The notes beneath the pieces were generated by a model. That model did no database searches. It was not told the DNA's origin and saw only the letters and a list, made by a program, of their open reading frames with translations. The translations under genes and the position numbers were made by a program. This document shows positions 1 through 64,000 of a stretch of DNA of 64,000 nucleotides, in pieces. This DNA is from an uncultured delta proteobacterium (lineage in GTDB: Bacteria; Desulfobacterota; WTBG01; CAIYCZ01; CAIRTM01), in NCBI GenBank assembly GCA_963804955.1, contig CAWDSQ010000010.1:8570-72569 (forward strand). The letters are read 5' to 3'. How positions within the stretch are numbered: position 1 is the first letter of the stretch; each line of letters starts with the position of its first letter.

Positions 1-118
1 CCGGCGACTGCTCACGGTCGCTGTTGTACAGATAGGAAATAATGCGGTCACCGTAGAGCCGTTCGGTCATGACACGGCGGGTGCCCCTCTCAATATACTG
101 ATGCTGCGGTATTTTCAT
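1..118 (-). CDS. 5' end of a probable phosphatidylserine decarboxylase-family protein (runs off the window)
   Basis: My translation from the ATG at 118 is MKIPQHQYIERGTRRVMTERLYGDRIISYLYNSDREQSP. This resembles the N-terminus of Psd-family proteins. It overlaps the stop of the upstream 808-aa gene. Only 39 aa are visible. Confidence 0.5.
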   Translation of the reverse strand, partial: MKIPQHQYIERGTRRVMTERLYGDRIISYLYNSDREQSP

Positions 119-2516
119 GCTGTGTTTCCTCACAAGCCCCTGCCGCTTCTTCAGCCTGAATACACAGCAGCAGCAGAGCGATAAAGGTTCTCAGCGAATC
201 CTCCGACAGTTTGCCTGCGGCCATCACGTGTCCGAGGTCTGCGGCACATGCCTCGGCGCTGCCCCCGCCGAGCAATTCGGCCAGCGTTTCGCGAAACTGC
301 CCGCGGCCTTCAAGGGCCATGCGGTCAAGCAGCCGCGCCGAATCAAGACAGACTGTTGAGGCTTCCTCACTATGCTGGCGCCGCAGCACGGTGCGGTAAT
401 AGCCTTCGGCGGCGGCATTGAAATCGCCTGCGGGCATGCCCATGGCAGAGCGCCCGCCGCACTGGTCAAGAATGCCCGCCGTGAGCCTGCCGGCTGCAGA
501 TGCTGCTGGGTTAGTGATCCGCTCTTCCAGGCGCTCCAGGGTAGCCTGCATGCCCATATTTTCGATAAGATCAGCGGCATCCTGACGAATGATGGTCAGC
601 AGCGCCCGAAGGTACTCATCATTGTGGCATCTGGTATATCCGGGATACCGGTTGCTGGTGCGGGTCTTTTTCATGCTGCCGAGAATGTGGGTCAAGAACC
701 GGTTTTGCGTATCGCTGCGCACGAAAAATGTTGGTATGCCGATTGCAGCGCCGAAAAATATTTGCCGCCTTTCACTTTCACAGGTCGGGCTGTCGGGGAT
801 ATGCTCATGGGTGAGTTGCCCGTCGGCAATGTATTTATAGGCCAAAGCAGTGAGAAGTGTCTGCAGATTGACGGCATCGGCCATATCGCCAAGCAGTGTT
901 GCAAACAGGCTGTAATAGCGCCCTTCAAAACCCGAAAAACCCATAGCAGCATGCTGCCGAAGCCGGTAAAACAGATAGGGCGACATGCGCTCGTCGAAAA
1001 CTCCCAGATCGGCAAGGTCTTTTTTCAGGCGCAGGTCATTGCCGGGCGAGCCGTCGAGTGCCGGGCTCTGGTCCGTACTCATGAGCGCAACCGGATAATC
1101 GATCAACCGGTAATCCTGAACAAAATCGCCCCGGAGTTTAAACAGCCCGCTGACAAACCGGTCAAGCGCGGGCGGGCCGAAAGGCGTCAGCGGCTGGCCC
1201 ATGATTTTCACATCGGCCTTCAGCTTCCAGCGCCGCCACAGCATGCGCAAATGCGTATAATCAAGCTCATGGGGCAGAAATCCGAGCACGGTTTCTGGAT
1301 GGAAATCGCCGAACTCCAGCCGGTAGGGCGCAGCGCTGTACGTGCCCACAAAAAGGGGGAGGAAATGCTCGACGATTTTTATAGCCAGATCCCCGCAATA
1401 TTTTTCATCGGCTGCGGTGAACGCGGAACCCCGTGCCGCGAGCAGGTCCGTCAGTTTCCGGCTACCGAGACTGACATGGGTTCCGTTATTGGCAAGACTG
1501 ATATTTGACAGATTCGGCAGCACAACCAGATCGCGCGTAATAATGCCCGCGTCCTTGAGCTTGGCAAGCGTATTGAGCTGGCTGCGTGACAGCACCTGGT
1601 GGCACAGTATCATGTACTGGTGCTTCTCCTGGCCATGGTCCCAGCCTGAAAGACAGGGGCTCATAAACAGCTCGCGATAGAAACCGTCGCTGATTATGTT
1701 GTTCAGGCTCTTCTGGCGTACGGGTGGATGAGGCGCAAAATAGGCAAGAACGCGCTGGCCGCTTGCGGCAAGCCCGAACCGGTTTTCGCCGTACTGTATC
1801 AAAAGCTGGGTCAGCAGAAACCGCAACGCTGTTTCCCGGGCAGGTTGCGCTCCCATGCCGCGACCGGGCAGCAGCGCCGGCGTATAGAATGAAAATGTTT
1901 CAGGCGAGGTGTTGTCGTTCAGGAAATGGTCCATGTACCTTCGGCCGGTTTGACGGACGGCTTCAGGCGTAAATGCCGAGGCGCTGACTGCATCGGCAAG
2001 GGCGAGCTTCAAAAGGTAGCTGACGGGCACGCGCAAGCACCGTTCACCCCTATCCTTGATGATGAACTTCGCGGAATCAATACGGTCCGGACTCTGCGGG
2101 TCGGTTTTGTCGGCGCGCAGATCGTCATGAAAAACCGAACGCGCATAGCTGCTCAGGCAACGGTAGGGAAACCGCACCCAACTATGCTCCCAGACATTGT
2201 CAGGGTTATTGTTCAGATACTTTTCAAGCTCGGCAATAAGCCGCTGCGAGGTATCGCCGGACAGGGTGCGCCGAATAATGTTTTTATAATAATTGGACTG
2301 CTCAATTGTACGGGGCAGGTCAACAGACTCTTTTGCGCCTATTACGACGGTTTGCAGCTCGTTTTCAACCCCGGCAGTCACATCGCCTGAGGTAAAGGGC
2401 AGGGCTTCCACAAAGGCATCGCCGGCGGCGCAGCGTATGCCGAGGGCCTCACAAAGTCTTTCCGGATTTGTCTTTCCGCCGCTTCTGAAAGGGTAGGAAA
2501 GTACAGGTGCTGTCAT
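90..2516 (-). CDS. Conserved hypothetical 808-aa protein with glutamate-cysteine ligase/glutamine synthetase-like motifs
   Basis: Long intact ORF. Motifs AGVENELQTV, NNGTHVSLG and GFEGRY parallel the ExE, GxH and ExR metal/ATP-binding motifs of GCS2-type ligases. Confidence 0.7.
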   Translation of the reverse strand: MTAPVLSYPFRSGGKTNPERLCEALGIRCAAGDAFVEALPFTSGDVTAGVENELQTVVIGAKESVDLPRTIEQSNYYKNIIRRTLSGDTSQRLIAELEKYLNNNPDNVWEHSWVRFPYRCLSSYARSVFHDDLRADKTDPQSPDRIDSAKFIIKDRGERCLRVPVSYLLKLALADAVSASAFTPEAVRQTGRRYMDHFLNDNTSPETFSFYTPALLPGRGMGAQPARETALRFLLTQLLIQYGENRFGLAASGQRVLAYFAPHPPVRQKSLNNIISDGFYRELFMSPCLSGWDHGQEKHQYMILCHQVLSRSQLNTLAKLKDAGIITRDLVVLPNLSNISLANNGTHVSLGSRKLTDLLAARGSAFTAADEKYCGDLAIKIVEHFLPLFVGTYSAAPYRLEFGDFHPETVLGFLPHELDYTHLRMLWRRWKLKADVKIMGQPLTPFGPPALDRFVSGLFKLRGDFVQDYRLIDYPVALMSTDQSPALDGSPGNDLRLKKDLADLGVFDERMSPYLFYRLRQHAAMGFSGFEGRYYSLFATLLGDMADAVNLQTLLTALAYKYIADGQLTHEHIPDSPTCESERRQIFFGAAIGIPTFFVRSDTQNRFLTHILGSMKKTRTSNRYPGYTRCHNDEYLRALLTIIRQDAADLIENMGMQATLERLEERITNPAASAAGRLTAGILDQCGGRSAMGMPAGDFNAAAEGYYRTVLRRQHSEEASTVCLDSARLLDRMALEGRGQFRETLAELLGGGSAEACAADLGHVMAAGKLSEDSLRTFIALLLLCIQAEEAAGACEETQHENTAASVY

Positions 2517-2551
2517 GCTAATGTCCTTTAAATTTTTATTTTTCTGTTTTT

Positions 2552-2605
2552 GTTATAGCCGCCGCAGGTTAAAGCTGTGTTAACTTTATGATAATTATCA
2601 ATTAA
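2552..2605 (-). promoter_or_regulatory. Pho-box-like promoter (4 repeats plus -10)
   Basis: Plus-strand GTTAA/GTTAA/GATAA/ATTAA at 2568, 2579, 2590 and 2601 (11-bp period). Minus-strand -10 TATAAC at 2557-2552. Confidence 0.75.
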
Positions 2606-2630
2606 TTCGTGGAGTTAGTCCTCCAGCGTG

Positions 2631-3656
2631 TCATGGGCCGTCCGGTTGCTGCTGCCGGACTTTGGGTGCAGCTTTTAACACGGTACCGCCCGGCATGAGG
2701 TGGGCTTTGATTTTTTGCACCATGTCAGCCCAGGCGGCAGCGCCAACGCTCTGCTCATTGATAATCATATGGCGGGCGATTGCGGCATCGGTAGTATTGT
2801 CTTTTACTATGCTGACAAGGTCCCACCGGTCAAACCCATTATCGCTGACGAACTCCTGTAGATTCTCGAAGGATACGAATTCATCCTCCTGATCCATGAA
2901 AAGGAGCGTCGGCACATTGAGCCGGGGGCCGAGATTTGCCTCAAAATTCCTGATTGCGTCAAAAAGAGCAGTATAGCCAGCCACGGGCGTGCCGTCATTG
3001 GCACGCTGATTTTCAGGGGCTTCGCTGTCGATGACAAGCTCGGGGAAAGGCTTAAGCGGCCTCAGATGATACCCGATGGACGGATGGAGCGTAAGGGCCG
3101 GAGCCAAAAGCAGCATCCGATCAAAATGAACGCCGGGCTTGGCCGCCAGCAGGTCGCAGCCCAGCAGGCCGCCAAGCGAGTAGCCGACAAAATATAAGGG
3201 CACGCCGAGTTTGCGGGCCCGGTGCATGGCTTGCACATAGGCCTGATGAACTTCATTGAGCCATAAAAAATACGCAACGCTCTTGAAGGATTCAAGGCGG
3301 TCGCGCTTATCATCGGCAGGGCGGCTCCCCCGGCGAATGAAATTAGCGCCATGGCCCCGCAGCGAAACGTTCAGCGCTTCGATGCCTGCACTGTTCAGAA
3401 TGGCAATAATGGGCTCCATCATTTCCGGCCTTATGTTTAAGCCATGCACAATCAGCGCGATAGCAATGGGCTTTTTATAAGAAGCGGATTTAAACCAGCG
3501 GCTGCAATGATCCTGACGGGCAATAAGCTCTTGTATGAAGGCGTTTGCCCCTGCAGGAGCTATGCGGGAAAGGTCGCCACTATACATATAAATACAGGCG
3601 GCAACAGCCGCCGCTGCAGCGAATCCAACCAGCACGAGCCTTCGATAGGATTTCAT
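2631..3656 (-). CDS. Alpha/beta hydrolase (lysophospholipase/esterase-like) with N-terminal signal or anchor
   Basis: HGLN oxyanion motif, GYSLG nucleophile elbow, candidate Asp (DEFV) and His (RHM), hydrophobic N-terminus. Confidence 0.85.
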   Translation of the reverse strand: MKSYRRLVLVGFAAAAAVAACIYMYSGDLSRIAPAGANAFIQELIARQDHCSRWFKSASYKKPIAIALIVHGLNIRPEMMEPIIAILNSAGIEALNVSLRGHGANFIRRGSRPADDKRDRLESFKSVAYFLWLNEVHQAYVQAMHRARKLGVPLYFVGYSLGGLLGCDLLAAKPGVHFDRMLLLAPALTLHPSIGYHLRPLKPFPELVIDSEAPENQRANDGTPVAGYTALFDAIRNFEANLGPRLNVPTLLFMDQEDEFVSFENLQEFVSDNGFDRWDLVSIVKDNTTDAAIARHMIINEQSVGAAAWADMVQKIKAHLMPGGTVLKAAPKVRQQQPDGP

Positions 3657-3717
3657 ATACAGGCGCCTTTTTTTACGGTCAGGTTCTGCAGGGCCGTCTG
3701 GGCTTCCTGCTGCTGAT

Positions 3718-3742
3718 AAAAAAAGGGGGCCTTGCGGCCCCC
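3718..3742 (-). terminator. Rho-independent terminator
   Basis: Minus strand reads GGGGGCC-GCAA-GGCCCCC-TTTTTTT. Confidence 0.8.
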
Positions 3743-3789
3743 TGGAGGAGGAGAGATGCTGAAAAAAGCGGTTTCAACACTTCTCTGTT
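3718..3789 (-). ncRNA. Candidate ~72-nt small RNA (or attenuator leader) between a Pho-box-like promoter and a terminator
   Basis: Promoter at 3795-3848, 5' hairpin (AGAGAAGUGUUGAAA pairing with UUUCAGCAUCUCU), CCUCCUCCA linker, then the terminator. Confidence 0.5.
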
Positions 3790-3794
3790 TTTAA

Positions 3795-3848
3795 TATATA
3801 CGGCTACTCGGTTAAAAAAAAATAATGGGTTGATTAATTTACGGTTAA
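3795..3848 (-). promoter_or_regulatory. Pho-box-like promoter
   Basis: Plus-strand GTTAA at 3811, a degenerate copy at 3822, ATTAA at 3833 and GTTAA at 3844. Minus-strand -10 TATATA at 3800-3795. Confidence 0.65.
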
Positions 3849-4252
3849 TTTTTAGCTCTTCAAAATCGCAACCGATGATCCATCCGCACAACCATAAAAA
3901 CAGCCGCCACCGGGGGGTGTGCTGTGATGCCATCAGGGGATGTTGCTCAATGTTTTGAAACGTAACCCATAGTGTGCTGTTTAGCGACACGGGCCAGGAA
4001 CAATAAAATGGGTCCTTCTGCGAAACGGGTAACAAAGTCAACGATACGTTTAAGGTTTTGGTAATGCGCAGGGTTCTGATGCAGTTGCTTATGAAGGTGG
4101 CTATCATGAAAGCAATATGTCCAGGGCCTATCTTATGTGGTCCACATTGAAATTGATTTGCCAAGTTTCCGGGGTGTTTCATCGTGCAGAACGTCGATGA
4201 TGCTGCCGCTGTATAAGGCTGTATCACGCGCACAGCCCTATTGTTATATTCT

Positions 4253-4493
4253 GGTTATTTCCAAAGCTGAACCTGTGTATGGTTGTTAATTTCATTGCAC
4301 AATTTTGTCATTTCGATTGCAGGGAGTCCGCAGGTTGCGTACTCGCATCAATCTTAGACTGAAGTGAAATTATGGCGTTAGGATTTCTCATCCCGCTTTC
4401 AGCGGGATTCGAAATGACAGCAAGAGCAATTACGACAAAGGGTACATACGCTCTTGTCCAGAATAAGGGGGTAGTTCAGCTTAGGAGATAACC
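4253..4493. mobile_element. MITE-like element, family A, copy 1
   Basis: 20-bp terminal inverted repeats GGTTATTTCCAAAGCTGAAC / GTTCAGCTTAGGAGATAACC (18/20 match). Flanks TATATTC/TATATTA. Internal REP-like hairpin. Confidence 0.6.
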
Positions 4494-4537
4494 ATATATT
4501 ATATCTAGTTTTGGTTTTGTCCGCCCCAGTGTAAATT

Positions 4538-4591
4538 TTAACATTTTTTTAACACAGCAATAATCCCCGCATAATTTTTATTTCATAACAT
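4538..4591 (+). promoter_or_regulatory. Pho-box-like promoter (upstream copy)
   Basis: TTAAC 4538, TTAAC 4549, ATAAT 4560, ATAAT 4571; -10 TAACAT at 4586. Confidence 0.6.
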
Positions 4592-4644
4592 AAGCCCGGC
4601 ATTCAGCCATGCCCCGCAGACGCAGCACGGGGCTTCCATCTTAT

Positions 4645-4698
4645 TTAACCGAAAATTAACCCGCGCTTTATTTGCCGTTAACTCTCCACGGGTATTGT
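4645..4698 (+). promoter_or_regulatory. Pho-box-like promoter of the TonB cluster
   Basis: TTAAC 4645, TTAAC 4656, TTTAT 4667, TTAAC 4678; -10 TATTGT at 4693. Confidence 0.8.
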
Positions 4699-4735
4699 TT
4701 AATCAAAAATGCACATCTCAGAGAGGAGCACCTGC

Positions 4736-5485
4736 ATGAAAAAAAGACACCTATGGCTGCTGGCGTTAATGCTGGGTATGGCCCCGGCAACGCAGGCCGC
4801 GCAGCCCGGGCAGATCAAGCAGACCATCGATCAGTCCATTAAAACCCGGGAAACGACCCAGAAAAAAGCCGCCGACTGGCAGGGCAATAAAGAGCGGATG
4901 AAGAACCGCTACTTTCAGTTGAAAGAAGCCCTTGAGATGACCGGGCTTGAGCTGACTCATATGCAGGAAGTGACGGCCAAACAGGATGCCTACCTGGTGC
5001 GTACACGGCGCAAGGTGCATGAAATGGAAAAAATGGGCCGCGAGCTGCAGCCGTATCTCAACCAGCAGGTTGCCCGCCTGTCCGATCACATTAAAAAAGA
5101 TCTGCCGTTTCTGCCGGAGGAACGCAGCGCGCGGATTACAACCATGCACGGCATCTTGAACGACCCCGAGATACCCTTGAGCGAAAAGCTGCGCCGCACC
5201 TTCGAGGCAATGCGCGTGGAAATGGACTATGGCAAATCAATTGAAACGACCCGCACGGAGATCGACTACAAGGGGCAGAAGGTTTTGGTGAACATGCTGC
5301 GTCTGGGCCGTACAGCCCTGCTGATGCAGACCATTGATGAAAAGGAATCAGGCCTGTATGCCGGAGGAACATGGGTGCAGCTGCCCGGGCAGTACGGCGC
5401 GGAGATAAAGAAAGCCATGGAAATAACCCAGCGCCGCAGGCCTGTCGACTTTGTAAACCTGCCCCTTCGGGAGATCAAACAATGA
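4736..5485 (+). CDS. DUF3450-family periplasmic protein (TtpB-like)
   Basis: GAGGAG RBS, signal peptide, coiled coil, DLPFLPEERSARI and LRLGRTAL motifs; first gene of the exbBD/tonB cluster. Confidence 0.8.
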   Translation: MKKRHLWLLALMLGMAPATQAAQPGQIKQTIDQSIKTRETTQKKAADWQGNKERMKNRYFQLKEALEMTGLELTHMQEVTAKQDAYLVRTRRKVHEMEKMGRELQPYLNQQVARLSDHIKKDLPFLPEERSARITTMHGILNDPEIPLSEKLRRTFEAMRVEMDYGKSIETTRTEIDYKGQKVLVNMLRLGRTALLMQTIDEKESGLYAGGTWVQLPGQYGAEIKKAMEITQRRRPVDFVNLPLREIKQ

Positions 5486-6927
5486 AGCATATCGTATTTT
5501 GTGTAGCGCTGCTGCTGTGCACGATTATGTGCCGCGGCTGCGCCTGGGCCGAAGATAACCAGACCGCGTCGGCCGCCACATCACAGCAGATCACCAGCGC
5601 CATCGATGAAGCACAACGCAAAGCCGATGAAGACGCAAAAAAGGCGCGGGAAGAAGCAGCGCTGAAGGAAGCCGAGGTTATGGACCAGCAGGGCACGCTC
5701 CAGGCGACATTGGAGCGTCTTGAAGCTGAAAAAAAAGCTCTGGACGAAAAGCTCGATACGGCAAAAAAACTCTATGAGCAAAACGAGCAGGAAACCGCCC
5801 TGCTGCAGAAGCGCAGCGAGGAGCAAAAGGGCCAGGCCGACGAGATAGCAGGGTCCCTGCGCGGTATTGCCCAGGACCTGGGCACGTCCATCAGCCAGTC
5901 TCTGGTGTCCGGCGAAACGCCGGGCCGCAGAAAAATCCTCGAGCCCCTGGTGACGCAGAACGAATTTCCCTCCTTTGAAGCCATCGGCGGCATGGCCGAT
6001 CTCATGTTCGAGGAAATGAGCCGCAACGGCAAAATTTCCACCACCGCCATGGCCTTCACCGATGACGCGGGCCGCGAGACCCGGGGCGACGTTGTGCGCA
6101 TAGGCATGTTCAATGCCCTGTGGAAAAAAGACGGCAAGGTGGGCTATCTGGAATATTCGCCGGCCAAGGAGACCTTTTCGCAGTTTTCCGTAAAAATGCC
6201 CGGCGCCTATCTCGGCGAAGCCAAACAGTTTACGGCTGGTGCGTCGCAGGGGCTTTATCTTGATCCGTCATCGGGAGGCGCCTTCCGTTTCATTTCCGAC
6301 ATGCCCGACTGGTGGGAAGAGCTGAAATCAGGCGGCTCCCTCATGTGGCCTATCTGCCTGTGCGGAGTCATCGCCGTCATTCTGGCGATCGAGCGCTTTA
6401 TCACGCTCATGCGTCACAGCAAAGCCACGGCGCAACTTGCCGATGCCGTCACGCCGGTGCTGCAGCGGGGCGACTGGGACGCGGCGCTGCGCATAAGCAA
6501 AGGCAGCAGCATCGGCCTTGCGCGCGTTCTTGCCGCCGGCATCAACCACCGGCAGGAGCAGACCGAGGTGCTTGAGTCGGTCATGGAAGAATCCATTCAG
6601 AGCATCCGGGGCCCCCTTGACCGCAATATGGCCAGCCTGCAGATTATCGCCGTGGTGTCGCCGCTGCTGGGGCTGCTGGGGACCGTCACCGGCATGATTT
6701 CAACCTTCAATATGCTCACGATCTACGGCTCAGGCGATCCCCGGCTCATGTCGGGCGGTATTTCCGAGGCCCTTGTCACCACCGAATACGGCCTGTTCAT
6801 ATCCATTCCCGTAATTCTCGTGCACGGCTACTTTCAGGGCAAGGTGGGCGACATTATTGGCCGCATCGAGGAAAAAGCCATGACGCTGGTCAATTCCGTG
6901 AAAAAAATCAAAAGGCAGGCCGCATGA
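5482..6927 (+). CDS. Large MotA/TolQ/ExbB-family protein (TtpC-like)
   Basis: ATGA overlap with the previous gene, signal peptide, coiled coil, C-terminal SPLLGLLGTVTGMI and GGISEALVTT motifs. Confidence 0.9.
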   Translation: MKHIVFCVALLLCTIMCRGCAWAEDNQTASAATSQQITSAIDEAQRKADEDAKKAREEAALKEAEVMDQQGTLQATLERLEAEKKALDEKLDTAKKLYEQNEQETALLQKRSEEQKGQADEIAGSLRGIAQDLGTSISQSLVSGETPGRRKILEPLVTQNEFPSFEAIGGMADLMFEEMSRNGKISTTAMAFTDDAGRETRGDVVRIGMFNALWKKDGKVGYLEYSPAKETFSQFSVKMPGAYLGEAKQFTAGASQGLYLDPSSGGAFRFISDMPDWWEELKSGGSLMWPICLCGVIAVILAIERFITLMRHSKATAQLADAVTPVLQRGDWDAALRISKGSSIGLARVLAAGINHRQEQTEVLESVMEESIQSIRGPLDRNMASLQIIAVVSPLLGLLGTVTGMISTFNMLTIYGSGDPRLMSGGISEALVTTEYGLFISIPVILVHGYFQGKVGDIIGRIEEKAMTLVNSVKKIKRQAA

Positions 6928-7517
6928 ACTGGGAAATATCCACCTGGGAGTATCTGGCGACAGGAGGGCCCGTGATGGTGCCCCTGCTGCTGGTCTCGCT
7001 TGCCATGGCGTTCATGATAGCCGAACGGTTTTTGTATTTTGCGGGGATCGAGCGCGGCGATATCAACGCCGATGCCGTCATCAGGGGCATTGAAAACAAT
7101 GCCCCGGCTGCCGGCGGCGGGCTGTGCGCAACGGTGCTTGATCGGCTGCTGGCGGCCCGGGCCGTTTATGGCGAGCTTGATCTGCGGGTGCTCCATGAAA
7201 CCGTGCAGGGCTTTCTTCCCGAACTGCGGCGGGGGTTCAATATAATCGCCTGCCTGATAGCCGCGGCTCCGCTGCTGGGGCTGCTGGGGACCGTGACCGG
7301 CATGATCGAAACCTTTAATGTCATGAATATTTTCGGCACCACCAATCCCAAGGCCATGTCCGGGGGCATATCCGAGGCCATGATCACCACGCAGTACGGT
7401 TTGGTGCTCGCCATTCTCGGGATGTATGTGCAGATGTTTGTAGAAAAACGGGCGCGCCGCTGCGAGCACATGGTCGAGGAGCTGACGCGCCACATTATAA
7501 GGAAATTTCAGCTATGA
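6924..7517 (+). CDS. exbB: ExbB/TolQ proton channel subunit
   Basis: APLLGLLGTVTGMIETF and GGISEAMITTQYGL motifs. Confidence 0.9.
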   Translation: MNWEISTWEYLATGGPVMVPLLLVSLAMAFMIAERFLYFAGIERGDINADAVIRGIENNAPAAGGGLCATVLDRLLAARAVYGELDLRVLHETVQGFLPELRRGFNIIACLIAAAPLLGLLGTVTGMIETFNVMNIFGTTNPKAMSGGISEAMITTQYGLVLAILGMYVQMFVEKRARRCEHMVEELTRHIIRKFQL

Positions 7518-7934
7518 TCCGCTCACGACGAAGGACCGAAGGGGACAAGCCCATTGAAATCAACATGGCGCCGCTGATCGACATGACCTTTCTGCTGCTG
7601 ATTTTTTTCATCGTAACCACCAGCTTTGTGAAAGAAACAGGCCTTGAGGTGAACCGGCCCTCGGCCAAAAGCGCGGAGAGCAAGGAAAAAAGCACCATCA
7701 TGGTGGGCGTAAGCAGGCAGGGGTTCATTTACATGGAAAACCGCTCCATTGATTTGCGCTCCGTGCGGGCGAATGTCGAAAAGGCCATGGCCGATAACCC
7801 CGATGCGGGCGTCATCAGTCGTGGCGGACAAGGAAAGCTCCACGGGCCTTGTGGTGAATGTCATCGACCAGTGCAGGCTTGCCGGCGCCAAGGCGGTATC
7901 GATAGCAACCAAGAGGGAAGACGAGTCCACATGA
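7514..7934 (+). CDS. exbD: ExbD/TolR (apparent frameshift near 7815)
   Basis: EINMAPLIDMTFLLLIFFIVTTSF. The C-terminus VVADKESSTGLVVNVIDQCRLAGA lies in another frame ending at 7934. Confidence 0.88.
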
Positions 7935-8581
7935 GCGTTCTGCAGCCTGTCCACCGGCGCTATTTTGCGGCACTGGCCATAGCCTGCGTTGCCACCGCCC
8001 TGTGCCTGTTCGTGCTGCCGGTATCGCTGCGCTTCAGCGCGCCGATGAAGAAAGATCTGCTGCGCGAGGCCCTGCAGCTTGCCGATTACCGCAAGCCGCC
8101 GCCGCCGCCGCCGAAAAAGCAGGAGCAGCAGAAAAAGCCCGAAGCGCAAAAGGTTCAGCCCAAGCTCAAAAGCTTCATGCCGAAAATGGACATGGACTCT
8201 TCGGCCCTTGCGGGCAAGTTTCAGTTCGACCTCGGCCTTGCCGGCGGCTCGGGCGCGGGTGTCGGGATGAATCTGGGGGCAAAGATATTCGACGAGTCAA
8301 AAGTCGACGCCAAGCCCGTGGCCCTGTTCCGGACGCAGCCGATCTATCCGGCAAAGGCGCAGGGCGAACAGCTGACGGGCCGCGTGAGTTTCCGGTTTCT
8401 GGTTGACCGCGACGGCATGGTCAAAGACGTTGAGATAGCAAGCGCTCAGCCGCCCGGTATTTTTGATGATGCCACCATAGCGGCTGTCAAGCAGTGGCGT
8501 TTTCAGCCGGCAAAAGTCAAGGGAGAGGCGGTCGCCTGCTGGTGCCAGTCGTCAATTAAGTATGAACTTGATGTCGAGTAA
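7931..8581 (+). CDS. tonB: TonB energy transducer
   Basis: N-terminal TM helix, Pro-rich KPPPPPPKK, C-terminal YPAKA...VKQWRFQPA domain. The ORF track fuses it to exbD because of the frameshift. Confidence 0.9.
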   Translation: MSVLQPVHRRYFAALAIACVATALCLFVLPVSLRFSAPMKKDLLREALQLADYRKPPPPPPKKQEQQKKPEAQKVQPKLKSFMPKMDMDSSALAGKFQFDLGLAGGSGAGVGMNLGAKIFDESKVDAKPVALFRTQPIYPAKAQGEQLTGRVSFRFLVDRDGMVKDVEIASAQPPGIFDDATIAAVKQWRFQPAKVKGEAVACWCQSSIKYELDVE

Positions 8582-8599
8582 AGGAATAGGAGGAGAGAT

Positions 8600-9819
8600 A
8601 TGAAAAAATTAGTGGCTCTGATGGTTCTGTGCGGTTTCATGGCAGCGGGCAGCGCGGCAGCCGACGACGGCGAGATCAAGTGGGACACCGTGCCCGATGA
8701 GACCAAAACAGCGCTCTATGAAGCGCAGCAGGATATGAACGGCGGCAAGATGGATAAAGCGCTGAGCGACCTTCTGAAATTTCAGCAGAAGCGTCCAAAT
8801 ACAACCATTTTCTGGTCGAGTTCAATATCGGCACGCTCTATGGCCTGCAGAAGCAGCCGGATAAGGCAATTGCGCATCTGGAAAAAGCCGTGGAGATGGA
8901 AAAATCCTACAGCCCCATCTGGATGAACCTCGGCAAGCTGTACTACCAGCTGCAGGCTTTCGACAAGGCAGGGGCCGCGCTGGAGCAGTCGTTCCGGTGC
9001 AGCGTTCAGCAGGAAACCGACATACTCTACATGGCCATGGCGTCCTATTACCAGGCCGGCGATCTGCCAAAGGCCACGGCCCTGGGCGAGGAGCTGGTGC
9101 AGGTATTCCGCCGCGACAGCCCTGAAATCGTGAGCCTGCTTGCGGGCATTTATATACAGACCGGCAATTTCGGCAGCGCCGTTACCATGCTGGAAACGCT
9201 GCTTGAGAAAACCCCCTCCGATGACAAGCTTTGGAAAATGCTGGCCCAGGCGCATTTCAAGAACCAGAAATACCGCGAGGCGGCCATAGCCTATGAAACC
9301 TTCGGATATCTCAGGGAGCTGGGCCGCGATGAACTGATAGTCATGGGCGACCTGTACACCATGGTGGGCGTGCCCCTGCGGGCCGCGCAATACTATGAGC
9401 TGGCCCTGCAAAACGGCGGCACTGCCGATGAACAGGAAAAGCTGTCGGTTGCCTACTACTGCGCCTATGAATTCGACAAGGCATCCGCTGCCGTCGATGG
9501 CGCCCTTAAGGAAAAGCCAACGGTGGAGCGGATGCTGTTGAAGGCGCAGCTGTGCTACCTGCAGGAGCGTTTTGTGGAAGCCCAGCAGCATTATGTGAAA
9601 GCGGCGGAGGCCATGTCCAAGGACGGCCATGAATGGCTTATGGCGGGCTACTGCGCCCTGCGCGGCGGCAATACCAGCCGCGCCCGCGAGCTTTTAAGCA
9701 AGGCCGCCGAATTTCCGACGCAGCGCCAGGATGCTCTTGCCATGCTCAAGGCGCTGCAGCCGGCCGATGATTTTAAAAAGGCGATGCAGGAATTAAAGGA
9801 AGCGCAGCAGCTGCTGTAG
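8600..9819 (+). CDS. Secreted TPR-repeat protein (TtpD-like); frameshift near 8795
   Basis: AGGAGG RBS, signal peptide, helical TPR-like repeats across two ORFs; last gene of the tonB cluster. Confidence 0.8.
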
Positions 9820-9853
9820 GGTTCTCAAAAACTGATATGCAGGGTGGACGAAC

Positions 9854-12732
9854 GTGACGCTGAAACAGAAGATGGAACCCCGGAGGCAGTGGCTGCACAG
9901 GCGCCTGGTGAGAGCCTGCACAGGCATGTGCCTGCTTGCCGTGCTGTGTTTGTTTGTCCGTGATGCCTCAGCCCAGGCGGCAGGCGGCATTCGCGGCACG
10001 GTGACCGATGCCGCGAAAAAACCCCTTGCCGAGGTTGGCGTGGAGATATCGGAAGTATCGGGTAAACCAGTGCAGGGCGGGTTCGTGCTCACCGGCCGCG
10101 ACGGCGGCTTCGTGCTGCAGGTGCCCCCAGGAGCCTATGACCTTAAAGTAACCGCTCCTGGCCATGAGCCCAGAACATTCAAGGGATTGAACGTGAAAGC
10201 AGGTGGATTTACCGAGCAGCAGGTAACGCTTTCGGGCTCGACCGTGCAGATAGATGAAATGAAGGTTGTGGGAAAGCCCCGGCAGGCCAGCGATTTTACC
10301 CAGATGATGAAGCGGCAGGCAGCCGCGGGCATTATGGACAATATTGCCGCCGATACCATTAAGAAAATTCCCGAGTCCGATGTGGCGGGCATTCTCACGC
10401 GCATGCCCGGCGTGGTTATATCCGAGGGTAAATACATGCAGGCCCGGGGCATGACCAAGCGCTATAACAATACCATCCTCAACGGCGCCGTGGTGCCGAC
10501 GACGCGGCCCAATGAAAAGCTCACGCCCCTTGATCTTTTTCCGGGCGGCGTTGTCGATTCCATCAGCGTTGCCAAGACCTTTACGCCCGACCTGCCGGGA
10601 AATTTTTCCGGGGGCCTGTGCCAGATAAAAACCAAGGCCCTGCCCGACGGCCCGCAGGTGAAGCTGGGCTATACGGCCAAATACAATACCGAGACAACGG
10701 GCGAGGATTATCTGACCTACAATGGCGGCGGCAAAGACTGGGCCGGCTATGACGACGGCACGCGCAAGCTCCCCCATATCATTCCCGGAATAAAAATAGG
10801 GAACACTGACAAGGACACGGCCGGCTCCGTGGGCGTCAGCGCACGAGAGCGCGAAAAATTAGGCGAATCGTTCGACAATACCTGGAACACGCACAGGCGC
10901 AATGCGCATCTGCAGTCCGACTATGAGTTTACCGCCGGCGACCGCATGGGCAAGTTCGGCCTGGTCATGTCAACCTATTATAAAAGCGACATCAAGAACT
11001 ATATTGATGAAGAAAGAACCTATTACGCGTATGCCCCGGCTTCCCCCGGCGGCCAAGATCCTGCCCTCAGCTATGATTTTGAGCGATCGCGACTAATCAT
11101 CAAGGAAGGCGGCCTGCTCAACTTCGGCTATGAATTCAGCGCCGACCATAAAATGTATTTCACTAATTTTTACAACCGCAACACCACTGACGAGGCCCGC
11201 ATCGCCCTGTCGACGTACCACACCGACGACGCAAGCTATTACAAGACGACGAAACTGCGCTATATCGAGGAGGAATTCTACTCGGGCGGCGTGGCGGGCG
11301 ACCATAGGTTTGACGAGCTTTTAAAAAGCCGTGTCAAGTGGCGCTATAATTTTTCCCTGGCCCGGATGAATGATCCCGACCAGCGGTCGAATACGTATGA
11401 ATTTGTTAGAGATATTAATGGAAATCCTACGGGGGAGTACATTCTGTCATCAAAAAAGGCCGAGGCTCTGCTGCGGCAGTTCTCCGAACAGGATGAGGAC
11501 ATGGATGATCTGGCTGTTGACTGGTCTTTGGAAGCGCCGAGCCCCTGGTCATGGCTGGAGCCCAAATTTCAGTTCGGCGCCGCCTACACAAAGCGCGACC
11601 GCGATTTCTATATGCGCCGGTTCGCCTTCGGTACTAGTAAGTCTCGACAGGTACAAATTTGATTTGACGCAGGACCCCGAAACCCTGCTGCAGCCCCAGA
11701 ACATCAACCAGCAGGGATTTTATCTGCAGGAAACAACTCTCCCCAATGATACCTATACAGCCGGGGAAAGGCTGGCGGCAGGCTATGCCATGCTCGACTT
11801 CACCTTTTTTGAGCAGGTCCAGCTGCTGGGCGGCGTGCGCCTCGAGCGCGACAAGACCAGTCTCGACTCCATAAGTCTGTTTGATCCTAATAAAAGACAT
11901 CAACACCACGCTCATTGACAATACCTGGGAGCCTTCGGTGAACCTGAAGTACAGCCCCTGTTAAAGACATGAATTTCCGGCTGGGGTTCAGCCGCACGGT
12001 CTCGCGGCCCGAGTTCCACGAGCTTGCGCCCTTTCTATTCTACCGATGTCGTCGGCGGCTACGGCATGAAGGGCAACCCGGACCTGCAGGTCGCGAAAAT
12101 CAAGAATTACGACTTTCGCTGGGAATGGTTTATCAACCGGCAGGACATTCTTGCCGTGAGCCTGTTCTATAAAGACATCACCAATGCCATAGAGCCCAGT
12201 AATTCTAGAACGAAGAATGGGGTCCATAACTACACCAATGCCGATGACGCCTGGCTCAAGGGCGTGGAGTTTGAGGTGCGCAAAAACCTGGGCTTTGCCT
12301 GGTCGGGAGTGCGGCACTGGACCATTACCGGCAATTATGTCTATGCCGAATCGGAATCAACCATTCGGCGAACATACCTCGAATTTCATCCCCTTAACAG
12401 ACAAGCGGCCCCTTGTGGGGCAGCCGGAAAACATGGTGAACCTGGCCCTTGAGTACGATAACCCCGACTGGGGCTTCACTGCCCGCTTCATGTATCAGTA
12501 CACTGACGAGCGCGTGGATCAAATCGCCGGCAATGATCTGCCCAATATTATTGAAAAAGAGCATGACCGGTTTGACCTGGTGCTTATCAAAACCTTCGGC
12601 AAGCACTGGGACGTGAAATTTACCGCGCAGAATCTCAATAATGAGCCTTACACCGTGACGCAGGGCGGCCAGATTTATCATACCTACAAGGTAGGCCGGA
12701 CCTTCAAGCTGGGAGTTTCCTGGAAATGGTAG
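9854..12732 (+). CDS. TonB-dependent receptor with N-terminal carboxypeptidase-regulatory-like domain; several frameshifts (about 11640, 11900-11960, 12370)
   Basis: GIRGTVTDA domain, plug motifs (LTRMPGVVI, ARGMTKRYN, LDLFP, KTFTPDLPGNFSGG), barrel motifs SRTVSRPEFHELAPF and NLNN, C-terminal LGVSWKW. Confidence 0.9.
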
Positions 12733-12759
12733 CAAAAACAAAACACTGTGTAGGGCTAT

Positions 12760-12944
12760 GGGTATCTCCCAAGCTGAAGCTCTATGAGGCAGCCGGGAGA
12801 AATCCCGGGCTGAAGTAAAAACAAGGGCGTTAAGAGTTCTCATCCCGCTTCCAGCGGGATTCGAAATGACAGCAAGGGCAATTACGACGCAGTCTCAAAA
12901 GCAGGTATCCAGAAATCAGTATTACTGCAGCTTTGTGGATGACC
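12760..12944. mobile_element. MITE-like element, family A, copy 2
   Basis: Ends GGGTATCTCCCAAGCTGAAG / CTGCAGCTTTGTGGATGACC. Shares the internal CATCCCGC...GCGGGATTCGAAATGACAGCAAG block with copy 1. Confidence 0.5.
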
Positions 12945-12970
12945 GGATAATTTTAATAGAATACAAAAAA

Positions 12971-13013
12971 TTAATTCAATGTTAACGCAAAATTAAAATG
13001 CAAATGGTACTGT
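12971..13013 (+). promoter_or_regulatory. Pho-box-like promoter
   Basis: TTAAT 12971, TTAAC 12982, TTAAA 12993; -10 TACTGT at 13008. Confidence 0.7.
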
Positions 13014-13072
13014 TTATCAGAATAGAGGGCTATGCTGCTTGACTGGACTTACCCCTTTACATTGTTTTTTAT

Positions 13073-13237
13073 GGGTATCCACAAAGCTGAACCTGCCGGC
13101 AGGTTCAGCATGTATACACCAAATGGATTCCCGCCTGCGCGGGCATGACAAGATTTTTTAGTCTGTTGCGTTGCAAACTAACATCCCCCCGAAAGCGGGG
13201 CTACAGACACTGATGCGGTTCAGCTTTGTGGATAACC
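13073..13237. mobile_element. MITE-like element, family A, copy 3
   Basis: TIRs GGGTATCCACAAAGCTGAAC / GTTCAGCTTTGTGGATAACC (19/20 match). Contains the REP-like GGATTCCCGCCTGCGCGGGCATGAC. Confidence 0.6.
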
Positions 13238-13338
13238 AGATTGTAGAGAAAGGAGGTGCCGGAGCAAACCAAAAACATGAGAAAAAAAAGCTATCGGGCC
13301 TATTCAAACAACAACGGACACAAAAAGGGAGATATATC

Positions 13339-14930
13339 ATGAAAAAAATATTGAGCGCTATAGCGCTGGCCGCCATGCTGATAACGGCGGCAAACAGTCA
13401 TGCCCAGACGGTCGTGCAGGGACAGATTACCAGCAACACCACCTGGAGCAGCGATGTGCTGATCAGAGGTCCTCTGTTCGTGCGCAGCGGCGCCACCCTG
13501 ACGGTTACGGCAGGCACCACGGTTTACGGCGAAAAGGCTACTCTTGCAGCTCTTATTATCGACCGGGGCGCAAAATTGAATGCCGTCGGCACGATGGACA
13601 ACCCGGTTCTCTTCACCAGCGACCAGCCTGCGGGTACGCAGGAACGCGCCGACTGGGGCGGACTCATCATCAACGGCTACTCAACCCTGAACGTACCCGG
13701 CGGCACGAAATCGGGCGAAGGCGACACCGGCATTTTCGGCTGCACGCCTGGCGTTAACTGCAATGAGGCCGACAACAGCGGCACCCTGCAGTATGTGCGC
13801 GTGGAGTACGGCGGAATACAGTTCACCCCCGATAACGAGCTCAACGGCATCGCCTTCCAGGGCGTGGGCTCCGGCACCACCGTTGACCATGTGCAGGTGC
13901 ATATGAGCAAGGATGACTGCCTCGAGTTTTTCGGCGGTACGGTCAGCGTGAAATACGCGATCATGAGCGCCTGCGGCGACGACTCTCTTGACTGGACCGA
14001 CGGCTGGCGCGGCAATGGCCAGTTTCTGGTGGTGCAGCAGAAGGGCGACGAGGCTGACGCCGGCATCGAGGCCGATAACTATGAGTTTGGACACGACAAC
14101 CTGCCCCGCTCCAACCCCACGCTGTACAATTTGACCGTTGTGGGCGATCCGTGCCATCGGATCAACGAGCACCCGGGGCATGCGCCCCCGCCGCGGCACC
14201 GCGGGCAAGATTCGCAATGCCATCGTCATGGGCTTTGCCACGAATTCAGGCTGCGATATCGATGATGCCGCGACCTTCACTCAGGCAACAGCCGGCAACC
14301 TGGTCATCGACAATAATATTTTCTATAATAACCTCGAGAAGCTTTGCCACCGACAGCGAAGCCTTTCTGGGCACGACCATGCAGAACAATGAGACAGTAA
14401 ATCCCCTGCTGGGCGCACCCTACAACCTGACAGCTCCGGATTTCCGCCCGGCTGCAGGTTCACCGGCCATTACCGGCGCCGTGCCGGTTGCCGCTCCTCC
14501 GGCGGGCAACAGCTATATCATCGCCACCGATTATATCGGCGCGGTTGATCCCGACAGTGACTGGACACGGGCTGCCTGGACCAGCTATGGCACGGCTGCC
14601 TGGTCCCCTGATGATGCAGACGATGACGGCATTTCGAATAGCGTTGACAACTGCCCGACTTCCTACAATCCCCAGCAGCGTGATGCCGACACTGACGGCG
14701 TAGGCGACGTGTGCGATACCACCCCGGGCTGCGGCGGCTGCGGCGAGGCTGCCTGTGAGGATGTTGATGCAGACAACGACGGTATTATTAATAATGTTGA
14801 TAACTGCCCGAGCACGTGCAATGCTCAGCAGCGTGATGCTGATCTGGACGGAATAGGCGACGTGTGCGATACCACGCCCGGCTGCGGCGGCTGCGGCCAG
14901 GCTGCCTGCGAGACGGTCTGTACGCTGTAA
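13339..14930 (+). CDS. Secreted protein A: probable beta-helix domain plus two thrombospondin-type-3-like/GCGGCG modules; frameshifts near 14150 and 14335
   Basis: Signal peptide; PVLFTSDQ, DWGGLII, SGTLQYVRVEYGG, DDCLEFFGGTV and DDSLDWTDGWRG motifs; C-terminal DNCP...[21 protein letters not shown] twice. Confidence 0.8.
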
Positions 14931-14952
14931 TAAACAACGTACATAACAAATA

Positions 14953-14987
14953 AGGATTGAGCTGACCTGCAAGGTCAGCTCAATCCT
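14953..14987. repeat. Perfect 16-bp inverted repeat between paralogs A and B
   Basis: AGGATTGAGCTGACCT-GCA-AGGTCAGCTCAATCCT, with no plus-strand U-tract. Confidence 0.8.
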
Positions 14988-15013
14988 AAATTTATCGAAG
15001 GAGGAAAAGTATC

Positions 15014-16896
15014 ATGAAAAAAATATTGAGCGCCATAGCGATGGCCGCCATGCTGATAACGGCGGCAAACAGCCATGCCCAGACGGTCGTGCAGGGACGA
15101 GATTACCAGCAACACCACCTGGAGCAGCGATGTGCTGATCAGAGGACCTCTGTTCGTGCGCAGCGGCGCCACCCTGACGGTTACGGCAGGCACCACGGTT
15201 TACGGCGAAAAGGCTACTCTTGCAGCTCTTATTATCGACCGCGGCGCAAAACTGAATGCCATCGGCACCAAGGACAGCCCGGTTCTCTTCACCAGCGATC
15301 AACCTGCGGGTACGCAGCAACGCGCCGACTGGGGCGGAATCATCATCAACGGCTACTCAACCCTGAACGTACCCGGCGGCACGAAAACGGGCGAAGGCGA
15401 CACCGGCGTCTTCGGCTGCACGGCCGGCGTTGACTGCAATGAGGCCGACAACAGCGGCACGCTCCAGTTTGTGCGCGTGGAGTACGGCGGCATTCAGTTC
15501 ACCCCCGATAACGAGCTCAACGGCATCGCCTTTCAGGCCGTGGGCTCCGGCACCACCGTTGACCATGTGCAGGTGCATATGAGCAAGGATGACTGTATCG
15601 AATTTTTCGGCGGCACGGTCAGCATGAAAAACGCCATTATGAGCGCCTGCGGCGACGATTCTCTTGACTGGACAGACGGCTGGCGCGGCAATGGCCAGTT
15701 TCTGGTGGTGCAGCAGAAGGGCGACGAGGCTGACCGCGGCATCGAGGCCGATAACTATGAGTTTGGACACGACAACCTGCCCCGCTCCAACCCCACGCTG
15801 TACAATTTGACCATTGTGGGCGATCCGGCCACCGGATCAACGAGCAACCGGGGCATGACCATCCGCCGCGGCACCGCGGGTAACATCCGCAATTCCATCA
15901 TCATGGGCTTTGCCACGAATGCAGGCTGCGATATCGATGATGACGCGACCTTCACTCAGGCAACAGCCGGCAACCTGGTCATCGACAATAATATTTTCTA
16001 CAACAATCTCAGGAGCTTTGCCACCGATTCCGAGGCATTCCTGGGCACGACCATGCAGCACAATGAGACCCGCAACCCGCTGCTGGGCCTGCCCTATGAC
16101 CAGTCGGCCCCGGATTTCCGCCCGGATGCAGATTCACCCGCCCTGGACAACGACACGGTTCCGGTTGCCGCTCCTCCGGCGGGCAACAGCTATATCATCT
16201 CCACCGATTATATCGGCGCTGTTGATCCCGATAATGACTGGACACGGGCTGCCTGGACAACCTATGGCGAGGCTGCCTGGACTCCTGACGACTGCACCGA
16301 TGCCGACGAAGACGGCTACTCTATAGAAGGCGGCGACTGCGGCGCGGTTGACTGCAATGACGGTAATGCCGCCATCAACCCCGGCGCAAACGAAACCTGT
16401 GAAGACGGTGTGGACAATGACTGCGACGGCCAGGTTGATGAAGGTTGCGACAACTGTACCGACGCCGACAATGACACCTATGCCGTTGAAGGCGGCGACT
16501 GCGGCCAGGTTGACTGCAATGACGGTAATGCCGCCATCAACCCAGGCGCAAACGAAACCTGTGAAGACGGTGTGGACAATGACTGCGACGGCCAGGTTGA
16601 TGAAGGGTGCGACAACGCGACAGAGTGCGTCCTGACCGTGCGGCCGGCTACGGTATACAAATTCCTGAGCTGGGTTTTCCCGCTCAGGTTATATTCGCTG
16701 CAGGGCGACGGCAATGCGGTACTCACCTCTGACGACGAACTCGACTGGGGAACTCCGGGGATCACAACATTGAGCGCCCGGGTTACCGGCGCAGCGCGCT
16801 ATCAGGGGCATTATTTTTGTGCGGCCACGGCTTATTGAAGCAGGAACATATGATGTGACGGTAGGCAACTGCGCCGGCACGATCGAAATAAAATAA
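15014..16896 (+). CDS. Secreted protein B: paralog of A with two MopE-like Cys/Asp repeats and a C-terminal beta domain; frameshifts near 15098 and 16795
   Basis: GGAGG RBS; N-terminal ~420 aa very similar to A; DCNDGNAAINPGANETCEDGVDNDCDGQVDEGC twice; corrected end ...YDVTVGNCAGTIEIK with stop at 16896. Confidence 0.8.
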
Positions 16897-16969
16897 GGCT
16901 TTTCCGCTTGCATTGGATGCGGGCTCTGCCTGCATCCAATGCAAGCGGAGTTATTCTGAAAGAATTCTC

Positions 16970-17536
16970 ATGAAGAAGCACTGTTATCAGCAATCAAAAA
17001 AACCGTCCGCCAGACTCCTGTGCACTACTGCCGCCCTCGGCGTTCTGCTGCTGTTCTGCCTTGGCCTTCTGCAGGGCTGCTCTTTCTTCGGAAGCGAGCC
17101 GGACGCGAAAGGCTGGTTCGGCTCCGCCGACGAGCTTGCCCGGGGCGTTGCGCAGGCGCTTGCCGCAAATGACCGGGAGGCGCTTGACCGCTTCCGCATC
17201 AGCCGGGATGAATACATGGCCATTGTGTGGCCCGAGCTGCCGGTCAGCAAAATTGAGCAGTGGAAAAGCCAGTCGGGGTTTGTCTGGTCGCAGCATGCCG
17301 CAAAATCAGACGCGGGTCTGCGTATGATCCTCGGCCTCTTCGGTGGCAAAACTCTCACGATACGGTCCGTCACATGCAAATCGCCGGCGAAGGAATATGC
17401 CACGTTCAAACTGCATGTGCGGCCTGTGGTAGAGGTTGTAGACCAGTCCGGCGCCAAACAGGCTGATCCCGTGCTCGGTACAATTATAGAACGTTCCGGC
17501 CGTTTCAAGGTTTTCAGCTATTCCATCAAAAATTAG
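16970..17536 (+). CDS. Hypothetical lipoprotein
   Basis: Basic N-terminus, hydrophobic stretch, lipobox LLQG-C. Confidence 0.7.
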   Translation: MKKHCYQQSKKPSARLLCTTAALGVLLLFCLGLLQGCSFFGSEPDAKGWFGSADELARGVAQALAANDREALDRFRISRDEYMAIVWPELPVSKIEQWKSQSGFVWSQHAAKSDAGLRMILGLFGGKTLTIRSVTCKSPAKEYATFKLHVRPVVEVVDQSGAKQADPVLGTIIERSGRFKVFSYSIKN

Positions 17537-17549
17537 AAGGAGTTTTTAC

Positions 17550-18080
17550 ATGAAAAAATTTTTATCAGCATCTTATAGTATTTCCCTGGCGGGACTGATT
17601 ATGCTTTGCCTGGCGCTGCCGGCAACAGGGGCCGCTGCGGCCCGTGATGCGGGCTTCCTCGACAACAGCAGTGACAGCCCCAGACACTATGTTCTGCCGC
17701 TGTACCAGTTCGGGTATGAGGTTATAACCGAAGGCACGGCAAATTATACTATTGAACGCACTATGCGCAAAAATTTTCCGTTTGATATGGATATTACGGT
17801 TATTTACGCCTGGGGCTATACGGGAGATAACTTCAACATAAAGGTGACCGATCTCGGCGACAGGGGTGACCGGCTGTTTGCCTGCGCCATAGCAGTTTAC
17901 AACGGCAGAGCAACGACCGAGTGGGGCACCATGTACAGCTCCAGCAGCCAGAATTCTTTCGACGTAACCGTGCCCATGGAGTCGCCGGGGGGCTATATTT
18001 ATCTGCTGTCGGGATATTTTACACCCTCGCTGGGCGAGGAGCCCTTCAGCTACAGCATGACATTAGCGTTTCCGCGCTAG
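17550..18080 (+). CDS. Hypothetical secreted beta-rich protein
   Basis: AAGGAG RBS, signal peptide ending AAAA, mature region rich in aromatic residues and beta strands. Confidence 0.7.
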   Translation: MKKFLSASYSISLAGLIMLCLALPATGAAAARDAGFLDNSSDSPRHYVLPLYQFGYEVITEGTANYTIERTMRKNFPFDMDITVIYAWGYTGDNFNIKVTDLGDRGDRLFACAIAVYNGRATTEWGTMYSSSSQNSFDVTVPMESPGGYIYLLSGYFTPSLGEEPFSYSMTLAFPR

Positions 18081-18157
18081 TCCTTTGAGGCAGAGCGTGT
18101 ATGGGTTCAGCGTATGCAGAATCGTATCACAGGAAGAGCGGTAGCGCGATTGACGGT

Positions 18158-18851
18158 ATGATAAGCAGGCAGAAAAATATTGCACTGGTAGAAGATGACC
18201 CCGATATCGCCGAACTGATCATCCTGCATCTAAAAAAGAGCAGCTATGATGTTACTGCTTTCCCGGACGGCGCAAGCTTCCTGCATTTCCTGGAAACAGA
18301 GGTTCCCGCGCTTGTGCTGCTTGATCTGATGCTGCCGGATATCGATGGGCTTGAAATCTGCAAGATCATGCGCGATCGCGAAATGCTTGCCGCCGTGCCT
18401 ATCTTAATCGTCACGGCTAAAAGCCTGGAGATGGACAAGGTTCTCGGGCTTGAACTGGGAGCTGATGATTATCTGACCAAGCCGTTTTCTCCCAAGGAGC
18501 TTGTTGCGACGGGTCAGGGCGCTCTTGCGCCGGCAGGCGCCGGTGGATCAGCAGGCGCAGCGTATCGAGGTGGGCGGTGTTTTGACCCTTGATCTTGTCA
18601 GGCATGAGCTTACCGTTCGCGACCGGCGCGTCGAACTTACCTTCACGGAGTTTAAAATTCTTGAACTGCTTGCAGCAAAAAAAGGATGGGTGTTCAGCAG
18701 GGAGAAGATTTTAAACCATCTCTGGGGGGAGGGGAAAGCAGTCATTGACCGTACGATTGACGTTCATATACGGCACTTGCGCACAAAGCTGGGATCGGAT
18801 GCGCAGTTCATCAAAAACATCCGGGGCGTCGGGTACAAGGTGGAAGAATAG
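18158..18851 (+). CDS. phoB: OmpR/PhoB-family response regulator (frameshift near 18505)
   Basis: LVEDD, LLDLMLP, GADDYLTKPFS and recognition helix DRTIDVHIRHLRTKL; next to pst/phoU. The symbol is assigned from context. Confidence 0.75.
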
Positions 18852-18926
18852 CCGCCCTTCAGCACGGTTTGACAATAAGGAGGCTGTGGTCTGAAAACTC
18901 CGGCTTCACACATGCCTGCTGCAACC

Positions 18927-19184
18927 CTAACGGTTGGGCCTTCTGCTTTTTGCTGTTTCGGATTTCAGATATTTTTTTATCTGCCTTGCGGTATCGTTAT
19001 GATTTTTGCCGGCTGCAAAATTTTTTCGGTAATTTCCGTTTCGGGCGATAGTTTCGGCCGCCCTTGAATCAAGTTTCATAATTCCCCGTTTCAGCCAGGC
19101 CCCCGGATCAAAGGCCTGCACTGACTGCGCCGGTAGCACGAAGCATACTGCAACAATGAGTCCAAGAAAAAGTTTGCCTTTCAT
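18927..19184 (-). CDS. Small basic secreted hypothetical protein (85 aa)
   Basis: GGAGG RBS, signal peptide ending VQA, its own Pho-box-like promoter. Confidence 0.65.
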   Translation of the reverse strand: MKGKLFLGLIVAVCFVLPAQSVQAFDPGAWLKRGIMKLDSRAAETIARNGNYRKNFAAGKNHNDTARQIKKYLKSETAKSRRPNR

Positions 19185-19237
19185 AGCCTGCCTCCATCGC
19201 AATGTACAATCATCAGTTTTTCTGTTTCTCTGCAGGC

Positions 19238-19291
19238 AGTATGGCCTTAACGTATTAAGCGGATATAAAAATACGGTTAAGAATGTGTTAA
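19238..19291 (-). promoter_or_regulatory. Pho-box-like promoter
   Basis: Plus-strand ATTAA 19254, ATAAA 19265, GTTAA 19276, GTTAA 19287. Minus-strand -10 CATACT at 19243-19238. Confidence 0.7.
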
Positions 19292-19433
19292 ATCATCAGA
19301 TGGAAGGACTGGGTGTTGGAAATATACGGTCGCATTTAAGGGCTTAATAAAGAAACTAACACTGGGCTGGAGCGAGGCGCAGGCATCCGCAACAGCGGAT
19401 CGGGCAGACACGGGTCTGCCCATGTGAAAAACA

Positions 19434-20087
19434 TCAACTGATAGTATGATGCTTTATCACCCGGCCCTGAAGCATGAAAATGGTGTCTTCGGCGATATTG
19501 GTGGCAAGGTCGGCGATGCGCTCAAGGTTTTCGGCGATCCGCAGGATATTGATGCAGTGGCTTATGATGGAAGGATTTTCCGTCATGAAGGTGATGAGCT
19601 CACGCAAAATCTGGTTGCGCATGTCGTCGATGATGCTGTCGCGGCGGCAGACCTCCATGGCAAGCTGCGGGTCTTCGTTGATGAACGACTCAATGACATC
19701 GGCAAGCATGCCCCGCACCAGCTCGCTCATGCGCGGTATGTCGATGAAGGGCTTGATGGGCGGCACCTGTATGAGCTCCAGGGCATTTTTTGAAATATTG
19801 ACCGCATGGTCTCCCATGCGCTCTAAGGCGGCATTCATATCGTACACCACCAGGATCGTGCGCAGGTCCCTGGCCATGGGCTGAAACTGCGCTATCAGGT
19901 TGGTGCAGGCCTCATCGATATCCAGTTCGAAGCGGTTGGCCTTTGGCTCGTCCTGATCGACCAGCTCCAGCAGCAGTGTTTCATTGCGGCTTACCAGCCC
20001 CTTGACGCTTTTATCAATCATGCGTTCGATATGGGCGCTGAACTGAATAATTTCGCCTTTGAGTTCATTTAATCGTTCCGGCTGCAT
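19434..20087 (-). CDS. phoU: Phosphate signalling protein PhoU (copy 1)
   Basis: QPMARDLR, LERMGDHAVNI and LERIADLATNIAE motifs. Confidence 0.95.
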   Translation of the reverse strand: MQPERLNELKGEIIQFSAHIERMIDKSVKGLVSRNETLLLELVDQDEPKANRFELDIDEACTNLIAQFQPMARDLRTILVVYDMNAALERMGDHAVNISKNALELIQVPPIKPFIDIPRMSELVRGMLADVIESFINEDPQLAMEVCRRDSIIDDMRNQILRELITFMTENPSIISHCINILRIAENLERIADLATNIAEDTIFMLQGRVIKHHTIS

Positions 20088-20112
20088 GGTAGTTCCTTTC
20101 TTGGATTGCGCT

Positions 20113-20141
20113 GTAGGGGCTTATGGCACATACGCCCCTAC
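20113..20141. repeat. GTAG-type REP palindrome
   Basis: GTAGGGGC...GCCCCTAC. Related palindromes at 54231-54279 and 58956-58983. Confidence 0.6.
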
Positions 20142-20149
20142 AATTTGTA

Positions 20150-20908
20150 TCAACCAAATTTTCCTGACAAATATTCCTCTGTCCGTTTGTCATCGGGCAC
20201 GGTGAACAGCTTTTCCGTGGTGCCGAATTCGACAAGATCGCCCAGATACAGAAATGCGGTAAAGTCGGACACGCGGGCGGCCTGGGCAATATTGTGCGTG
20301 ACAAGCAGTATGGTTACATTGTTTTTCAGCTCGCTGATAAGCTGCTCGATATGGGCCGTGGCCTTGGGGTCAAGGGCCGATGTGGGCTCGTCCATGAGCA
20401 GAATATCGGGGTTCATGGCAAGGGCCCGGGCAATGCACAGGCGCTGCTGCTGGCCGCCGGAGAGAAATGATCCCTTACGGTGGAGCCGGTCGCGCACTTC
20501 TTCCCACAGAGCGGCTTTGCGCAGAGATTCCTCGACAATGCGGTCGCGCTCATCTCTGCGGATTTTTATGCCGTTGAGATTGTACCCGGCAACCACATTG
20601 TCATAAATGCTCATGGTCGGAAAAGGATTGGGCCGCTGAAACACCATGCCGATCTTTTTTCGCACCATGATAGGGTTCATTTTATACAGATCCTCATCAT
20701 GCAGGTAGATGCTCCCCGCAACCCCGGCATCGACGATAAGTTCATGCATGCGGTTGATGCAGCGGATGAGAGTAGTCTTCCCGCAGCCTGAAGGGCCCAT
20801 GAGCGCCGTTACCTTGTTATGCTGGACCGACAGATTAATGTCTTTGAGCACAGGGTTATCGCCGAAATGGGCGGAAAAATTCTCGACTCTTAAAACTGGA
20901 CTTTCCAT
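20150..20908 (-). CDS. pstB: Phosphate ABC transporter ATPase
   Basis: GPSGCGKT, MVFQRPNPFP, LSGGQQQRL, DEPTSALDP and VTHN, all canonical. True start is MESPVL at 20908. Confidence 0.95.
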   Translation of the reverse strand: MESPVLRVENFSAHFGDNPVLKDINLSVQHNKVTALMGPSGCGKTTLIRCINRMHELIVDAGVAGSIYLHDEDLYKMNPIMVRKKIGMVFQRPNPFPTMSIYDNVVAGYNLNGIKIRRDERDRIVEESLRKAALWEEVRDRLHRKGSFLSGGQQQRLCIARALAMNPDILLMDEPTSALDPKATAHIEQLISELKNNVTILLVTHNIAQAARVSDFTAFLYLGDLVEFGTTEKLFTVPDDKRTEEYLSGKFG

Positions 20909-21744
20909 CTCTTTGCTATCACCTTTGCAGTAAAGTTCATTCCCAGCACAAACACCACAAGCACAAGCGCTGCGCCCCAGGCTTTGGCATGCCACTCGGG
21001 ATAGGGGCTGGTGGCATAGTTGAAAATCATGAGCGGCAGGCTGTCGACAGGCTTTAGTACGTTTAAACTCATGTACGGATTGCCGAAAGCCGTAAACAGC
21101 AGGGGCGCTGTCTCGCCGGTTATGCGCGCTATGGCAAGAAGGATGCCGGTGAGAATGCCCGTGAGGCCCGACGGCACGATAATTTTGAGCACCGTGCGGG
21201 AATAGGAAACGCCCAGGGCAAGGGATGCCTCCCTGATAATATCGGGAACAAGCACCAGTGTTTCCTCGGTGGAGCGCACGATTACCGGCAGCATCATGAT
21301 GGCAAGGGCCACGCTGCCCGACAGGGCTGAAAAGGTTCCCATGCTGAGCACGACCCAGGCATAGGCCACAATACCGATGACTATGGAGGGTATGCCCTGC
21401 AGCACTTCCATGCACAGCCGCACCCCGGAGGCGATCCTGCCTGTTTTCTGCTCGGCCAGGTAAATGCCTGCCAGCACCCCCAGCGGTATGGCAATGAGGC
21501 TTGCAAGCACGATAAGCATCAGTGTGCCGGCCAGGGCATTGGCTATGCCGCCGCCGGTTTCGCCCATGGGCCGGGGAAGGGCCGTGAGAAATTCCCAGCT
21601 GATGACCCCTATGCCGTTTTTTACGATATGAAAAATGATCAGCAGAAGCGGCACGATCATGGCAAAAGACAGCAGCACCACCAGGGCCAGAAACAGGCGG
21701 TCTTTAATGATGCGCAGCCGTATGTTTAAATGTGAAGTATGCAT
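20890..21744 (-). CDS. pstA: Phosphate ABC transporter permease
   Basis: GGGIANALAGT, GIPSIVIG, REASLALG and ARITGETAPLLFTA motifs. Confidence 0.95.
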   Translation of the reverse strand: MHTSHLNIRLRIIKDRLFLALVVLLSFAMIVPLLLIIFHIVKNGIGVISWEFLTALPRPMGETGGGIANALAGTLMLIVLASLIAIPLGVLAGIYLAEQKTGRIASGVRLCMEVLQGIPSIVIGIVAYAWVVLSMGTFSALSGSVALAIMMLPVIVRSTEETLVLVPDIIREASLALGVSYSRTVLKIIVPSGLTGILTGILLAIARITGETAPLLFTAFGNPYMSLNVLKPVDSLPLMIFNYATSPYPEWHAKAWGAALVLVVFVLGMNFTAKVIAKRWKVQF

Positions 21745-21804
21745 GAGCACTGTATTTCTTTGATTGATTATATAGTCCGGCAAAGCCGTCCCGCAGGGCG
21801 GCTG

Positions 21805-22767
21805 CTACATTTTCATTCTGTGCATGATATAGCGGCCGATCAGGCTGATGACCAGCGTCACCATCATCAGCAGCAGCCCCACCTCGATGAGACAAGATAC
21901 ATAGACCGCGTCGGTGGCTTCGGCGAATTCATTGGCGATAATGCTTGCCATGGTGTTAGCGGGGCTGAAAATGCTTGTGGGCAGTATATTGGCATTGCCG
22001 ATTACCATGGTGACGGCCATGGTCTCGCCGATGGCGCGGCCGAGCGACAAAAGAACACCGGCGAAAATGCCCGACCGGGCAGAAGGCAGCACCACCTTTT
22101 TTATCATTTCATAGCGCGTGGCCCCAAGCGACAAAGCAGCCTCCTTGAGATCCGCCGGCACAAGGTTCACCACATCGCTGCTGATCGAAGCCGAATAGGG
22201 GATAATCATCACCGCAAGGATGAGGGCCGCCGTCAGAATGCCGATGCCATAGGGTATCACCCCTAACTGCATCTCCACCTGGCGCACCAGGGGCACAAGA
22301 ACAAACAGGCCCCACATGCCGAAAATAACCGAGGGTATGCCCGCCATCAGCTCAATGGCGCTTTTCAGAAATGAAGAAACAAGGCCTGCGCGGAAGTACT
22401 CGCCGAGAAAAATCGCGATGGCCAGGGAAAAGGGCAGTGATATGGCAAGAGCCAGGAACGAGGTCAGCAGCGTGCCGACCAGAAAAACCAGGGACCCGTA
22501 TTCTTTGAAGACCGGGTCCCAGGTGGTGCCGGTAAAAAAGGTAAATCCTGTCGCCTTCATGGCCGGCAGCGAATCGATCACCAGGGTCACGAAGATGCCG
22601 GCAAGCAGCAGGAGCATAAGCACGCCCACGGCTTTGAGAACTGTTTTAAAAATCGAATCAAACGATACTTTGATCATATGCCTGTCTGCAGTTTGCACCT
22701 GTTGATCCCGAAGCAAAAGTCCCGCCATCTCGGGCGGTGAGGGTGCTTCAGCTGTTGTCCGGTCCAT
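21805..22767 (-). CDS. pstC: Phosphate ABC transporter permease
   Basis: ELMAGIPSVIFGMWG, LGRAIGETMAVTMVIGN and IANEFAEA motifs. The start may be at 22677. Confidence 0.95.
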   Translation of the reverse strand: MDRTTAEAPSPPEMAGLLLRDQQVQTADRHMIKVSFDSIFKTVLKAVGVLMLLLLAGIFVTLVIDSLPAMKATGFTFFTGTTWDPVFKEYGSLVFLVGTLLTSFLALAISLPFSLAIAIFLGEYFRAGLVSSFLKSAIELMAGIPSVIFGMWGLFVLVPLVRQVEMQLGVIPYGIGILTAALILAVMIIPYSASISSDVVNLVPADLKEAALSLGATRYEMIKKVVLPSARSGIFAGVLLSLGRAIGETMAVTMVIGNANILPTSIFSPANTMASIIANEFAEATDAVYVSCLIEVGLLLMMVTLVISLIGRYIMHRMKM

Positions 22768-22849
22768 TCTTGTTCGCCATGTATGCTTGCTGCTGTTGTG
22801 CGGCAGTAATTTTTGCCGTCATGTCAGCCGCAATTGTTTACGCCAGAAT

Positions 22850-22967
22850 TGATGGTTCCGTAAAAGTCCGAAACTGTCCCTGAACGAAGTGAAGGGTCCG
22901 AAATATGTAAACCAGATTCTTCGCTTCAGCGACAAAATAGTGCTTTTTGACTTTCACGAGAGCATCA
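22850..22967. mobile_element. MITE (family B) inserted between pstS and pstC
   Basis: Imperfect TIRs TGATGGTTCCGTAAAAGTC / GACTTTCACGAGAGCATCA, flanked by the 4-bp direct repeat GAAT (22846-22849 and 22968-22971). Confidence 0.7.
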
Positions 22968-23054
22968 GAATCTGCTTCATAAAACGCAAGTTCCGAAGCG
23001 CGGCCGACAGTTCAAGGGCGTTTTGAGGCGCCGCGCTCCGGCATGCCTGCCGTG

Positions 23055-24107
23055 CTACTGCACTATCGCAGCTCCGTCATAGGTGGCTGACTTTAAAATC
23101 GCCTCAGCCTTTTTAACTGCTTCAGCCGGCAGCGGCGCATAGTCAAGGCCCTCTGCAAGCTGCTGGCCCTCATGCAGAATCCATCCCAGGAGATTTACAA
23201 GATCCGCGGCCTTTTCTTTTGAGCGTCCGGCATAGTTCTGTTCTTTGTAAAACACCAGCCAGGTAAAGCCTGAAATCGGGTAGCCGTCTTTGGCTGCAGT
23301 GTTGACGATGCTCACGCGCGTGTCATCGGGAATGGCCACGCCTGCGGCGGCGGTGACCGATTTCATGGAAGGCTTAATGAAAACGCCCGACTTGTTTTTG
23401 ACATCGGCATAGGGCATTTTGTTCTGCACCGCATAAATAAGCTCAACATAGCCGATAGCGCCGGGCACCTGCTTCACAAGGCCTGCCACACCGGGATTGC
23501 CTTTGGCGCCAAGGCCGTTCGGCCAGTTGAGCGACTTGCCCGCGCCCACGCGCTCTTTCCATTCGGCGCTGACCGTGCTCAGATAATCGCTGAAAATAGC
23601 CGTGGTGCCGCTGCCGTCTGAGCGATGCACGGTGGCGATATTCATGTCGGGCAGCAGCATGCCCGGATTGACATGTCAACGATGCGCTTGTCATTCCATT
23701 TTTCAATTCTGCCGAGGAATATATCAACGATCAGGTTCGAGGTCAGTTTGATTGCCGGATCGCCGGGTACATTATAGGTAATGACCACGGCGCCAAGGCA
23801 GGTGGGAATATGCAGAATGGGGGCCCCGGCTTCCGCCATTTCCTTGTCTTTCATGCAATCGTCAGTGCCGCCGAAATCAACGGTCTTGGCCTTCAGCTGC
23901 TGAATGCCGCCGCCCGAGCCGATGGCCTGATAATTGACCTTAACGCCTTTTTCCTGGTTGTAGGTGTCAAACAGCTTGGAGTAGATACGGGAACGGGAAG
24001 GTCGCGCCTGCTCCCAAAAGCTCTTTGGCCTCGGCCCGCGCACCAGGCAGCAAAGCTGCGGCCAGGGCGAACAAAAGCGTGATCACGGTGAGCGCTGCTT
24101 TTTTCAT
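23055..24107 (-). CDS. pstS: Phosphate-binding protein PstS (several frameshifts)
   Basis: Signal peptide MKKAAL from 24107; VNYQAIGSGGGI, VHRSDGSGTT, GAKGNPGVAG and YPISGFTW motifs. Confidence 0.92.
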
Positions 24108-24130
24108 GAGAGTCTCCTTCTCTGGTATTG

Positions 24131-25429
24131 TTAAAATTTAAAATTCAGATCAAGCTGCACCTTTTCCTCGTCGAGGCTCGGGCCGCTGATCTTTTTGGTG
24201 TTGAAGTAGCTCGCGCAAAAATCAATATGTTCGAACAGGCCGTAGGTGAGCGATGATTTATAGCCCTTCACATTTGTCTGGCCGTCATAGGTGTCGGCAT
24301 CGGGCAGAATATCCGGCCAGGCATCGCGCTCGAGTTTTTCATACCGGGTCATGAACTGCCAGTCATGCCGTTTTTTGATCTTTTCCGAGCCGAATTTGAC
24401 GCCCACGAGATACCCTGTGTCGTCGCTGCCTGTCGAGTTGTTCTTGACCGCGTCGCCGAACAGGGCGATAAACGGCATGCGGGCAAAAGCGGTTTTGTAG
24501 CCGAGTTCGCCGCTCAGGGCCAGGGCGTCATAGTCATATTTTAGCGTATTTTTGAACTTGCGGGTCGTATTTGTTTTGCTGGAATAGTCCACATCAGACT
24601 GCTTTTGACCCTTGTAATTGTCGAACCGGTACATGGCCACGGCGTTTTTGAAGTACATATTGCGGAACTTTATCTTGGATCCGGGCTGTATGACATACAT
24701 GGACGGATCGTTTTCATCGCCGCTGCGCTCGTCGATCATGAAAAAGCCCGTATTCATGAACAGGTCGACATCCGGATTGAGCGCGTGCGTGAACTGGGCC
24801 GCAGCGCCTTCGGGCCGGATATCGGTATCAAAGAGCAGGTCCGAAGGGCAGAACAGCGGGTTTTCGAACTTGCCGCCGATGAGTGAGAGCCAGCTCCAGG
24901 GCTTGTAGCGGGCATAGGCATAATCAAGGCGGATGTCGCCGCGCTCGAAGGAATTGTCCATGGTCTCATTGGTCGAGCGAGGGTCTGAAGAGCCGCTGGC
25001 AAGGCCGAAGCCAACCTCGATCTGGTCATTGATCTGGGTTACGACACCCAGGCGCAGGCGGTAGCGGCCGCGGTTGCGGTCGGCGGTATCGTCGCGCTCG
25101 GTTGATTCATAGCGAAGCCGCAGGTCTCCCTTGAGCTGCATCTTGCGCACCCAGGCGGGCAGGGCATCGGCAAACATTTTCGGGTCTTTTTTTATTTCAT
25201 TGCGCACGGCTTCTTTGGCGCCTTTGATTATTTCGGCGCGCTCCTGGTCTTTTTCCTGCCAGGCAGCCTCCTTGACTTCCTTCAGCACATCTTCAGCGTC
25301 GCTTTTTGATAGAATTCCTTTTTTCACCAGTTTTTCCACCAGAATATCAACCTCGCCGGCCTGCGCCGGAGAGGCGAACAAGCCTGCGGCCAGGGCGCAA
25401 CAGGCAATCATCAGCAGTAACCGTTTCAT
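24131..25429 (-). CDS. Putative outer-membrane porin in the pst operon
   Basis: Signal peptide, LVEKLVKKGIL N-terminal helix, KGDLRLRYE, C-terminal QLDLNFKF. Confidence 0.85.
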   Translation of the reverse strand: MKRLLLMIACCALAAGLFASPAQAGEVDILVEKLVKKGILSKSDAEDVLKEVKEAAWQEKDQERAEIIKGAKEAVRNEIKKDPKMFADALPAWVRKMQLKGDLRLRYESTERDDTADRNRGRYRLRLGVVTQINDQIEVGFGLASGSSDPRSTNETMDNSFERGDIRLDYAYARYKPWSWLSLIGGKFENPLFCPSDLLFDTDIRPEGAAAQFTHALNPDVDLFMNTGFFMIDERSGDENDPSMYVIQPGSKIKFRNMYFKNAVAMYRFDNYKGQKQSDVDYSSKTNTTRKFKNTLKYDYDALALSGELGYKTAFARMPFIALFGDAVKNNSTGSDDTGYLVGVKFGSEKIKKRHDWQFMTRYEKLERDAWPDILPDADTYDGQTNVKGYKSSLTYGLFEHIDFCASYFNTKKISGPSLDEEKVQLDLNFKF

Positions 25430-25454
25430 AGAGCCTCCTTTCCTGTGCGGCATA

Positions 25455-25923
25455 TTACTTGGCCACTGCCCAGCTGAAGGTTATGGAAAACTGCGCCGGC
25501 AGCAGGACATCGCCGTCGATGTTTTTGATATATGCTCCCACCAGCACCAATCCGTAGGCAGCGCTCATTTTCACGGTTTTTGTGATTGAAAGGGGGGCTG
25601 CTGTTTTCATATTGATAAACACGGGCTTGCCGCCCAGGGGGTAGGCAAGGCCTATCAGGCTGAACTCGAACACCGCGCCGAAATCTTTGGTTACCGTTGG
25701 CTTGAGCGTTATGGTCAGATCTCCCAGTTTGGTTTCATTGTCGCCCGTGCCGATGACCAGATAAGGTCTCGATGGGTTTGAGTCTGCGGCTGTCGAACTC
25801 GTCGTACAGCATGAACTCGCGAATCGTGCCTTCACCGGGCGACAGTGTCAGCAGGCTTGCAGCCTGCGCTGTACCGGCAAGGCCCATTGCCAGAACAAGG
25901 GTTAATAAAACAGTTTTTACCAT
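25455..25923 (-). CDS. Hypothetical secreted protein, first gene of the pst operon (frameshift near 25765)
   Basis: Signal peptide MVKTVLLTLVLAMGLAGTAQA joins in another frame to ...AQFSITFSWAVAK. Confidence 0.65.
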
Positions 25924-26003
25924 TCCCCTTTTTTCCATTTCCTTCTCCTTTTTAAGATTGAATATTAAATGCGCACTGCTCAGATGCGCACTGCTATGTG
26001 ATC

Positions 26004-26057
26004 ATTTTATCCGCCGAGTGTTAATATCGGTTAATTTTTCTGTTAAGATTCGGTTAA
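26004..26057 (-). promoter_or_regulatory. Pho-box-like promoter of the porin-pstSCAB-phoU operon
   Basis: Plus-strand GTTAA at 26020, 26030, 26042 and 26053 (33 bp overall). Minus-strand -10 TAAAAT at 26009-26004. Confidence 0.8.
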
Positions 26058-26217
26058 TTTTTAAAAGACAAAAAACATAAAGCTTGACTTAACGGGCCAA
26101 AAAAATGCAGAATAACTGACAGTTTAGGCGGTTGCCGCACATGGCTATCACGGCTCACAGAGTGTCATGTTGATTCAATTTAATCCAGTAACATTCTAAC
26201 CCAGGGAGAACCGGCGT

Positions 26218-26905
26218 ATGGACGGTCATATTTACAAATCATTCGACAAAGAACTGCATGATTTAAAGGAGCGGCTGCTGCTGGTGGGCGGTCGCGTGGA
26301 GCGCGCCATACGCGATGCGATTCAAGGCCTTGGAGGAGCGCAATTCCGATATTGCCCAGAAGATCATCGCCGACGATGATTTTATCGACAGCGAAGAGAT
26401 CGAAATCGACGAGTTCTGTCTGCGCCTGCTGGCGCTGCGGCAGCCCGCCGCGCGCGACCTGCGGTTCATCACCACGGCCATAAAAATCAACTACGACCTT
26501 GAACGCATCGGCGATATGGCCGTTAATATCTCCGAGCGGGTGCTTGAATTAAATAAAGAGCCCCAGCTCAAGCCCTATATTACGCTGCCGCAGATGGCGC
26601 TGAGCGTGCAGCAGATGCTGCGCGACAGCCTCAACGCTTTTGTCAACGAAGACCCCGCAGCGGCCCTCGCCGTTGTGGATGAGGATGAAAAGGTCGATCA
26701 TGCCCTCAAGCAGATTTACCACGAGCTGGTGAACTATATGGCCAAAGACTACGGCTCCGTGCCCCGGGCCACACGGCTGCTGTTCATTTCAAAATATCTC
26801 GAGCGCATCGCCGACCATGCCGTCAACATCGCCGAACTGGTCGTGTTCATGGTTGAAGGCAAAATTCTGCGGCACCGCAAGCATCACGAGGGAGAAATCG
26901 ACTGA
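26218..26905 (+). CDS. phoU: PhoU (copy 2); frameshift near 26315
   Basis: Start MDGHIYKSFDKEL at 26218; QPAARDLRFI, LERIGDMAVNI and LERIADHAVNIAE motifs. Confidence 0.93.
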
Positions 26906-26914
26906 TGCCGAGGC

Positions 26915-27725
26915 TTGCACCATGTTTTGCTGGCAGCGCTGTGCCTGTGGGCGGCGGGCTGCGGCGGGGAATCGTCATCCCGGGCAATTTATGAGAAGCA
27001 TGTCGTCAATATAGCCGGGTCGACCTCGGTCATGCCGTTTACGGAAAAGCTCGCCGAGCATTTTATGGTCGAGCAGCCGACTTTTATCGTCAATGTGCAG
27101 TCCGGCGGCTCAACAGCAGGCATTCAGGCCTGCATGAACAAAACCGTTGGCATCGGCATGAGCTCCCGCGAGCTGAAGCCTGATGAGAAAGCGCTCAATG
27201 AAATTACGATCTGCCTTGACGGCATCGCCATGGTCGTGCATCCGGACAATCCCGTTACCAGCATGAAGCTTGCGCAGGTGCGCGATATTTTCAGCGGAAA
27301 AATAAAAAACTGGAAGGAGCTCGGCTGGCTCGACCGCCGCATCGATGCTGTGACGCGCGAGGAGGGCTCGGGCACGCGCGGGGCTTTTGAAGAACTGGTG
27401 ATGCACAAGGATCGAAATCGATGACGGCATCATGGTGCAGGACTCAAACGGCTCGGTGAAGGAAGTGGTGGCTACCGACCCCTATGCCATCGGCTATGTG
27501 TCGCTGGGCATGGTCGATACGCGCGTGTCGGCGGTCACCATCGATGACGTAAAACCCACGGTCGAAGCCATTAAAAAAAAGAAGTATAAAATCGTCCGGC
27601 CGTTTCTCTATCTCACCATGGGCACGCCGACCGGCGACGCACTGACATTTATCAACTATGTGCTGTCAAAAGACGGCCAGGTGCTTTTGAGAAAAGAAGG
27701 GCTGATACCGGTTTATGAGTTCTAA
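26915..27725 (+). CDS. pstS: Phosphate-binding lipoprotein PstS (copy 2, short type); frameshift near 27415
   Basis: Lipobox AAG-C; IAGSTSV, GGSTAGI, GMSSRELK, REEGSGTRGAF and AIGYVSLG motifs. Exact start uncertain (26905 or 26915). Confidence 0.9.
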
Positions 27726-28581
27726 TAAAGCAGTGCTCAAAGAGCGCATCATCAAGCAGATACTCACGGCGTGCGCCTTCTCGTCGCTGCTGTTCCTGTT
27801 TCTTATTTTTGCCTTCATCCTGGTCGAAGGCCTGCCGCTGTTTTACAAGGTGGGCGTCAAAAACATTGTTTTCGGCATGAAGTGGGCGCCCACCAAGGGC
27901 TTTTTCGGCATATTCCCCATGATTGTTTCATCATTTCTGGTCACCTTCGGAGCGCTGGTCATCGGCGGGCCGCTGGGCCTGGGGTGCGCGGTCTATCTTG
28001 CCGAATACGCCGGCAGGCAGCAGAAAATGTTCCTGAAGCCCGCACTGGAACTGCTGGCCGGCATTCCCTCGGTCGTGTACGGCTTTCTCGGGGTTCTCTA
28101 CATCGTGCCCTTTATCCGGCAGTTTGTCGGCGGCTCGGGCTTTTCGCTGCTTGCCACCTCCATCGTGCTCGGGATCATGATACTCCCGACGGTCATCAGC
28201 ATATCCTATGACGCGCTTATGAGCGTGCCCCGCAGCTACCGGGAAGGCGCCCTTGCCATGGGCTCAACCAAATGGCAGTCGACCTGGCGCGTGGTCATCC
28301 CGGCGGCAAAGTCGGGCATTCTTGCAAGCTGCATTCTCGGCATGGGGCGGGCGGTCGGAGAAACCATGGCCGTCATCATGGTCGCCGGCAATGCCCTGAA
28401 AATTCCCGGGGGGCTTCTGGACCCCCTGCGCACGCTTACCAGCAATATCGCCCTTGAGCTTTCCTATGCCCGCGGCGACCACCGCCTCGGGCTTTTTTCA
28501 ACCGGCGTGGTGCTGCTTTTGATCATCATGGTGCTCAACTATTTTGCCAATTTCGTCATCAGGAGGACGGTGATTAAATGA
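27715..28581 (+). CDS. pstC: Phosphate ABC permease (copy 2)
   Basis: ELLAGIPSVVYG and GRAVGETMAVIMVAGN motifs. Confidence 0.93.
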   Translation: MSSNKAVLKERIIKQILTACAFSSLLFLFLIFAFILVEGLPLFYKVGVKNIVFGMKWAPTKGFFGIFPMIVSSFLVTFGALVIGGPLGLGCAVYLAEYAGRQQKMFLKPALELLAGIPSVVYGFLGVLYIVPFIRQFVGGSGFSLLATSIVLGIMILPTVISISYDALMSVPRSYREGALAMGSTKWQSTWRVVIPAAKSGILASCILGMGRAVGETMAVIMVAGNALKIPGGLLDPLRTLTSNIALELSYARGDHRLGLFSTGVVLLLIIMVLNYFANFVIRRTVIK

Positions 28582-29414
28582 GGGTCAATCCGCGCCTTAC
28601 CGACACACTGGTCAGACATTTACTCAACATGCAGGCATACTTCACGGTCGGCATCCTGGTGATCATTGTGTTCATCATTTTCATCAAGGGTATCTCCAAC
28701 TGCAGCCTGAGCTTCATGCTGACCTACCCCGAGGACATGGGCCGCCACGGCGGGGTTTTCCCCGCCATCGTCGGCACGATTTTTCTGGTGGCGCTGTCCA
28801 TTTTATTTGCAACGCCCCTGGGGCTCGGCACGGCCATCTTTCTTACGGAATACACGAAGGAGTCGCGCCTCACGACCATCATCCGCTTCGGCGTGGAATC
28901 GCTGGCCGGCATCCCCTCAATCATTTACGGCCTGTTCGGCTTTATTTTTTTCGTCATCAAGCTCGAGATGGGCTGGTCGCTGCTTGCGGGCGCGCTGACC
29001 ATGACCATTATGATTCTGCCCACCATCATACGCACCAGCGAAGAGGCCATTAAAGCGGTGCCGAAAAATCTGCGCATCGTCAGCCATTCGCTCGGGGCCA
29101 CCAAGTGGGAAACAACCGTGAAGGTGGTGCTGCCGTCGGCGGCGCCCGGCATTCTCACGGGCATCATGCTCAGCATCGGCAGGGCGGTCGGCGAGACCGC
29201 AGCGGTCATTTTCACCATGGGCAGCTCGCTGCGCCTGCCCACATCCCTTATGGAATCGGGCCGCACCATGGCGGTTCACTTCTATATTCTGGCGCGCGAG
29301 GGCATATCCATGGAAAAGGCCTATGCAACGGCCCTGGTGCTGGTGGTGAGCATTCTGGCAATCAATATTTTCGCCTATTATATGATGAACAAAGTTACGG
29401 CGAAGTATTCGTAA
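28578..29414 (+). CDS. pstA: Phosphate ABC permease (copy 2)
   Basis: GGVFPAIVGT, LAGIPSIIYGLFG and GRAVGETAA motifs. Confidence 0.93.
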   Translation: MRVNPRLTDTLVRHLLNMQAYFTVGILVIIVFIIFIKGISNCSLSFMLTYPEDMGRHGGVFPAIVGTIFLVALSILFATPLGLGTAIFLTEYTKESRLTTIIRFGVESLAGIPSIIYGLFGFIFFVIKLEMGWSLLAGALTMTIMILPTIIRTSEEAIKAVPKNLRIVSHSLGATKWETTVKVVLPSAAPGILTGIMLSIGRAVGETAAVIFTMGSSLRLPTSLMESGRTMAVHFYILAREGISMEKAYATALVLVVSILAINIFAYYMMNKVTAKYS

Positions 29415-29419
29415 AAGGC

Positions 29420-29548
29420 AGGAGTCAGAATTCAGAAGCCAGAAGCCAGAATGAAAGGCGTATAGAGGCTTCCAGGCAATCAGAATATAAAATATTTTTT
29501 GCTGTTTTGTTATTCATGCTGAATTCTGACTTCTGAATTCCGGCTTCT
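29420..29548. repeat. Inverted arrays of heptamer-like CAGAATT/CAGAAGC repeats
   Basis: AGGAGTCAGAATTCAGAAGCCAGAAGCCAGAATGAA...TTCATGCTGAATTCTGACTTCTGAATTCCGGCTTCT. Related element at 31186-31296. Confidence 0.65.
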
Positions 29549-29568
29549 TTGCTCAAGGACTTTCATGT

Positions 29569-30324
29569 ATGGAAGCTAAAATACGCGCGCACAATCTCAC
29601 GGTCCGGTTCGGCGCTGCCGAGGTGCTCAAGGGCATTGACCTCGAGGTCTATAAAAACAGGATCACGGGCTTCATGGGGCCGGCGGGCAGCGGCAAGTCG
29701 ACGCTGATATCGCTCGTGAACCGGATGATCGATTTCGAAGACGGGGTACATATTCAGGGCAGCCTGTCCATCGACGGCGAGGATATCCTGGCAAAATCGG
29801 TTGATGTGGTCGGGCTGCGGCGCCGCGTGGGCACTGTGTTTGCCGTGCCGCTGCCCCTGCCGCGCTCGATTTTTGAAAATATAGCCTATGGCCCCCGCCT
29901 GAAGGGCATAACCAGAAGGACCGACCTTGAGGATATCGTTGAGGAAAGCCTCAAAAAAGCCGTGCTGTGGGAGGAGGTGCGCGACCGCCTGCAGGTCTCG
30001 GCGCTGAAACTTTCGGGCGGCCAGCAGCAGCGGCTCTGCCTTGCGCGCACGCTGGCGCTGCGGCCCGAGATCATTCTGCTGGATGAGCCCTGCTCGGGCC
30101 TTGATCCCATCTCGACGGCCAAAATCGAAGAGGCCTTAAACGAGCTGAAAAAAGACTATACCATCATTCTGGTATCCAACAACACCAAGCAGATCGCCCG
30201 CGCCACGGATTTTTCCGCCTTTTTTTATATGGGCACGCTGGTTGAGTTCGGCGCCACGGAGAAAATTTTCACCAATCCATCCGTCAAGCAGACGGAAGAT
30301 TATATTCAGGGGAAATTCGGATAA
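29569..30324 (+). CDS. pstB: PstB-like ATPase with degenerate Q-loop and H-loop
   Basis: GPAGSGKS, LSGGQQQRL and DEPCSGLDP, but TVFAVP (no Gln) and VSNN (no His). Confidence 0.9.
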   Translation: MEAKIRAHNLTVRFGAAEVLKGIDLEVYKNRITGFMGPAGSGKSTLISLVNRMIDFEDGVHIQGSLSIDGEDILAKSVDVVGLRRRVGTVFAVPLPLPRSIFENIAYGPRLKGITRRTDLEDIVEESLKKAVLWEEVRDRLQVSALKLSGGQQQRLCLARTLALRPEIILLDEPCSGLDPISTAKIEEALNELKKDYTIILVSNNTKQIARATDFSAFFYMGTLVEFGATEKIFTNPSVKQTEDYIQGKFG

Positions 30325-31073
30325 TGCTCGACTGCGCCCTCAAAACCGAAAAGCTGAATCTCTACTACGGCACCTTTCACGGGCTTAAAGATGTCGATTT
30401 TTGCGTGTACCGCAATGCCATCACCGCGCTCATCGGGCCCTCGGGCTGCGGCAAATCAACGCTGCTGCGCTGCTTTAACCGCATGAACGACCTGATCGAC
30501 GACGTGACGGTGCAGGGAACGATACTGGTCAACGACGAGCCCCTGGACGGCATCGACATCATCGAGCTGCGCAAAAAAATCGGCATGGTCTTTCAGCGGC
30601 CAAATCCCTTTCCCTTCACCGTGCGGGAAAATCTTGTCTACGGTCTTAAGGTGCACGGGTACAATAAAAGGCAGTATGATGAAATCCTTGAGCGCTGCCT
30701 CAAGGCGGTGGGCCTGTGGGACGATATCAAGGACAAGCTGAACACCCCGGCCATGAACCTTTCCGAGGAAATGAAGCAGCGGCTGTGCGTGGCGCGGGTG
30801 CTGACGGTCGAGCCCGAGATCATATTGCTCGATGAGCCCTGTTCGGCGCTGGACCCCATCGCCACCTTGAAGATCGAGGAGCTGATGATAGAGCTCAAGC
30901 GCAACTACACGATCCTTATCGTCACGCACAACATGCAGCAGGCGGCCCGCGTTTCCGACTATACGGGATTCATGCTGCTGGGCGATCTCATCGAGTTCGG
31001 CGATACTTCCAAAATATTTACCGCACCCTCCGATGATCGTACCGACGGCTATATTACCGGCCGTTTCGGATAA
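30324..31073 (+). CDS. pstB: PstB-like ATPase with degenerate ABC signature
   Basis: GPSGCGKS, MVFQRPNPFP and VTHNMQQA are canonical; the signature reads LSEEMKQRL. Confidence 0.9.
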   Translation: MLDCALKTEKLNLYYGTFHGLKDVDFCVYRNAITALIGPSGCGKSTLLRCFNRMNDLIDDVTVQGTILVNDEPLDGIDIIELRKKIGMVFQRPNPFPFTVRENLVYGLKVHGYNKRQYDEILERCLKAVGLWDDIKDKLNTPAMNLSEEMKQRLCVARVLTVEPEIILLDEPCSALDPIATLKIEELMIELKRNYTILIVTHNMQQAARVSDYTGFMLLGDLIEFGDTSKIFTAPSDDRTDGYITGRFG

Positions 31074-31323
31074 GCTTTCAGTCAAACAGACGCTGCCCGT
31101 TTTCCTGTCTGTACAGTCGATCACAAACCTCGAAGCCCGGACAAAAAACGCAGCCTCCCGGTTAAAATTTGTGTGGCAAAGCAATAGAATTCAGAGGCCG
31201 GAATTCAGCATGCAAAATAAAACCGCTACAATATTTTTTGGAATTTAATTGCTTACAAGCGATGTATCCTGCTTTTGGATTCCTGCTTCTGTATTCATTT
31301 TTCACGTTTGCAGGGAATGGTGA

Positions 31324-32272
31324 ATGAAAAATTCAACGGTTGCTGCTACCATCATAGCTGCTGTATGTGTGCTGACGGCAGGCTTCCTGTCTCCGTTGCA
31401 TGTTCGCAGGACTGGCAGGCGCTGAACCCCGGCGGCGTGCAGGAATATTCCTTTAACGCCATCAGCGGCACTGCAGACGGCACTCTGTATGCCGTTGGCA
31501 GCGGCGGCATCATATGGTGCCTGCAAAACAGCAGCTGGGCCCAGATGCCAAGCGGCACGACGGCAAACCTCAACGGCGTCTGGTGCAGCTCCGAGGGAAC
31601 CGTGTATGCCGTGGGCAATGGCGGCACCATACTGCGGCTGCAGGCCGGTATCTGGGCAGCCATGCCCAGCGGCACGACGGCAAATCTCATGGGGATTTAC
31701 GGCAGCCCGGACGGCGGCGTATTTATCGTGGGCAACGGGGGCACGATACTGCGGCTGCAGGGGGCAACTGGATCCCCATGCCAAGCGGCACCTCAGCCAA
31801 TCTTAATGCTGTGTGGGGCTGTGCCTGCACCGGGCTGTATGCCGTGGGCAATGGCGGCACCATACTGCGCATGAAGGGCGGGAGATGGGCCGCCATGCAG
31901 AGCGACACAAAGGCGAATCTCAAGGGAGTCTGGGGCGCCGCCGATACAGGTGTTTTTGCCGTGGGCAATGGGGGCACGATTCTCCGGCTGCAGGGGAAAA
32001 CCTGGTCTCCCATGGTTGTCGGGCCGAGTACAAATTTTTGCGCAATATGGAGCAGCGCCGATGCCGGAACTTTTGCCGTTGGCGATGGTGGCACCATTCT
32101 GTCTCTGCAGGGCGACAAATGGATTGCAATGAACACCGGCACGACGGCAAATATCAATGCCATCTGGGGCGGCCCGGAGGGCAGCGTTTTTGCCGCAGGC
32201 AATAAAGCGTTTATTCTGCGCTTGATTGAAGCACAACCATTAAATTGCAAATGCATTTTGACTGAGCAGTGA
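31324..32272 (+). CDS. Secreted beta-propeller-like repeat protein (~39-aa repeats); frameshifts near 31405 and 31765
   Basis: Signal peptide from ATG 31324; about 7 repeats of WxxMPSGTTANLxxVWG...YAVGNGGTILRL. Confidence 0.75.
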
Positions 32273-33255
32273 TTATGACCACAGGTATCGGACTGCTTTC
32301 AGGCGGGCTTGACAGCATTCTTGCAGTAAAGGTGTTGCAGGAGCAGGGGATTTCAGGTGGAATGCGTGTGCTTTGTGACACCATTTTTCGGCCCGAAAAG
32401 GCCCGTCTTGCAAACCGGCAGCTGAACATACCGCTTCATGTTGTCGATATTACCGACGCGCATCTTGCCATGCTCAAAGCCCCCCGCTACGGCTATGGCA
32501 AGAATATGAACCCGTGCATCGACTGTCACGGTCTCATGCTGCGGGAGGCAGGCGCGCTTATGGACAAACTTGGCGCGCAGTTTCTTTTCACGGGCGAAGT
32601 TCTCGGAGAGCGGCCCATGTCGCAGAACAGGAATGCGCTGCGAAGCGTGGAGAAACTCGCCGGACTTCAGGGCCGGATACTGCGGCCTTTGAGCGCGCAG
32701 CTGCTGCCGGAGACGCTACCCGAAAAGGACGGCCGTGTCGACCGCTCGCGGCTGCTCAGCATTGAGGGCCGCTCACGCAAGCCGCAGATGGAGCTTGTTG
32801 AAAAATACGGAATAAAGGAATTTCCCGAACCTGCGGGCGGCTGCCTGCTCACCGACCCGGGCTACAGCAGGCGGCTGCGCGATCTCATGCAGCGCGGCGA
32901 TGATCTCTCGCGCCGCAATCTTGAGCTTCTCAAAGTGGGGCGCCACCTGCGGTTTGATGACGGCACAAAGATCATCATCGGCCGCAACGAGGGCGAAAAT
33001 GAACGCATCGAGCGGCTGCGGCAGCCCGGCGATGTCATCATCGTCATTGATAATGATATGCCCGGCGCCACCATACTCATACCGGGCGGCGGCGATGCTG
33101 CAGCCATCGGCTTTGCAGCCTCTGCCTGCGTGCGCTACAGCTCTGCAAAACTTGAACCTTCAACCCCTGTTGCCGTTACTCTGGCCGATGGAACAAAAAA
33201 AGTCCTGGAGGCAGAGGCCTGCGTGCAGGATGAAATATCAAAGCGGCTGCTGTAA
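32269..33255 (+). CDS. PP-loop tRNA thiolation-type protein (ThiI/MnmA-like, DUF814-type C-terminus)
   Basis: LLSGGLDS, NPCIDCH, TGEVLGERPMSQ, PAGGCLLTD and IIGRNEGEN motifs. Confidence 0.8.
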   Translation: MIMTTGIGLLSGGLDSILAVKVLQEQGISGGMRVLCDTIFRPEKARLANRQLNIPLHVVDITDAHLAMLKAPRYGYGKNMNPCIDCHGLMLREAGALMDKLGAQFLFTGEVLGERPMSQNRNALRSVEKLAGLQGRILRPLSAQLLPETLPEKDGRVDRSRLLSIEGRSRKPQMELVEKYGIKEFPEPAGGCLLTDPGYSRRLRDLMQRGDDLSRRNLELLKVGRHLRFDDGTKIIIGRNEGENERIERLRQPGDVIIVIDNDMPGATILIPGGGDAAAIGFAASACVRYSSAKLEPSTPVAVTLADGTKKVLEAEACVQDEISKRLL

Positions 33256-33376
33256 CAGTTTGTTGATAAGGTAGTGCTGAAAAAGGAAGAAATCATACCG
33301 TGCTCAGAGGTGCAGGCGCCCTGGGCGGTACCGTGTTTTTCGGAACAATTAACAATAGGGAGGCAGTGGCAATCAT

Positions 33377-33820
33377 ATGAATCCAATGGACATGTTCAGA
33401 AAAAAATTTGAGGATTATCGCCGCATCACTGATACTGAAGGGGAGCAGCAGGCCCATGCATTTTTAATGCAGGGCTATGCCGAGCGCCAGAAAAAAAGCC
33501 TTGGGCCCTACATTGAAAACAACTCCCTGTATGAAGGATTCAAAAAAGCCATTCCCATTTATGCGCAGCTGGGCATGGTGATGGACGCGGTGGATACGTC
33601 CAATAAAGACATGGACTCCGTTATCGAAGTTCACCGCGTATGCCCGTTTATGGACATGGCCAAACAGTACGGCTTTGAAAGGCCCTGCACGGTTATTTGC
33701 GATCTTGATGTTGAAGCTACGATTGAGGCATTTGAGGGATTCAGCGGCAAAACCATAGCCTGCCAGGCCGATGGCGACTGTGTCTGCATTTTTAAATATG
33801 AGCGGCCGATGAAAAAGTAA
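33377..33820 (+). CDS. L-2-amino-thiazoline-4-carboxylate hydrolase-like (V4R-type Cys) protein
   Basis: GGAGG RBS; CPF...CxxICDLD...KTIA...GDxxCIF pattern. Confidence 0.65.
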   Translation: MNPMDMFRKKFEDYRRITDTEGEQQAHAFLMQGYAERQKKSLGPYIENNSLYEGFKKAIPIYAQLGMVMDAVDTSNKDMDSVIEVHRVCPFMDMAKQYGFERPCTVICDLDVEATIEAFEGFSGKTIACQADGDCVCIFKYERPMKK

Positions 33821-34180
33821 AGGCCGATACGTGAACACCTGCACGGGTTGCTTTTATAGGAGCGGGGAGGATGCCCCAGCAAAAGGGCCATGCCTTTTGA
33901 GTGTTGCAGTGAGCGTTTGAGCCGGATCGTATAGAACGAAGAAGGGGCAGAGCACGTGCAGGCTTTGCCCCTTCTTTCGTTCTATTGCCAGGGTGTTTTT
34001 TTTCGGTTACATAACCTGTAGGGCATCGGCATTGAACGCGCATATCGGATGGCATGCTTTTATTCCACAGACAGCAGGTACGCATTAAAAAGCAGCAGCG
34101 GATAATCTGTCAGTAATGCAGCCGGGCGGCGCAGCTTTTTTTACTCGCACCGGGTGATGTTTCGTGCGATATAATTATGC

Positions 34181-34867
34181 TTGAAACGTAAAGCCGGGCA
34201 TGCGGTGGTTCCTTGTGCAGCAGAAGCAGAGAGGACAAAGGGCTTGGAAGAATTTTTTCTCAACATTATCAAGTCTATAAGCGGGCCGTACGGGTACGTG
34301 CTTCTTGGCGTAAGCGCTTTTTTTGAAAATGTGGTGCCGCCCATACCCGGTGATACGGTCACCGTTTTCGGCGGCTATCTTGTGGGTAGCGGGCGACTGA
34401 CCCTTGCGGGCACAGTGCTTGCAACAACCGCGGGCAGCTTTGCAGGTTTTATGACCATGTATGCCGCGGGCCGGTTTTTGGGGCATGAGCTTTTAAGGCA
34501 CGGGGGCAAGGTTTTTGCCCCTGCGACAATCGATAAAGTGCATGGCTGGTTTGAGCGCTACGGCGTCGGGGTGGTGCTTGCCAACCGGTTTCTCTCGGGA
34601 GCGCGCTCGGTTATTTCCATCTGTGCGGGCATTGCACGGCTGAACTCCTGGCTTGTGGCCGGGTGCTGCCTGGTGTCATGCCTTGCCTGGAACTGGCTGC
34701 TCATCTGGGCGGGCAGCAAGGTAGGGGAAAACTGGGGCATGATTATCGACATGCTGAAAAAGTATAATGCCGTCATGGCCGTTGCGCTGGCCCTTGGCAT
34801 GTCCGTGTGGATAGCCAGAAGCATCATGCAGCGCCGCGCACAGCGAGCGCGGGAAAAAAAGTATTGA
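34181..34867 (+). CDS. DedA-family membrane protein
   Basis: FFENVVPPIPGD, WFERYG and RFLSGARSVISICAG motifs. The start is possibly the TTG near 34244. Confidence 0.9.
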   Translation: MKRKAGHAVVPCAAEAERTKGLEEFFLNIIKSISGPYGYVLLGVSAFFENVVPPIPGDTVTVFGGYLVGSGRLTLAGTVLATTAGSFAGFMTMYAAGRFLGHELLRHGGKVFAPATIDKVHGWFERYGVGVVLANRFLSGARSVISICAGIARLNSWLVAGCCLVSCLAWNWLLIWAGSKVGENWGMIIDMLKKYNAVMAVALALGMSVWIARSIMQRRAQRAREKKY

Positions 34868-34909
34868 AGATTTTGACCGCTTCGGTATTATAGATAATTG
34901 GAATTTTGC

Positions 34910-34983
34910 TCGGGGATCGTCCAACGGCAGGACTCGGGAATTTGGATCCCGCTACGAAGGTTCGAATCCTTCTCCCCGAGCCA
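34910..34983 (+). tRNA. tRNA-Gln (UUG)
   Basis: Cloverleaf: acceptor TCGGGGA/TCCCCGA, anticodon stem CGGGA/TCCCG with loop ATTTGGA, GGTTCGAATCC, encoded CCA. Confidence 0.95.
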
Positions 34984-35227
34984 TTTTTTTAAAAAAGCGC
35001 TGTGCGGTTTACGTGCCCGCTCCGGCGGGGCGCATTTTCTGACATCTCTGTGGCCGGGCGGCAAGTCAAAAAACACCTTGTAGGCGAGGTGAAAGTCACT
35101 GACCGGGCAGAGAATACAGCGCATGAAAAAGGCCATGTTTGCCGGGAGACGGCGACCACCCGTGACGGCTTCTCACGTCAAAGGTGAAGAGCTTTGCTCT
35201 CTGTGGTGAATTTTTACGAGGTTGTTT

Positions 35228-35518
35228 ATGAAGATTACAATAAAGGACGCGGCACATGTGGCAGGTCTTGCGCGCCTTCGGTTTAAAGATGATGAGCTGG
35301 AGGCTATGACCGCCCAGCTCAACAGCATACTGGAGTCTTTTGACAGGCTGCAGGCTGTCGATACGACAGGCATCCAGCCCTCGACGCATGCCGTTGACGT
35401 GAGCAATGCCTTTCGCGACGACGAGGTCCGGACCTCTCTTGCTCCCGCAACAGCCCTTGCCAATGCACCCGAGGCCGAAGAGGGCTGCTTTAAAGTGCCC
35501 CGTATTATCGAGGTGTAA
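35228..35518 (+). CDS. gatC: Asp/Glu-tRNA amidotransferase subunit C
   Basis: HVAGLARL, VDTTGIQP, LANAPE and FKVPRII motifs. Confidence 0.93.
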   Translation: MKITIKDAAHVAGLARLRFKDDELEAMTAQLNSILESFDRLQAVDTTGIQPSTHAVDVSNAFRDDEVRTSLAPATALANAPEAEEGCFKVPRIIEV

Positions 35519-35523
35519 GCGCC

Positions 35524-36993
35524 ATGGCTCCTGAACTCTATCACTCTTACCATACATGAATTAAGCGCGCTTCTGCAGGCGCGCACGGTGAGCGCCGTCG
35601 AGGCCGCAGAATCGGTCATTTCCCGCATCGAGGCGGTTGACGGCCGGGTGCATGCCTATATCAGCCCCACCTTTGACCTGGCCCGCAGCCAGGCGCAGGC
35701 CGCTGACGAGCGTATTGCCCGCGGAGAGGCAGGGCCCCTCACCGGCGTGCCCCTTGCCATAAAAGATATACTCTGCACTGAGGGCATCCGCACTACCTGC
35801 GGCTCGCGGATTTTAGAAAATTTCGTGCCGCCCTATGATGCCACGGTCATCTCCAGGCTCAAGGCCTGCGGCGCGGTATTTACCGGCAAGACCAGCATGG
35901 ACGAGTTTGCCATGGGCTCGTCAAATGAAACAGCCTGTTTCGGCGCGGTGCATAATCCCTGGGATCTCGACCGGGTGCCCGGCGGCTCAAGCGGCGGGTC
36001 GGCGGCAGCAGTGGCAGCAGACGAATGCATCGCAGCCCTTGGCACAGACACGGGCGGCTCCATCAGGCAGCCCGCTTCCCTGTGCGGCGTTGTGGGATTA
36101 AAGCCCACATATGGCCGGGTGTCGCGGTTCGGGCTTATCGCTTTTGCATCATCTCTTGATCAGGTCGGCCCCATCACCAAGGATGTTGAGGACGCGGCCA
36201 TACTGCTTTCCTGCATCAGCGGCCATGATCCCAAAGACTCCACCTCTATCAAGCGCGAGGTTCCCGACTACGCGCAAGCGCTCAAAAAAGATGTGAACGG
36301 GCCTGCGCCTGGGTATCCCGAAAGAATATTTTATTGAAGGGCTTGACCCGCAGGTCGAGAAAGCCGTGCGCGATGCCATTGACCTTCTCAAAGCCCAGGG
36401 CGCTGAAATTGTGGAGGTGAGCCTGCCGCACACCGACTATGCCGTGGCGGTCTATTACCTGATCGCCCCTGCCGAGGCCTGCTCAAACCTTGCGCGCTAC
36501 GATGGCGTGAAATACGGCTATCGCAGCTCCCAGCCCGGCAACCCTTCTGGAGATGTATGAACAGAGCCGCTCCGAGGGCTTCGGCCCTGAGGTAAAACGG
36601 CGCATCATGCTCGGCACCTACGCTCTTTCGGCAGGCTATTATGATGCGTATTACAAAAAAGCCTCGCAGGTGCGCACGCTCATCAGGCGGGATTTTACGG
36701 AAGCTTTTAAGGCCTGCGATCTGATCGTGACGCCAACGGCTCCGGCGCCCGCTTTCAAGCTGGGCGAGAAGCTGAGCGATCCTTTAAGCATGTATCTTTC
36801 CGATATTTTCACCATACCCGCAAACCTTGCCGGCCTGCCGGGCATATCTCTGCCCTGCGGTTTTTCAGGCGGCGGGCTGCCCATCGGCCTGCAGATTATC
36901 GGCAACCTGTTTGCCGAAGAACAGGTGCTCCACTGCGCCTACTGCTACGAACAGAGCACGCAGTGGCACCGCAGGAAACCGTCACTTGCTTGA
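35524..36993 (+). CDS. gatA: Asp/Glu-tRNA amidotransferase subunit A (frameshifts near 35545, 36300, 36545)
   Basis: Amidase signature [29 protein letters not shown] and [22 protein letters not shown]. Confidence 0.93.
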
Positions 36994-37006
36994 CAGGCTT
37001 TGCACC

Positions 37007-38700
37007 ATGCTCCACCACCTGCCACGGGCAGCTTGTGCCGCGGCGCTGTGCCTTGCTGTGCGCTTCGGCTGCTTTTGCCGCCGCCGGGCAAAATCGCCTG
37101 ACCGATATCCGCTACTGGACCTCGCCGACCTATACCCGCCTGGTGTTTGATCTCAAGACCGAAACCACCTGGGAGACGCAGGAGCTGAAGGACTCCAATC
37201 GCCTGGTGGTCGAGCTGGACGGTTTTGACGGCTTTATGCCCAAAGAGCTGCTTGAGATAAACGACGGCATTATAAAAAAGGTTCGGACCCTGCAGAGTAG
37301 CGGCAAAGTGCGGATTTTGATCGAGCTTGAAAAGCCTGCCGAGCATAAGATTTTTGCCCTGAAAAAAATTGATGAAAAGCCCCCGCGCCTGGTCATTGAT
37401 GTGACGCGCGCCGATCTTGAGCAGGCAGCCCGCGTGCAGCGCGAGGAAACGCGCAAGCAGAAAAAGAAGGGCGATTATATCGTTGTGATCGATCCGGGCC
37501 ATGGCGGCGAAGACCCCGGCGCGGTCAGCCCGAACGGCACCTATGAAAAAAACCTGGTGCTGTCCATCGGCAGACAGCTTGCAGCAAAGCTTGCGGCAAT
37601 GCCCGGCATCAAAGCCTATCTGACCCGCAGGGGCGATTATTTCATACCCGCTTGGCAAACGCATCGAGATCGCCAAGGAATACGGCGCCGATTTGTTTCT
37701 GAGCGTTCATGTCAATGCGGGCTTCAGCACCAAAGCCGCCGGCAGCTCTGTGTATTGCCTCTCTTTCAAGGGCGCATCAAACAATGTCGCCCGCGTGGCC
37801 GAGGAGCGCGAGAACGCCTCAGACAGCATCGGCGGCGTGCCCCTTGAGCAGCAGAAATCAAACCTCAATGTGATACTGTGCGATCTGGTGCAGACCCATA
37901 CCATCAATTCCAGCGTGCAGCTTGCCGGTCTGCTGCTTGACGATGTGGGAAAATTCAACAAGCTTTATCTGGACTCACCGCAGGAGGCCAATTTTGCCGT
38001 GCTCCGGGCCCCCGACATTCCGTCTGTGCTTATCGAGACCGATTTTATCAGCAGCCCCGACCGCGAGAAGATGCTCAAAAGCAGGGATTTTCAGAACCGC
38101 TTTGCCGAGACTGTGGCCGGCACCGTCGCTGCATACCTTGCAGCACGGCCGCAGCCGGATGCAGCACCGGCTGCAAAAGCATGCAAAAAGCCAGCGCGCC
38201 GTCGCAGCCTGCAACGGCACAAGCAGTCCAGCCGCAGGACTTGGAAAAAAGTGCGGGGCAGAAGCAGTTGCGAGCTGAAAAACAAACTCCTTCTGCAAAG
38301 CCAGCCAGGGCTTCACCGCTGCAGGCGCCGCCTGGCGGCAAGTACCGAATTGTGAAGAAAAGCGACACCGAGTATGCCCTGGTGCCGGTTGCCGAGCCGC
38401 AGGCAGAGTGTTCAGTCAAAGCCATCGATGCAGCCGCGCCCGCAGCACCTGCAAAGCCGCAGGCAAAAGCAAAAGGCAGGCGCACCAAAGCTGCAGGCAA
38501 AAACAAAGCCCGAGTCTCCTGCGCCCGCCACCGCGGTTATCTGGCATGTCGTAAAAAAAGGTGAAAATCTTTCATCCATTGCGCAGAAGTACCAGATGCC
38601 GCTTAAGGAGCTGTGCCGTCAGAACGGCTTGCCGCTCACGACAAAGGTTGAGGCCGGCGTGAAGCTCAAAATCATGAAACAGAAATCGCAGCAGCGCTGA
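37007..38700 (+). CDS. N-acetylmuramoyl-L-alanine amidase (AMIN + Amidase_3 + LysM); several frameshifts
   Basis: YTRLVFDL, RLVIDV, IDPGHGGEDPGA, FLSVHVNA and PSVLIETDFIS motifs; C-terminal HVVKKGENLSSIAQKY. Confidence 0.88.
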
Positions 38701-38707
38701 GAGGGTG

Positions 38708-39363
38708 ATGGCACATACGGGCAGTTGTTTTCGATCTTGACGGCACGCTGCTTGATACGCTTGACGATATTGCCTGCGCCATGAACAGGGTGCTTGCGGG
38801 CCGCGGCCTTGCGGAATATCCTGTAAGCGACTATCGCTGGTTTGTGGGGGACGGCGCAGAGGTTCTGGTGCGCAGAACGCTGTCCGGGCACGCCGCCGGC
38901 GAAGAGATGATCAGGCAGTGCCTTGCCGAGTTCAAGTCGGCATATTCTGAAAGCTGGAATGTTCTGACAAAGCCCTATCCCGGCATACCCGAACTGCTTG
39001 ATGCTCTGGGAACAAGAGGGTTTGCCGATGGCGGTTCTTTCAAATAAACCCCATGAGTTAACGGTCCGCTGCGTAGAGGCCTTTCTGCCCCGGTGGCGCT
39101 TTGCTGCGGTTCTGGGCGAGCAGCCCGGCAGGCTCCGCAAACCTGATCCTGCCGGCGCATTTGAAGCTGCCGGACTTTTGGATGTGCCGCCGCGGGATAT
39201 TGTCTATCTTGGCGATACGGCTACCGATATGCAGACCGCAATTGCTGCGGGCATGCTGCCGGTGGGTGCGCTGTGGGGGTTCAGGCCCGCGGCCGAGCTG
39301 CTTGAAAACGGCGCACGGCATCTCATTGAAACGCCGTCCGGTCTGATGGATCTGCTGGGCTAA
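38708..39363 (+). CDS. HAD-family hydrolase (phosphoglycolate phosphatase-like); frameshifts
   Basis: VVFDLDGTLLDT (38724-38760), PYPGI, VLSNKP, KPDP and YLGDTATDM motifs. Confidence 0.85.
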
Positions 39364-39668
39364 AAAATTATTGAAATTGACAGGCCCTGGTTCTGGGACG
39401 AGCAGAATAGAGAAAGAGAGCTTGACTGCACGGTGATCAGGGGCAAGCAAAATTGTGACAAAGACTAAAGACAAACAGTGCCGTAAGGCTACAACGCAGG
39501 CAAGGCGCAGGCATACGGCCGCACAAAAAAGATGGAGGGGAAATTGAGCCGCTGGCTCCGGATGGAAAACCGATTATGGACTCTCCCTATCAGGAACAGG
39601 GTTGCATTCGCCACTGCTTGATCGTTAAAATTTTTAAATGCGAACTATAATCCTGAAAAAATGAACCA

Positions 39669-40370
39669 TCAATCAATAAAGCGGAACTTGAGCAGCGTCC
39701 AAATCGCTACATACCCGTCCCACCAGGTAATCTTCTTGCCCTCTTCAATGCTGCGTGGATTGTAATAGATCGGCACTTCTTTGATGGTATATCCTGCCTT
39801 CAATACCTTGGCCGTAATCTCCGGACAAAACTCAAAGCGCTTCGCCTGCAACTCGACGCCCCGCAGGACATCGCGCGCGAATACCTTATAGGCGGTAGCT
39901 TCATCCGTAATTCTTGAACCAAATAAAACATTTACGGTTGTGCGGAGAATCATATTCGCAAGCCAGTTGGAAAATCGCATGCCGGAGATTCTGGTTTCTT
40001 TCATAAATCTTGAACCATATACGACGCGCGCCTCTCCGCGTATAATCGGCGCCAATAAAGCCGGATAATCATTGGGGTCGTATTCCAAATCACCGTCCTG
40101 CACGAGCACGATATCACCCGTGACATACGTCAAGCCAATCCTTATGGCCGTTCCTTTCCCGAAATTGATCCGCGACGAATGTATCACCATCGTAGAATCA
40201 TCGCTATAGTTCATAAGTTTATTCTGGGTTCCATCACTTGAGCCGTCGTCGACAATAATAAGCTCTCTGCTCGTGATCGCATCAGGAAGCACAACGCTTT
40301 GAATGCGCGTGATGACCTCATCAATATGGGCGGACTCATTGTACACCGGCATTACAATGCTTAATTTCAT
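39669..40370 (-). CDS. GT2 glycosyltransferase (polyprenol-phosphate glycosyltransferase-like)
   Basis: LSIVMPVYNE, VDDGSSDGT, QDGDLEYDP and VVYGSRF motifs. Confidence 0.9.
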   Translation of the reverse strand: MKLSIVMPVYNESAHIDEVITRIQSVVLPDAITSRELIIVDDGSSDGTQNKLMNYSDDSTMVIHSSRINFGKGTAIRIGLTYVTGDIVLVQDGDLEYDPNDYPALLAPIIRGEARVVYGSRFMKETRISGMRFSNWLANMILRTTVNVLFGSRITDEATAYKVFARDVLRGVELQAKRFEFCPEITAKVLKAGYTIKEVPIYYNPRSIEEGKKITWWDGYVAIWTLLKFRFID

Positions 40371-40757
40371 AATACTAATTTCGCCCTTTCACCATTCTGG
40401 AATTCATGAAACGCTCAAGCAAACCAGCAGGCAGATCAAACGGAAAACTGTCAAGGGGAGGCATGCCCTCATCCTCCCGGACAGAACCAGCGTCTGTAGA
40501 GTTTATTTTAAAGCCATTACCCAAAACAAATCAAGCTGATTGATACGAACTCGCTTTAGGGTGGTACAAATATAGGACGATGGCGATTATGTGTCAATAA
40601 AAAGCAGCCGCACACTATAAACAGGGATTGTCCGTGAAGAAAGCGGTGGGGCTATTAAACAGTGGCGACATGCTGCAACGTATATTACCCAAGCCAATAT
40701 GTGATAAATTTATCCTGACCGCGAGTCCAGCTAATATCGCGTAATGTTGTCTTTTGT

Positions 40758-40798
40758 AAAAAAGGCCTAACCGCTGTATGCAGCAGTTAGGCCCTTTT
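40758..40798. terminator. Probable bidirectional terminator
   Basis: AAAAAA-GGCCTAACCGCTG-TATG-CAGCAGTTAGGCC-CTTTT. Confidence 0.65.
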
Positions 40799-40922
40799 GA
40801 TACCTCACAGGCTTAACACTATCTCTGACGTCTTATTGTAACGCACCTACGTTCTACGTTTCATCTAATCCTCGAAAACAGGAGGCTCCCCACTCTGAGG
40901 CGGGCTGTCCATCTCCACCACA

Positions 40923-42689
40923 TCAGGGCGTTGTATCGCACACATCGCCTATGCCGTCGCCATCAGCGTCAAGCTGAAGGGGATTGGGTGTTATCCAGCA
41001 GTTGTCAGCGGCATCTGCAATACCGTCTCCGTCCGAATCTACCTGGTTCTCACAGACGGGTTGCCCAATGCCGCCACAGAACGGTATTGAATCGCACACA
41101 TCGCCTATGCCGTCGCCATCAGCGTCAAGCTGAAGAGGATTGGAAGTTATCCAGCAGTTATCAGCGGCATCTGCAATACCGTCTCCGTCCGAATCAACCT
41201 GGTTCTCACAGGCAGGTTGCCCAATACCGCCGCAGCCGGGATCTCCGTCGCATACATCACCTATGCCGTCGCTATCGGCGTCGAGCTGAAGGGAATTGGC
41301 CGTTATCCAGCAGTTATCAGCGGCATCTGCAATACCGTCACTGTCCGAATCCAGCTGGTTCTCACAGGCAGGTTGCCCAATGCCGCCGCAGCCGGGGTCT
41401 GTGTCGCATACATCACCTATGCCGTCTCCATCGGCGTCGAGCTGAAGGGAATTGGCCGTTATCCAGCAGTTATCAGCGGCATCTGCAATACCGTCACTGT
41501 CCGAATCCAGCTGGTTCTCACAGACGGGTTGCCCAATACCGCCGCAGCCGGGGTCTGTGTCGCATACATCGCCTATGCCGTCGCTATCGGCGTCGAGCTG
41601 AAGGGAATTGGCAGTTATCCAGCAGTTATCAGCGGCATCTGCAATACTGTCATTGTCAGAATCAACCTGGTTCTCACAGACGGCCTGACCAATGCCGCCG
41701 CAGAAGGGTGTTGAATCGCACACATCGCCTGAGCCGTCATAATCAGCGTCAAGCTGAAGGGGATTGTAAGTGAAAGGGCAGTTATCAACGGCATCCCAAA
41801 CAAGGTCATCATCCGAATCTATTATGAAGACATCACAGACGGGTTGTTCGATGCCGCCGCAGCCGGGGTCTGCATCGCACAAATCGCCTAAGCCGTCGCC
41901 ATCAGCGTCAAGCTGATAGGGGTTGGAAGTGTACGGGCAATTATCAATGTCCTCTCGCAAACCGTCTCCGTCCGTATCAATCTGGTTCTCACATTTGGTC
42001 AGCCCGCAGCCGAGGCCACAGCCGGGTGTTGAATCGCACACATCGCCTATACCGTCGCCATCAGCGTCAAACTGCTTGCGATTGGCAGTGTACAGGCAGT
42101 TATCATAAAAATCAGAATAGCCGTCTCCATCCGTATCAATCTGGTTCTCACAGACAGGCATACCGCAGCCCCCGCAGCCAGGGCCTGCTGTGTCGCACAC
42201 ATCGCCTATACCGTCGCCATCAGCGTCAAGCTGAAGGGGATTGGCCGTTATCCAGCAGTTATCAGCGGCATCTGCAATACCGTCATGGTCAGAATCAACC
42301 TGGTTCTCACAGGCGGGTTGTCCAAGGCCGCCACAGCCGGGTGTTGAATCGCACACATCGCCTATGCCGTCGCCATCAGCGTCAATCTGAAAGCGATTGG
42401 CAGTGAACATGCAGTTATCCAATGCATCAGCATAGCCGTCATTGTCAGAATCAACCTGGTTCTCACAGACGGGCAGCCCGGGGACCCCGCAGCCGGCTGG
42501 GGGGTCGCATACATCACCTCTGCCGTCGCCATCAGCGTCAAGCTGAAGGGGATTGAAAGTGAGCGGGCAGTTATCAGCGGCATCTAAAACGCCGTCACTA
42601 TCTGTATCAATCGGCGTCTGTGCCCCCAAGGGCCGAGCAAAGCACATTACTGCCAAAACAACCAAAAGAAATACTGCGTTTTTTTTCAT
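40923..42689 (-). CDS. Secreted protein of ~11 tandem 52-53-aa thrombospondin-type-3-like Ca-binding/Cys repeats
   Basis: GGAGG RBS and signal peptide, then [51 protein letters not shown] repeated at a 156-159 bp period. Confidence 0.9.
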
Positions 42690-43380
42690 GCTTCTCCTCC
42701 CTCATAAATAGTGTTTTTACATCAACAGACGAACCCCTTTACCCTTAAGAATTTTTTAAATAATGAATATTCGATAGTTGTTTTTATTTTATTAGAAAAT
42801 ATCCTTGACCAATAAAATACAAAAATTAAGAGGAAGTTAATGCGGCATTCCTCCACTGCCGTATGAGCTTAAATTTAAAGAGCGTATGCTGCTTCATGCA
42901 GTATGCGCTTTAAGTTTATGAAAACTGAAAAGCAGCAGCTTTGTATCTTGTTTACTGAATGGCATCCCCCTTTTTTTGAAAGTTTTTTTAGCCGTATATT
43001 CTTTGCTCTATAAGTTTATTTTAATAGCCCATATTAAAAGATATAACCATAGCCCTATGGGCTATTTTTAAAGCACTTTAGTGCCTTTGCTCTGAATATG
43101 AACAGGAAAGAGAAGATATGCGTAGCACAACATCTTGTGCCCCTGCATGACCGACCCAAAAATTTACATTACGGCTCTCTATACGGGCTGCGGATCATTT
43201 CGTAATTAATTCCATATTATCAGAAGAAACTTCTTCTGCCGGATTATGTTCAAATAACCTATATGCGTACAAAATTAAGTTCAGACTGTTGCAGTTTTAA
43301 GGTGTTGACAGGCAATTGTGCAATGCCTATACTGTGCACATTTTAAGCCATTGACCAAACACCATCTCATATGTCAAATT

Positions 43381-44241
43381 ATGCCGCTCAGCATTGTCGT
43401 TCTCATCAAGCAGGTGCCTGACACTACGGCCGTTACCACGCAGGCCATGAAGGATGACGGCACGCTCAACCGCTCGGCCCTGCCGGCGGTCTTCAACCCT
43501 GAAGACATGAACGCCCTTGAAATGGCCCTTAATCTCAAGGAGCGCTTCGGCTCTTCGGTTACGGTGCTCACCATGGGCCCGTCCCATGCCGCCGAGGTGC
43601 TGCGCGAGGCGCTCTATATGGGCGCGGACCGGGCGGTTTTGCTCACCGACCGGCTGTTTGCAGGATCAGACACTCTTGCAACATCTTTTGTGCTCAGCCA
43701 GGCCATCCGGCATCTCGGAGCTGCCGATCTTATTCTGTGCGGACGTGAGGCCATCGACGGCAATACGGCGCAGGTGGGGCCGCAGGTGGCCGACAAGCTC
43801 GACATGAACCAGATAACCTATGTCGATCTGATCGAGCAGATCGATGCCTCGAAATGCTCCTGCTGGCATGAAGTCGAGGAGGGGCGCGAACTTGTGGAGT
43901 CCAAGCTTCCGGTGCTGCTGACCGTGACCGCGGCCGCCAATACGCCGCGCCCGTTTTCAGCCAGGCGGATTATGCGCTATAAAAACGCCAAAGCACCCGC
44001 AGAATGCGCCCCCGGCACAGCCCGGGACGAGCTTGCCCGCCGCGGTCTGCTGATTGAAGAGTGGGGCGCCGGGACCATCGGCGTCGATGCGGCGCAGTGC
44101 GGCCTTGCCGGCTCCCCGACGCGCGTTCAAAAGATTGAGAGCGTGGTGCTTGCAGGCAGAGAGTTTAAAAAATTTGAGCCTGATGACGGCGGCATACGCG
44201 CACTGCTTGAAGAGCTCATAGCAGACTATACCTTTGACTGA
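43381..44241 (+). CDS. etfB: Electron transfer flavoprotein beta subunit
   Basis: IKQVPDT, DRLFAGSDTLATS, AIDGNTAQVGPQVA and GLAGSPTRV motifs. Confidence 0.93.
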   Translation: MPLSIVVLIKQVPDTTAVTTQAMKDDGTLNRSALPAVFNPEDMNALEMALNLKERFGSSVTVLTMGPSHAAEVLREALYMGADRAVLLTDRLFAGSDTLATSFVLSQAIRHLGAADLILCGREAIDGNTAQVGPQVADKLDMNQITYVDLIEQIDASKCSCWHEVEEGRELVESKLPVLLTVTAAANTPRPFSARRIMRYKNAKAPAECAPGTARDELARRGLLIEEWGAGTIGVDAAQCGLAGSPTRVQKIESVVLAGREFKKFEPDDGGIRALLEELIADYTFD

Positions 44242-44254
44242 CAGAGCGTATTTC

Positions 44255-45277
44255 ATGGAGCAGAACGGCGAAGTCTGGGTTTATATTCAGCATCAGGGCA
44301 GGGACGTGGTGGAGCCTTCGCTTGAGGTGCTCGGCAAAGCCTGCGAGCTGGCAGCTGCCTTAAAAGTCAGCGTAGTCGGCGTACTGGTGGGCGATAAGGT
44401 TGATGTGCTTGCCGAAAAAGTGCTCATGTACGGCGCACAGAAGGCCTATGTGCTGCAGTCGCGCCATCTTGAGACCTATTCCTCTGCGATCTATGCAAAG
44501 GCCCTGTGCAAGCTCATTCGCAGCAAGCGGCCGTCGATCTTTCTCACGGCAGCAACGCTGCAGGGCCGGGATCTTGCGCCCCGCATCGCATCAGCCCTTC
44601 GCGTGGGGCTGACCGCCGACTGCACCGACCTGCAGATCGGCTCCCACACCGACCACAAAACCCGGAAAGACTATACTGATATTCTGCTGCAGATCCGTCC
44701 GGCCTGGGGCGGCAATATTATTGCAACCATCGTCAGCCCCGAAACGCGGCCCCAGATGGCAACCATCCGCGAGGGCATCATGAAAATGCCCGAGCCCGTG
44801 CGCTCGTCACGGGGCGATATTCTGCATATCCCTCCCGACGTGCAGGCCGATGACATTAAGACCACGGTGCTCAAGCGCATACCGACCCCGCGCAGGGTCA
44901 ATCTCAAAGCAGCCGGTATTATCGTGGCGGGAGGCGCGGGCATGGGCACCAGAGAAAACTTCGATCTGCTGCGGCAGCTCGCTCATGCGCTCGGGGGCGA
45001 GGTGGCTGCCACGCGTGCGGCCGTCGACGCCGGCTTCATCGACCATGACTACCAGGTCGGCCAGACCGGCATCAGCGTCCGGCCCAAGCTCTATATCGCC
45101 TGCGGCATATCAGGCGCCGTGCAGCACCTGGCGGGCATGCAGGAGTCGGCCAAAATCATCGCCGTGAATACCGATCCCGATGCGCCCATTTTCAGCGTTG
45201 CCCACTACGGCATTATCGGCGATGCAAAAGAAGTCGTGCCGAAACTCATAAACACCTACCGGCATTTGAGCCACTGA
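44255..45277 (+). CDS. etfA: Electron transfer flavoprotein alpha subunit
   Basis: GLTADCTDL, RPQMATIR, QVGQTG and GISGAVQHLAGM motifs. Confidence 0.93.
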   Translation: MEQNGEVWVYIQHQGRDVVEPSLEVLGKACELAAALKVSVVGVLVGDKVDVLAEKVLMYGAQKAYVLQSRHLETYSSAIYAKALCKLIRSKRPSIFLTAATLQGRDLAPRIASALRVGLTADCTDLQIGSHTDHKTRKDYTDILLQIRPAWGGNIIATIVSPETRPQMATIREGIMKMPEPVRSSRGDILHIPPDVQADDIKTTVLKRIPTPRRVNLKAAGIIVAGGAGMGTRENFDLLRQLAHALGGEVAATRAAVDAGFIDHDYQVGQTGISVRPKLYIACGISGAVQHLAGMQESAKIIAVNTDPDAPIFSVAHYGIIGDAKEVVPKLINTYRHLSH

Positions 45278-45284
45278 GAGCGCC

Positions 45285-47007
45285 ATGAACTTTTTTACCG
45301 ACAACCAGGACCTCTCCTTTATTTTTGAGAACTGCCGATCTCGACGCCATAATCTCGCGGTATGAAGACGGCTTCAGCGAGCATGACCGCTTCGACTATG
45401 CTCCGGCAGACCCTGCCGATGCCCGCGACAGCTACCGCCGGGTGCTCGCTCTGGCAGGCGATATCGCAGCCCGTATTGTGGCGCCTTTGAGCAAGGCCCT
45501 TGACGATGAGCATACCACCATCAGCGGCGGCGCAACCGTGTACAGCCCGGCCCTTGCCCGGTGCGTGCAGGCGCTCAACCAGGCCGAGCTCATGGGCTGC
45601 TGCATCTCGCGCGCCTATGGCGGTCTGAACCTCCCGACCTTTGTTTTCACCATGCTCGTTGAAATTATTTCCCGGGCCGACGCGGGCCTTCAGAATGTGT
45701 TCGGGCTGCAGGGCATTGCCGGCATCATTGAGACATATGCCGGCCCGGAGCTGAAGGAGAAATATCTGCCCCTGTTTGCGCAGGGCCGGGTGACGGGAGC
45801 CATGGCCCTCACGGAAGAAGAGGCAGGCAGCGATCTGCAGAATGTCAAAATGCGGGCCACCGGGCAGCCCGACGGCTCGTGGCTCCTAAACGGCGTCAAG
45901 CGGTTCATCACCAATGGCGGCGCCGAGGTGCTGCTGGTGCTTGCGCGCTCCGAGGCCGGAACGACCGACGGCCTCGGCCTGAGCCTTTTTCTGTGCGAGG
46001 CCGGCCCTGCCATAACCGTGCGCAGGCTTGAGGACAAGCTGGGCATTCACAGCTCTCCAACCTGCGAGCTTGTTTTTCATGACGCGCCCGCTTTTTTGAT
46101 CGGCGACCGGCAGCGGGGCCTGATGACCTATGTGCTTTCGCTGCTCAACGGCGCGCGGCTCGCCACTGCCGCCCAGTCCGTGGGCATTGCGCAGGCCGCC
46201 TTCAACGAGGCCCTGGCCTATGCCCGGCTGCGCAAACAGTATGGCCGGCGCATCGAGCTGCTGCCCGCCGTTGCCGCCATGCTGGTCGACATGCGGATGG
46301 ATATTGAAGCCTCCCGTGCCCTTACCTGCGAAACGGCCCGCATGATGGACTTATCGATCGCAACCGAAAAGCGCCTTGCCGCTGCGAATCTGGCGGCTGA
46401 TGAAAAAAAGCAGCTCAAAAAGGATGCCAAGCGCTATGAGCGCAGCCTGATGCTGCTGACCTCGCTTGCCAAATATTACTGCTCCGAGATGAGCGTCAGC
46501 GTCACCAGCACGGCCATACAGGTGCTTGGCGGCAGCGGCTACATGCGCGACTACCCGGTTGAAAAATACTACCGCGACGCCCGCATCACAACCATTTATG
46601 AGGGCACCTCGCAGCTGCAGGTCATGAGCGCATTCCGCGGCATACTGAGCGGCACCATGGAGAAGTATTTCGAAGAATGCGCCGCGGCGGAGTTTGCCCC
46701 GCTTCAGGCGGCTCTTGCCGAAATCCTGCGCCGCGACCGTGAGCTTCTGCGGCAGTCGGTCGAGCTGCTGAACGCTGCAACGGACAGCCGGCTCATGGAT
46801 CTGTGCAGCCGGGACCTGGTCGATATGGCCTGCGATATAACCATGGGCTATCTGCTCCTGCATCAGTCGGCGGCCTCATCGCGCAAGCTGAAGATGGCCA
46901 GGCTTTTCATCACCGGCCGGGAGCAGTGCATAAAAATGCGGGCCGGGCGGATACAATCGGCCGATACGCTGCTTCTGCAGGACTATGCCGAGCTTATGGG
47001 TTCGTGA
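45285..47007 (+). CDS. Acyl-CoA dehydrogenase (long type); frameshift near 45320
   Basis: Start MNFFTDNQDL at 45285; MALTEEEAGSDL, NGVKRFITNG, KLGIHSSPTCEL and YRDARITTIYEGTSQLQ motifs. Confidence 0.92.
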
Positions 47008-47113
47008 CAGCAGGTACACACGCTGGCTTGCGCCGTCTGCAGGCATTCTATAAAGAAATTGACGGGATTATTAAACTTATATATTGTTTTACCGTCAATC
47101 AACCGGAGGGCGT

Positions 47114-47476
47114 ATGGCAGATAACAAGACAGGATCTGCGGCTGAACCTGTCCGCATCGAGATCATGTTCAAGGAGTATGGATCTTTTATCAAGGTCTAT
47201 ATCCCCAACATTACCAATGGCGGGCTCTTTATTCGCACCGATAATCCCCTGCCGATAGATGCGCCTGTCCGGCTGCGCATGCGGCTGCCGGAAGAGACGA
47301 AAGATATTGAAATTGACGGCAGAGTGGTATGGTCCTTTGCCCGGGGCAACAAAAAAGCTTTTCTGCCCAAGGGCATGGGCATTCAGTTTCTCAACATGAG
47401 CCCTGAATATGCCGAGAAGATTAAAAAAATAGCGGATCGATTCCGGAGCGAAATCGAGAGATCTTCTATACTGTAA
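47114..47476 (+). CDS. PilZ-domain protein
   Basis: GGAGG RBS; NITNGGLFIRT, GRVVW and GMGIQF motifs. Confidence 0.85.
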   Translation: MADNKTGSAAEPVRIEIMFKEYGSFIKVYIPNITNGGLFIRTDNPLPIDAPVRLRMRLPEETKDIEIDGRVVWSFARGNKKAFLPKGMGIQFLNMSPEYAEKIKKIADRFRSEIERSSIL

Positions 47477-47665
47477 GCGCCCGCTGGCCCGGCGCCTCGG
47501 CAGACCGCTTCTGTCCAGCTCCTTGAGCACAAACGGGTCCTCCCCGGAACATGCCGGCACAGCATATCATGGCCGGTCGGCCAGCCCCCGCATTTTTATG
47601 ACAGGGCTGAAATATTCAGCAAAAAAGCATAGTCGCATGGCTCGCAGACAGCAGGAACCACAGGT

Positions 47666-48205
47666 ATGAAACTTGCAGCAATTTGTGTTCTGGCAGCCGT
47701 GTTGTTGTGTGCTGCCACTGCAAAGGCGGAAACAGCCCGGTCTCCATCAGCAGAGCCAAGACAAGTTCCGCCCCCACATGCCATGGGCATTACGGGAATC
47801 GTGTGGCCCATTGTTTCCTATCTTCCCAACAGGGTTTTTGACCTGCTGGATATAGTGCGGCTGAGAGTCCGCGTGGGTCCCGGCTGGTCGGCCGGCGTTC
47901 GGGCTACGGAGTTTGCCGATGTTTTTGCCGGCAGCCATTCTACGGTGTATGCAGGCCTTCGAGGCAGCCGCGGCAGAGGGTGGGGGGTTCCCTGGCCCTT
48001 CGGCATTGAAAACCATGGCGGCGTGGAGGTAAGCGTTGTTGATTTAACTAACCATGGTCCTTTGGCTCCCGTGGTCGATCCCCTGGAAATCGGGTTCGAA
48101 GCGCAGGCGGGATTCCTCGGGATCTATCCCGCGCTGGAAGTGTATGAAATGCTTGATTTCATCACGGGCTTTATTTTCCTCGATATACGCGGGGATGATT
48201 TCTGA
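47666..48205 (+). CDS. Hypothetical exported protein
   Basis: Signal peptide ending AKA; intact ORF. Confidence 0.65.
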   Translation: MKLAAICVLAAVLLCAATAKAETARSPSAEPRQVPPPHAMGITGIVWPIVSYLPNRVFDLLDIVRLRVRVGPGWSAGVRATEFADVFAGSHSTVYAGLRGSRGRGWGVPWPFGIENHGGVEVSVVDLTNHGPLAPVVDPLEIGFEAQAGFLGIYPALEVYEMLDFITGFIFLDIRGDDF

Positions 48206-48289
48206 GCCGGACGCAACAAAAAGTATTGCAATCGGCAAGTAATAGATTATATTTTATTAAAGTAATAAAAACTGCAGGCGCGAAAAATT

Positions 48290-48544
48290 ATGCACATCTT
48301 TAAAATTATCTGCCTATTGATCCTTTTAGTGCTTGTCGCTCTCTTCACGTTTCAGAATACGGCGGTGGCGGAGGTGCGGTTTCTTATGTGGACCTTTTCC
48401 ATGTACGTTTCGCTGATGCTGCTGTCATCGCTTTTTTCCGGTATTGTGATCGGACTGTTTCTTTCATTTTTGAATACCTGGCAAAAAAAACGCAGGGAGA
48501 AAAATCCGGGCCTGACCGGGGCTTCGTTCCCTGGGGCTCACTAG
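48290..48544 (+). CDS. LapA-family small membrane protein
   Basis: TM-FTFQNT-VEVRFL-TM-basic tail pattern. Confidence 0.75.
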   Translation: MHIFKIICLLILLVLVALFTFQNTAVAEVRFLMWTFSMYVSLMLLSSLFSGIVIGLFLSFLNTWQKKRREKNPGLTGASFPGAH

Positions 48545-48577
48545 ATACGAACCCTTTTATATGAAAGGAGTAGCATT

Positions 48578-48829
48578 ATGAATGTTCTGGCTCTACTTAT
48601 TTCCATAGCCGCTCTCATTGTGGCCATCATTGCCTATCAGCGAAGCGGGGGGTCCATCGAAGAAATGAAAAAAAGGGTCGAAGAGCTGGGGATAACCACG
48701 GAGAGTATGCGCACCAAAACAGCCGACCTGCTCAACTCTTTTGAAAAAAAGCTGCGGGGCGAAGACAAGCCTTCCGGAGACCCGTCATACGACCAGAAAG
48801 ACGAGCCGCCGAAGGATAACGCCTGCTAG
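48578..48829 (+). CDS. Small single-TM hypothetical protein
   Basis: AAGGAG RBS, N-terminal TM helix, coiled coil. Confidence 0.65.
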   Translation: MNVLALLISIAALIVAIIAYQRSGGSIEEMKKRVEELGITTESMRTKTADLLNSFEKKLRGEDKPSGDPSYDQKDEPPKDNAC

Positions 48830-48849
48830 TCTTCCGCAGGAATGCCTGC

Positions 48850-48887
48850 GCGCCTGAAGAGCGGTACAGCCTTCAGGCGCTTTTTTT
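48850..48887 (+). terminator. Rho-independent terminator
   Basis: GCGCCTGAAG...CTTCAGGCGC-TTTTTTT. Confidence 0.75.
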
Positions 48888-48948
48888 ATTGTGTGATCGA
48901 GACATGCTGCCCTGGAGGATTTTTGAACAGACGTTTCCCGGCTGACGC

Positions 48949-49878
48949 ATGTCCGTGCGAAGTGTTTCCGCTATGCACTGGACGATAGACCTTGCCGATT
49001 TTTTTCTGCGCACCCGTATACTCGGGCAGCGCATTCCCCTGCTTGCAAGCTTTAAGCTGACCTACCGCTGCAACCTTGCCTGCCGCGCATGCCCCTTCCA
49101 TCGGCGGGCCGGCGAGCCGGACGGGCATATGGGCTGGGGCACTGCAGTCCGCTGCCTGCACGAGCTTTCCCGGTCGGGCTGCCGCATGATTGTTTTCGAG
49201 GGGGGCGAGCCGCTGCTGTGGCGCGATGGCGACCGCAGGGTTGATGATCTCATGGAGCTTGCAAAAAAACTTTTTTTGCGCGTTGGCGTAACCACCAACG
49301 GTACCCTGGGCCTGGACCTGCCCGCCCATGTCGTGTGGGTGAGCATAGACGGGCTCCCCGAAACGCATGACCGCCTGCGAAGCTCCTCATTTGCCGGAAT
49401 CAGGCGCAATCTTCTGCAGGCGAGGCATGGCAAGATTTTTGTTCACCACACCATCAATCGTGAAAACCGGCACGAGCTCAAAGGGCTTCTGGACCTGCTG
49501 GCAGATATCCCCTCCGTGCGCGGTCTTACCCTGCAGCTGTTTTATCCCTACGGGCAGGGTGAAGACCAGCTCGGCCTCACGGAATACGAGCGCCGCGAAG
49601 CTATCGAAACAGCTATTGCGCTCAAGCGGCAGGGCTATCCGATTTTGAACTCAACCGGCAGGCTGCGCGGCATGATCGACAATACCTGGACCTGCCGCGA
49701 TACTATTCTTGTCAATGTCGACCCCGACGGCACGATCACGCAGGGGTGCTATGCAAAAAGCCGCGGAGCGGTACGCTGCACCCACTGCGGGTTTACGCCC
49801 GTTGCCGAGGCTGTGGGCGCCCTTGAGCTGCGGCCGGGTTCGATTATTGCCGGATGGCGGACATTTATCAGCAGATGA
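48949..49878 (+). CDS. Radical SAM protein with C-terminal Cys cluster
   Basis: CNLACRAC, FEGGEPLL, TTNGT and WVSIDG motifs; C-terminal C...CTHCG. Confidence 0.9.
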   Translation: MSVRSVSAMHWTIDLADFFLRTRILGQRIPLLASFKLTYRCNLACRACPFHRRAGEPDGHMGWGTAVRCLHELSRSGCRMIVFEGGEPLLWRDGDRRVDDLMELAKKLFLRVGVTTNGTLGLDLPAHVVWVSIDGLPETHDRLRSSSFAGIRRNLLQARHGKIFVHHTINRENRHELKGLLDLLADIPSVRGLTLQLFYPYGQGEDQLGLTEYERREAIETAIALKRQGYPILNSTGRLRGMIDNTWTCRDTILVNVDPDGTITQGCYAKSRGAVRCTHCGFTPVAEAVGALELRPGSIIAGWRTFISR

Positions 49879-50025
49879 AGGCCACAGATCATGCGCCGTT
49901 TCTGCTGCATGTGGCTCTAAAGATCATGCATGCCTGGTATGGTAATCAAAAGAAAAAATTCAATTCGATACTGTCACATGCCCGCATGATGCAGCAGTGG
50001 TCAAAGTCCCGCTGCTGCCATGCTC

Positions 50026-50991
50026 TTAAACAGCTGTTCCGCAATCACCGGATGGCGCCTTCACTGCCCGGCCGGCGCTGGTGATGATCAGGCTTAATCC
50101 CGCCAGGAGCAGGGGCAGCGCGATCAGCGCAGCGCCCGTACTCAGCACATAATAGCGGCCCCCGGCTGCCCGCGGCCGCCATGAACCGGCTATGCCGGGT
50201 TTTCGCTCAAGAAACAGCACGGTTCGGTCAGCCTGTCTCAGAAGGCCGCCCGGTGGAATATTCTGTGTGGTTGTAAAATGAAGCATGCCGGCAAGCCAGA
50301 GAGCGGCAGCACAGGCAGTGCCTGCAACGGCGAAAATTATCTCCGGCCGGCCGGTACGGCCAATACTGCCTGACAGGAAGCCGCTGCGCTGCCCGGCAGA
50401 AGTTTTCAGGCAAACATCGCCATAGCGCAGAAGCAATCCGGCTGCCGCGCCCAGCACGTTCAGCACGGTATCGTTCCAGTCAAAATAGATGCTGTAGGGG
50501 CTGCGCAGAAAAAAATACTGGTTCAGCTCATCGCCCAGGCCCAGCACCGCCGTCCAGAAGAGCATGCGGGTAAGCTGCCTGCCCTGTGCGTCAGGGTCCG
50601 TGCAGCGGGCAAGCAGCACGGCCAGTATGGCATACTGAGGGATATGCGCCAGCTCATTGAATGTGCAGACAAGCAGAAAACAGATTGCTGCGGTCGCCGC
50701 GGCCCAGCATGTCCAGGCTGCCGCCAGCCGTCGACTGATTTTGCCGCTCGCAGCGCCCGCCACAAGCCAGATGCCGAGGGCTGCGGCAAGCCCTGCCATG
50801 AGCCTGCCCGTATGGTGTGAAATGGTTGTGCTGCCGCTCGGAAAAGCAAAAGGGCTTGTAATGAGCCGGGTCATCTTAATATGGAGGCCCGTAATGACGA
50901 AATACCAGGAAACGAGGGCTATCCACCCAAAAAATCTTTCGGCTTTTTTTAGCCGCAGCAGGGGGCTGAGCTGGCGCAGGTTCGGGGTCAT
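50026..50991 (-). CDS. Multi-TM membrane protein, VanZ-like
   Basis: ELAHIPQYAILA, GLGDELNQYF and FDWNDTVLNVLG motifs. Confidence 0.7.
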   Translation of the reverse strand: MTPNLRQLSPLLRLKKAERFFGWIALVSWYFVITGLHIKMTRLITSPFAFPSGSTTISHHTGRLMAGLAAALGIWLVAGAASGKISRRLAAAWTCWAAATAAICFLLVCTFNELAHIPQYAILAVLLARCTDPDAQGRQLTRMLFWTAVLGLGDELNQYFFLRSPYSIYFDWNDTVLNVLGAAAGLLLRYGDVCLKTSAGQRSGFLSGSIGRTGRPEIIFAVAGTACAAALWLAGMLHFTTTQNIPPGGLLRQADRTVLFLERKPGIAGSWRPRAAGGRYYVLSTGAALIALPLLLAGLSLIITSAGRAVKAPSGDCGTAV

Positions 50992-51115
50992 TATCGGCCT
51001 TTGACCAAATATGTCAGATTAAGGAAAAACTGTTGAGTAAAAATATTTTTTATATAATGATTATACAATACAACAGTCGATTATGCCACAGTAGCCTGCA
51101 TCAGGTGCGCAGCAT

Positions 51116-51790
51116 ATGAAAACGGTCATCGTCATACCGTCATATAATGAGGAACATGCAATCGGGGAAGTCATTTCTGCATGCCGCGGCGAGGGCTTTG
51201 CGAACATTGTAGCCGTTGATGACGGCAGCACCGATGCCACGGCGGACATGGCCCGCGCGGCAGGAGCAGTTGTTGTGTCGCACCCGGTGAACAGGGGCGT
51301 GGGAGCGGCAACGCAAACGGGGTTTGCGGCAGCGCTCATGATGGGGGCCGATGAAGTGGTCACGATTGACGCCGATGGCCAGCATGATCCCAAAGACATC
51401 GCGCGCCTGCTGCAGCAGCTGCGCACCCGGGGATCCGATATCGTCATCGGCTCGCGATTCATGAGCAGCGGCAACCGCATACCGTTCACGCGCCGCATCT
51501 TCAATATCACGGCAAACTGCATTACCTTCCTGCTGAGCGGCTCATACTTCAGCGATACCCAGTCGGGGCTGAAGGCTTTTTCAAAAAAAGCCCTTGCCTG
51601 CATCCATATAAACTCCAGCGGCTTTGAGTTCAGCAGCGAAATTATTCGCGAGGCGCGCCAGTTCAAGCTTCGTATCGATGAAATACCCGCGGGCGTGATC
51701 TACAGCCCGTACTCTCTGTCCAAGGGCCAGAATTTAGCCACCGGCCTTACCACGGTTTTTAAGCTGGTGATTCGAACCTTAATGAGGTGA
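51116..51790 (+). CDS. GT2 glycosyltransferase
   Basis: VIPSYNEE, VDDGSTDAT, TIDADGQHDP and DTQSGLKAF motifs. Confidence 0.9.
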   Translation: MKTVIVIPSYNEEHAIGEVISACRGEGFANIVAVDDGSTDATADMARAAGAVVVSHPVNRGVGAATQTGFAAALMMGADEVVTIDADGQHDPKDIARLLQQLRTRGSDIVIGSRFMSSGNRIPFTRRIFNITANCITFLLSGSYFSDTQSGLKAFSKKALACIHINSSGFEFSSEIIREARQFKLRIDEIPAGVIYSPYSLSKGQNLATGLTTVFKLVIRTLMR

Positions 51791-52194
51791 CGGCCATGGA
51801 TTTTTCGATGTATAAACTGCTCGTGCCGCTGTTTGCCGTTTGTATGATTGCCAAAGCCGTCTCCCGTTTCAGGCGGCATCAGCGCACCGTCCGGGAGCTG
51901 GTTGTCTGGATCATCATCTGGTCGGGCATTTCTTTCGCCGCCCTGTTCCCGGATTTTACCATGTACTGGTTTTCAGTCCTGACAGGCATTAAAAGCGGAT
52001 TTTATGCCATCATTTTTTTCATGCTCGTGCTGCTGTCCTACGGCTATCTGACCCTGTTCGTCAAGCTGGAAGACATGGAGCGCATGCTCACCGAGCTGGT
52101 GCGCAAGCTCGCCCTGCGCGAGCTGCAGCAGAACATGCCGGAAAATTCCGGGGAGCGGACGCAGCCCCCGCCTGGTCCGGCACAGGGCGCATGA
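51787..52194 (+). CDS. DUF2304-like membrane protein
   Basis: Three TM helices and C-terminal LTELVRKLAL, directly after a GT2 gene. Confidence 0.7.
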   Translation: MTAMDFSMYKLLVPLFAVCMIAKAVSRFRRHQRTVRELVVWIIIWSGISFAALFPDFTMYWFSVLTGIKSGFYAIIFFMLVLLSYGYLTLFVKLEDMERMLTELVRKLALRELQQNMPENSGERTQPPPGPAQGA

Positions 52195-53303
52195 ATATCC
52201 TGCTGCTGTTTGATCATTATCACCCGTATGTCGGCGGCGCTGAAATAGTGAATCGCGCCGTGGCTGAATATCTTGCCCCGCGCCATAGCGTAACGGTTCT
52301 GTCAAACGGCTTTGCCGGCTCGGGCCCGGTCCATCAGAGGGTCAATAATGTGGCTGTCTACCGGCCCCTGCGCTCGCCGCGGCTCCTGCACGGCCTGGCC
52401 GCTTTCTGCGCCGGAGGCAGGCTTGCCCGGCAGGCCGATGTCATCCTGTGCGCCACCTATGCTTCAGGTGTTGCCGGCCGGCTGCTGGCCCGCGCCTATA
52501 AAAAGCCCGCCGTGCTGCTTGTTCATGAAGTGCTTGACGAGCACTGGGCCATGTTCAGTTCTACCCCGCGGCTGTATCGCCTGTTTGAAAAGCTCGTCGT
52601 CACCCGGCCTTTTGAGCGGCATATCGCCGTGAGCGATTTTACCCGCAGGAAACTGCTTGAGCGCGGCGTTCCGCCGGAGCGCATTACCGTCATCTATAAC
52701 GGCCTGGACAATGAATTGTTTGCGCCCCGGCCGGTCAATCACGAGCTTCGCCGAAGGCTTGCCGGCGATGCCGATTTTGTGTATCTTTTTTATGGCAGGC
52801 CCGGCGGCTCGAAAGGCCTGCCGTTTTTGCTGCAGGCCCTGCCCGCTGTTGTGCAGGCCCTGCCGCGCAGCAGGGCCGTGCTGCTGCTGAGCCCTGAGCC
52901 GGCCAGGGAGTATGCTGCCGCTCTTGAGATGGTCAAGCGCCTCGGCCTTGGCCCCCATGTGACGGTTCATCCGCCGGTGCCGCGCCGGGAGCTGCCCGAT
53001 TATATCAACTGCGCCGATGCCGTGGTGGTGCCGTCGCTGTCGGAAGGCTTCGGCTTTACTGCAGTGGAGAGCTGCGCTTTGGGCAAAACGGTCGTGGCAA
53101 CCGATACGGGCTCGCTGCCGGAGGTGGTTTCCGGACGGATTGTTTTTGTCAAAAAGGCCGACAGCGAAGCCCTCGCCAGGGGGATTATCGACGCGTTCCA
53201 TGGCCGGTGGCAGCTCATACCCGAAAAGCGTTTCAGCTGGAGCGACAGCCTGCCCCGGTATGAAGCCGTTCTTGAGCAGGCCGCTGCAGGCCGCTTATCA
53301 TGA
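52191..53303 (+). CDS. GT4 glycosyltransferase
   Basis: YHPYVGGAE, VIYNGLD, PSLSEGFGFTAVES and GSLPEVV motifs. Confidence 0.9.
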   Translation: MNILLLFDHYHPYVGGAEIVNRAVAEYLAPRHSVTVLSNGFAGSGPVHQRVNNVAVYRPLRSPRLLHGLAAFCAGGRLARQADVILCATYASGVAGRLLARAYKKPAVLLVHEVLDEHWAMFSSTPRLYRLFEKLVVTRPFERHIAVSDFTRRKLLERGVPPERITVIYNGLDNELFAPRPVNHELRRRLAGDADFVYLFYGRPGGSKGLPFLLQALPAVVQALPRSRAVLLLSPEPAREYAAALEMVKRLGLGPHVTVHPPVPRRELPDYINCADAVVVPSLSEGFGFTAVESCALGKTVVATDTGSLPEVVSGRIVFVKKADSEALARGIIDAFHGRWQLIPEKRFSWSDSLPRYEAVLEQAAAGRLS

Positions 53304-53339
53304 AATATACCGCAAATCTAAAACAGGGAAGGACAGCAT

Positions 53340-53687
53340 ATGGACCATGAGGTACAGGATTTTTTTAAAGAGTTCATGCAGGCTAACCAGAAGGCGGCCA
53401 AACATATCCCCGACACGTTTAAGGCCTTCATGGGCCTGCATGAAAGCATCATCACGGACGGCGCGCTCAGCAAGAAGCAGAAGGAGCTGGTGGCCGTCGG
53501 CATCGCCGTAGCCACGCACTGCAAACCCTGCATCTATCTGCACACGCAGGCAGCAGTTCAGGCAGGAGCCACGGTCAAGGAAATTTTCGAGGCAGCCTCA
53601 GTTGCCGTGCTGATGGGCGGCGGCCCGGCATTTGCCCATGTGCAGGAAATTGTCAAGGTTTTTGACGCCCTCGGCGTGGAGTATTAG
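53340..53687 (+). CDS. Carboxymuconolactone decarboxylase/AhpD-family protein
   Basis: GALSKKQKELVAVGIAVATHCKPCIYLH motif. Confidence 0.9.
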   Translation: MDHEVQDFFKEFMQANQKAAKHIPDTFKAFMGLHESIITDGALSKKQKELVAVGIAVATHCKPCIYLHTQAAVQAGATVKEIFEAASVAVLMGGGPAFAHVQEIVKVFDALGVEY

Positions 53688-53723
53688 AGCAGGTAACATT
53701 TTTTTATAGCCGCTGCATAAAGA

Positions 53724-53840
53724 CGTTCATGGTGGGGCCTGAGCTTGACGAAGGGTCGAGCCATGAACGTCTTGTATTTCTGGCATGTATCCGTTCCAAC
53801 CTTCGATCCTTCGACAGGCTCAGGATGCAGGGCGAACGGA
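53724..53840. repeat. Pair of REP-like palindromes
   Basis: GTTCATGG...CCTGAGCTTGACGAAGG...CCATGAAC and CCGTTC...CTTCGACAGGCTCAGG...GAACGG. Confidence 0.55.
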
Positions 53841-53993
53841 TAAAGGGTTCGTTGTGAGATATTTATGCGGGCTTACAATATTTAGTTAAATGCTCTAGTG
53901 GATCATCACATTTGAAATTATCAATTGCGACCACCCTCCCCTTAATCGCCTCCTCTCAAGGGAGGGGAAAATTATTGGCGCCCTCTCCCTTGG

Positions 53994-54134
53994 GAGACTG
54001 TGTTGCAATTGATTTATTAATGTCATTTCGAATCCGCCGCAGGCGGTGAGAAATCTTAAGCCCTTGATTTTACTTACTACAAAGATCTCTCCCTTCGGTC
54101 GAGATGACAGCAAAGTTAATTGCAACACAGTCTC
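53994..54134. mobile_element. MITE, family C, copy 1 (141 bp)
   Basis: Perfect 17-bp TIRs GAGACTGTGTTGCAATT / AATTGCAACACAGTCTC with a 3-bp TGG duplication. Near-identical copy at 62356-62520. Confidence 0.85.
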
Positions 54135-54346
54135 TGGTGGGAGTGGGTCGGGGTAGGGGGACCAGCAAAATCAAATGTGAAGGCCCACTAGTAGGCCGTG
54201 ACATTTCAAATTATTGGTTGTTGACACTTTGTAGGAGCGCATGTATGCGTGATTGTTTCGCGGCTGAAGCCGCTCCTACAGGTAAAAACTGACAATTTGA
54301 AATGTTATAGCCCACTAGCCTGCTCAGGGCTGCACCGGCATCGAGC

Positions 54347-55453
54347 TTACGCCGCGGTAAGGCCGCTGAAAAATTCTTCGCAGAACTGCCGGTACCCGTC
54401 CTGCAGTATGGCCTGCCGCAGCCGGCGGCACAGGTCAAGATAGTAGGTGATATTGTGGACGGTCATGAGAATAAGGGCCGTGATTTCACCGGCCATGTAG
54501 AGATGGCGGATATAGCTGCGGGTAAAATTGCGGCAGGCATAGCAGGAGCAGGCTGCATCAAGCGGCGTGAAGTCGTCTTTATAGCAGGCGTTTTTGATGC
54601 GAAGTTTGCCATGGGAGCAGAAGCACAGCCCGTTGCGGGCGCAGCGCGTGGGCAGCACGCAGTCAAACATGTCGACGCCATAGCCGACGGCCCGCACGAT
54701 ATCTTCAGGGGTCCCGACGCCCATGAGGTAGCGGGGCTTTTCCCGGGGCAGCGCCAGCGCAGTCTTTTCGATAACCGGATAGGCATCCGTCATCACCTCG
54801 CCGACTGAAAACCCGCCCAGCGCATAGCCCGGCAAATCAAGCTGAACAAGGCCCTCGGCGCTTTGCAGCCGCAGGTCGGCATGCAGGCCTCCCTGCACAA
54901 TGCCAAACAGCGACGACTGCGGCGATGACCAGGCCTCCCGCGACCTTTCTGCCCAGAGAAGGCTGCGGTTCACAGCGCGGCCGATATGCGCTTTGTCAGC
55001 TGTTGCCGGGGGGCATTCGTCCAGCTGCATCATGATATCAACGCCGAAGCCTTCCTGGAGCTTTACCACGCTTTCGGGCGTGAAGGTGAAGAGCGAGCCG
55101 TCGATATGGGATTTGAAGGTCACGGCCTCATCGGTGAGCTTGCGCAGATCGGCCAGCGAGTACACCTGGAATCCGCCGGAATCCGTCAGTATGGGCCGCT
55201 GCCAGCCGGTAAAGCGGTGCAGGCCGCCTGCTTTTTCAAGCAGGTCAAGCCCCGGCCTGAGAAAAAGATGATAGGTGTTGTTCAGGATAATCCGCGCATC
55301 CGTATCCTCCATATCGCGCATGGTCATGGCCTTGACCGTTCCCTGCGTGCCCACGGGCATGAAAACCGGCGTGGGCACCTCGCCGTGCGGAAGGCTCAGC
55401 ATGCCTGCCCGGGCTTCAGAGTGCGCATCAGAATGTTCAACGGTAAAACGCAT
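54347..55453 (-). CDS. tgt: Queuine tRNA-ribosyltransferase
   Basis: TPVFMPVGT, LTDSGGFQV, GIVQGG, PRYLMGVG, DMFDCVLPTR and CSCYAC motifs. Confidence 0.97.
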   Translation of the reverse strand: MRFTVEHSDAHSEARAGMLSLPHGEVPTPVFMPVGTQGTVKAMTMRDMEDTDARIILNNTYHLFLRPGLDLLEKAGGLHRFTGWQRPILTDSGGFQVYSLADLRKLTDEAVTFKSHIDGSLFTFTPESVVKLQEGFGVDIMMQLDECPPATADKAHIGRAVNRSLLWAERSREAWSSPQSSLFGIVQGGLHADLRLQSAEGLVQLDLPGYALGGFSVGEVMTDAYPVIEKTALALPREKPRYLMGVGTPEDIVRAVGYGVDMFDCVLPTRCARNGLCFCSHGKLRIKNACYKDDFTPLDAACSCYACRNFTRSYIRHLYMAGEITALILMTVHNITYYLDLCRRLRQAILQDGYRQFCEEFFSGLTAA

Positions 55454-55535
55454 AATCCTCCCATGAAAAAGCTGCACCATTGTAATGAAACACGCAGAAA
55501 AGACAAGGTGAAAGAGCCGGCTGCAGCAGGGACAT

Positions 55536-55565
55536 AAAAAAAGCGCTCCTTGTACGGGAGCGCTT
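55536..55565 (-). terminator. Rho-independent terminator after rpe
   Basis: Minus strand AAGCGCTCCCGTACAAGGAGCGC-TTTTTTT. Confidence 0.7.
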
Positions 55566-55591
55566 GTGAGCAGGGCAGTCCTGCCGGCGCC

Positions 55592-56248
55592 TCAGGCTAT
55601 CCGGCGTTTCATTTCAGCAATGGTCTGTGCATAATCCGGGGTCTTGAATATGCCTGATCCCGAAACGAACATATCGGCGCCTGCTGCGCATACTTCCTGT
55701 ATGTTATCGACAACAATGCCGCCGTCGACTTCAATGGCTGTATCGTAGTCGAGGCTGTCAAGCATATCGCGCAGCCGCCGTATTTTATGCAGCATGGCAG
55801 GTATGAACTGCTGGCCGCCGAAGCCGGGGTTGACGGTCATGATGAGAATCATGTCCACATCGTCGAGCACATACTCAATGGCGCTCAGCGGCGTTGCCGG
55901 ATTGAGCGAAACGCCGGCCTTCATGCCGCTGTCGCGTATGGCCCGGAGGGTCCTCTGCAGGTGGTAGCCGGTTTCGGCATGGACGGTGAGTATGCTGCTG
56001 CCTGCCCGGGCGAATGCGTCGATATAGGCATCGGCGTTTTCAATCATCAGGTGAACGTCAAGGGGCACATCGGTCACGCGCCGGGCCGCCTCGACCACAA
56101 GGGGCCCGATGGTAATGTTCGGTACGAAGTGGCCGTCCATCACATCGATATGGATATAGTCGGCGCCTGCAGCGGCTACGGCCCTGATTTCGTCGCCCAG
56201 CCGTGAAAAGTCAGCAGAGAGAATCGATGGGGAAATCGCCTTCTTCAT
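55592..56248 (-). CDS. rpe: Ribulose-phosphate 3-epimerase
   Basis: SPSILSADF, HIDVMDGHFVPNIT, MTVNPGFGGQ and EVDGG motifs. Confidence 0.97.
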   Translation of the reverse strand: MKKAISPSILSADFSRLGDEIRAVAAAGADYIHIDVMDGHFVPNITIGPLVVEAARRVTDVPLDVHLMIENADAYIDAFARAGSSILTVHAETGYHLQRTLRAIRDSGMKAGVSLNPATPLSAIEYVLDDVDMILIMTVNPGFGGQQFIPAMLHKIRRLRDMLDSLDYDTAIEVDGGIVVDNIQEVCAAGADMFVSGSGIFKTPDYAQTIAEMKRRIA

Positions 56249-56825
56249 TTTCAGACTCCTTGCGTGGTGCATTTTTTCGCAAATCGACACAGGCATGCGC
56301 ACAGGGCTTGCGCTTGTGCGGCACAACCCCCTCGCTTACCATGACCGTGAAGCTCAACAGTTCGGAGGCGCCGTCAACAGCCTGCAGGTCAAGCTTCAGC
56401 GTGTACTGCCCGGGCCAGGGCGGCAGAAATTCCAGCAGCACGGCATCGCAGATACAGCGCGTATCAGTGCGCCGCTTTAATTTCGGGCTCTGGTACCAGC
56501 AGGCTCCGTAAAACTCGGTCATGGAGCGCTCTTCAGCGTACAGCTCCTGGCCGCTGCCGGTTTCAATGCTCAGCCGGTAGCGGTGCAGCTTGTCGTCGAA
56601 ATGACCGATGGGCTCCTTCCATTTGAAAACGGTGCGCACGCGGCACCATTTTTTATTGGTCGTCAAGGAAAACTGCCGGTCGACACCTATGCGGGCTCCG
56701 TGCCGCGAAACAGCAGCCTCAAGAACCGGCTTACCCGCTTCTTTCTGCTTTTTTGTTCGAACATAGCTGTAGGCCGCTCCTGCGGGGAACAAAAGGCAGA
56801 GAAAAATGATGACGGCAAGTTCCAT
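56211..56825 (-). CDS. Hypothetical membrane-anchored protein
   Basis: N-terminal TM helix; overlaps the rpe start. Confidence 0.55.
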   Translation of the reverse strand: MELAVIIFLCLLFPAGAAYSYVRTKKQKEAGKPVLEAAVSRHGARIGVDRQFSLTTNKKWCRVRTVFKWKEPIGHFDDKLHRYRLSIETGSGQELYAEERSMTEFYGACWYQSPKLKRRTDTRCICDAVLLEFLPPWPGQYTLKLDLQAVDGASELLSFTVMVSEGVVPHKRKPCAHACVDLRKNAPRKESENEEGDFPIDSLC

Positions 56826-57218
56826 GCAAAAATCCCTCGACAGTGCTTAGAGGAGAAGGGCTTATTCTGCCACGAAATCGTCTGTGGCAAAGCGCTCTGC
56901 CGCAGTTTAAAACAACAAACAAGACGATACGGCTGATACAGGTGGCTTACCGGCGCATGCAAAAAAACCGTAAGTCTCTCTGTGACGGCGGGCCCGTCAG
57001 AACTTCACGGCACGGAATTTCCCACTGTTTCCACTTCAAAATTCTACAAAATAATGTGCTGTTTGTCAATCCGCAACACCACATCCGGGGACTGCCGCAA
57101 CAGATTACCAAAATGTAATCTCTGTGTCAGCCTGCTGTCAGAATCAAAAGGCTATAGTGCAGGTATAAGCTCGGAAAAAGACCGGGCATAACATGCAGGG
57201 CTTACTAAGGAGTCTATC

Positions 57219-57386
57219 ATGGAAAAAGCATTAAACATTCTGGTTGTTACCCTTATTGCCGCCGCTGTGCTGCAGATCGCGGGAGTAAATTTCCTGACGC
57301 GGGGCTACAGCACTGTTCCGCTGCTTCAGTCTGCCGACTGGTCGGCCTTTGCCGCAGCGTCAAGCATGATCCCGCTTCTGTTCTAA
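57219..57386 (+). CDS. 55-aa hydrophobic small protein (below the ORF-track cutoff)
   Basis: TAAGGAG RBS at 57206; translation MEKALNILVVTLIAAAVLQIAGVNFLTRGYSTVPLLQSADWSAFAAASSMIPLLF. Confidence 0.5.
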   Translation: MEKALNILVVTLIAAAVLQIAGVNFLTRGYSTVPLLQSADWSAFAAASSMIPLLF

Positions 57387-57511
57387 AGCGGGCCTGCAGC
57401 ATGGGCGTTGACCTTCCTGCTGTTTGAGGGTACAATTATTTTTATTTATAAGGTTATAGCCGCCTTGATTGTGCCTGATGAAAAATTCCAATGTTAAAGG
57501 AGGCCTTGTTT

Positions 57512-58114
57512 ATGAAAAAAATATTTTTCATCGTTGCAGGGCTGTTGTGCGCTCTTGCCTGTTCTGTACAGTCCTTCGCCCTGGAACCAGTCCCTGAGAA
57601 AACCCTTATCCTCTACTATTCCCGCACGGGCAATACAAAAGCCGCCTGCGAGGCACTGGCAAAAGCCATGGGCGCCGACAGTATCGAGGTGAAGGACCTG
57701 AGCGGCCGCTCCGGCGGCTGGGGCTTCTTCACGGGCACCATGAACGCCCTTCTTAATATGCAGACGGGCATCGAGCCGGAGCATCCCGATCTTGCCCCCT
57801 ATACCCGCGTCATTGTCGCTTCACCCATCTGGGCCGGAAGCCTGTCAGCCGCCAGCCGCACGAGTATTGCCCGCAACCGGTTTGACGGTAAAAAAGTGCT
57901 TGTCTTTTCAACCTCCAATGTGCTTGAAAAAAAGGCCCAGCTTGAAAAGGCCCGGGCTCTTGTTGAAAAAGCCGGAGGCGTGTACTGCGGCCATTTTCAG
58001 ATCGCCGTGACAGAGAAGGTCGACGGCAGAAAAACGGAGAAGGGGGCAGCGCGTATCGTGCAGGAAACAACAGCGCTCACGCCCGATATGGAGAAAGCGT
58101 TTGCCCGCCCGTGA
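57512..58114 (+). CDS. Exported flavodoxin-like protein
   Basis: AAGGAGG RBS, signal peptide, YYSRTGNT FMN loop, ASPIWAG. Confidence 0.85.
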   Translation: MKKIFFIVAGLLCALACSVQSFALEPVPEKTLILYYSRTGNTKAACEALAKAMGADSIEVKDLSGRSGGWGFFTGTMNALLNMQTGIEPEHPDLAPYTRVIVASPIWAGSLSAASRTSIARNRFDGKKVLVFSTSNVLEKKAQLEKARALVEKAGGVYCGHFQIAVTEKVDGRKTEKGAARIVQETTALTPDMEKAFARP

Positions 58115-58248
58115 GTCCAGCCGGCTGTTGACTTTTTCAAAACCCTGTTAGAGCCGGCATGGCGGGGCACTGTCAATTCGATCTGCTCAAAAAATACATT
58201 TGATAATGCCCTGGCTGACCGCAGTCCGGGCATTTTTTTACCGCAGGT

Positions 58249-58932
58249 TCAGCCCTGCCGGGCTTCCATGGTTTTCAGCAGATTCAGGCTTGCCTTGCGG
58301 ATATGTTCGACGGTGATGCTCTCGGCCCTGTCGCCGTCGCGCTCCCGGATGGCCTGCAGAATGGCCTTGTGCTCTTCAAGCGCCAGCTGCGCGCGGCCGG
58401 GGGCTGCAATGGACTGGCTGCGGGCGCGCTGGATATAGTGGTGGAATGTGTGCAGCATGTACTGCAGGGGCCTGCTTTTTGACGCGCGGTACAGTATCTG
58501 GTGAAAGTTCGAGTCAAGGCTCATGAGCCTGCCGATATCTCCCTTTGACGTATAAAACTCCTCCAAATCGATGGCCTCCTGCAGCTCCCGAAGCTCCTCG
58601 TCGCCGATGTTTTCGGCTGCCCAGCGCGCTGCCAGCCCCTCGATCATCATGCGGATGGCGTATATGTCCTGAATATCTTTTTGTGAAATACCCGTGACCA
58701 CAGCGCCCTTGTTGGGCACAAGCTGCACCAGTCCTTCATGCTCGAGCTGGGTGAGGGCCTCGCGGACGGGCGTGCGGCTTACGCCGAGCTCACCGGCAAG
58801 GCGCGACTCGGTTAGGCTTTCCCCCGGCGCATAGTTGCCGTTTAATACCGCCTCTTCAATAATGGCAAACACCCTGCGCCGCAGCCCGGCGGTGTCAGTG
58901 TCCGATGTTTTTTTAAATGTGGGGTCCTGCAT
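58249..58932 (-). CDS. GntR/FadR-family regulator (FCD domain)
   Basis: LAGELGVSRTPVREAL, DSNFHQ and EEHKAIL motifs. Confidence 0.93.
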   Translation of the reverse strand: MQDPTFKKTSDTDTAGLRRRVFAIIEEAVLNGNYAPGESLTESRLAGELGVSRTPVREALTQLEHEGLVQLVPNKGAVVTGISQKDIQDIYAIRMMIEGLAARWAAENIGDEELRELQEAIDLEEFYTSKGDIGRLMSLDSNFHQILYRASKSRPLQYMLHTFHHYIQRARSQSIAAPGRAQLALEEHKAILQAIRERDGDRAESITVEHIRKASLNLLKTMEARQG

Positions 58933-58987
58933 GAGTCATTACACACAAAATTAGAGTAGGGGCTCAAAATTTTGAGCCCCTACGGCA

Positions 58988-59987
58988 TTATGTCATCTTC
59001 GCAATAACCGCATCGGCATAGCCGCTGGTCGAAGCCCTGCCCCCGAGATCAGCGGTCACATCACGGCCTTCTTTGAGCACCCCGGCAATGGCGGCTTCAA
59101 CCCTGTCTGCGGCTTTGCTCTCATCTATATGCCGCAGCATGAGCACTGCTGAAAGGAGCATGGCTGTGGGGTTTGCCATGTTTTTGCCTGCAAGGTCAGG
59201 CGCGCTGCCATGCACGGGCTCGAACAGCGCCAGACCCTTGCCGATATTAACCCCGGGCGCCACGCCAAGGCCTCCCACAAGGCCTGAGCAGAGGTCCGAT
59301 ACGATATCGCCATAGAGATTGGGCAGAACCAGAACATCATACTGCTCCGGGCTCTGGACCAGCTTCATGCACAGGGCATCCACGAGCATGTCTTCAAACT
59401 CGATTGCGGGATACTCCGGCGCCACGGCCCGGGCCACGCTGAGGAACAGGCCGTCGGTGCATTTCATGATATTTGCCTTGTGCACGGCCGTCACCTTGCG
59501 CCGCTTTTCCCGCACGGCATAGTCAAAGGCATAGCGCACAATGCGCTCAGAGCCCTTGCGCGTAATTATTTTTATGCTCTCGGCAGCATCGTCGCCCACC
59601 ATATGCTCGATGCCGGCATACAGGTCCTCGGTGTTTTCGCGCACGATGACCAGGTCGATATCGCTGTAGCGCGATGCTATGCCTGCATAGGTTTTGCAGG
59701 GCCGCACATTGGCATACAGGTCGAGCTCTTTGCGCAGCGACACATTGACGCTTCTGAAGCCCGTTCCCACGGGCGTGGTGATGGGGCCCTTCAGAGCCAC
59801 GCGGTTTTTCCTGATCGATTCGAGCACTGCCGCCGGCAGGGGCGTTCCGCACCGGTCTATGACGCCCGCTCCTGCGTTCTGCTCGTCCCAGGCAATAGCA
59901 CACGCCCGTTGCCTCAATCACCCGGCGGGTGGCTGCGGCAACTTCGGGCCCGATGCCGTCGCCGGGAATCAGTGTTATGGTATGCAT
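58988..59987 (-). CDS. Isocitrate/isopropylmalate dehydrogenase family, probably NAD-dependent isocitrate dehydrogenase; frameshift near 59905
   Basis: [53 protein letters not shown] and EPVHGSAPD motifs. Confidence 0.88.
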
Positions 59988-60014
59988 AGCTGTCCAGTGT
60001 CTCCTTTTCCGGGT

Positions 60015-61403
60015 TCAAGCGTAGTTTTTCAGATGATCGTAGAATTCGGGATCAATGTTTTTAAGCGCCTCTTCCAGCTCGTCGTCGCCGATGGCCGTGA
60101 CGCGCTCACGGGCATACTGCTGGTCGACCCAGTCCTTGAGCGCCACGATGACGGCATGCTTCTTGTCGATCCGGCAGGCGCCTTCGAGGGCAAAGTGGTC
60201 ATTGATCCAGTGCGCGATGCCGGCAACGCCCGAGTGGGCATTAACGGTCACGGCGACAGGGCGATTGAGTATCTTGTCGGTATTGAAGATATTGTAGATC
60301 TCCTCGTCCTTCAGCAGTCCGTCGGCATGGATGCCCGCCTGCGTGGTGTTGAATTTTTTGCCCACAAACGGCGTCATGGGCGGAATATCGTAGCCAAGCT
60401 CCTTCTCGTAATAGTTGGCGATTTCGGTAATCGCCGTCAGGTCCATATCTTCGGTGGTGCCGCGCAGCTGGGCATACTCGATCACCATGGCTTCAAGGGG
60501 CGTATTGCCCGTGCGCTCGCCGATGCCGAGCAGCGAGCAGTTAACGGCCGATGCGCCGTACATCCAGGCTGTTGCCGCATTGGTAACGGCTTTGTAAAAA
60601 TCATTGTGCCCGTGCCACTCGATAAGAGCGCTCGGGAAACCGGCATGGAAATACAGGCCGTAGATGATGCCGGGCACGCTGCGGGGCAGGGCCGCGCCGG
60701 GATAGCAGATGCCGTAGCCCATGGTGTCGCAGGCCCGTATTTTTATGGGTATGCCGCTCTCATCCATCAGGTCGCGCAGCTTGAGGGCAAAGGGCACCAC
60801 AAAGCCGTAAAAATCCGCGCGCGTTATGTCCTCGAAATGGCACCGGGGCCGCACGCCGATATCAAGGGCCGCCTTCACGATGTCGAGGTACTGCTCCATG
60901 GCGCGCTTGCGGCTGGTCTGGAGCTTTTTGAAGATATGGTAGTCGGAGCAGCTCACCAGTATTCCCGTCTCCTTGATGCCCATCTCCTTCACGAGCTTGA
61001 AGTCGTTCTTGGTGGCCCGGATCCAGCTGGTCACTTCCGGAAACCGGTAGCCCCGCTCCTGGCACTGGCGCACGGCCTGCTTGTCTTTGTCGCTGTAGAT
61101 GAAAAATTCGCTCTGCCGGATAATGCCCTTGGGCCCGCCCAGCTTGTGCAGCAGGTCGTACAGGGTCACGATCTGCTCGACCGTGTAGGGCGCGCGGGCC
61201 TGCTGGCCGTCGCGGAAGGTGGTGTCGCTTATCCAGAGGTCATCGGGGCATGACATGGGCACCCGCATATGGTTGAACGGAATTTTCGGTATCTCATCAT
61301 AGCTGTACAGCTCCCGGTACAGGTTCGGGTCGCGCACATCCTGCAGGGTGTATTTAAAATTGGTGTGGATCAGCGTATTGGTTTTTCTGCTGAATCTAAG
61401 CAT
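60015..61403 (-). CDS. Re-citrate synthase-like DRE-TIM metallolyase
   Basis: DTTFRDGQQAR, TSWIRA, RCHFEDITRAD, EWHGHNDF and GERTGN motifs; co-oriented with isocitrate dehydrogenase. Confidence 0.85.
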   Translation of the reverse strand: MLRFSRKTNTLIHTNFKYTLQDVRDPNLYRELYSYDEIPKIPFNHMRVPMSCPDDLWISDTTFRDGQQARAPYTVEQIVTLYDLLHKLGGPKGIIRQSEFFIYSDKDKQAVRQCQERGYRFPEVTSWIRATKNDFKLVKEMGIKETGILVSCSDYHIFKKLQTSRKRAMEQYLDIVKAALDIGVRPRCHFEDITRADFYGFVVPFALKLRDLMDESGIPIKIRACDTMGYGICYPGAALPRSVPGIIYGLYFHAGFPSALIEWHGHNDFYKAVTNAATAWMYGASAVNCSLLGIGERTGNTPLEAMVIEYAQLRGTTEDMDLTAITEIANYYEKELGYDIPPMTPFVGKKFNTTQAGIHADGLLKDEEIYNIFNTDKILNRPVAVTVNAHSGVAGIAHWINDHFALEGACRIDKKHAVIVALKDWVDQQYARERVTAIGDDELEEALKNIDPEFYDHLKNYA

Positions 61404-61442
61404 GGCCGTTTACCTCCGTTGCGATTTTTGTATGTGTGTATA

Positions 61443-61470
61443 ATTGTATACAAGTATTCAAGGTTGTCAA
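61443..61470 (-). promoter_or_regulatory. Sigma70-type promoter overlapped by a GntR/FadR-type operator
   Basis: Minus-strand TTGACA (61470-61465)-N16-TACAAT (61448-61443); palindrome TTGTATACAA at 61444-61453. Confidence 0.7.
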
Positions 61471-61736
61471 TCAGAAAAATGACAGTATACTATTATCATG
61501 CCACAGGGGCAGATCTAGCGTGTCTCCCCGAAGTCAATAAGAATAATCGCTAACCTTAAAATTGATTAATAATTTAGATATATTAATTGATTTTTGTAGG
61601 TTTGGTTAAGCCCGAAAGAAACCTTAGGGTTCCTTACCTCAACTCAAACTGCGCAAAAACAAATGCGTATGAAGAAGTAGTGGCAAAAGGGCGAACTTCA
61701 ACAAAATAGAGCATTTTTTTAACAGTTTAGCCTCTT

Positions 61737-61852
61737 TGTCATTTCGAATCCCGCAGCAGGCGGGATGAGAAATCTGAACAGCTTGATTTTACTTACTACA
61801 AAGATCTCTCCCTGAGCCTGTCATGAGCGAAGTCGAAGGGGTCGAGATGACA
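61737..61852. repeat. Internal part of the family C element without TIRs
   Basis: TGTCATTTCGAATCC...GAGAAATCT...TTGATTTTACTTACTACAAAGATCTCTCCC...GGTCGAGATGACA. Confidence 0.7.
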
Positions 61853-62033
61853 GAATAGATAAACATCTATAGTAAAAAGAAAAAGCTCTGGGTTGGTTTT
61901 TTTGTTTCTCTTTCCCACCAGTCCTGTGAATGCAAAAAGATTTTTGTAAATTACAGGATAAAAAATTTTGCATTTTCAGTTATTATTTCTTGCCACTTTA
62001 TTAAATACGGGCCATAAGTATATATATAGTGCT

Positions 62034-62115
62034 AACCGAAAAGAGCAATCTACCCTTTAAAGGTAGAGCGCAAAGTCTCCGGTCCAGAAGGTTTGGAATA
62101 GCGGGGTTGCCGGTT
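62034..62115 (+). ncRNA. GEMM-I cyclic dinucleotide riboswitch aptamer (A20 variant)
   Basis: P1 AACCG/CGGTT; GCAA..P2..GCAAAG; P3 CTCCGGTCC...ATAGCGGGGTTGCC. This follows the c-di-GMP-I consensus. Confidence 0.8.
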
Positions 62116-62136
62116 TGGAAGTTGCTGGGTCATGGC

Positions 62137-62170
62137 AGGCCTGTCCTTATCTCAAGGACAGGCCTTTTTT
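62137..62170 (+). terminator. Riboswitch-associated terminator
   Basis: AGGCCTGTCCTT-ATCTC-AAGGACAGGCCT-TTTTT, 22 nt after the aptamer. Confidence 0.85.
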
Positions 62171-62355
62171 ATTTTGAAGACCCGATACATCCGCGGCAAC
62201 TGAGCTCTGCCAATGACGGCAACCGGGGGATCCTTTAATGATGTGTCGTTGACTGAATTTACAATTTTTTTTGAAATGTATTGAAAAGAGTTGTCATTGC
62301 GGGGCCGAAGGCCGTGGCAATCTCTACCAGCAGTGTCGCAAGCCCCTTCGCCACT

Positions 62356-62520
62356 GAGACTGTGTCGCAATTGATTTATTAATGTCATTTCGAATCCGCC
62401 GCAGGCGGTGAGAAATCTTAAGCCCTTGATTTTACTTACTACAAAGATCTCTCCCGGAGCCTGCCCTGAGCGAAGCCGAAGGGGTCGAGATGACAGCAAA
62501 GTTAATTACAACACAGCCTC
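62356..62520. mobile_element. MITE, family C, copy 2 (165 bp, with a nested insert)
   Basis: TIRs GAGACTGTGTCGCAATT / AATTACAACACAGCCTC. The interior matches copy 1 except for a 27-nt replacement of TTC. Confidence 0.85.
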
Positions 62521-62599
62521 CCTGCAGGGGCGAAGGCGGGATGAGGGGTAGCATGTATGATGAGAATAAATGGCCGCAAATAAAAGAAGGAGGGGTTCT

Positions 62600-64000
62600 A
62601 TGCATTTCAGAAAATCGTTATTAATCCTGTCTGTGATTGGTTGTGTGTTTTTGTGCTCATCCGCCTTTGCCGAACAATCGGGGGATTTCACCTACACGGT
62701 CGCTAACAGCCAGGTCACCATCACCGGCTATACCGGCGCGGGAGGAGCAGTCGTTATACCCGATACCATAGAAGGGCTTCCGGTAGTAAACATTGGCAAT
62801 TCTGCATTTTACAGTAAAACAAGCATGACCGGAATAAACATCCCTTCCAGCGTAACGAGCATTGGGTATCTTTCTTTTTGCTACTGCACCGGCTTGACCA
62901 GTTTGGCCATTCCTTCCAGCGTTACAAGCATCGGGGATAGCGCGTTTGCTTTTTGCGCCGGCTTGACCAGCGTGACTATACCCGATAGCGTTATGAGCAT
63001 TGGGACATATGTTTTTTATAATTGCACCGTTTGACCGGAGTAATCTATTCGGCAGCGTTACGAACATTGGAGAAGGGGCGTTTTACAAGTGCGCCCGTTT
63101 AGCAAGTGCCTATTTTTACGGAAATGCACCGGTGTTGGGCACTCTTGTTTTTTCTAACTGCGCAAGCGGGTTTACCGTTTACTATGTTGCCGAAGCAACG
63201 GGGTTTACCAATCCCTGGTATGGCTATCCTACGGCGTTATTTGATCCTGCGGCCATCACCACCACCACTATTATTACCACGACAACGTCGACCACGATAC
63301 CGACTGCAACTACGATACCGACTACAACCACCACAACCAGCACCATTACAACTTGGGGGGGCTATGAATACCGCGTCTCAGCCAGCGACAATGTAACAAT
63401 CACCAAGTATATCGGAAGTGGTGGAAATGTGGTAATTCCCGACACCATAAACGGCATGCCGGTAGTCGCAATTCAGGAGGGGTATACATATTCTTCGGTG
63501 CCTTTTACCCCCTATCGCCCCGCTACGTACCAGGCCTTTTACGGCTGTGCCGGGCTGACCAGCGTGACCATCCCAGCCGGCATTACGAGCATTGGGGGGT
63601 ATGCATTTGGTAACTGCAGCAGCTTGGCCAGTATTGTTGTTGATCCGGGTAATCCCGCCTACAGCAGCCATGATGGCGTTCTGTACAACAAGGCCATGAC
63701 GACGCTTTTGCAATATCCCGGAGGGAGGTCAGGCGCTTTCAGAGTTCCTGACGGTGTTACTGGCATTGCGGAAGGTGCTTGTATGGGCTGTGCCGGCTTG
63801 ACCAGCGTTACTTTGCCCAGCAGTGTCTCAACACTCGTTGCTTATTCTGTCCTGAATTTCCGATACCAGCTATTAGCTGAACATTATGGTTCATTTCAAA
63901 ACTGCCTTAATCTGACCGCTGTATATTTTGAAGGAAATGCTCCCGCAATTGAACATTATCACGGTAGCTCGTGCGGGATGGACTTCACGTATATGTGGCT
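62600..64000 (+). CDS. BspA-like leucine-rich-repeat surface protein with a Thr-rich linker (frameshifts; runs off the window)
   Basis: AGGAGG RBS, signal peptide, VTITGYTGAGGAVVIPDTI, LTSVTIPxSVTSIGxxAF repeats, poly-Thr at about 63255-63352, then a second LRR block. Confidence 0.88.

Follow-up and report, generated by a model that had tools for sequence, protein, structure and literature searches.

A probably phosphate-controlled module for TonB-powered outer-membrane import beside a pst island in a sulfate-reducer-type bacterium

TonB-dependent receptors encoded beside a pectin-lyase-fold exoprotein have already been described. According to the available excerpts of PMC8115612, Fjoh_0545 (a receptor with CarboxypepD_reg-like and Plug domains) and Fjoh_0546 (a pectin-lyase-fold lipoprotein), designated 'PUSIV', belong to the phoBR cluster of Flavobacterium johnsoniae, where they adjoin phoB, phoR and a phosphate porin gene. 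They were strongly induced by Pi depletion only and repressed under N and Fe limitation, and plant glycan binding or hydrolysis was proposed for them by the authors. In Caulobacter crescentus, the lipoprotein ElpS (CC0170) was induced by Pi starvation and is encoded beside gsp genes and the constitutively expressed receptor CC0171 (PMC2996285, in excerpt). ElpS is released by a type II secretion-dependent protease and raised extracellular phosphatase activity; the purified protein had no phosphatase activity, and deletion of elpS did not lower phosphatase activity. ElpS has been reported to be a distant homologue of BT4056 and of Flavobacterium proteins. BT4055 and BT4056 of Bacteroides thetaiotaomicron are a non-SusC receptor and a pectin-lyase-superfamily lipoprotein 'lid' predicted on the receptor's outer face, and their homologues are adjacent in 621 genera (excerpts of bioRxiv 10.1101/2023.03.17.533168).

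Dedicated energisers are known from other systems. The Vibrio set comprises ttpB (DUF3450, 255 aa), ttpC, exbB, exbD, tonB and ttpD (a 425-aa TPR protein); TonB2 is under Fur and iron control and works with siderophore receptors whose genes lie elsewhere, whereas the TonB3 operon includes a receptor gene and TonB3 has no role in iron uptake (PMC6957404, in excerpt). The phdA-pdtB-exbB2D2-tonB4 genes of Pseudomonas aeruginosa, under PhoB and sigma-VreI, also provide a dedicated ExbB-ExbD-TonB set in Pi starvation (PMC4971064).

The locus examined here lies in a 64-kb stretch of DNA (the window) from a sulfate-reducer-type bacterium, which carries an outer-membrane import module with its own TonB motor. 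It is likely to be a Pho regulon module for TonB-powered outer-membrane import, of the widespread kind with a CarboxypepD_reg-type receptor and pectate-lyase-like beta-helix proteins. By analogy with the Fjoh and ElpS pairs, the system is very probably not unknown in kind.

Gene order and the TonB2-type energiser

A Pfam scan of the window gave 12 module genes, all on the + strand between 4736 and 18851, and gene coordinates were refined by tblastn of the proteins of intact relatives against the window. The order in the original prediction (DUF3450, large ExbB-like, exbB, exbD, tonB, TPR, receptor, two secreted paralogs, a lipoprotein, a secreted protein and the regulator) agreed with the Pfam result. 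The first gene (4736..5485) encodes a TtpB-like DUF3450 protein (208.8 bits) with a signal peptide and an intact frame, 57% identical to its orthologue in the relative L005. It is followed by an intact TtpC-like large ExbB (5479..6927), with a C-terminal MotA_ExbB channel domain and a coiled-coil, weakly DUF3450-like N-part in Pfam; its orthologues measure 411-482 aa in L002, L005, L026, L035 and L041. The intact exbB (6924..7517; MotA_ExbB, 88 bits) starts with a 4-nt overlap of the preceding stop. ExbD (7514..7925), recognised by Pfam on its N-part, contains one frame change near 7800-7846, and the 135-aa ExbD of L005 aligned to the window in frame 2 and then frame 3. The 355-aa open reading frame at 7514-8581 was rejected as a single gene, being an artefactual fusion of TonB with the N-part of ExbD. 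TonB itself (7931..8581; 216 aa, TonB_C at 74.4 bits) is intact and 53% identical to that of L005. A TtpD-like protein of TPR families with a signal peptide (8600..9819) has one frame change near 8800, where the 409-aa L005 orthologue passes from frame 2 to frame 1.

The proposed match to Vibrio TonB2/TonB3 was borne out by the ttpB-ttpC-exbB-exbD-tonB-ttpD order in the excerpts of PMC6957404, the likeness being one of gene order, of domain types and of protein size, with a DUF3450 protein of some 250 aa, an ExbB-like protein of the large type and TPR proteins measuring about 410-425 aa. Unlike that of Vibrio TonB2, the operon in the window closes with one specific receptor and bears Pho-type boxes. 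The P. aeruginosa set differs in being a plain three-protein energiser, and its ties are with two-partner secretion and with an ECF sigma factor rather than with a beta-helix/receptor pair (PMC4971064).

A census was made of 80 related loci around the beta-helix gene, 43 of them fully flanked (at least 8 kb on both sides). An ExbB/ExbD/TonB set was present near this gene in 14 of the 80 and 12 of the 43, and 13 of the 14 sets also included a DUF3450 and a TtpC-like gene. The six-gene energiser was joined to the receptor/beta-helix module in Thermodesulfobacteriota, Myxococcota and Bradymonadales, a union that looks new. The available excerpts list no TonB-ExbBD genes in the Flavobacterium cluster (PMC8115612), describe ElpS without a dedicated energiser (PMC2996285), and mention no TonB2-type energiser, Pho boxes or third small lipoprotein for BT4055/BT4056 (bioRxiv 10.1101/2023.03.17.533168).

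Receptor, beta-helix proteins and small lipoprotein

The receptor gene (9854..12732) encodes a 22-strand-type barrel with CarboxypepD_reg and Plug domains and has four frame changes (near 11635, 11950, 12080 and 12375). Intact orthologues are 920-1042 aa long, and their best NCBIfam model was TIGR01782 (TonB-Xanth-Caul), at 171-249 bits against a cut-off of 310. A receptor of this type was found near the beta-helix gene in 70 of all 80 loci (40 of the 43 fully flanked).

Paralog A (13339..14930, two frame changes) has a signal peptide without a lipobox, a Beta_helix_4 core and C-terminal thrombospondin type 3 repeats. Paralog B (15014..16896, two frame changes near 15100 and 16800) shares this core; behind it come two metal-binding motifs of the MopE type and a small domain at the C-terminus. 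Identity between B and the first piece of A is 82%, and at the DNA level the paralogs are 94-96% identical across the first ~400 nt. AlphaFold2 gave a confident right-handed beta-helix for residues 1-400 of B (pLDDT above 95 over most), and the family, named PF28492 Beta_helix_4 (ESM Atlas), had more than 7,700 homologues, with invariant residues that include D172, D173, E176, D194, D195, D198, E224 and D226. Polysaccharide lyases and tailspikes have this same fold, and matches in the PDB were generic only (best E 4.9e-3), so the ligand could be a glycan. A and B had been inferred to be Asp-rich binding proteins or metal-dependent hydrolases; the description is recast as pectate-lyase-like beta-helix proteins with Ca-binding-type repeats.

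By comparison with described pairs, the receptor and beta-helix proteins are of a known kind, marked by Pfam Beta_helix_4 and most likely that of ElpS/CC0171, Fjoh_0545/0546 and BT4055/4056. The likeness to Fjoh_0545/0546 is one of layout and description, a receptor followed by a pectin-lyase-fold exoprotein, and a layout of the Fjoh type surrounds members of the A/B family in the Flavobacteriales loci L045, L049 and L053. In ElpS/CC0171, too, the gene of a TonB-dependent receptor adjoins that of a surface or secreted protein, and the tie of this pair to A and B comes through the literature (PMC2996285, in excerpt). Fjoh_0546, as described in the excerpts, is itself a lipoprotein, whereas neither A nor B is one and a lipoprotein is encoded separately, downstream of them.

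This small lipoprotein ('Lipo', 16970..17536) has an alpha+beta fold, no Pfam family and a lipobox LLQGC, with the Cys at residue 56 of the ORF 16913-17536. Lipobox distribution among the loci was complementary, in that a beta-helix protein without a lipid anchor was followed by a separate Pfam-less lipoprotein; this arrangement also looks new. Structure prediction of the beta-helix protein with the lipoprotein produced an interface with a score of 0.61 (best of three controls, 0.00). Of 157 solved complexes, 116 attain this mark, as do 2 of 215 mismatched pairs, counts that are only approximate because custom alignments were used. Runs agreed in at least 82% of contacts with a partner pLDDT of at least 82, and a natural fusion, P0270, unites both domains in one protein. 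'Lipo' is accordingly named here as a predicted partner that would bind the beta-helix proteins. The product of the next gene (17550..18080) is small and secreted and matched no Pfam or NCBIfam family. Its own family is narrow and lineage-restricted: 17 homologues, its own sequence included, were found, and the gene was present in 5 of the 80 loci.

Pho-type boxes, regulator and phosphate genes

Boxed promoters had been placed at 4645 and 12971, and a pattern search confirmed both. Pho-box-like direct repeats on the + strand upstream of the energiser-receptor operon (4538..4704) comprise a pair at 4538-4553 and TTAAC repeats starting at 4645, 4656, 4678 and 4699; a second + strand set (12953..12997), in the 600-nt gap before paralog A, has TTAA cores or TTAAC repeats at 12953, 12971, 12982 and 12993. 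Repeat spacing is 11, 22 or 21 bp. The pattern TTAAY-N6-TTAAY matched 11 times in the window, always between genes, against 0.31 expected from shuffles (0 of 100 shuffles reached 11). The box is a short AT-rich word; cyanobacterial PHO boxes are described, in the excerpts of PMC7546424, as tandem 8-bp repeats 3 bp apart with a TTTAAA core. A box precedes the DUF3450 gene in all five Thermodesulfobacteriota relatives (L002, L003, L004, L005 and L041). A search for E. coli-type Fur boxes that allowed three mismatches gave none, which says little because none is expected by chance.

The module is closed by a PhoB-like OmpR-family response regulator gene (18161..18851, + strand) with one frame change at ~18509, intact in the 90%-identical relative L001. 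TIGR02154 (PhoB) was the top model for its N half, at 116.8 bits, and the runner-up for its C half, at 92.2 bits. PhoB was also the best NCBIfam model for 27 of 40 module-adjoining regulators of relatives (E<=1e-62); the window regulator and all 27 scored 213-242 bits, under both curated cut-offs, which are 296 for TIGR02154 and 270 for the PhoB model of Bacteroidetes. It is the sole OmpR-type regulator of the window, and no histidine kinase was found in the 64 kb.

An adjoining phosphate island (18927..31073, strands mixed), delineated by profile scans and the box search, holds a boxed small secreted ORF (18927-19202, -), phoU, pstB, pstA, pstC, pstS and a Porin_5 gene (19434-25453, -), and phoU-pstS-pstC-pstA-pstB-pstB (26315-31073, +). 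The porin-pst and phoU-pstSCAB operons diverge from a promoter region that carries a box at 26042. Boxes also precede two - strand genes in the region 90..3849, at 2568 before the gene (90-2516) of an 808-aa protein without a known family and at 3833 before that of an alpha/beta hydrolase (2631-3656); both genes adjoin the module in L002 and L003 too.

In L005 the entire order recurs, every gene intact, and genes for a PhoR/PnpS-like kinase and two porins come next, then pstS, with boxes also upstream of pstS and a porin gene; in L073, receptor, beta-helix, regulator, kinase and pstSCAB are consecutive. Linkage to phosphate genes, the neighbourhood check originally suggested, held for the PhoB-like regulator (43 of 80 loci; 28 of 43 fully flanked) and was limited for dedicated phosphate genes, with Pst, PhoU, Na/Pi or Porin_O_P genes in 17 of 80 and just 10 of 43. 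Pho-type rather than iron control, as first proposed, is backed by this context, and the locus is probably controlled by phosphate starvation.

Proposed working and alternative explanations

Under Pi limitation, phosphorylated PhoB would bind the 11-bp-phased TTAAC direct repeats and turn on one unit from ttpB through ttpC, exbB, exbD, tonB and ttpD to the receptor, and a second comprising A, B, the lipoprotein, the secreted protein and phoB; the pst, porin and further boxed genes nearby would respond likewise. A and B would be exported by Sec, free of a lipid anchor, and kept at the membrane, presumably on the cell surface, by the small lipoprotein. There they may capture, and perhaps cut, an anionic, probably phosphorus-bearing ligand through a ladder of conserved acidic residues running from rung to rung, together with their C-terminal Ca-binding-type repeats. 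The ligand would be handed to and cross the receptor, powered by the dedicated TonB2-type complex, and phosphate freed in the periplasm could enter via PstSCAB. The outer-membrane phosphorus-scavenging function originally put forward finds support in the published Pi-induced pairs, very probably of the same kind, and in the regulator linkage; as was also stated then, the substrate cannot be read from the sequence.

The module might instead be Pho-controlled but import no phosphorus compound, taking up a metal (Ca, Fe, Zn) for phosphatases or oligosaccharides cut by a lyase from acidic polymers. The fold resembles that of pectate and alginate lyases, invariant acidic residues and Ca-binding-type repeats are present, and the phosphatase effect of ElpS and the glycan role proposed for the Fjoh pair point the same way (PMC2996285 and PMC8115612, in excerpt). 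This is nevertheless unlikely: across phyla, phoB, pst and genes for Na/Pi transporters and phosphate porins accompany the module, neither a glycoside hydrolase nor a sugar transporter appeared in Pfam scans of the window or of the scanned related loci, and the Fjoh pair was repressed under N and Fe limitation.

The 11 frame changes in six of the 12 module genes (ExbD 1, TPR 1, receptor 4, A 2, B 2, regulator 1), recognised by tblastn of intact relatives, could alternatively mark a decaying pseudogene cluster with no working system; were these breaks genuine, the copy would be dead. They are absent from the original prediction. Decay seems improbable, since other parts of the window also have frame breaks (in pstS, phoU, an amidase gene and an AmiC-type gene), similarity to relatives runs on past every break, and no deletions were seen. 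Five coding-region insertions (two in pstS and one each in the regulator, the second phoU and a gene lying upstream of the porin) were checked against L001 (87-93% DNA identity); each consisted of 1-2 extra bases outside homopolymers, and the frames of L001 were intact at all five. The pattern fits assembly errors, which the frame changes probably are.

That the boxes belong to another OmpR-family regulon, or to iron control like the Fur-controlled TonB2 of Vibrio (PMC6957404, in excerpt), with the proximity of pst coincidental, is very improbable: the regulator does score under the PhoB cut-offs and the L005 kinase, whose sensor domain is Cache-like, matches PnpS or WalK best, but the one OmpR-type regulator of the window is PhoB-like, and the identical box stands before phoU-pstSCAB in the window and before pstS in L005.

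Gene order and reading frames

The gene order on the + strand given in the original prediction was recovered by ORF listing and by Pfam and NCBIfam scans. It begins with a DUF3450 protein resembling TtpB (4736-5485; 249 aa; Pfam DUF3450, 208.8 bits), followed by a large ExbB-like protein (5479-6927), ExbB (6924-7517), ExbD (7514-7925), TonB (7931-8581), a TPR protein (8600-9819, read across its frame change) and a TonB-dependent receptor with CarboxypepD_reg, Plug and barrel domains (9854-12732); the ExbB-like, ExbB and TonB genes were identified from ORF and Pfam data. The secreted paralogs A (13339-14930) and B (15014-16896), a lipoprotein gene directly 3' of the latter beta-helix gene (16970-17536), a small secreted protein called as an ORF (17550-18080) and an OmpR-family regulator (18161-18851) complete the series. 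Within the energiser, adjacent genes share 4-7 nt or stand a short gap apart, as expected of one transcription unit, and the overlapping or nearly abutting arrangement of the first seven genes fits a single operon. The complete order was found with intact genes in L005, a related Thermodesulfobacteriota locus, which encodes proteins of 135 (ExbD), 212 (TonB), 409 (TPR), 957 (receptor), 589 (beta-helix), 192 (lipoprotein), 190 (secreted protein) and 226 aa (regulator).

Frame interruptions, on which the original prediction was silent, affect half of the genes in this otherwise confirmed order. Alignment of the intact proteins of relatives onto the window located 11 frame changes in 6 of the 12 genes (one each in ExbD, the TPR protein and the regulator, two each in A and B, and four in the receptor). 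A 355-aa ORF at 7514-8581 was rejected as a real gene, being an artefactual join of ExbD and TonB. Real decay of the locus is an unlikely explanation of the breaks, as they also strike genes elsewhere in the window (pstS, the second phoU, an amidase and an AmiC-type gene) and the insertions that were checked are absent from L001, a related locus 87-93% identical to the window in DNA. Five coding-region insertions were compared in this way (two in pstS and one each in the regulator, the gene upstream of the porin and the second phoU); they consist of 1-2 extra bases outside homopolymers, and the L001 frames are intact. On these grounds, and because similarity to relatives runs on across every break, the frame breaks were read as probable sequence errors.

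Perfect hairpins with stems of 16 and 20 bp lie between A and B (14953-14987) and between B and the lipoprotein gene (16903-16949), respectively, and could serve in termination, attenuation or mRNA stabilisation; the mechanically called start of ORF 16913 falls within the second. A family of dispersed intergenic repeats, approximately 70-100 nt long and with an internal hairpin (CCCGCTTYCAGCGGG), looks like a REP- or MITE-type element and has copies at 4367-4436, 12819-12888, 54097-54134 and 62483-62520, and also at 53994-54093 / 62356-62455. Two of these copies flank the energiser-receptor operon.

Promoter boxes, the regulator and phosphate genes

Boxed promoters had been placed at 4645 and 12971, and TTAAC repeats were found at both positions (starts at 4645, 4656, 4678 and 4699, and at 12953, 12971, 12982 and 12993; spacing of 11, 22 or 21 bp). 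The Pho-box-like direct repeat TTAAY-N6-TTAAY has 11 matches in the 64 kb, all of them intergenic, against 0.31 expected from shuffled sequences, and none of 100 shuffles reached 11. Boxes lie upstream of an 808-aa ORF (2568), an alpha/beta hydrolase gene (3833), the DUF3450 gene (4538 and 4645), paralog A (12970-12996), a small secreted ORF (19276) and a thrombospondin-repeat protein (42825). One further box (26042) is located in the divergent region between the porin-pstSCAB-phoU and phoU-pstSCAB operons, so that genuine promoters of phosphate transport carry the box in this genome. A box was also present upstream of the DUF3450 gene in all five Thermodesulfobacteriota relatives (45-60% protein identity), one of which, L005, additionally carries it upstream of a porin gene and of pstS. 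The Synechocystis PHO-box consensus is close to CTTAACCT. The cyanobacterial PHO box is described in PMC7546424 as tandem 8-bp repeats, 3 bp apart, with a TTTAAA core; the boxes at the pst promoters are likewise direct repeats phased at 11 bp, to which PhoB binding is putative. A candidate Pho-box consensus for this lineage emerges. No E. coli-type Fur box was matched within 3 mismatches, a weak test in that none is expected by chance either, and a sigma-70 promoter scan gave no signal (11 sites against 9.9 expected). The Pho-type boxes at the operon and at the pst promoters support, at the level of sequence, the proposed Pho-type rather than iron control.

The regulator is the sole OmpR-type regulator within the 64-kb window. 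TIGR02154 (PhoB) was the best model for its N-terminal half (116.8 bits) and the second for its C-terminal half (92.2 bits), and the intact orthologue in L001 scored 216.6 bits against a PhoB cut-off of 296.2. No histidine kinase was found in the window; phoU and pstBACS begin 580 nt downstream of the regulator gene, which is thus encoded with pst-phoU, as PhoB is with PhoR and/or pst-phoU. In L005 and in another related locus, L073, the regulator gene is followed by one for a PhoR/PnpS-like kinase. The L005 kinase has PnpS (367 bits, cut-off 400) and PhoR (290 bits, cut-off 334) as its best families and is followed by two Porin_5 genes and then pstS. The context in the window, with a single OmpR-type regulator and phoU/pst directly downstream, supports a PhoB-like identity.

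Several other features of the neighbourhood were recorded. Two complete pst-phoU sets stand back to back at 19434-31073, one preceded by a Porin_5 gene and the other containing two pstB genes. The small secreted ORF of 91 aa (18927-19202, - strand), with its own box at 19276-19291, is kept in L001 (82%) and partly in the related locus L003. The boxed 808-aa protein (90-2516, - strand) has no Pfam or NCBIfam family and falls within hypothetical-protein clusters of Thermodesulfobacteriota in the ESM Atlas; it is 92-94% identical in L002 and L003, both Thermodesulfobacteriota loci, against 43-68% for neighbouring genes. The alpha/beta hydrolase is encoded at 2631-3656 (- strand). A 588-aa protein (40923-42689, - strand) contains 156-nt tandem repeats encoding thrombospondin type 3 (Ca-binding) motifs, has a box at 42825-42840, approximately 140 nt upstream, and may be a further Pho-controlled acidic surface protein. 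An ORF region at 31275-32272 (+ strand) contains five repeats of 117 nt (motif W..M.SGT.ANLNGVWG) and matched no family; it probably encodes a repeat (propeller-like) protein, divided by a frame change.

The beta-helix proteins and the small lipoprotein

A and B are the products of a recent tandem duplication. Over the first ~400 nt they agree at 94-96% of DNA positions, and at the protein level the first piece of A matches B with 82% identity. Both have plain signal peptides, ending SHA before a mature QT, and lack a lipobox; their C-termini carry thrombospondin type 3 repeats in A and MopE-type motifs in B. More than 7,700 homologues of B were found, from a saturated candidate list, and the family corresponds to Pfam PF28492 (Beta_helix_4, 'pectate-lyase like beta helix') in the ESM Atlas. 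AlphaFold2 with a 61-row alignment predicted a right-handed beta-helix over residues 1-400 of B (pLDDT of 85-99 by 10-residue block, mostly >95), the repeat-rich tail being of low confidence. A PDB fold search with the beta-helix model gave no match at E<=1e-3 (best E 4.9e-3) and no functional lead, its matches being generic (tailspikes, pectate and alginate lyases, AlgG). Several invariant acidic residues, accompanied by R264, repeat with the spacing of the rungs (D172, D173, E176; D194, D195, D198; E224, D226); they would fit a metal-bridged binding or catalytic groove.

Related loci were collected by a genome scan with B, from which the best 80 of 300 relatives were kept (Thermodesulfobacteriota, Acidobacteriota, Myxococcota, Bacteroidota, Gemmatimonadota, Verrucomicrobiota and Leptospirales). 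Profile HMMs built from window and locus proteins were searched against all 80 loci, 43 of which were fully flanked (at least 8 kb on both sides). A receptor of this type was present in 70 of the 80 loci (40 of the 43 fully flanked), so that a pectin-lyase-like beta-helix protein stands beside a TonB-dependent receptor in most of them. The linkage to phosphate genes implied by the original prediction was examined in the same set: a PhoB-like regulator was detected in 43 of 80 loci (28/43 fully flanked), PstS, PstB, PhoU, Na/Pi or Porin_O_P in 17 (10/43) and a histidine kinase in 24 (14/43). PhoB was the best NCBIfam family for 27 of 40 regulators at E<=1e-62, the other 13 having no family at that threshold, and all scores lay below the curated cut-offs. 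At least two of ExbB, ExbD and TonB were encoded in 14 loci (12/43), and the small lipoprotein in 36 (18/43).

Members of the lipoprotein family share a conserved lipobox and a domain of ~150 aa, and 1,550 representatives were counted at E<=1e-3 in a 50%-identity library; no Pfam domain was present in any of the 45 homologues listed, and a literature search found no recent work on these lipoproteins. The lipoprotein model has an alpha+beta fold, and its best PDB match (MlaC, NTF2-like; E 0.048) was not significant. Among loci in which the beta-helix protein has a plain signal peptide (32), the lipoprotein gene is present in 26 and absent from 6; among those with a lipobox on the beta-helix protein (35), it is present in 4 and absent from 31, with 13 incomplete or ambiguous loci left out. 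Beta-helix lipobox and lipoprotein gene are thus complementary in distribution across loci that are not phylogenetically independent. The four loci with both are three Gemmatimonadota and L065, and two loci counted as plain without the gene (L044 and L055) also carry a lipobox by eye. When the B core and the mature lipoprotein were modelled as a complex, the score was 0.61, against 0.00 for the best of 3 controls. In the reference set, 116 of 157 solved complexes but just 2 of 215 mismatched pairs attain this score, a calibration that holds roughly here because custom alignments were used. Runs agreed in at least 82% of contacts, with a partner pLDDT of at least 82. The modelling supports the putative binding of the lipoprotein to the beta-helix protein, and wherever the latter is soluble this previously unnamed family appears to supply the missing anchor. 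In a single case, the 552-aa library protein P0270, a diverged beta-helix domain (33% identical to B, E 8e-57) is fused to a lipoprotein domain (residues 411-552); several otherwise invariant acidic residues are replaced, and the fusion could be a gene-calling artefact.

Relation to known surface pairs and TonB systems

Comparable pairs have been described elsewhere. According to PMC8115612, Flavobacterium johnsoniae encodes the receptor Fjoh_0545 (Plug, CarbopepD_reg_2, OMP_b-brl_3) and the pectin-lyase-fold lipoprotein Fjoh_0546 in a phoBR cluster with an OprP porin, and both are induced by Pi depletion and abundant in the exoproteome. Caulobacter ElpS is a Pi-starvation-induced surface lipoprotein, its gene beside that of receptor CC0171, which raises extracellular phosphatase activity, although the purified protein is not a phosphatase (PMC2996285). 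Price and co-workers (bioRxiv 10.1101/2023.03.17.533168) regard BT4056 as the putative 'lid' of BT4055, 40% identical to Fjoh_0546 and distantly related to ElpS, with such a pair adjacent in 621 genera. Unlike Fjoh_0546, BT4056 and ElpS, A and B themselves are not lipoproteins. Caulobacter, Flavobacterium and Bacteroides are not represented among the 80 loci; the probable kinship to these pairs was judged by fold, partner domains and phoB/porin layout. Three Flavobacteriales loci with A/B-family members have the order regulator, receptor (CarbopepD_reg_2; Plug in two of three) and beta-helix lipoprotein, matching the Fjoh_0542-0546 layout in Table 1 of PMC8115612, and one, L053, also contains Porin_O_P and a Na/Pi transporter with a PhoU domain. 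By analogy, the window system is most likely a member of this known Pho-regulon outer-membrane kind, and its induction by Pi depletion is predicted from boxes and neighbourhood. Of the phosphate-induced systems of Flavobacterium, the receptor/beta-helix pair ranks with the strongest, and ElpS is a probable distant relative.

The proposed TonB2-type six-gene order agrees in order, domains and sizes, compared by description, with the Vibrio TonB2/TonB3 systems in PMC6957404, where the TonB2 operon comprises ttpB (DUF3450, 255 aa), ttpC, exbB, exbD, tonB and ttpD (425 aa, TPR) and the TonB3 variant includes a receptor gene and is not for iron uptake. TonB2 proper has a Fur box and iron regulation, whereas the window has Pho-type boxes and no recognisable Fur box. 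The receptors best matched the TonB-Xanth-Caul subfamily (171-249 bits, cut-off 310) and did not score as siderophore receptors in NCBIfam. Thirteen of the 14 energisers were of the DUF3450/TtpC type (the Thermodesulfobacteriota loci L002-L005 and L041, 6 Myxococcota, 1 unclassified bacterium and 1 Bradymonadales). A literature search that covered few subscription journals, and in which the 7 papers containing DUF3450 were judged by title and abstract opening, found no link between DUF3450/Ttp-type energisers and phosphate. Pseudomonas aeruginosa has a Pho-controlled exbB2D2-tonB4 operon, and phosphate-switched TonB sets therefore have precedent (PMC4971064).

The module can carry its own TonB2-type motor under the same boxes, a point in favour of genuinely energised import and against a role in enzymatic action or signalling alone. 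The observation behind the original prediction is confirmed and its interpretation as phosphorus scavenging supported. Three features look new, namely the joining of the module to a TonB2-type energiser with phosphate boxes, seen in three 'delta-proteobacterial' lineages, the split beta-helix/lipoprotein architecture and the box consensus for the lineage. It is conceivable, if rather improbable, that the beta-helix protein, docked on its lipoprotein, makes up a surface receptor of two parts ('phosphophore') that would capture inorganic or mineral-bound phosphorus (polyphosphate, or Ca- or Fe-phosphate) via Ca-bridged acidic ladders and pass this ligand on to a receptor with its own phosphate-switched TonB2-type motor. 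If true, phosphorus itself would have an energised path across the outer membrane, and one that is widespread among bacteria of sediments and soils. The components offer handles for genetics, for biochemistry and for reading phosphorus acquisition in sediment metagenomes.

A different, plain energiser set was observed in the one remaining energiser locus, L071 of Leptospirales (2450-11092), where a Na/Pi cotransporter with a PhoU domain is followed by ExbB, ExbD, ExbD, TonB, a receptor and a beta-helix lipoprotein; here an energiser of another type seems to have been recruited independently to the same module.
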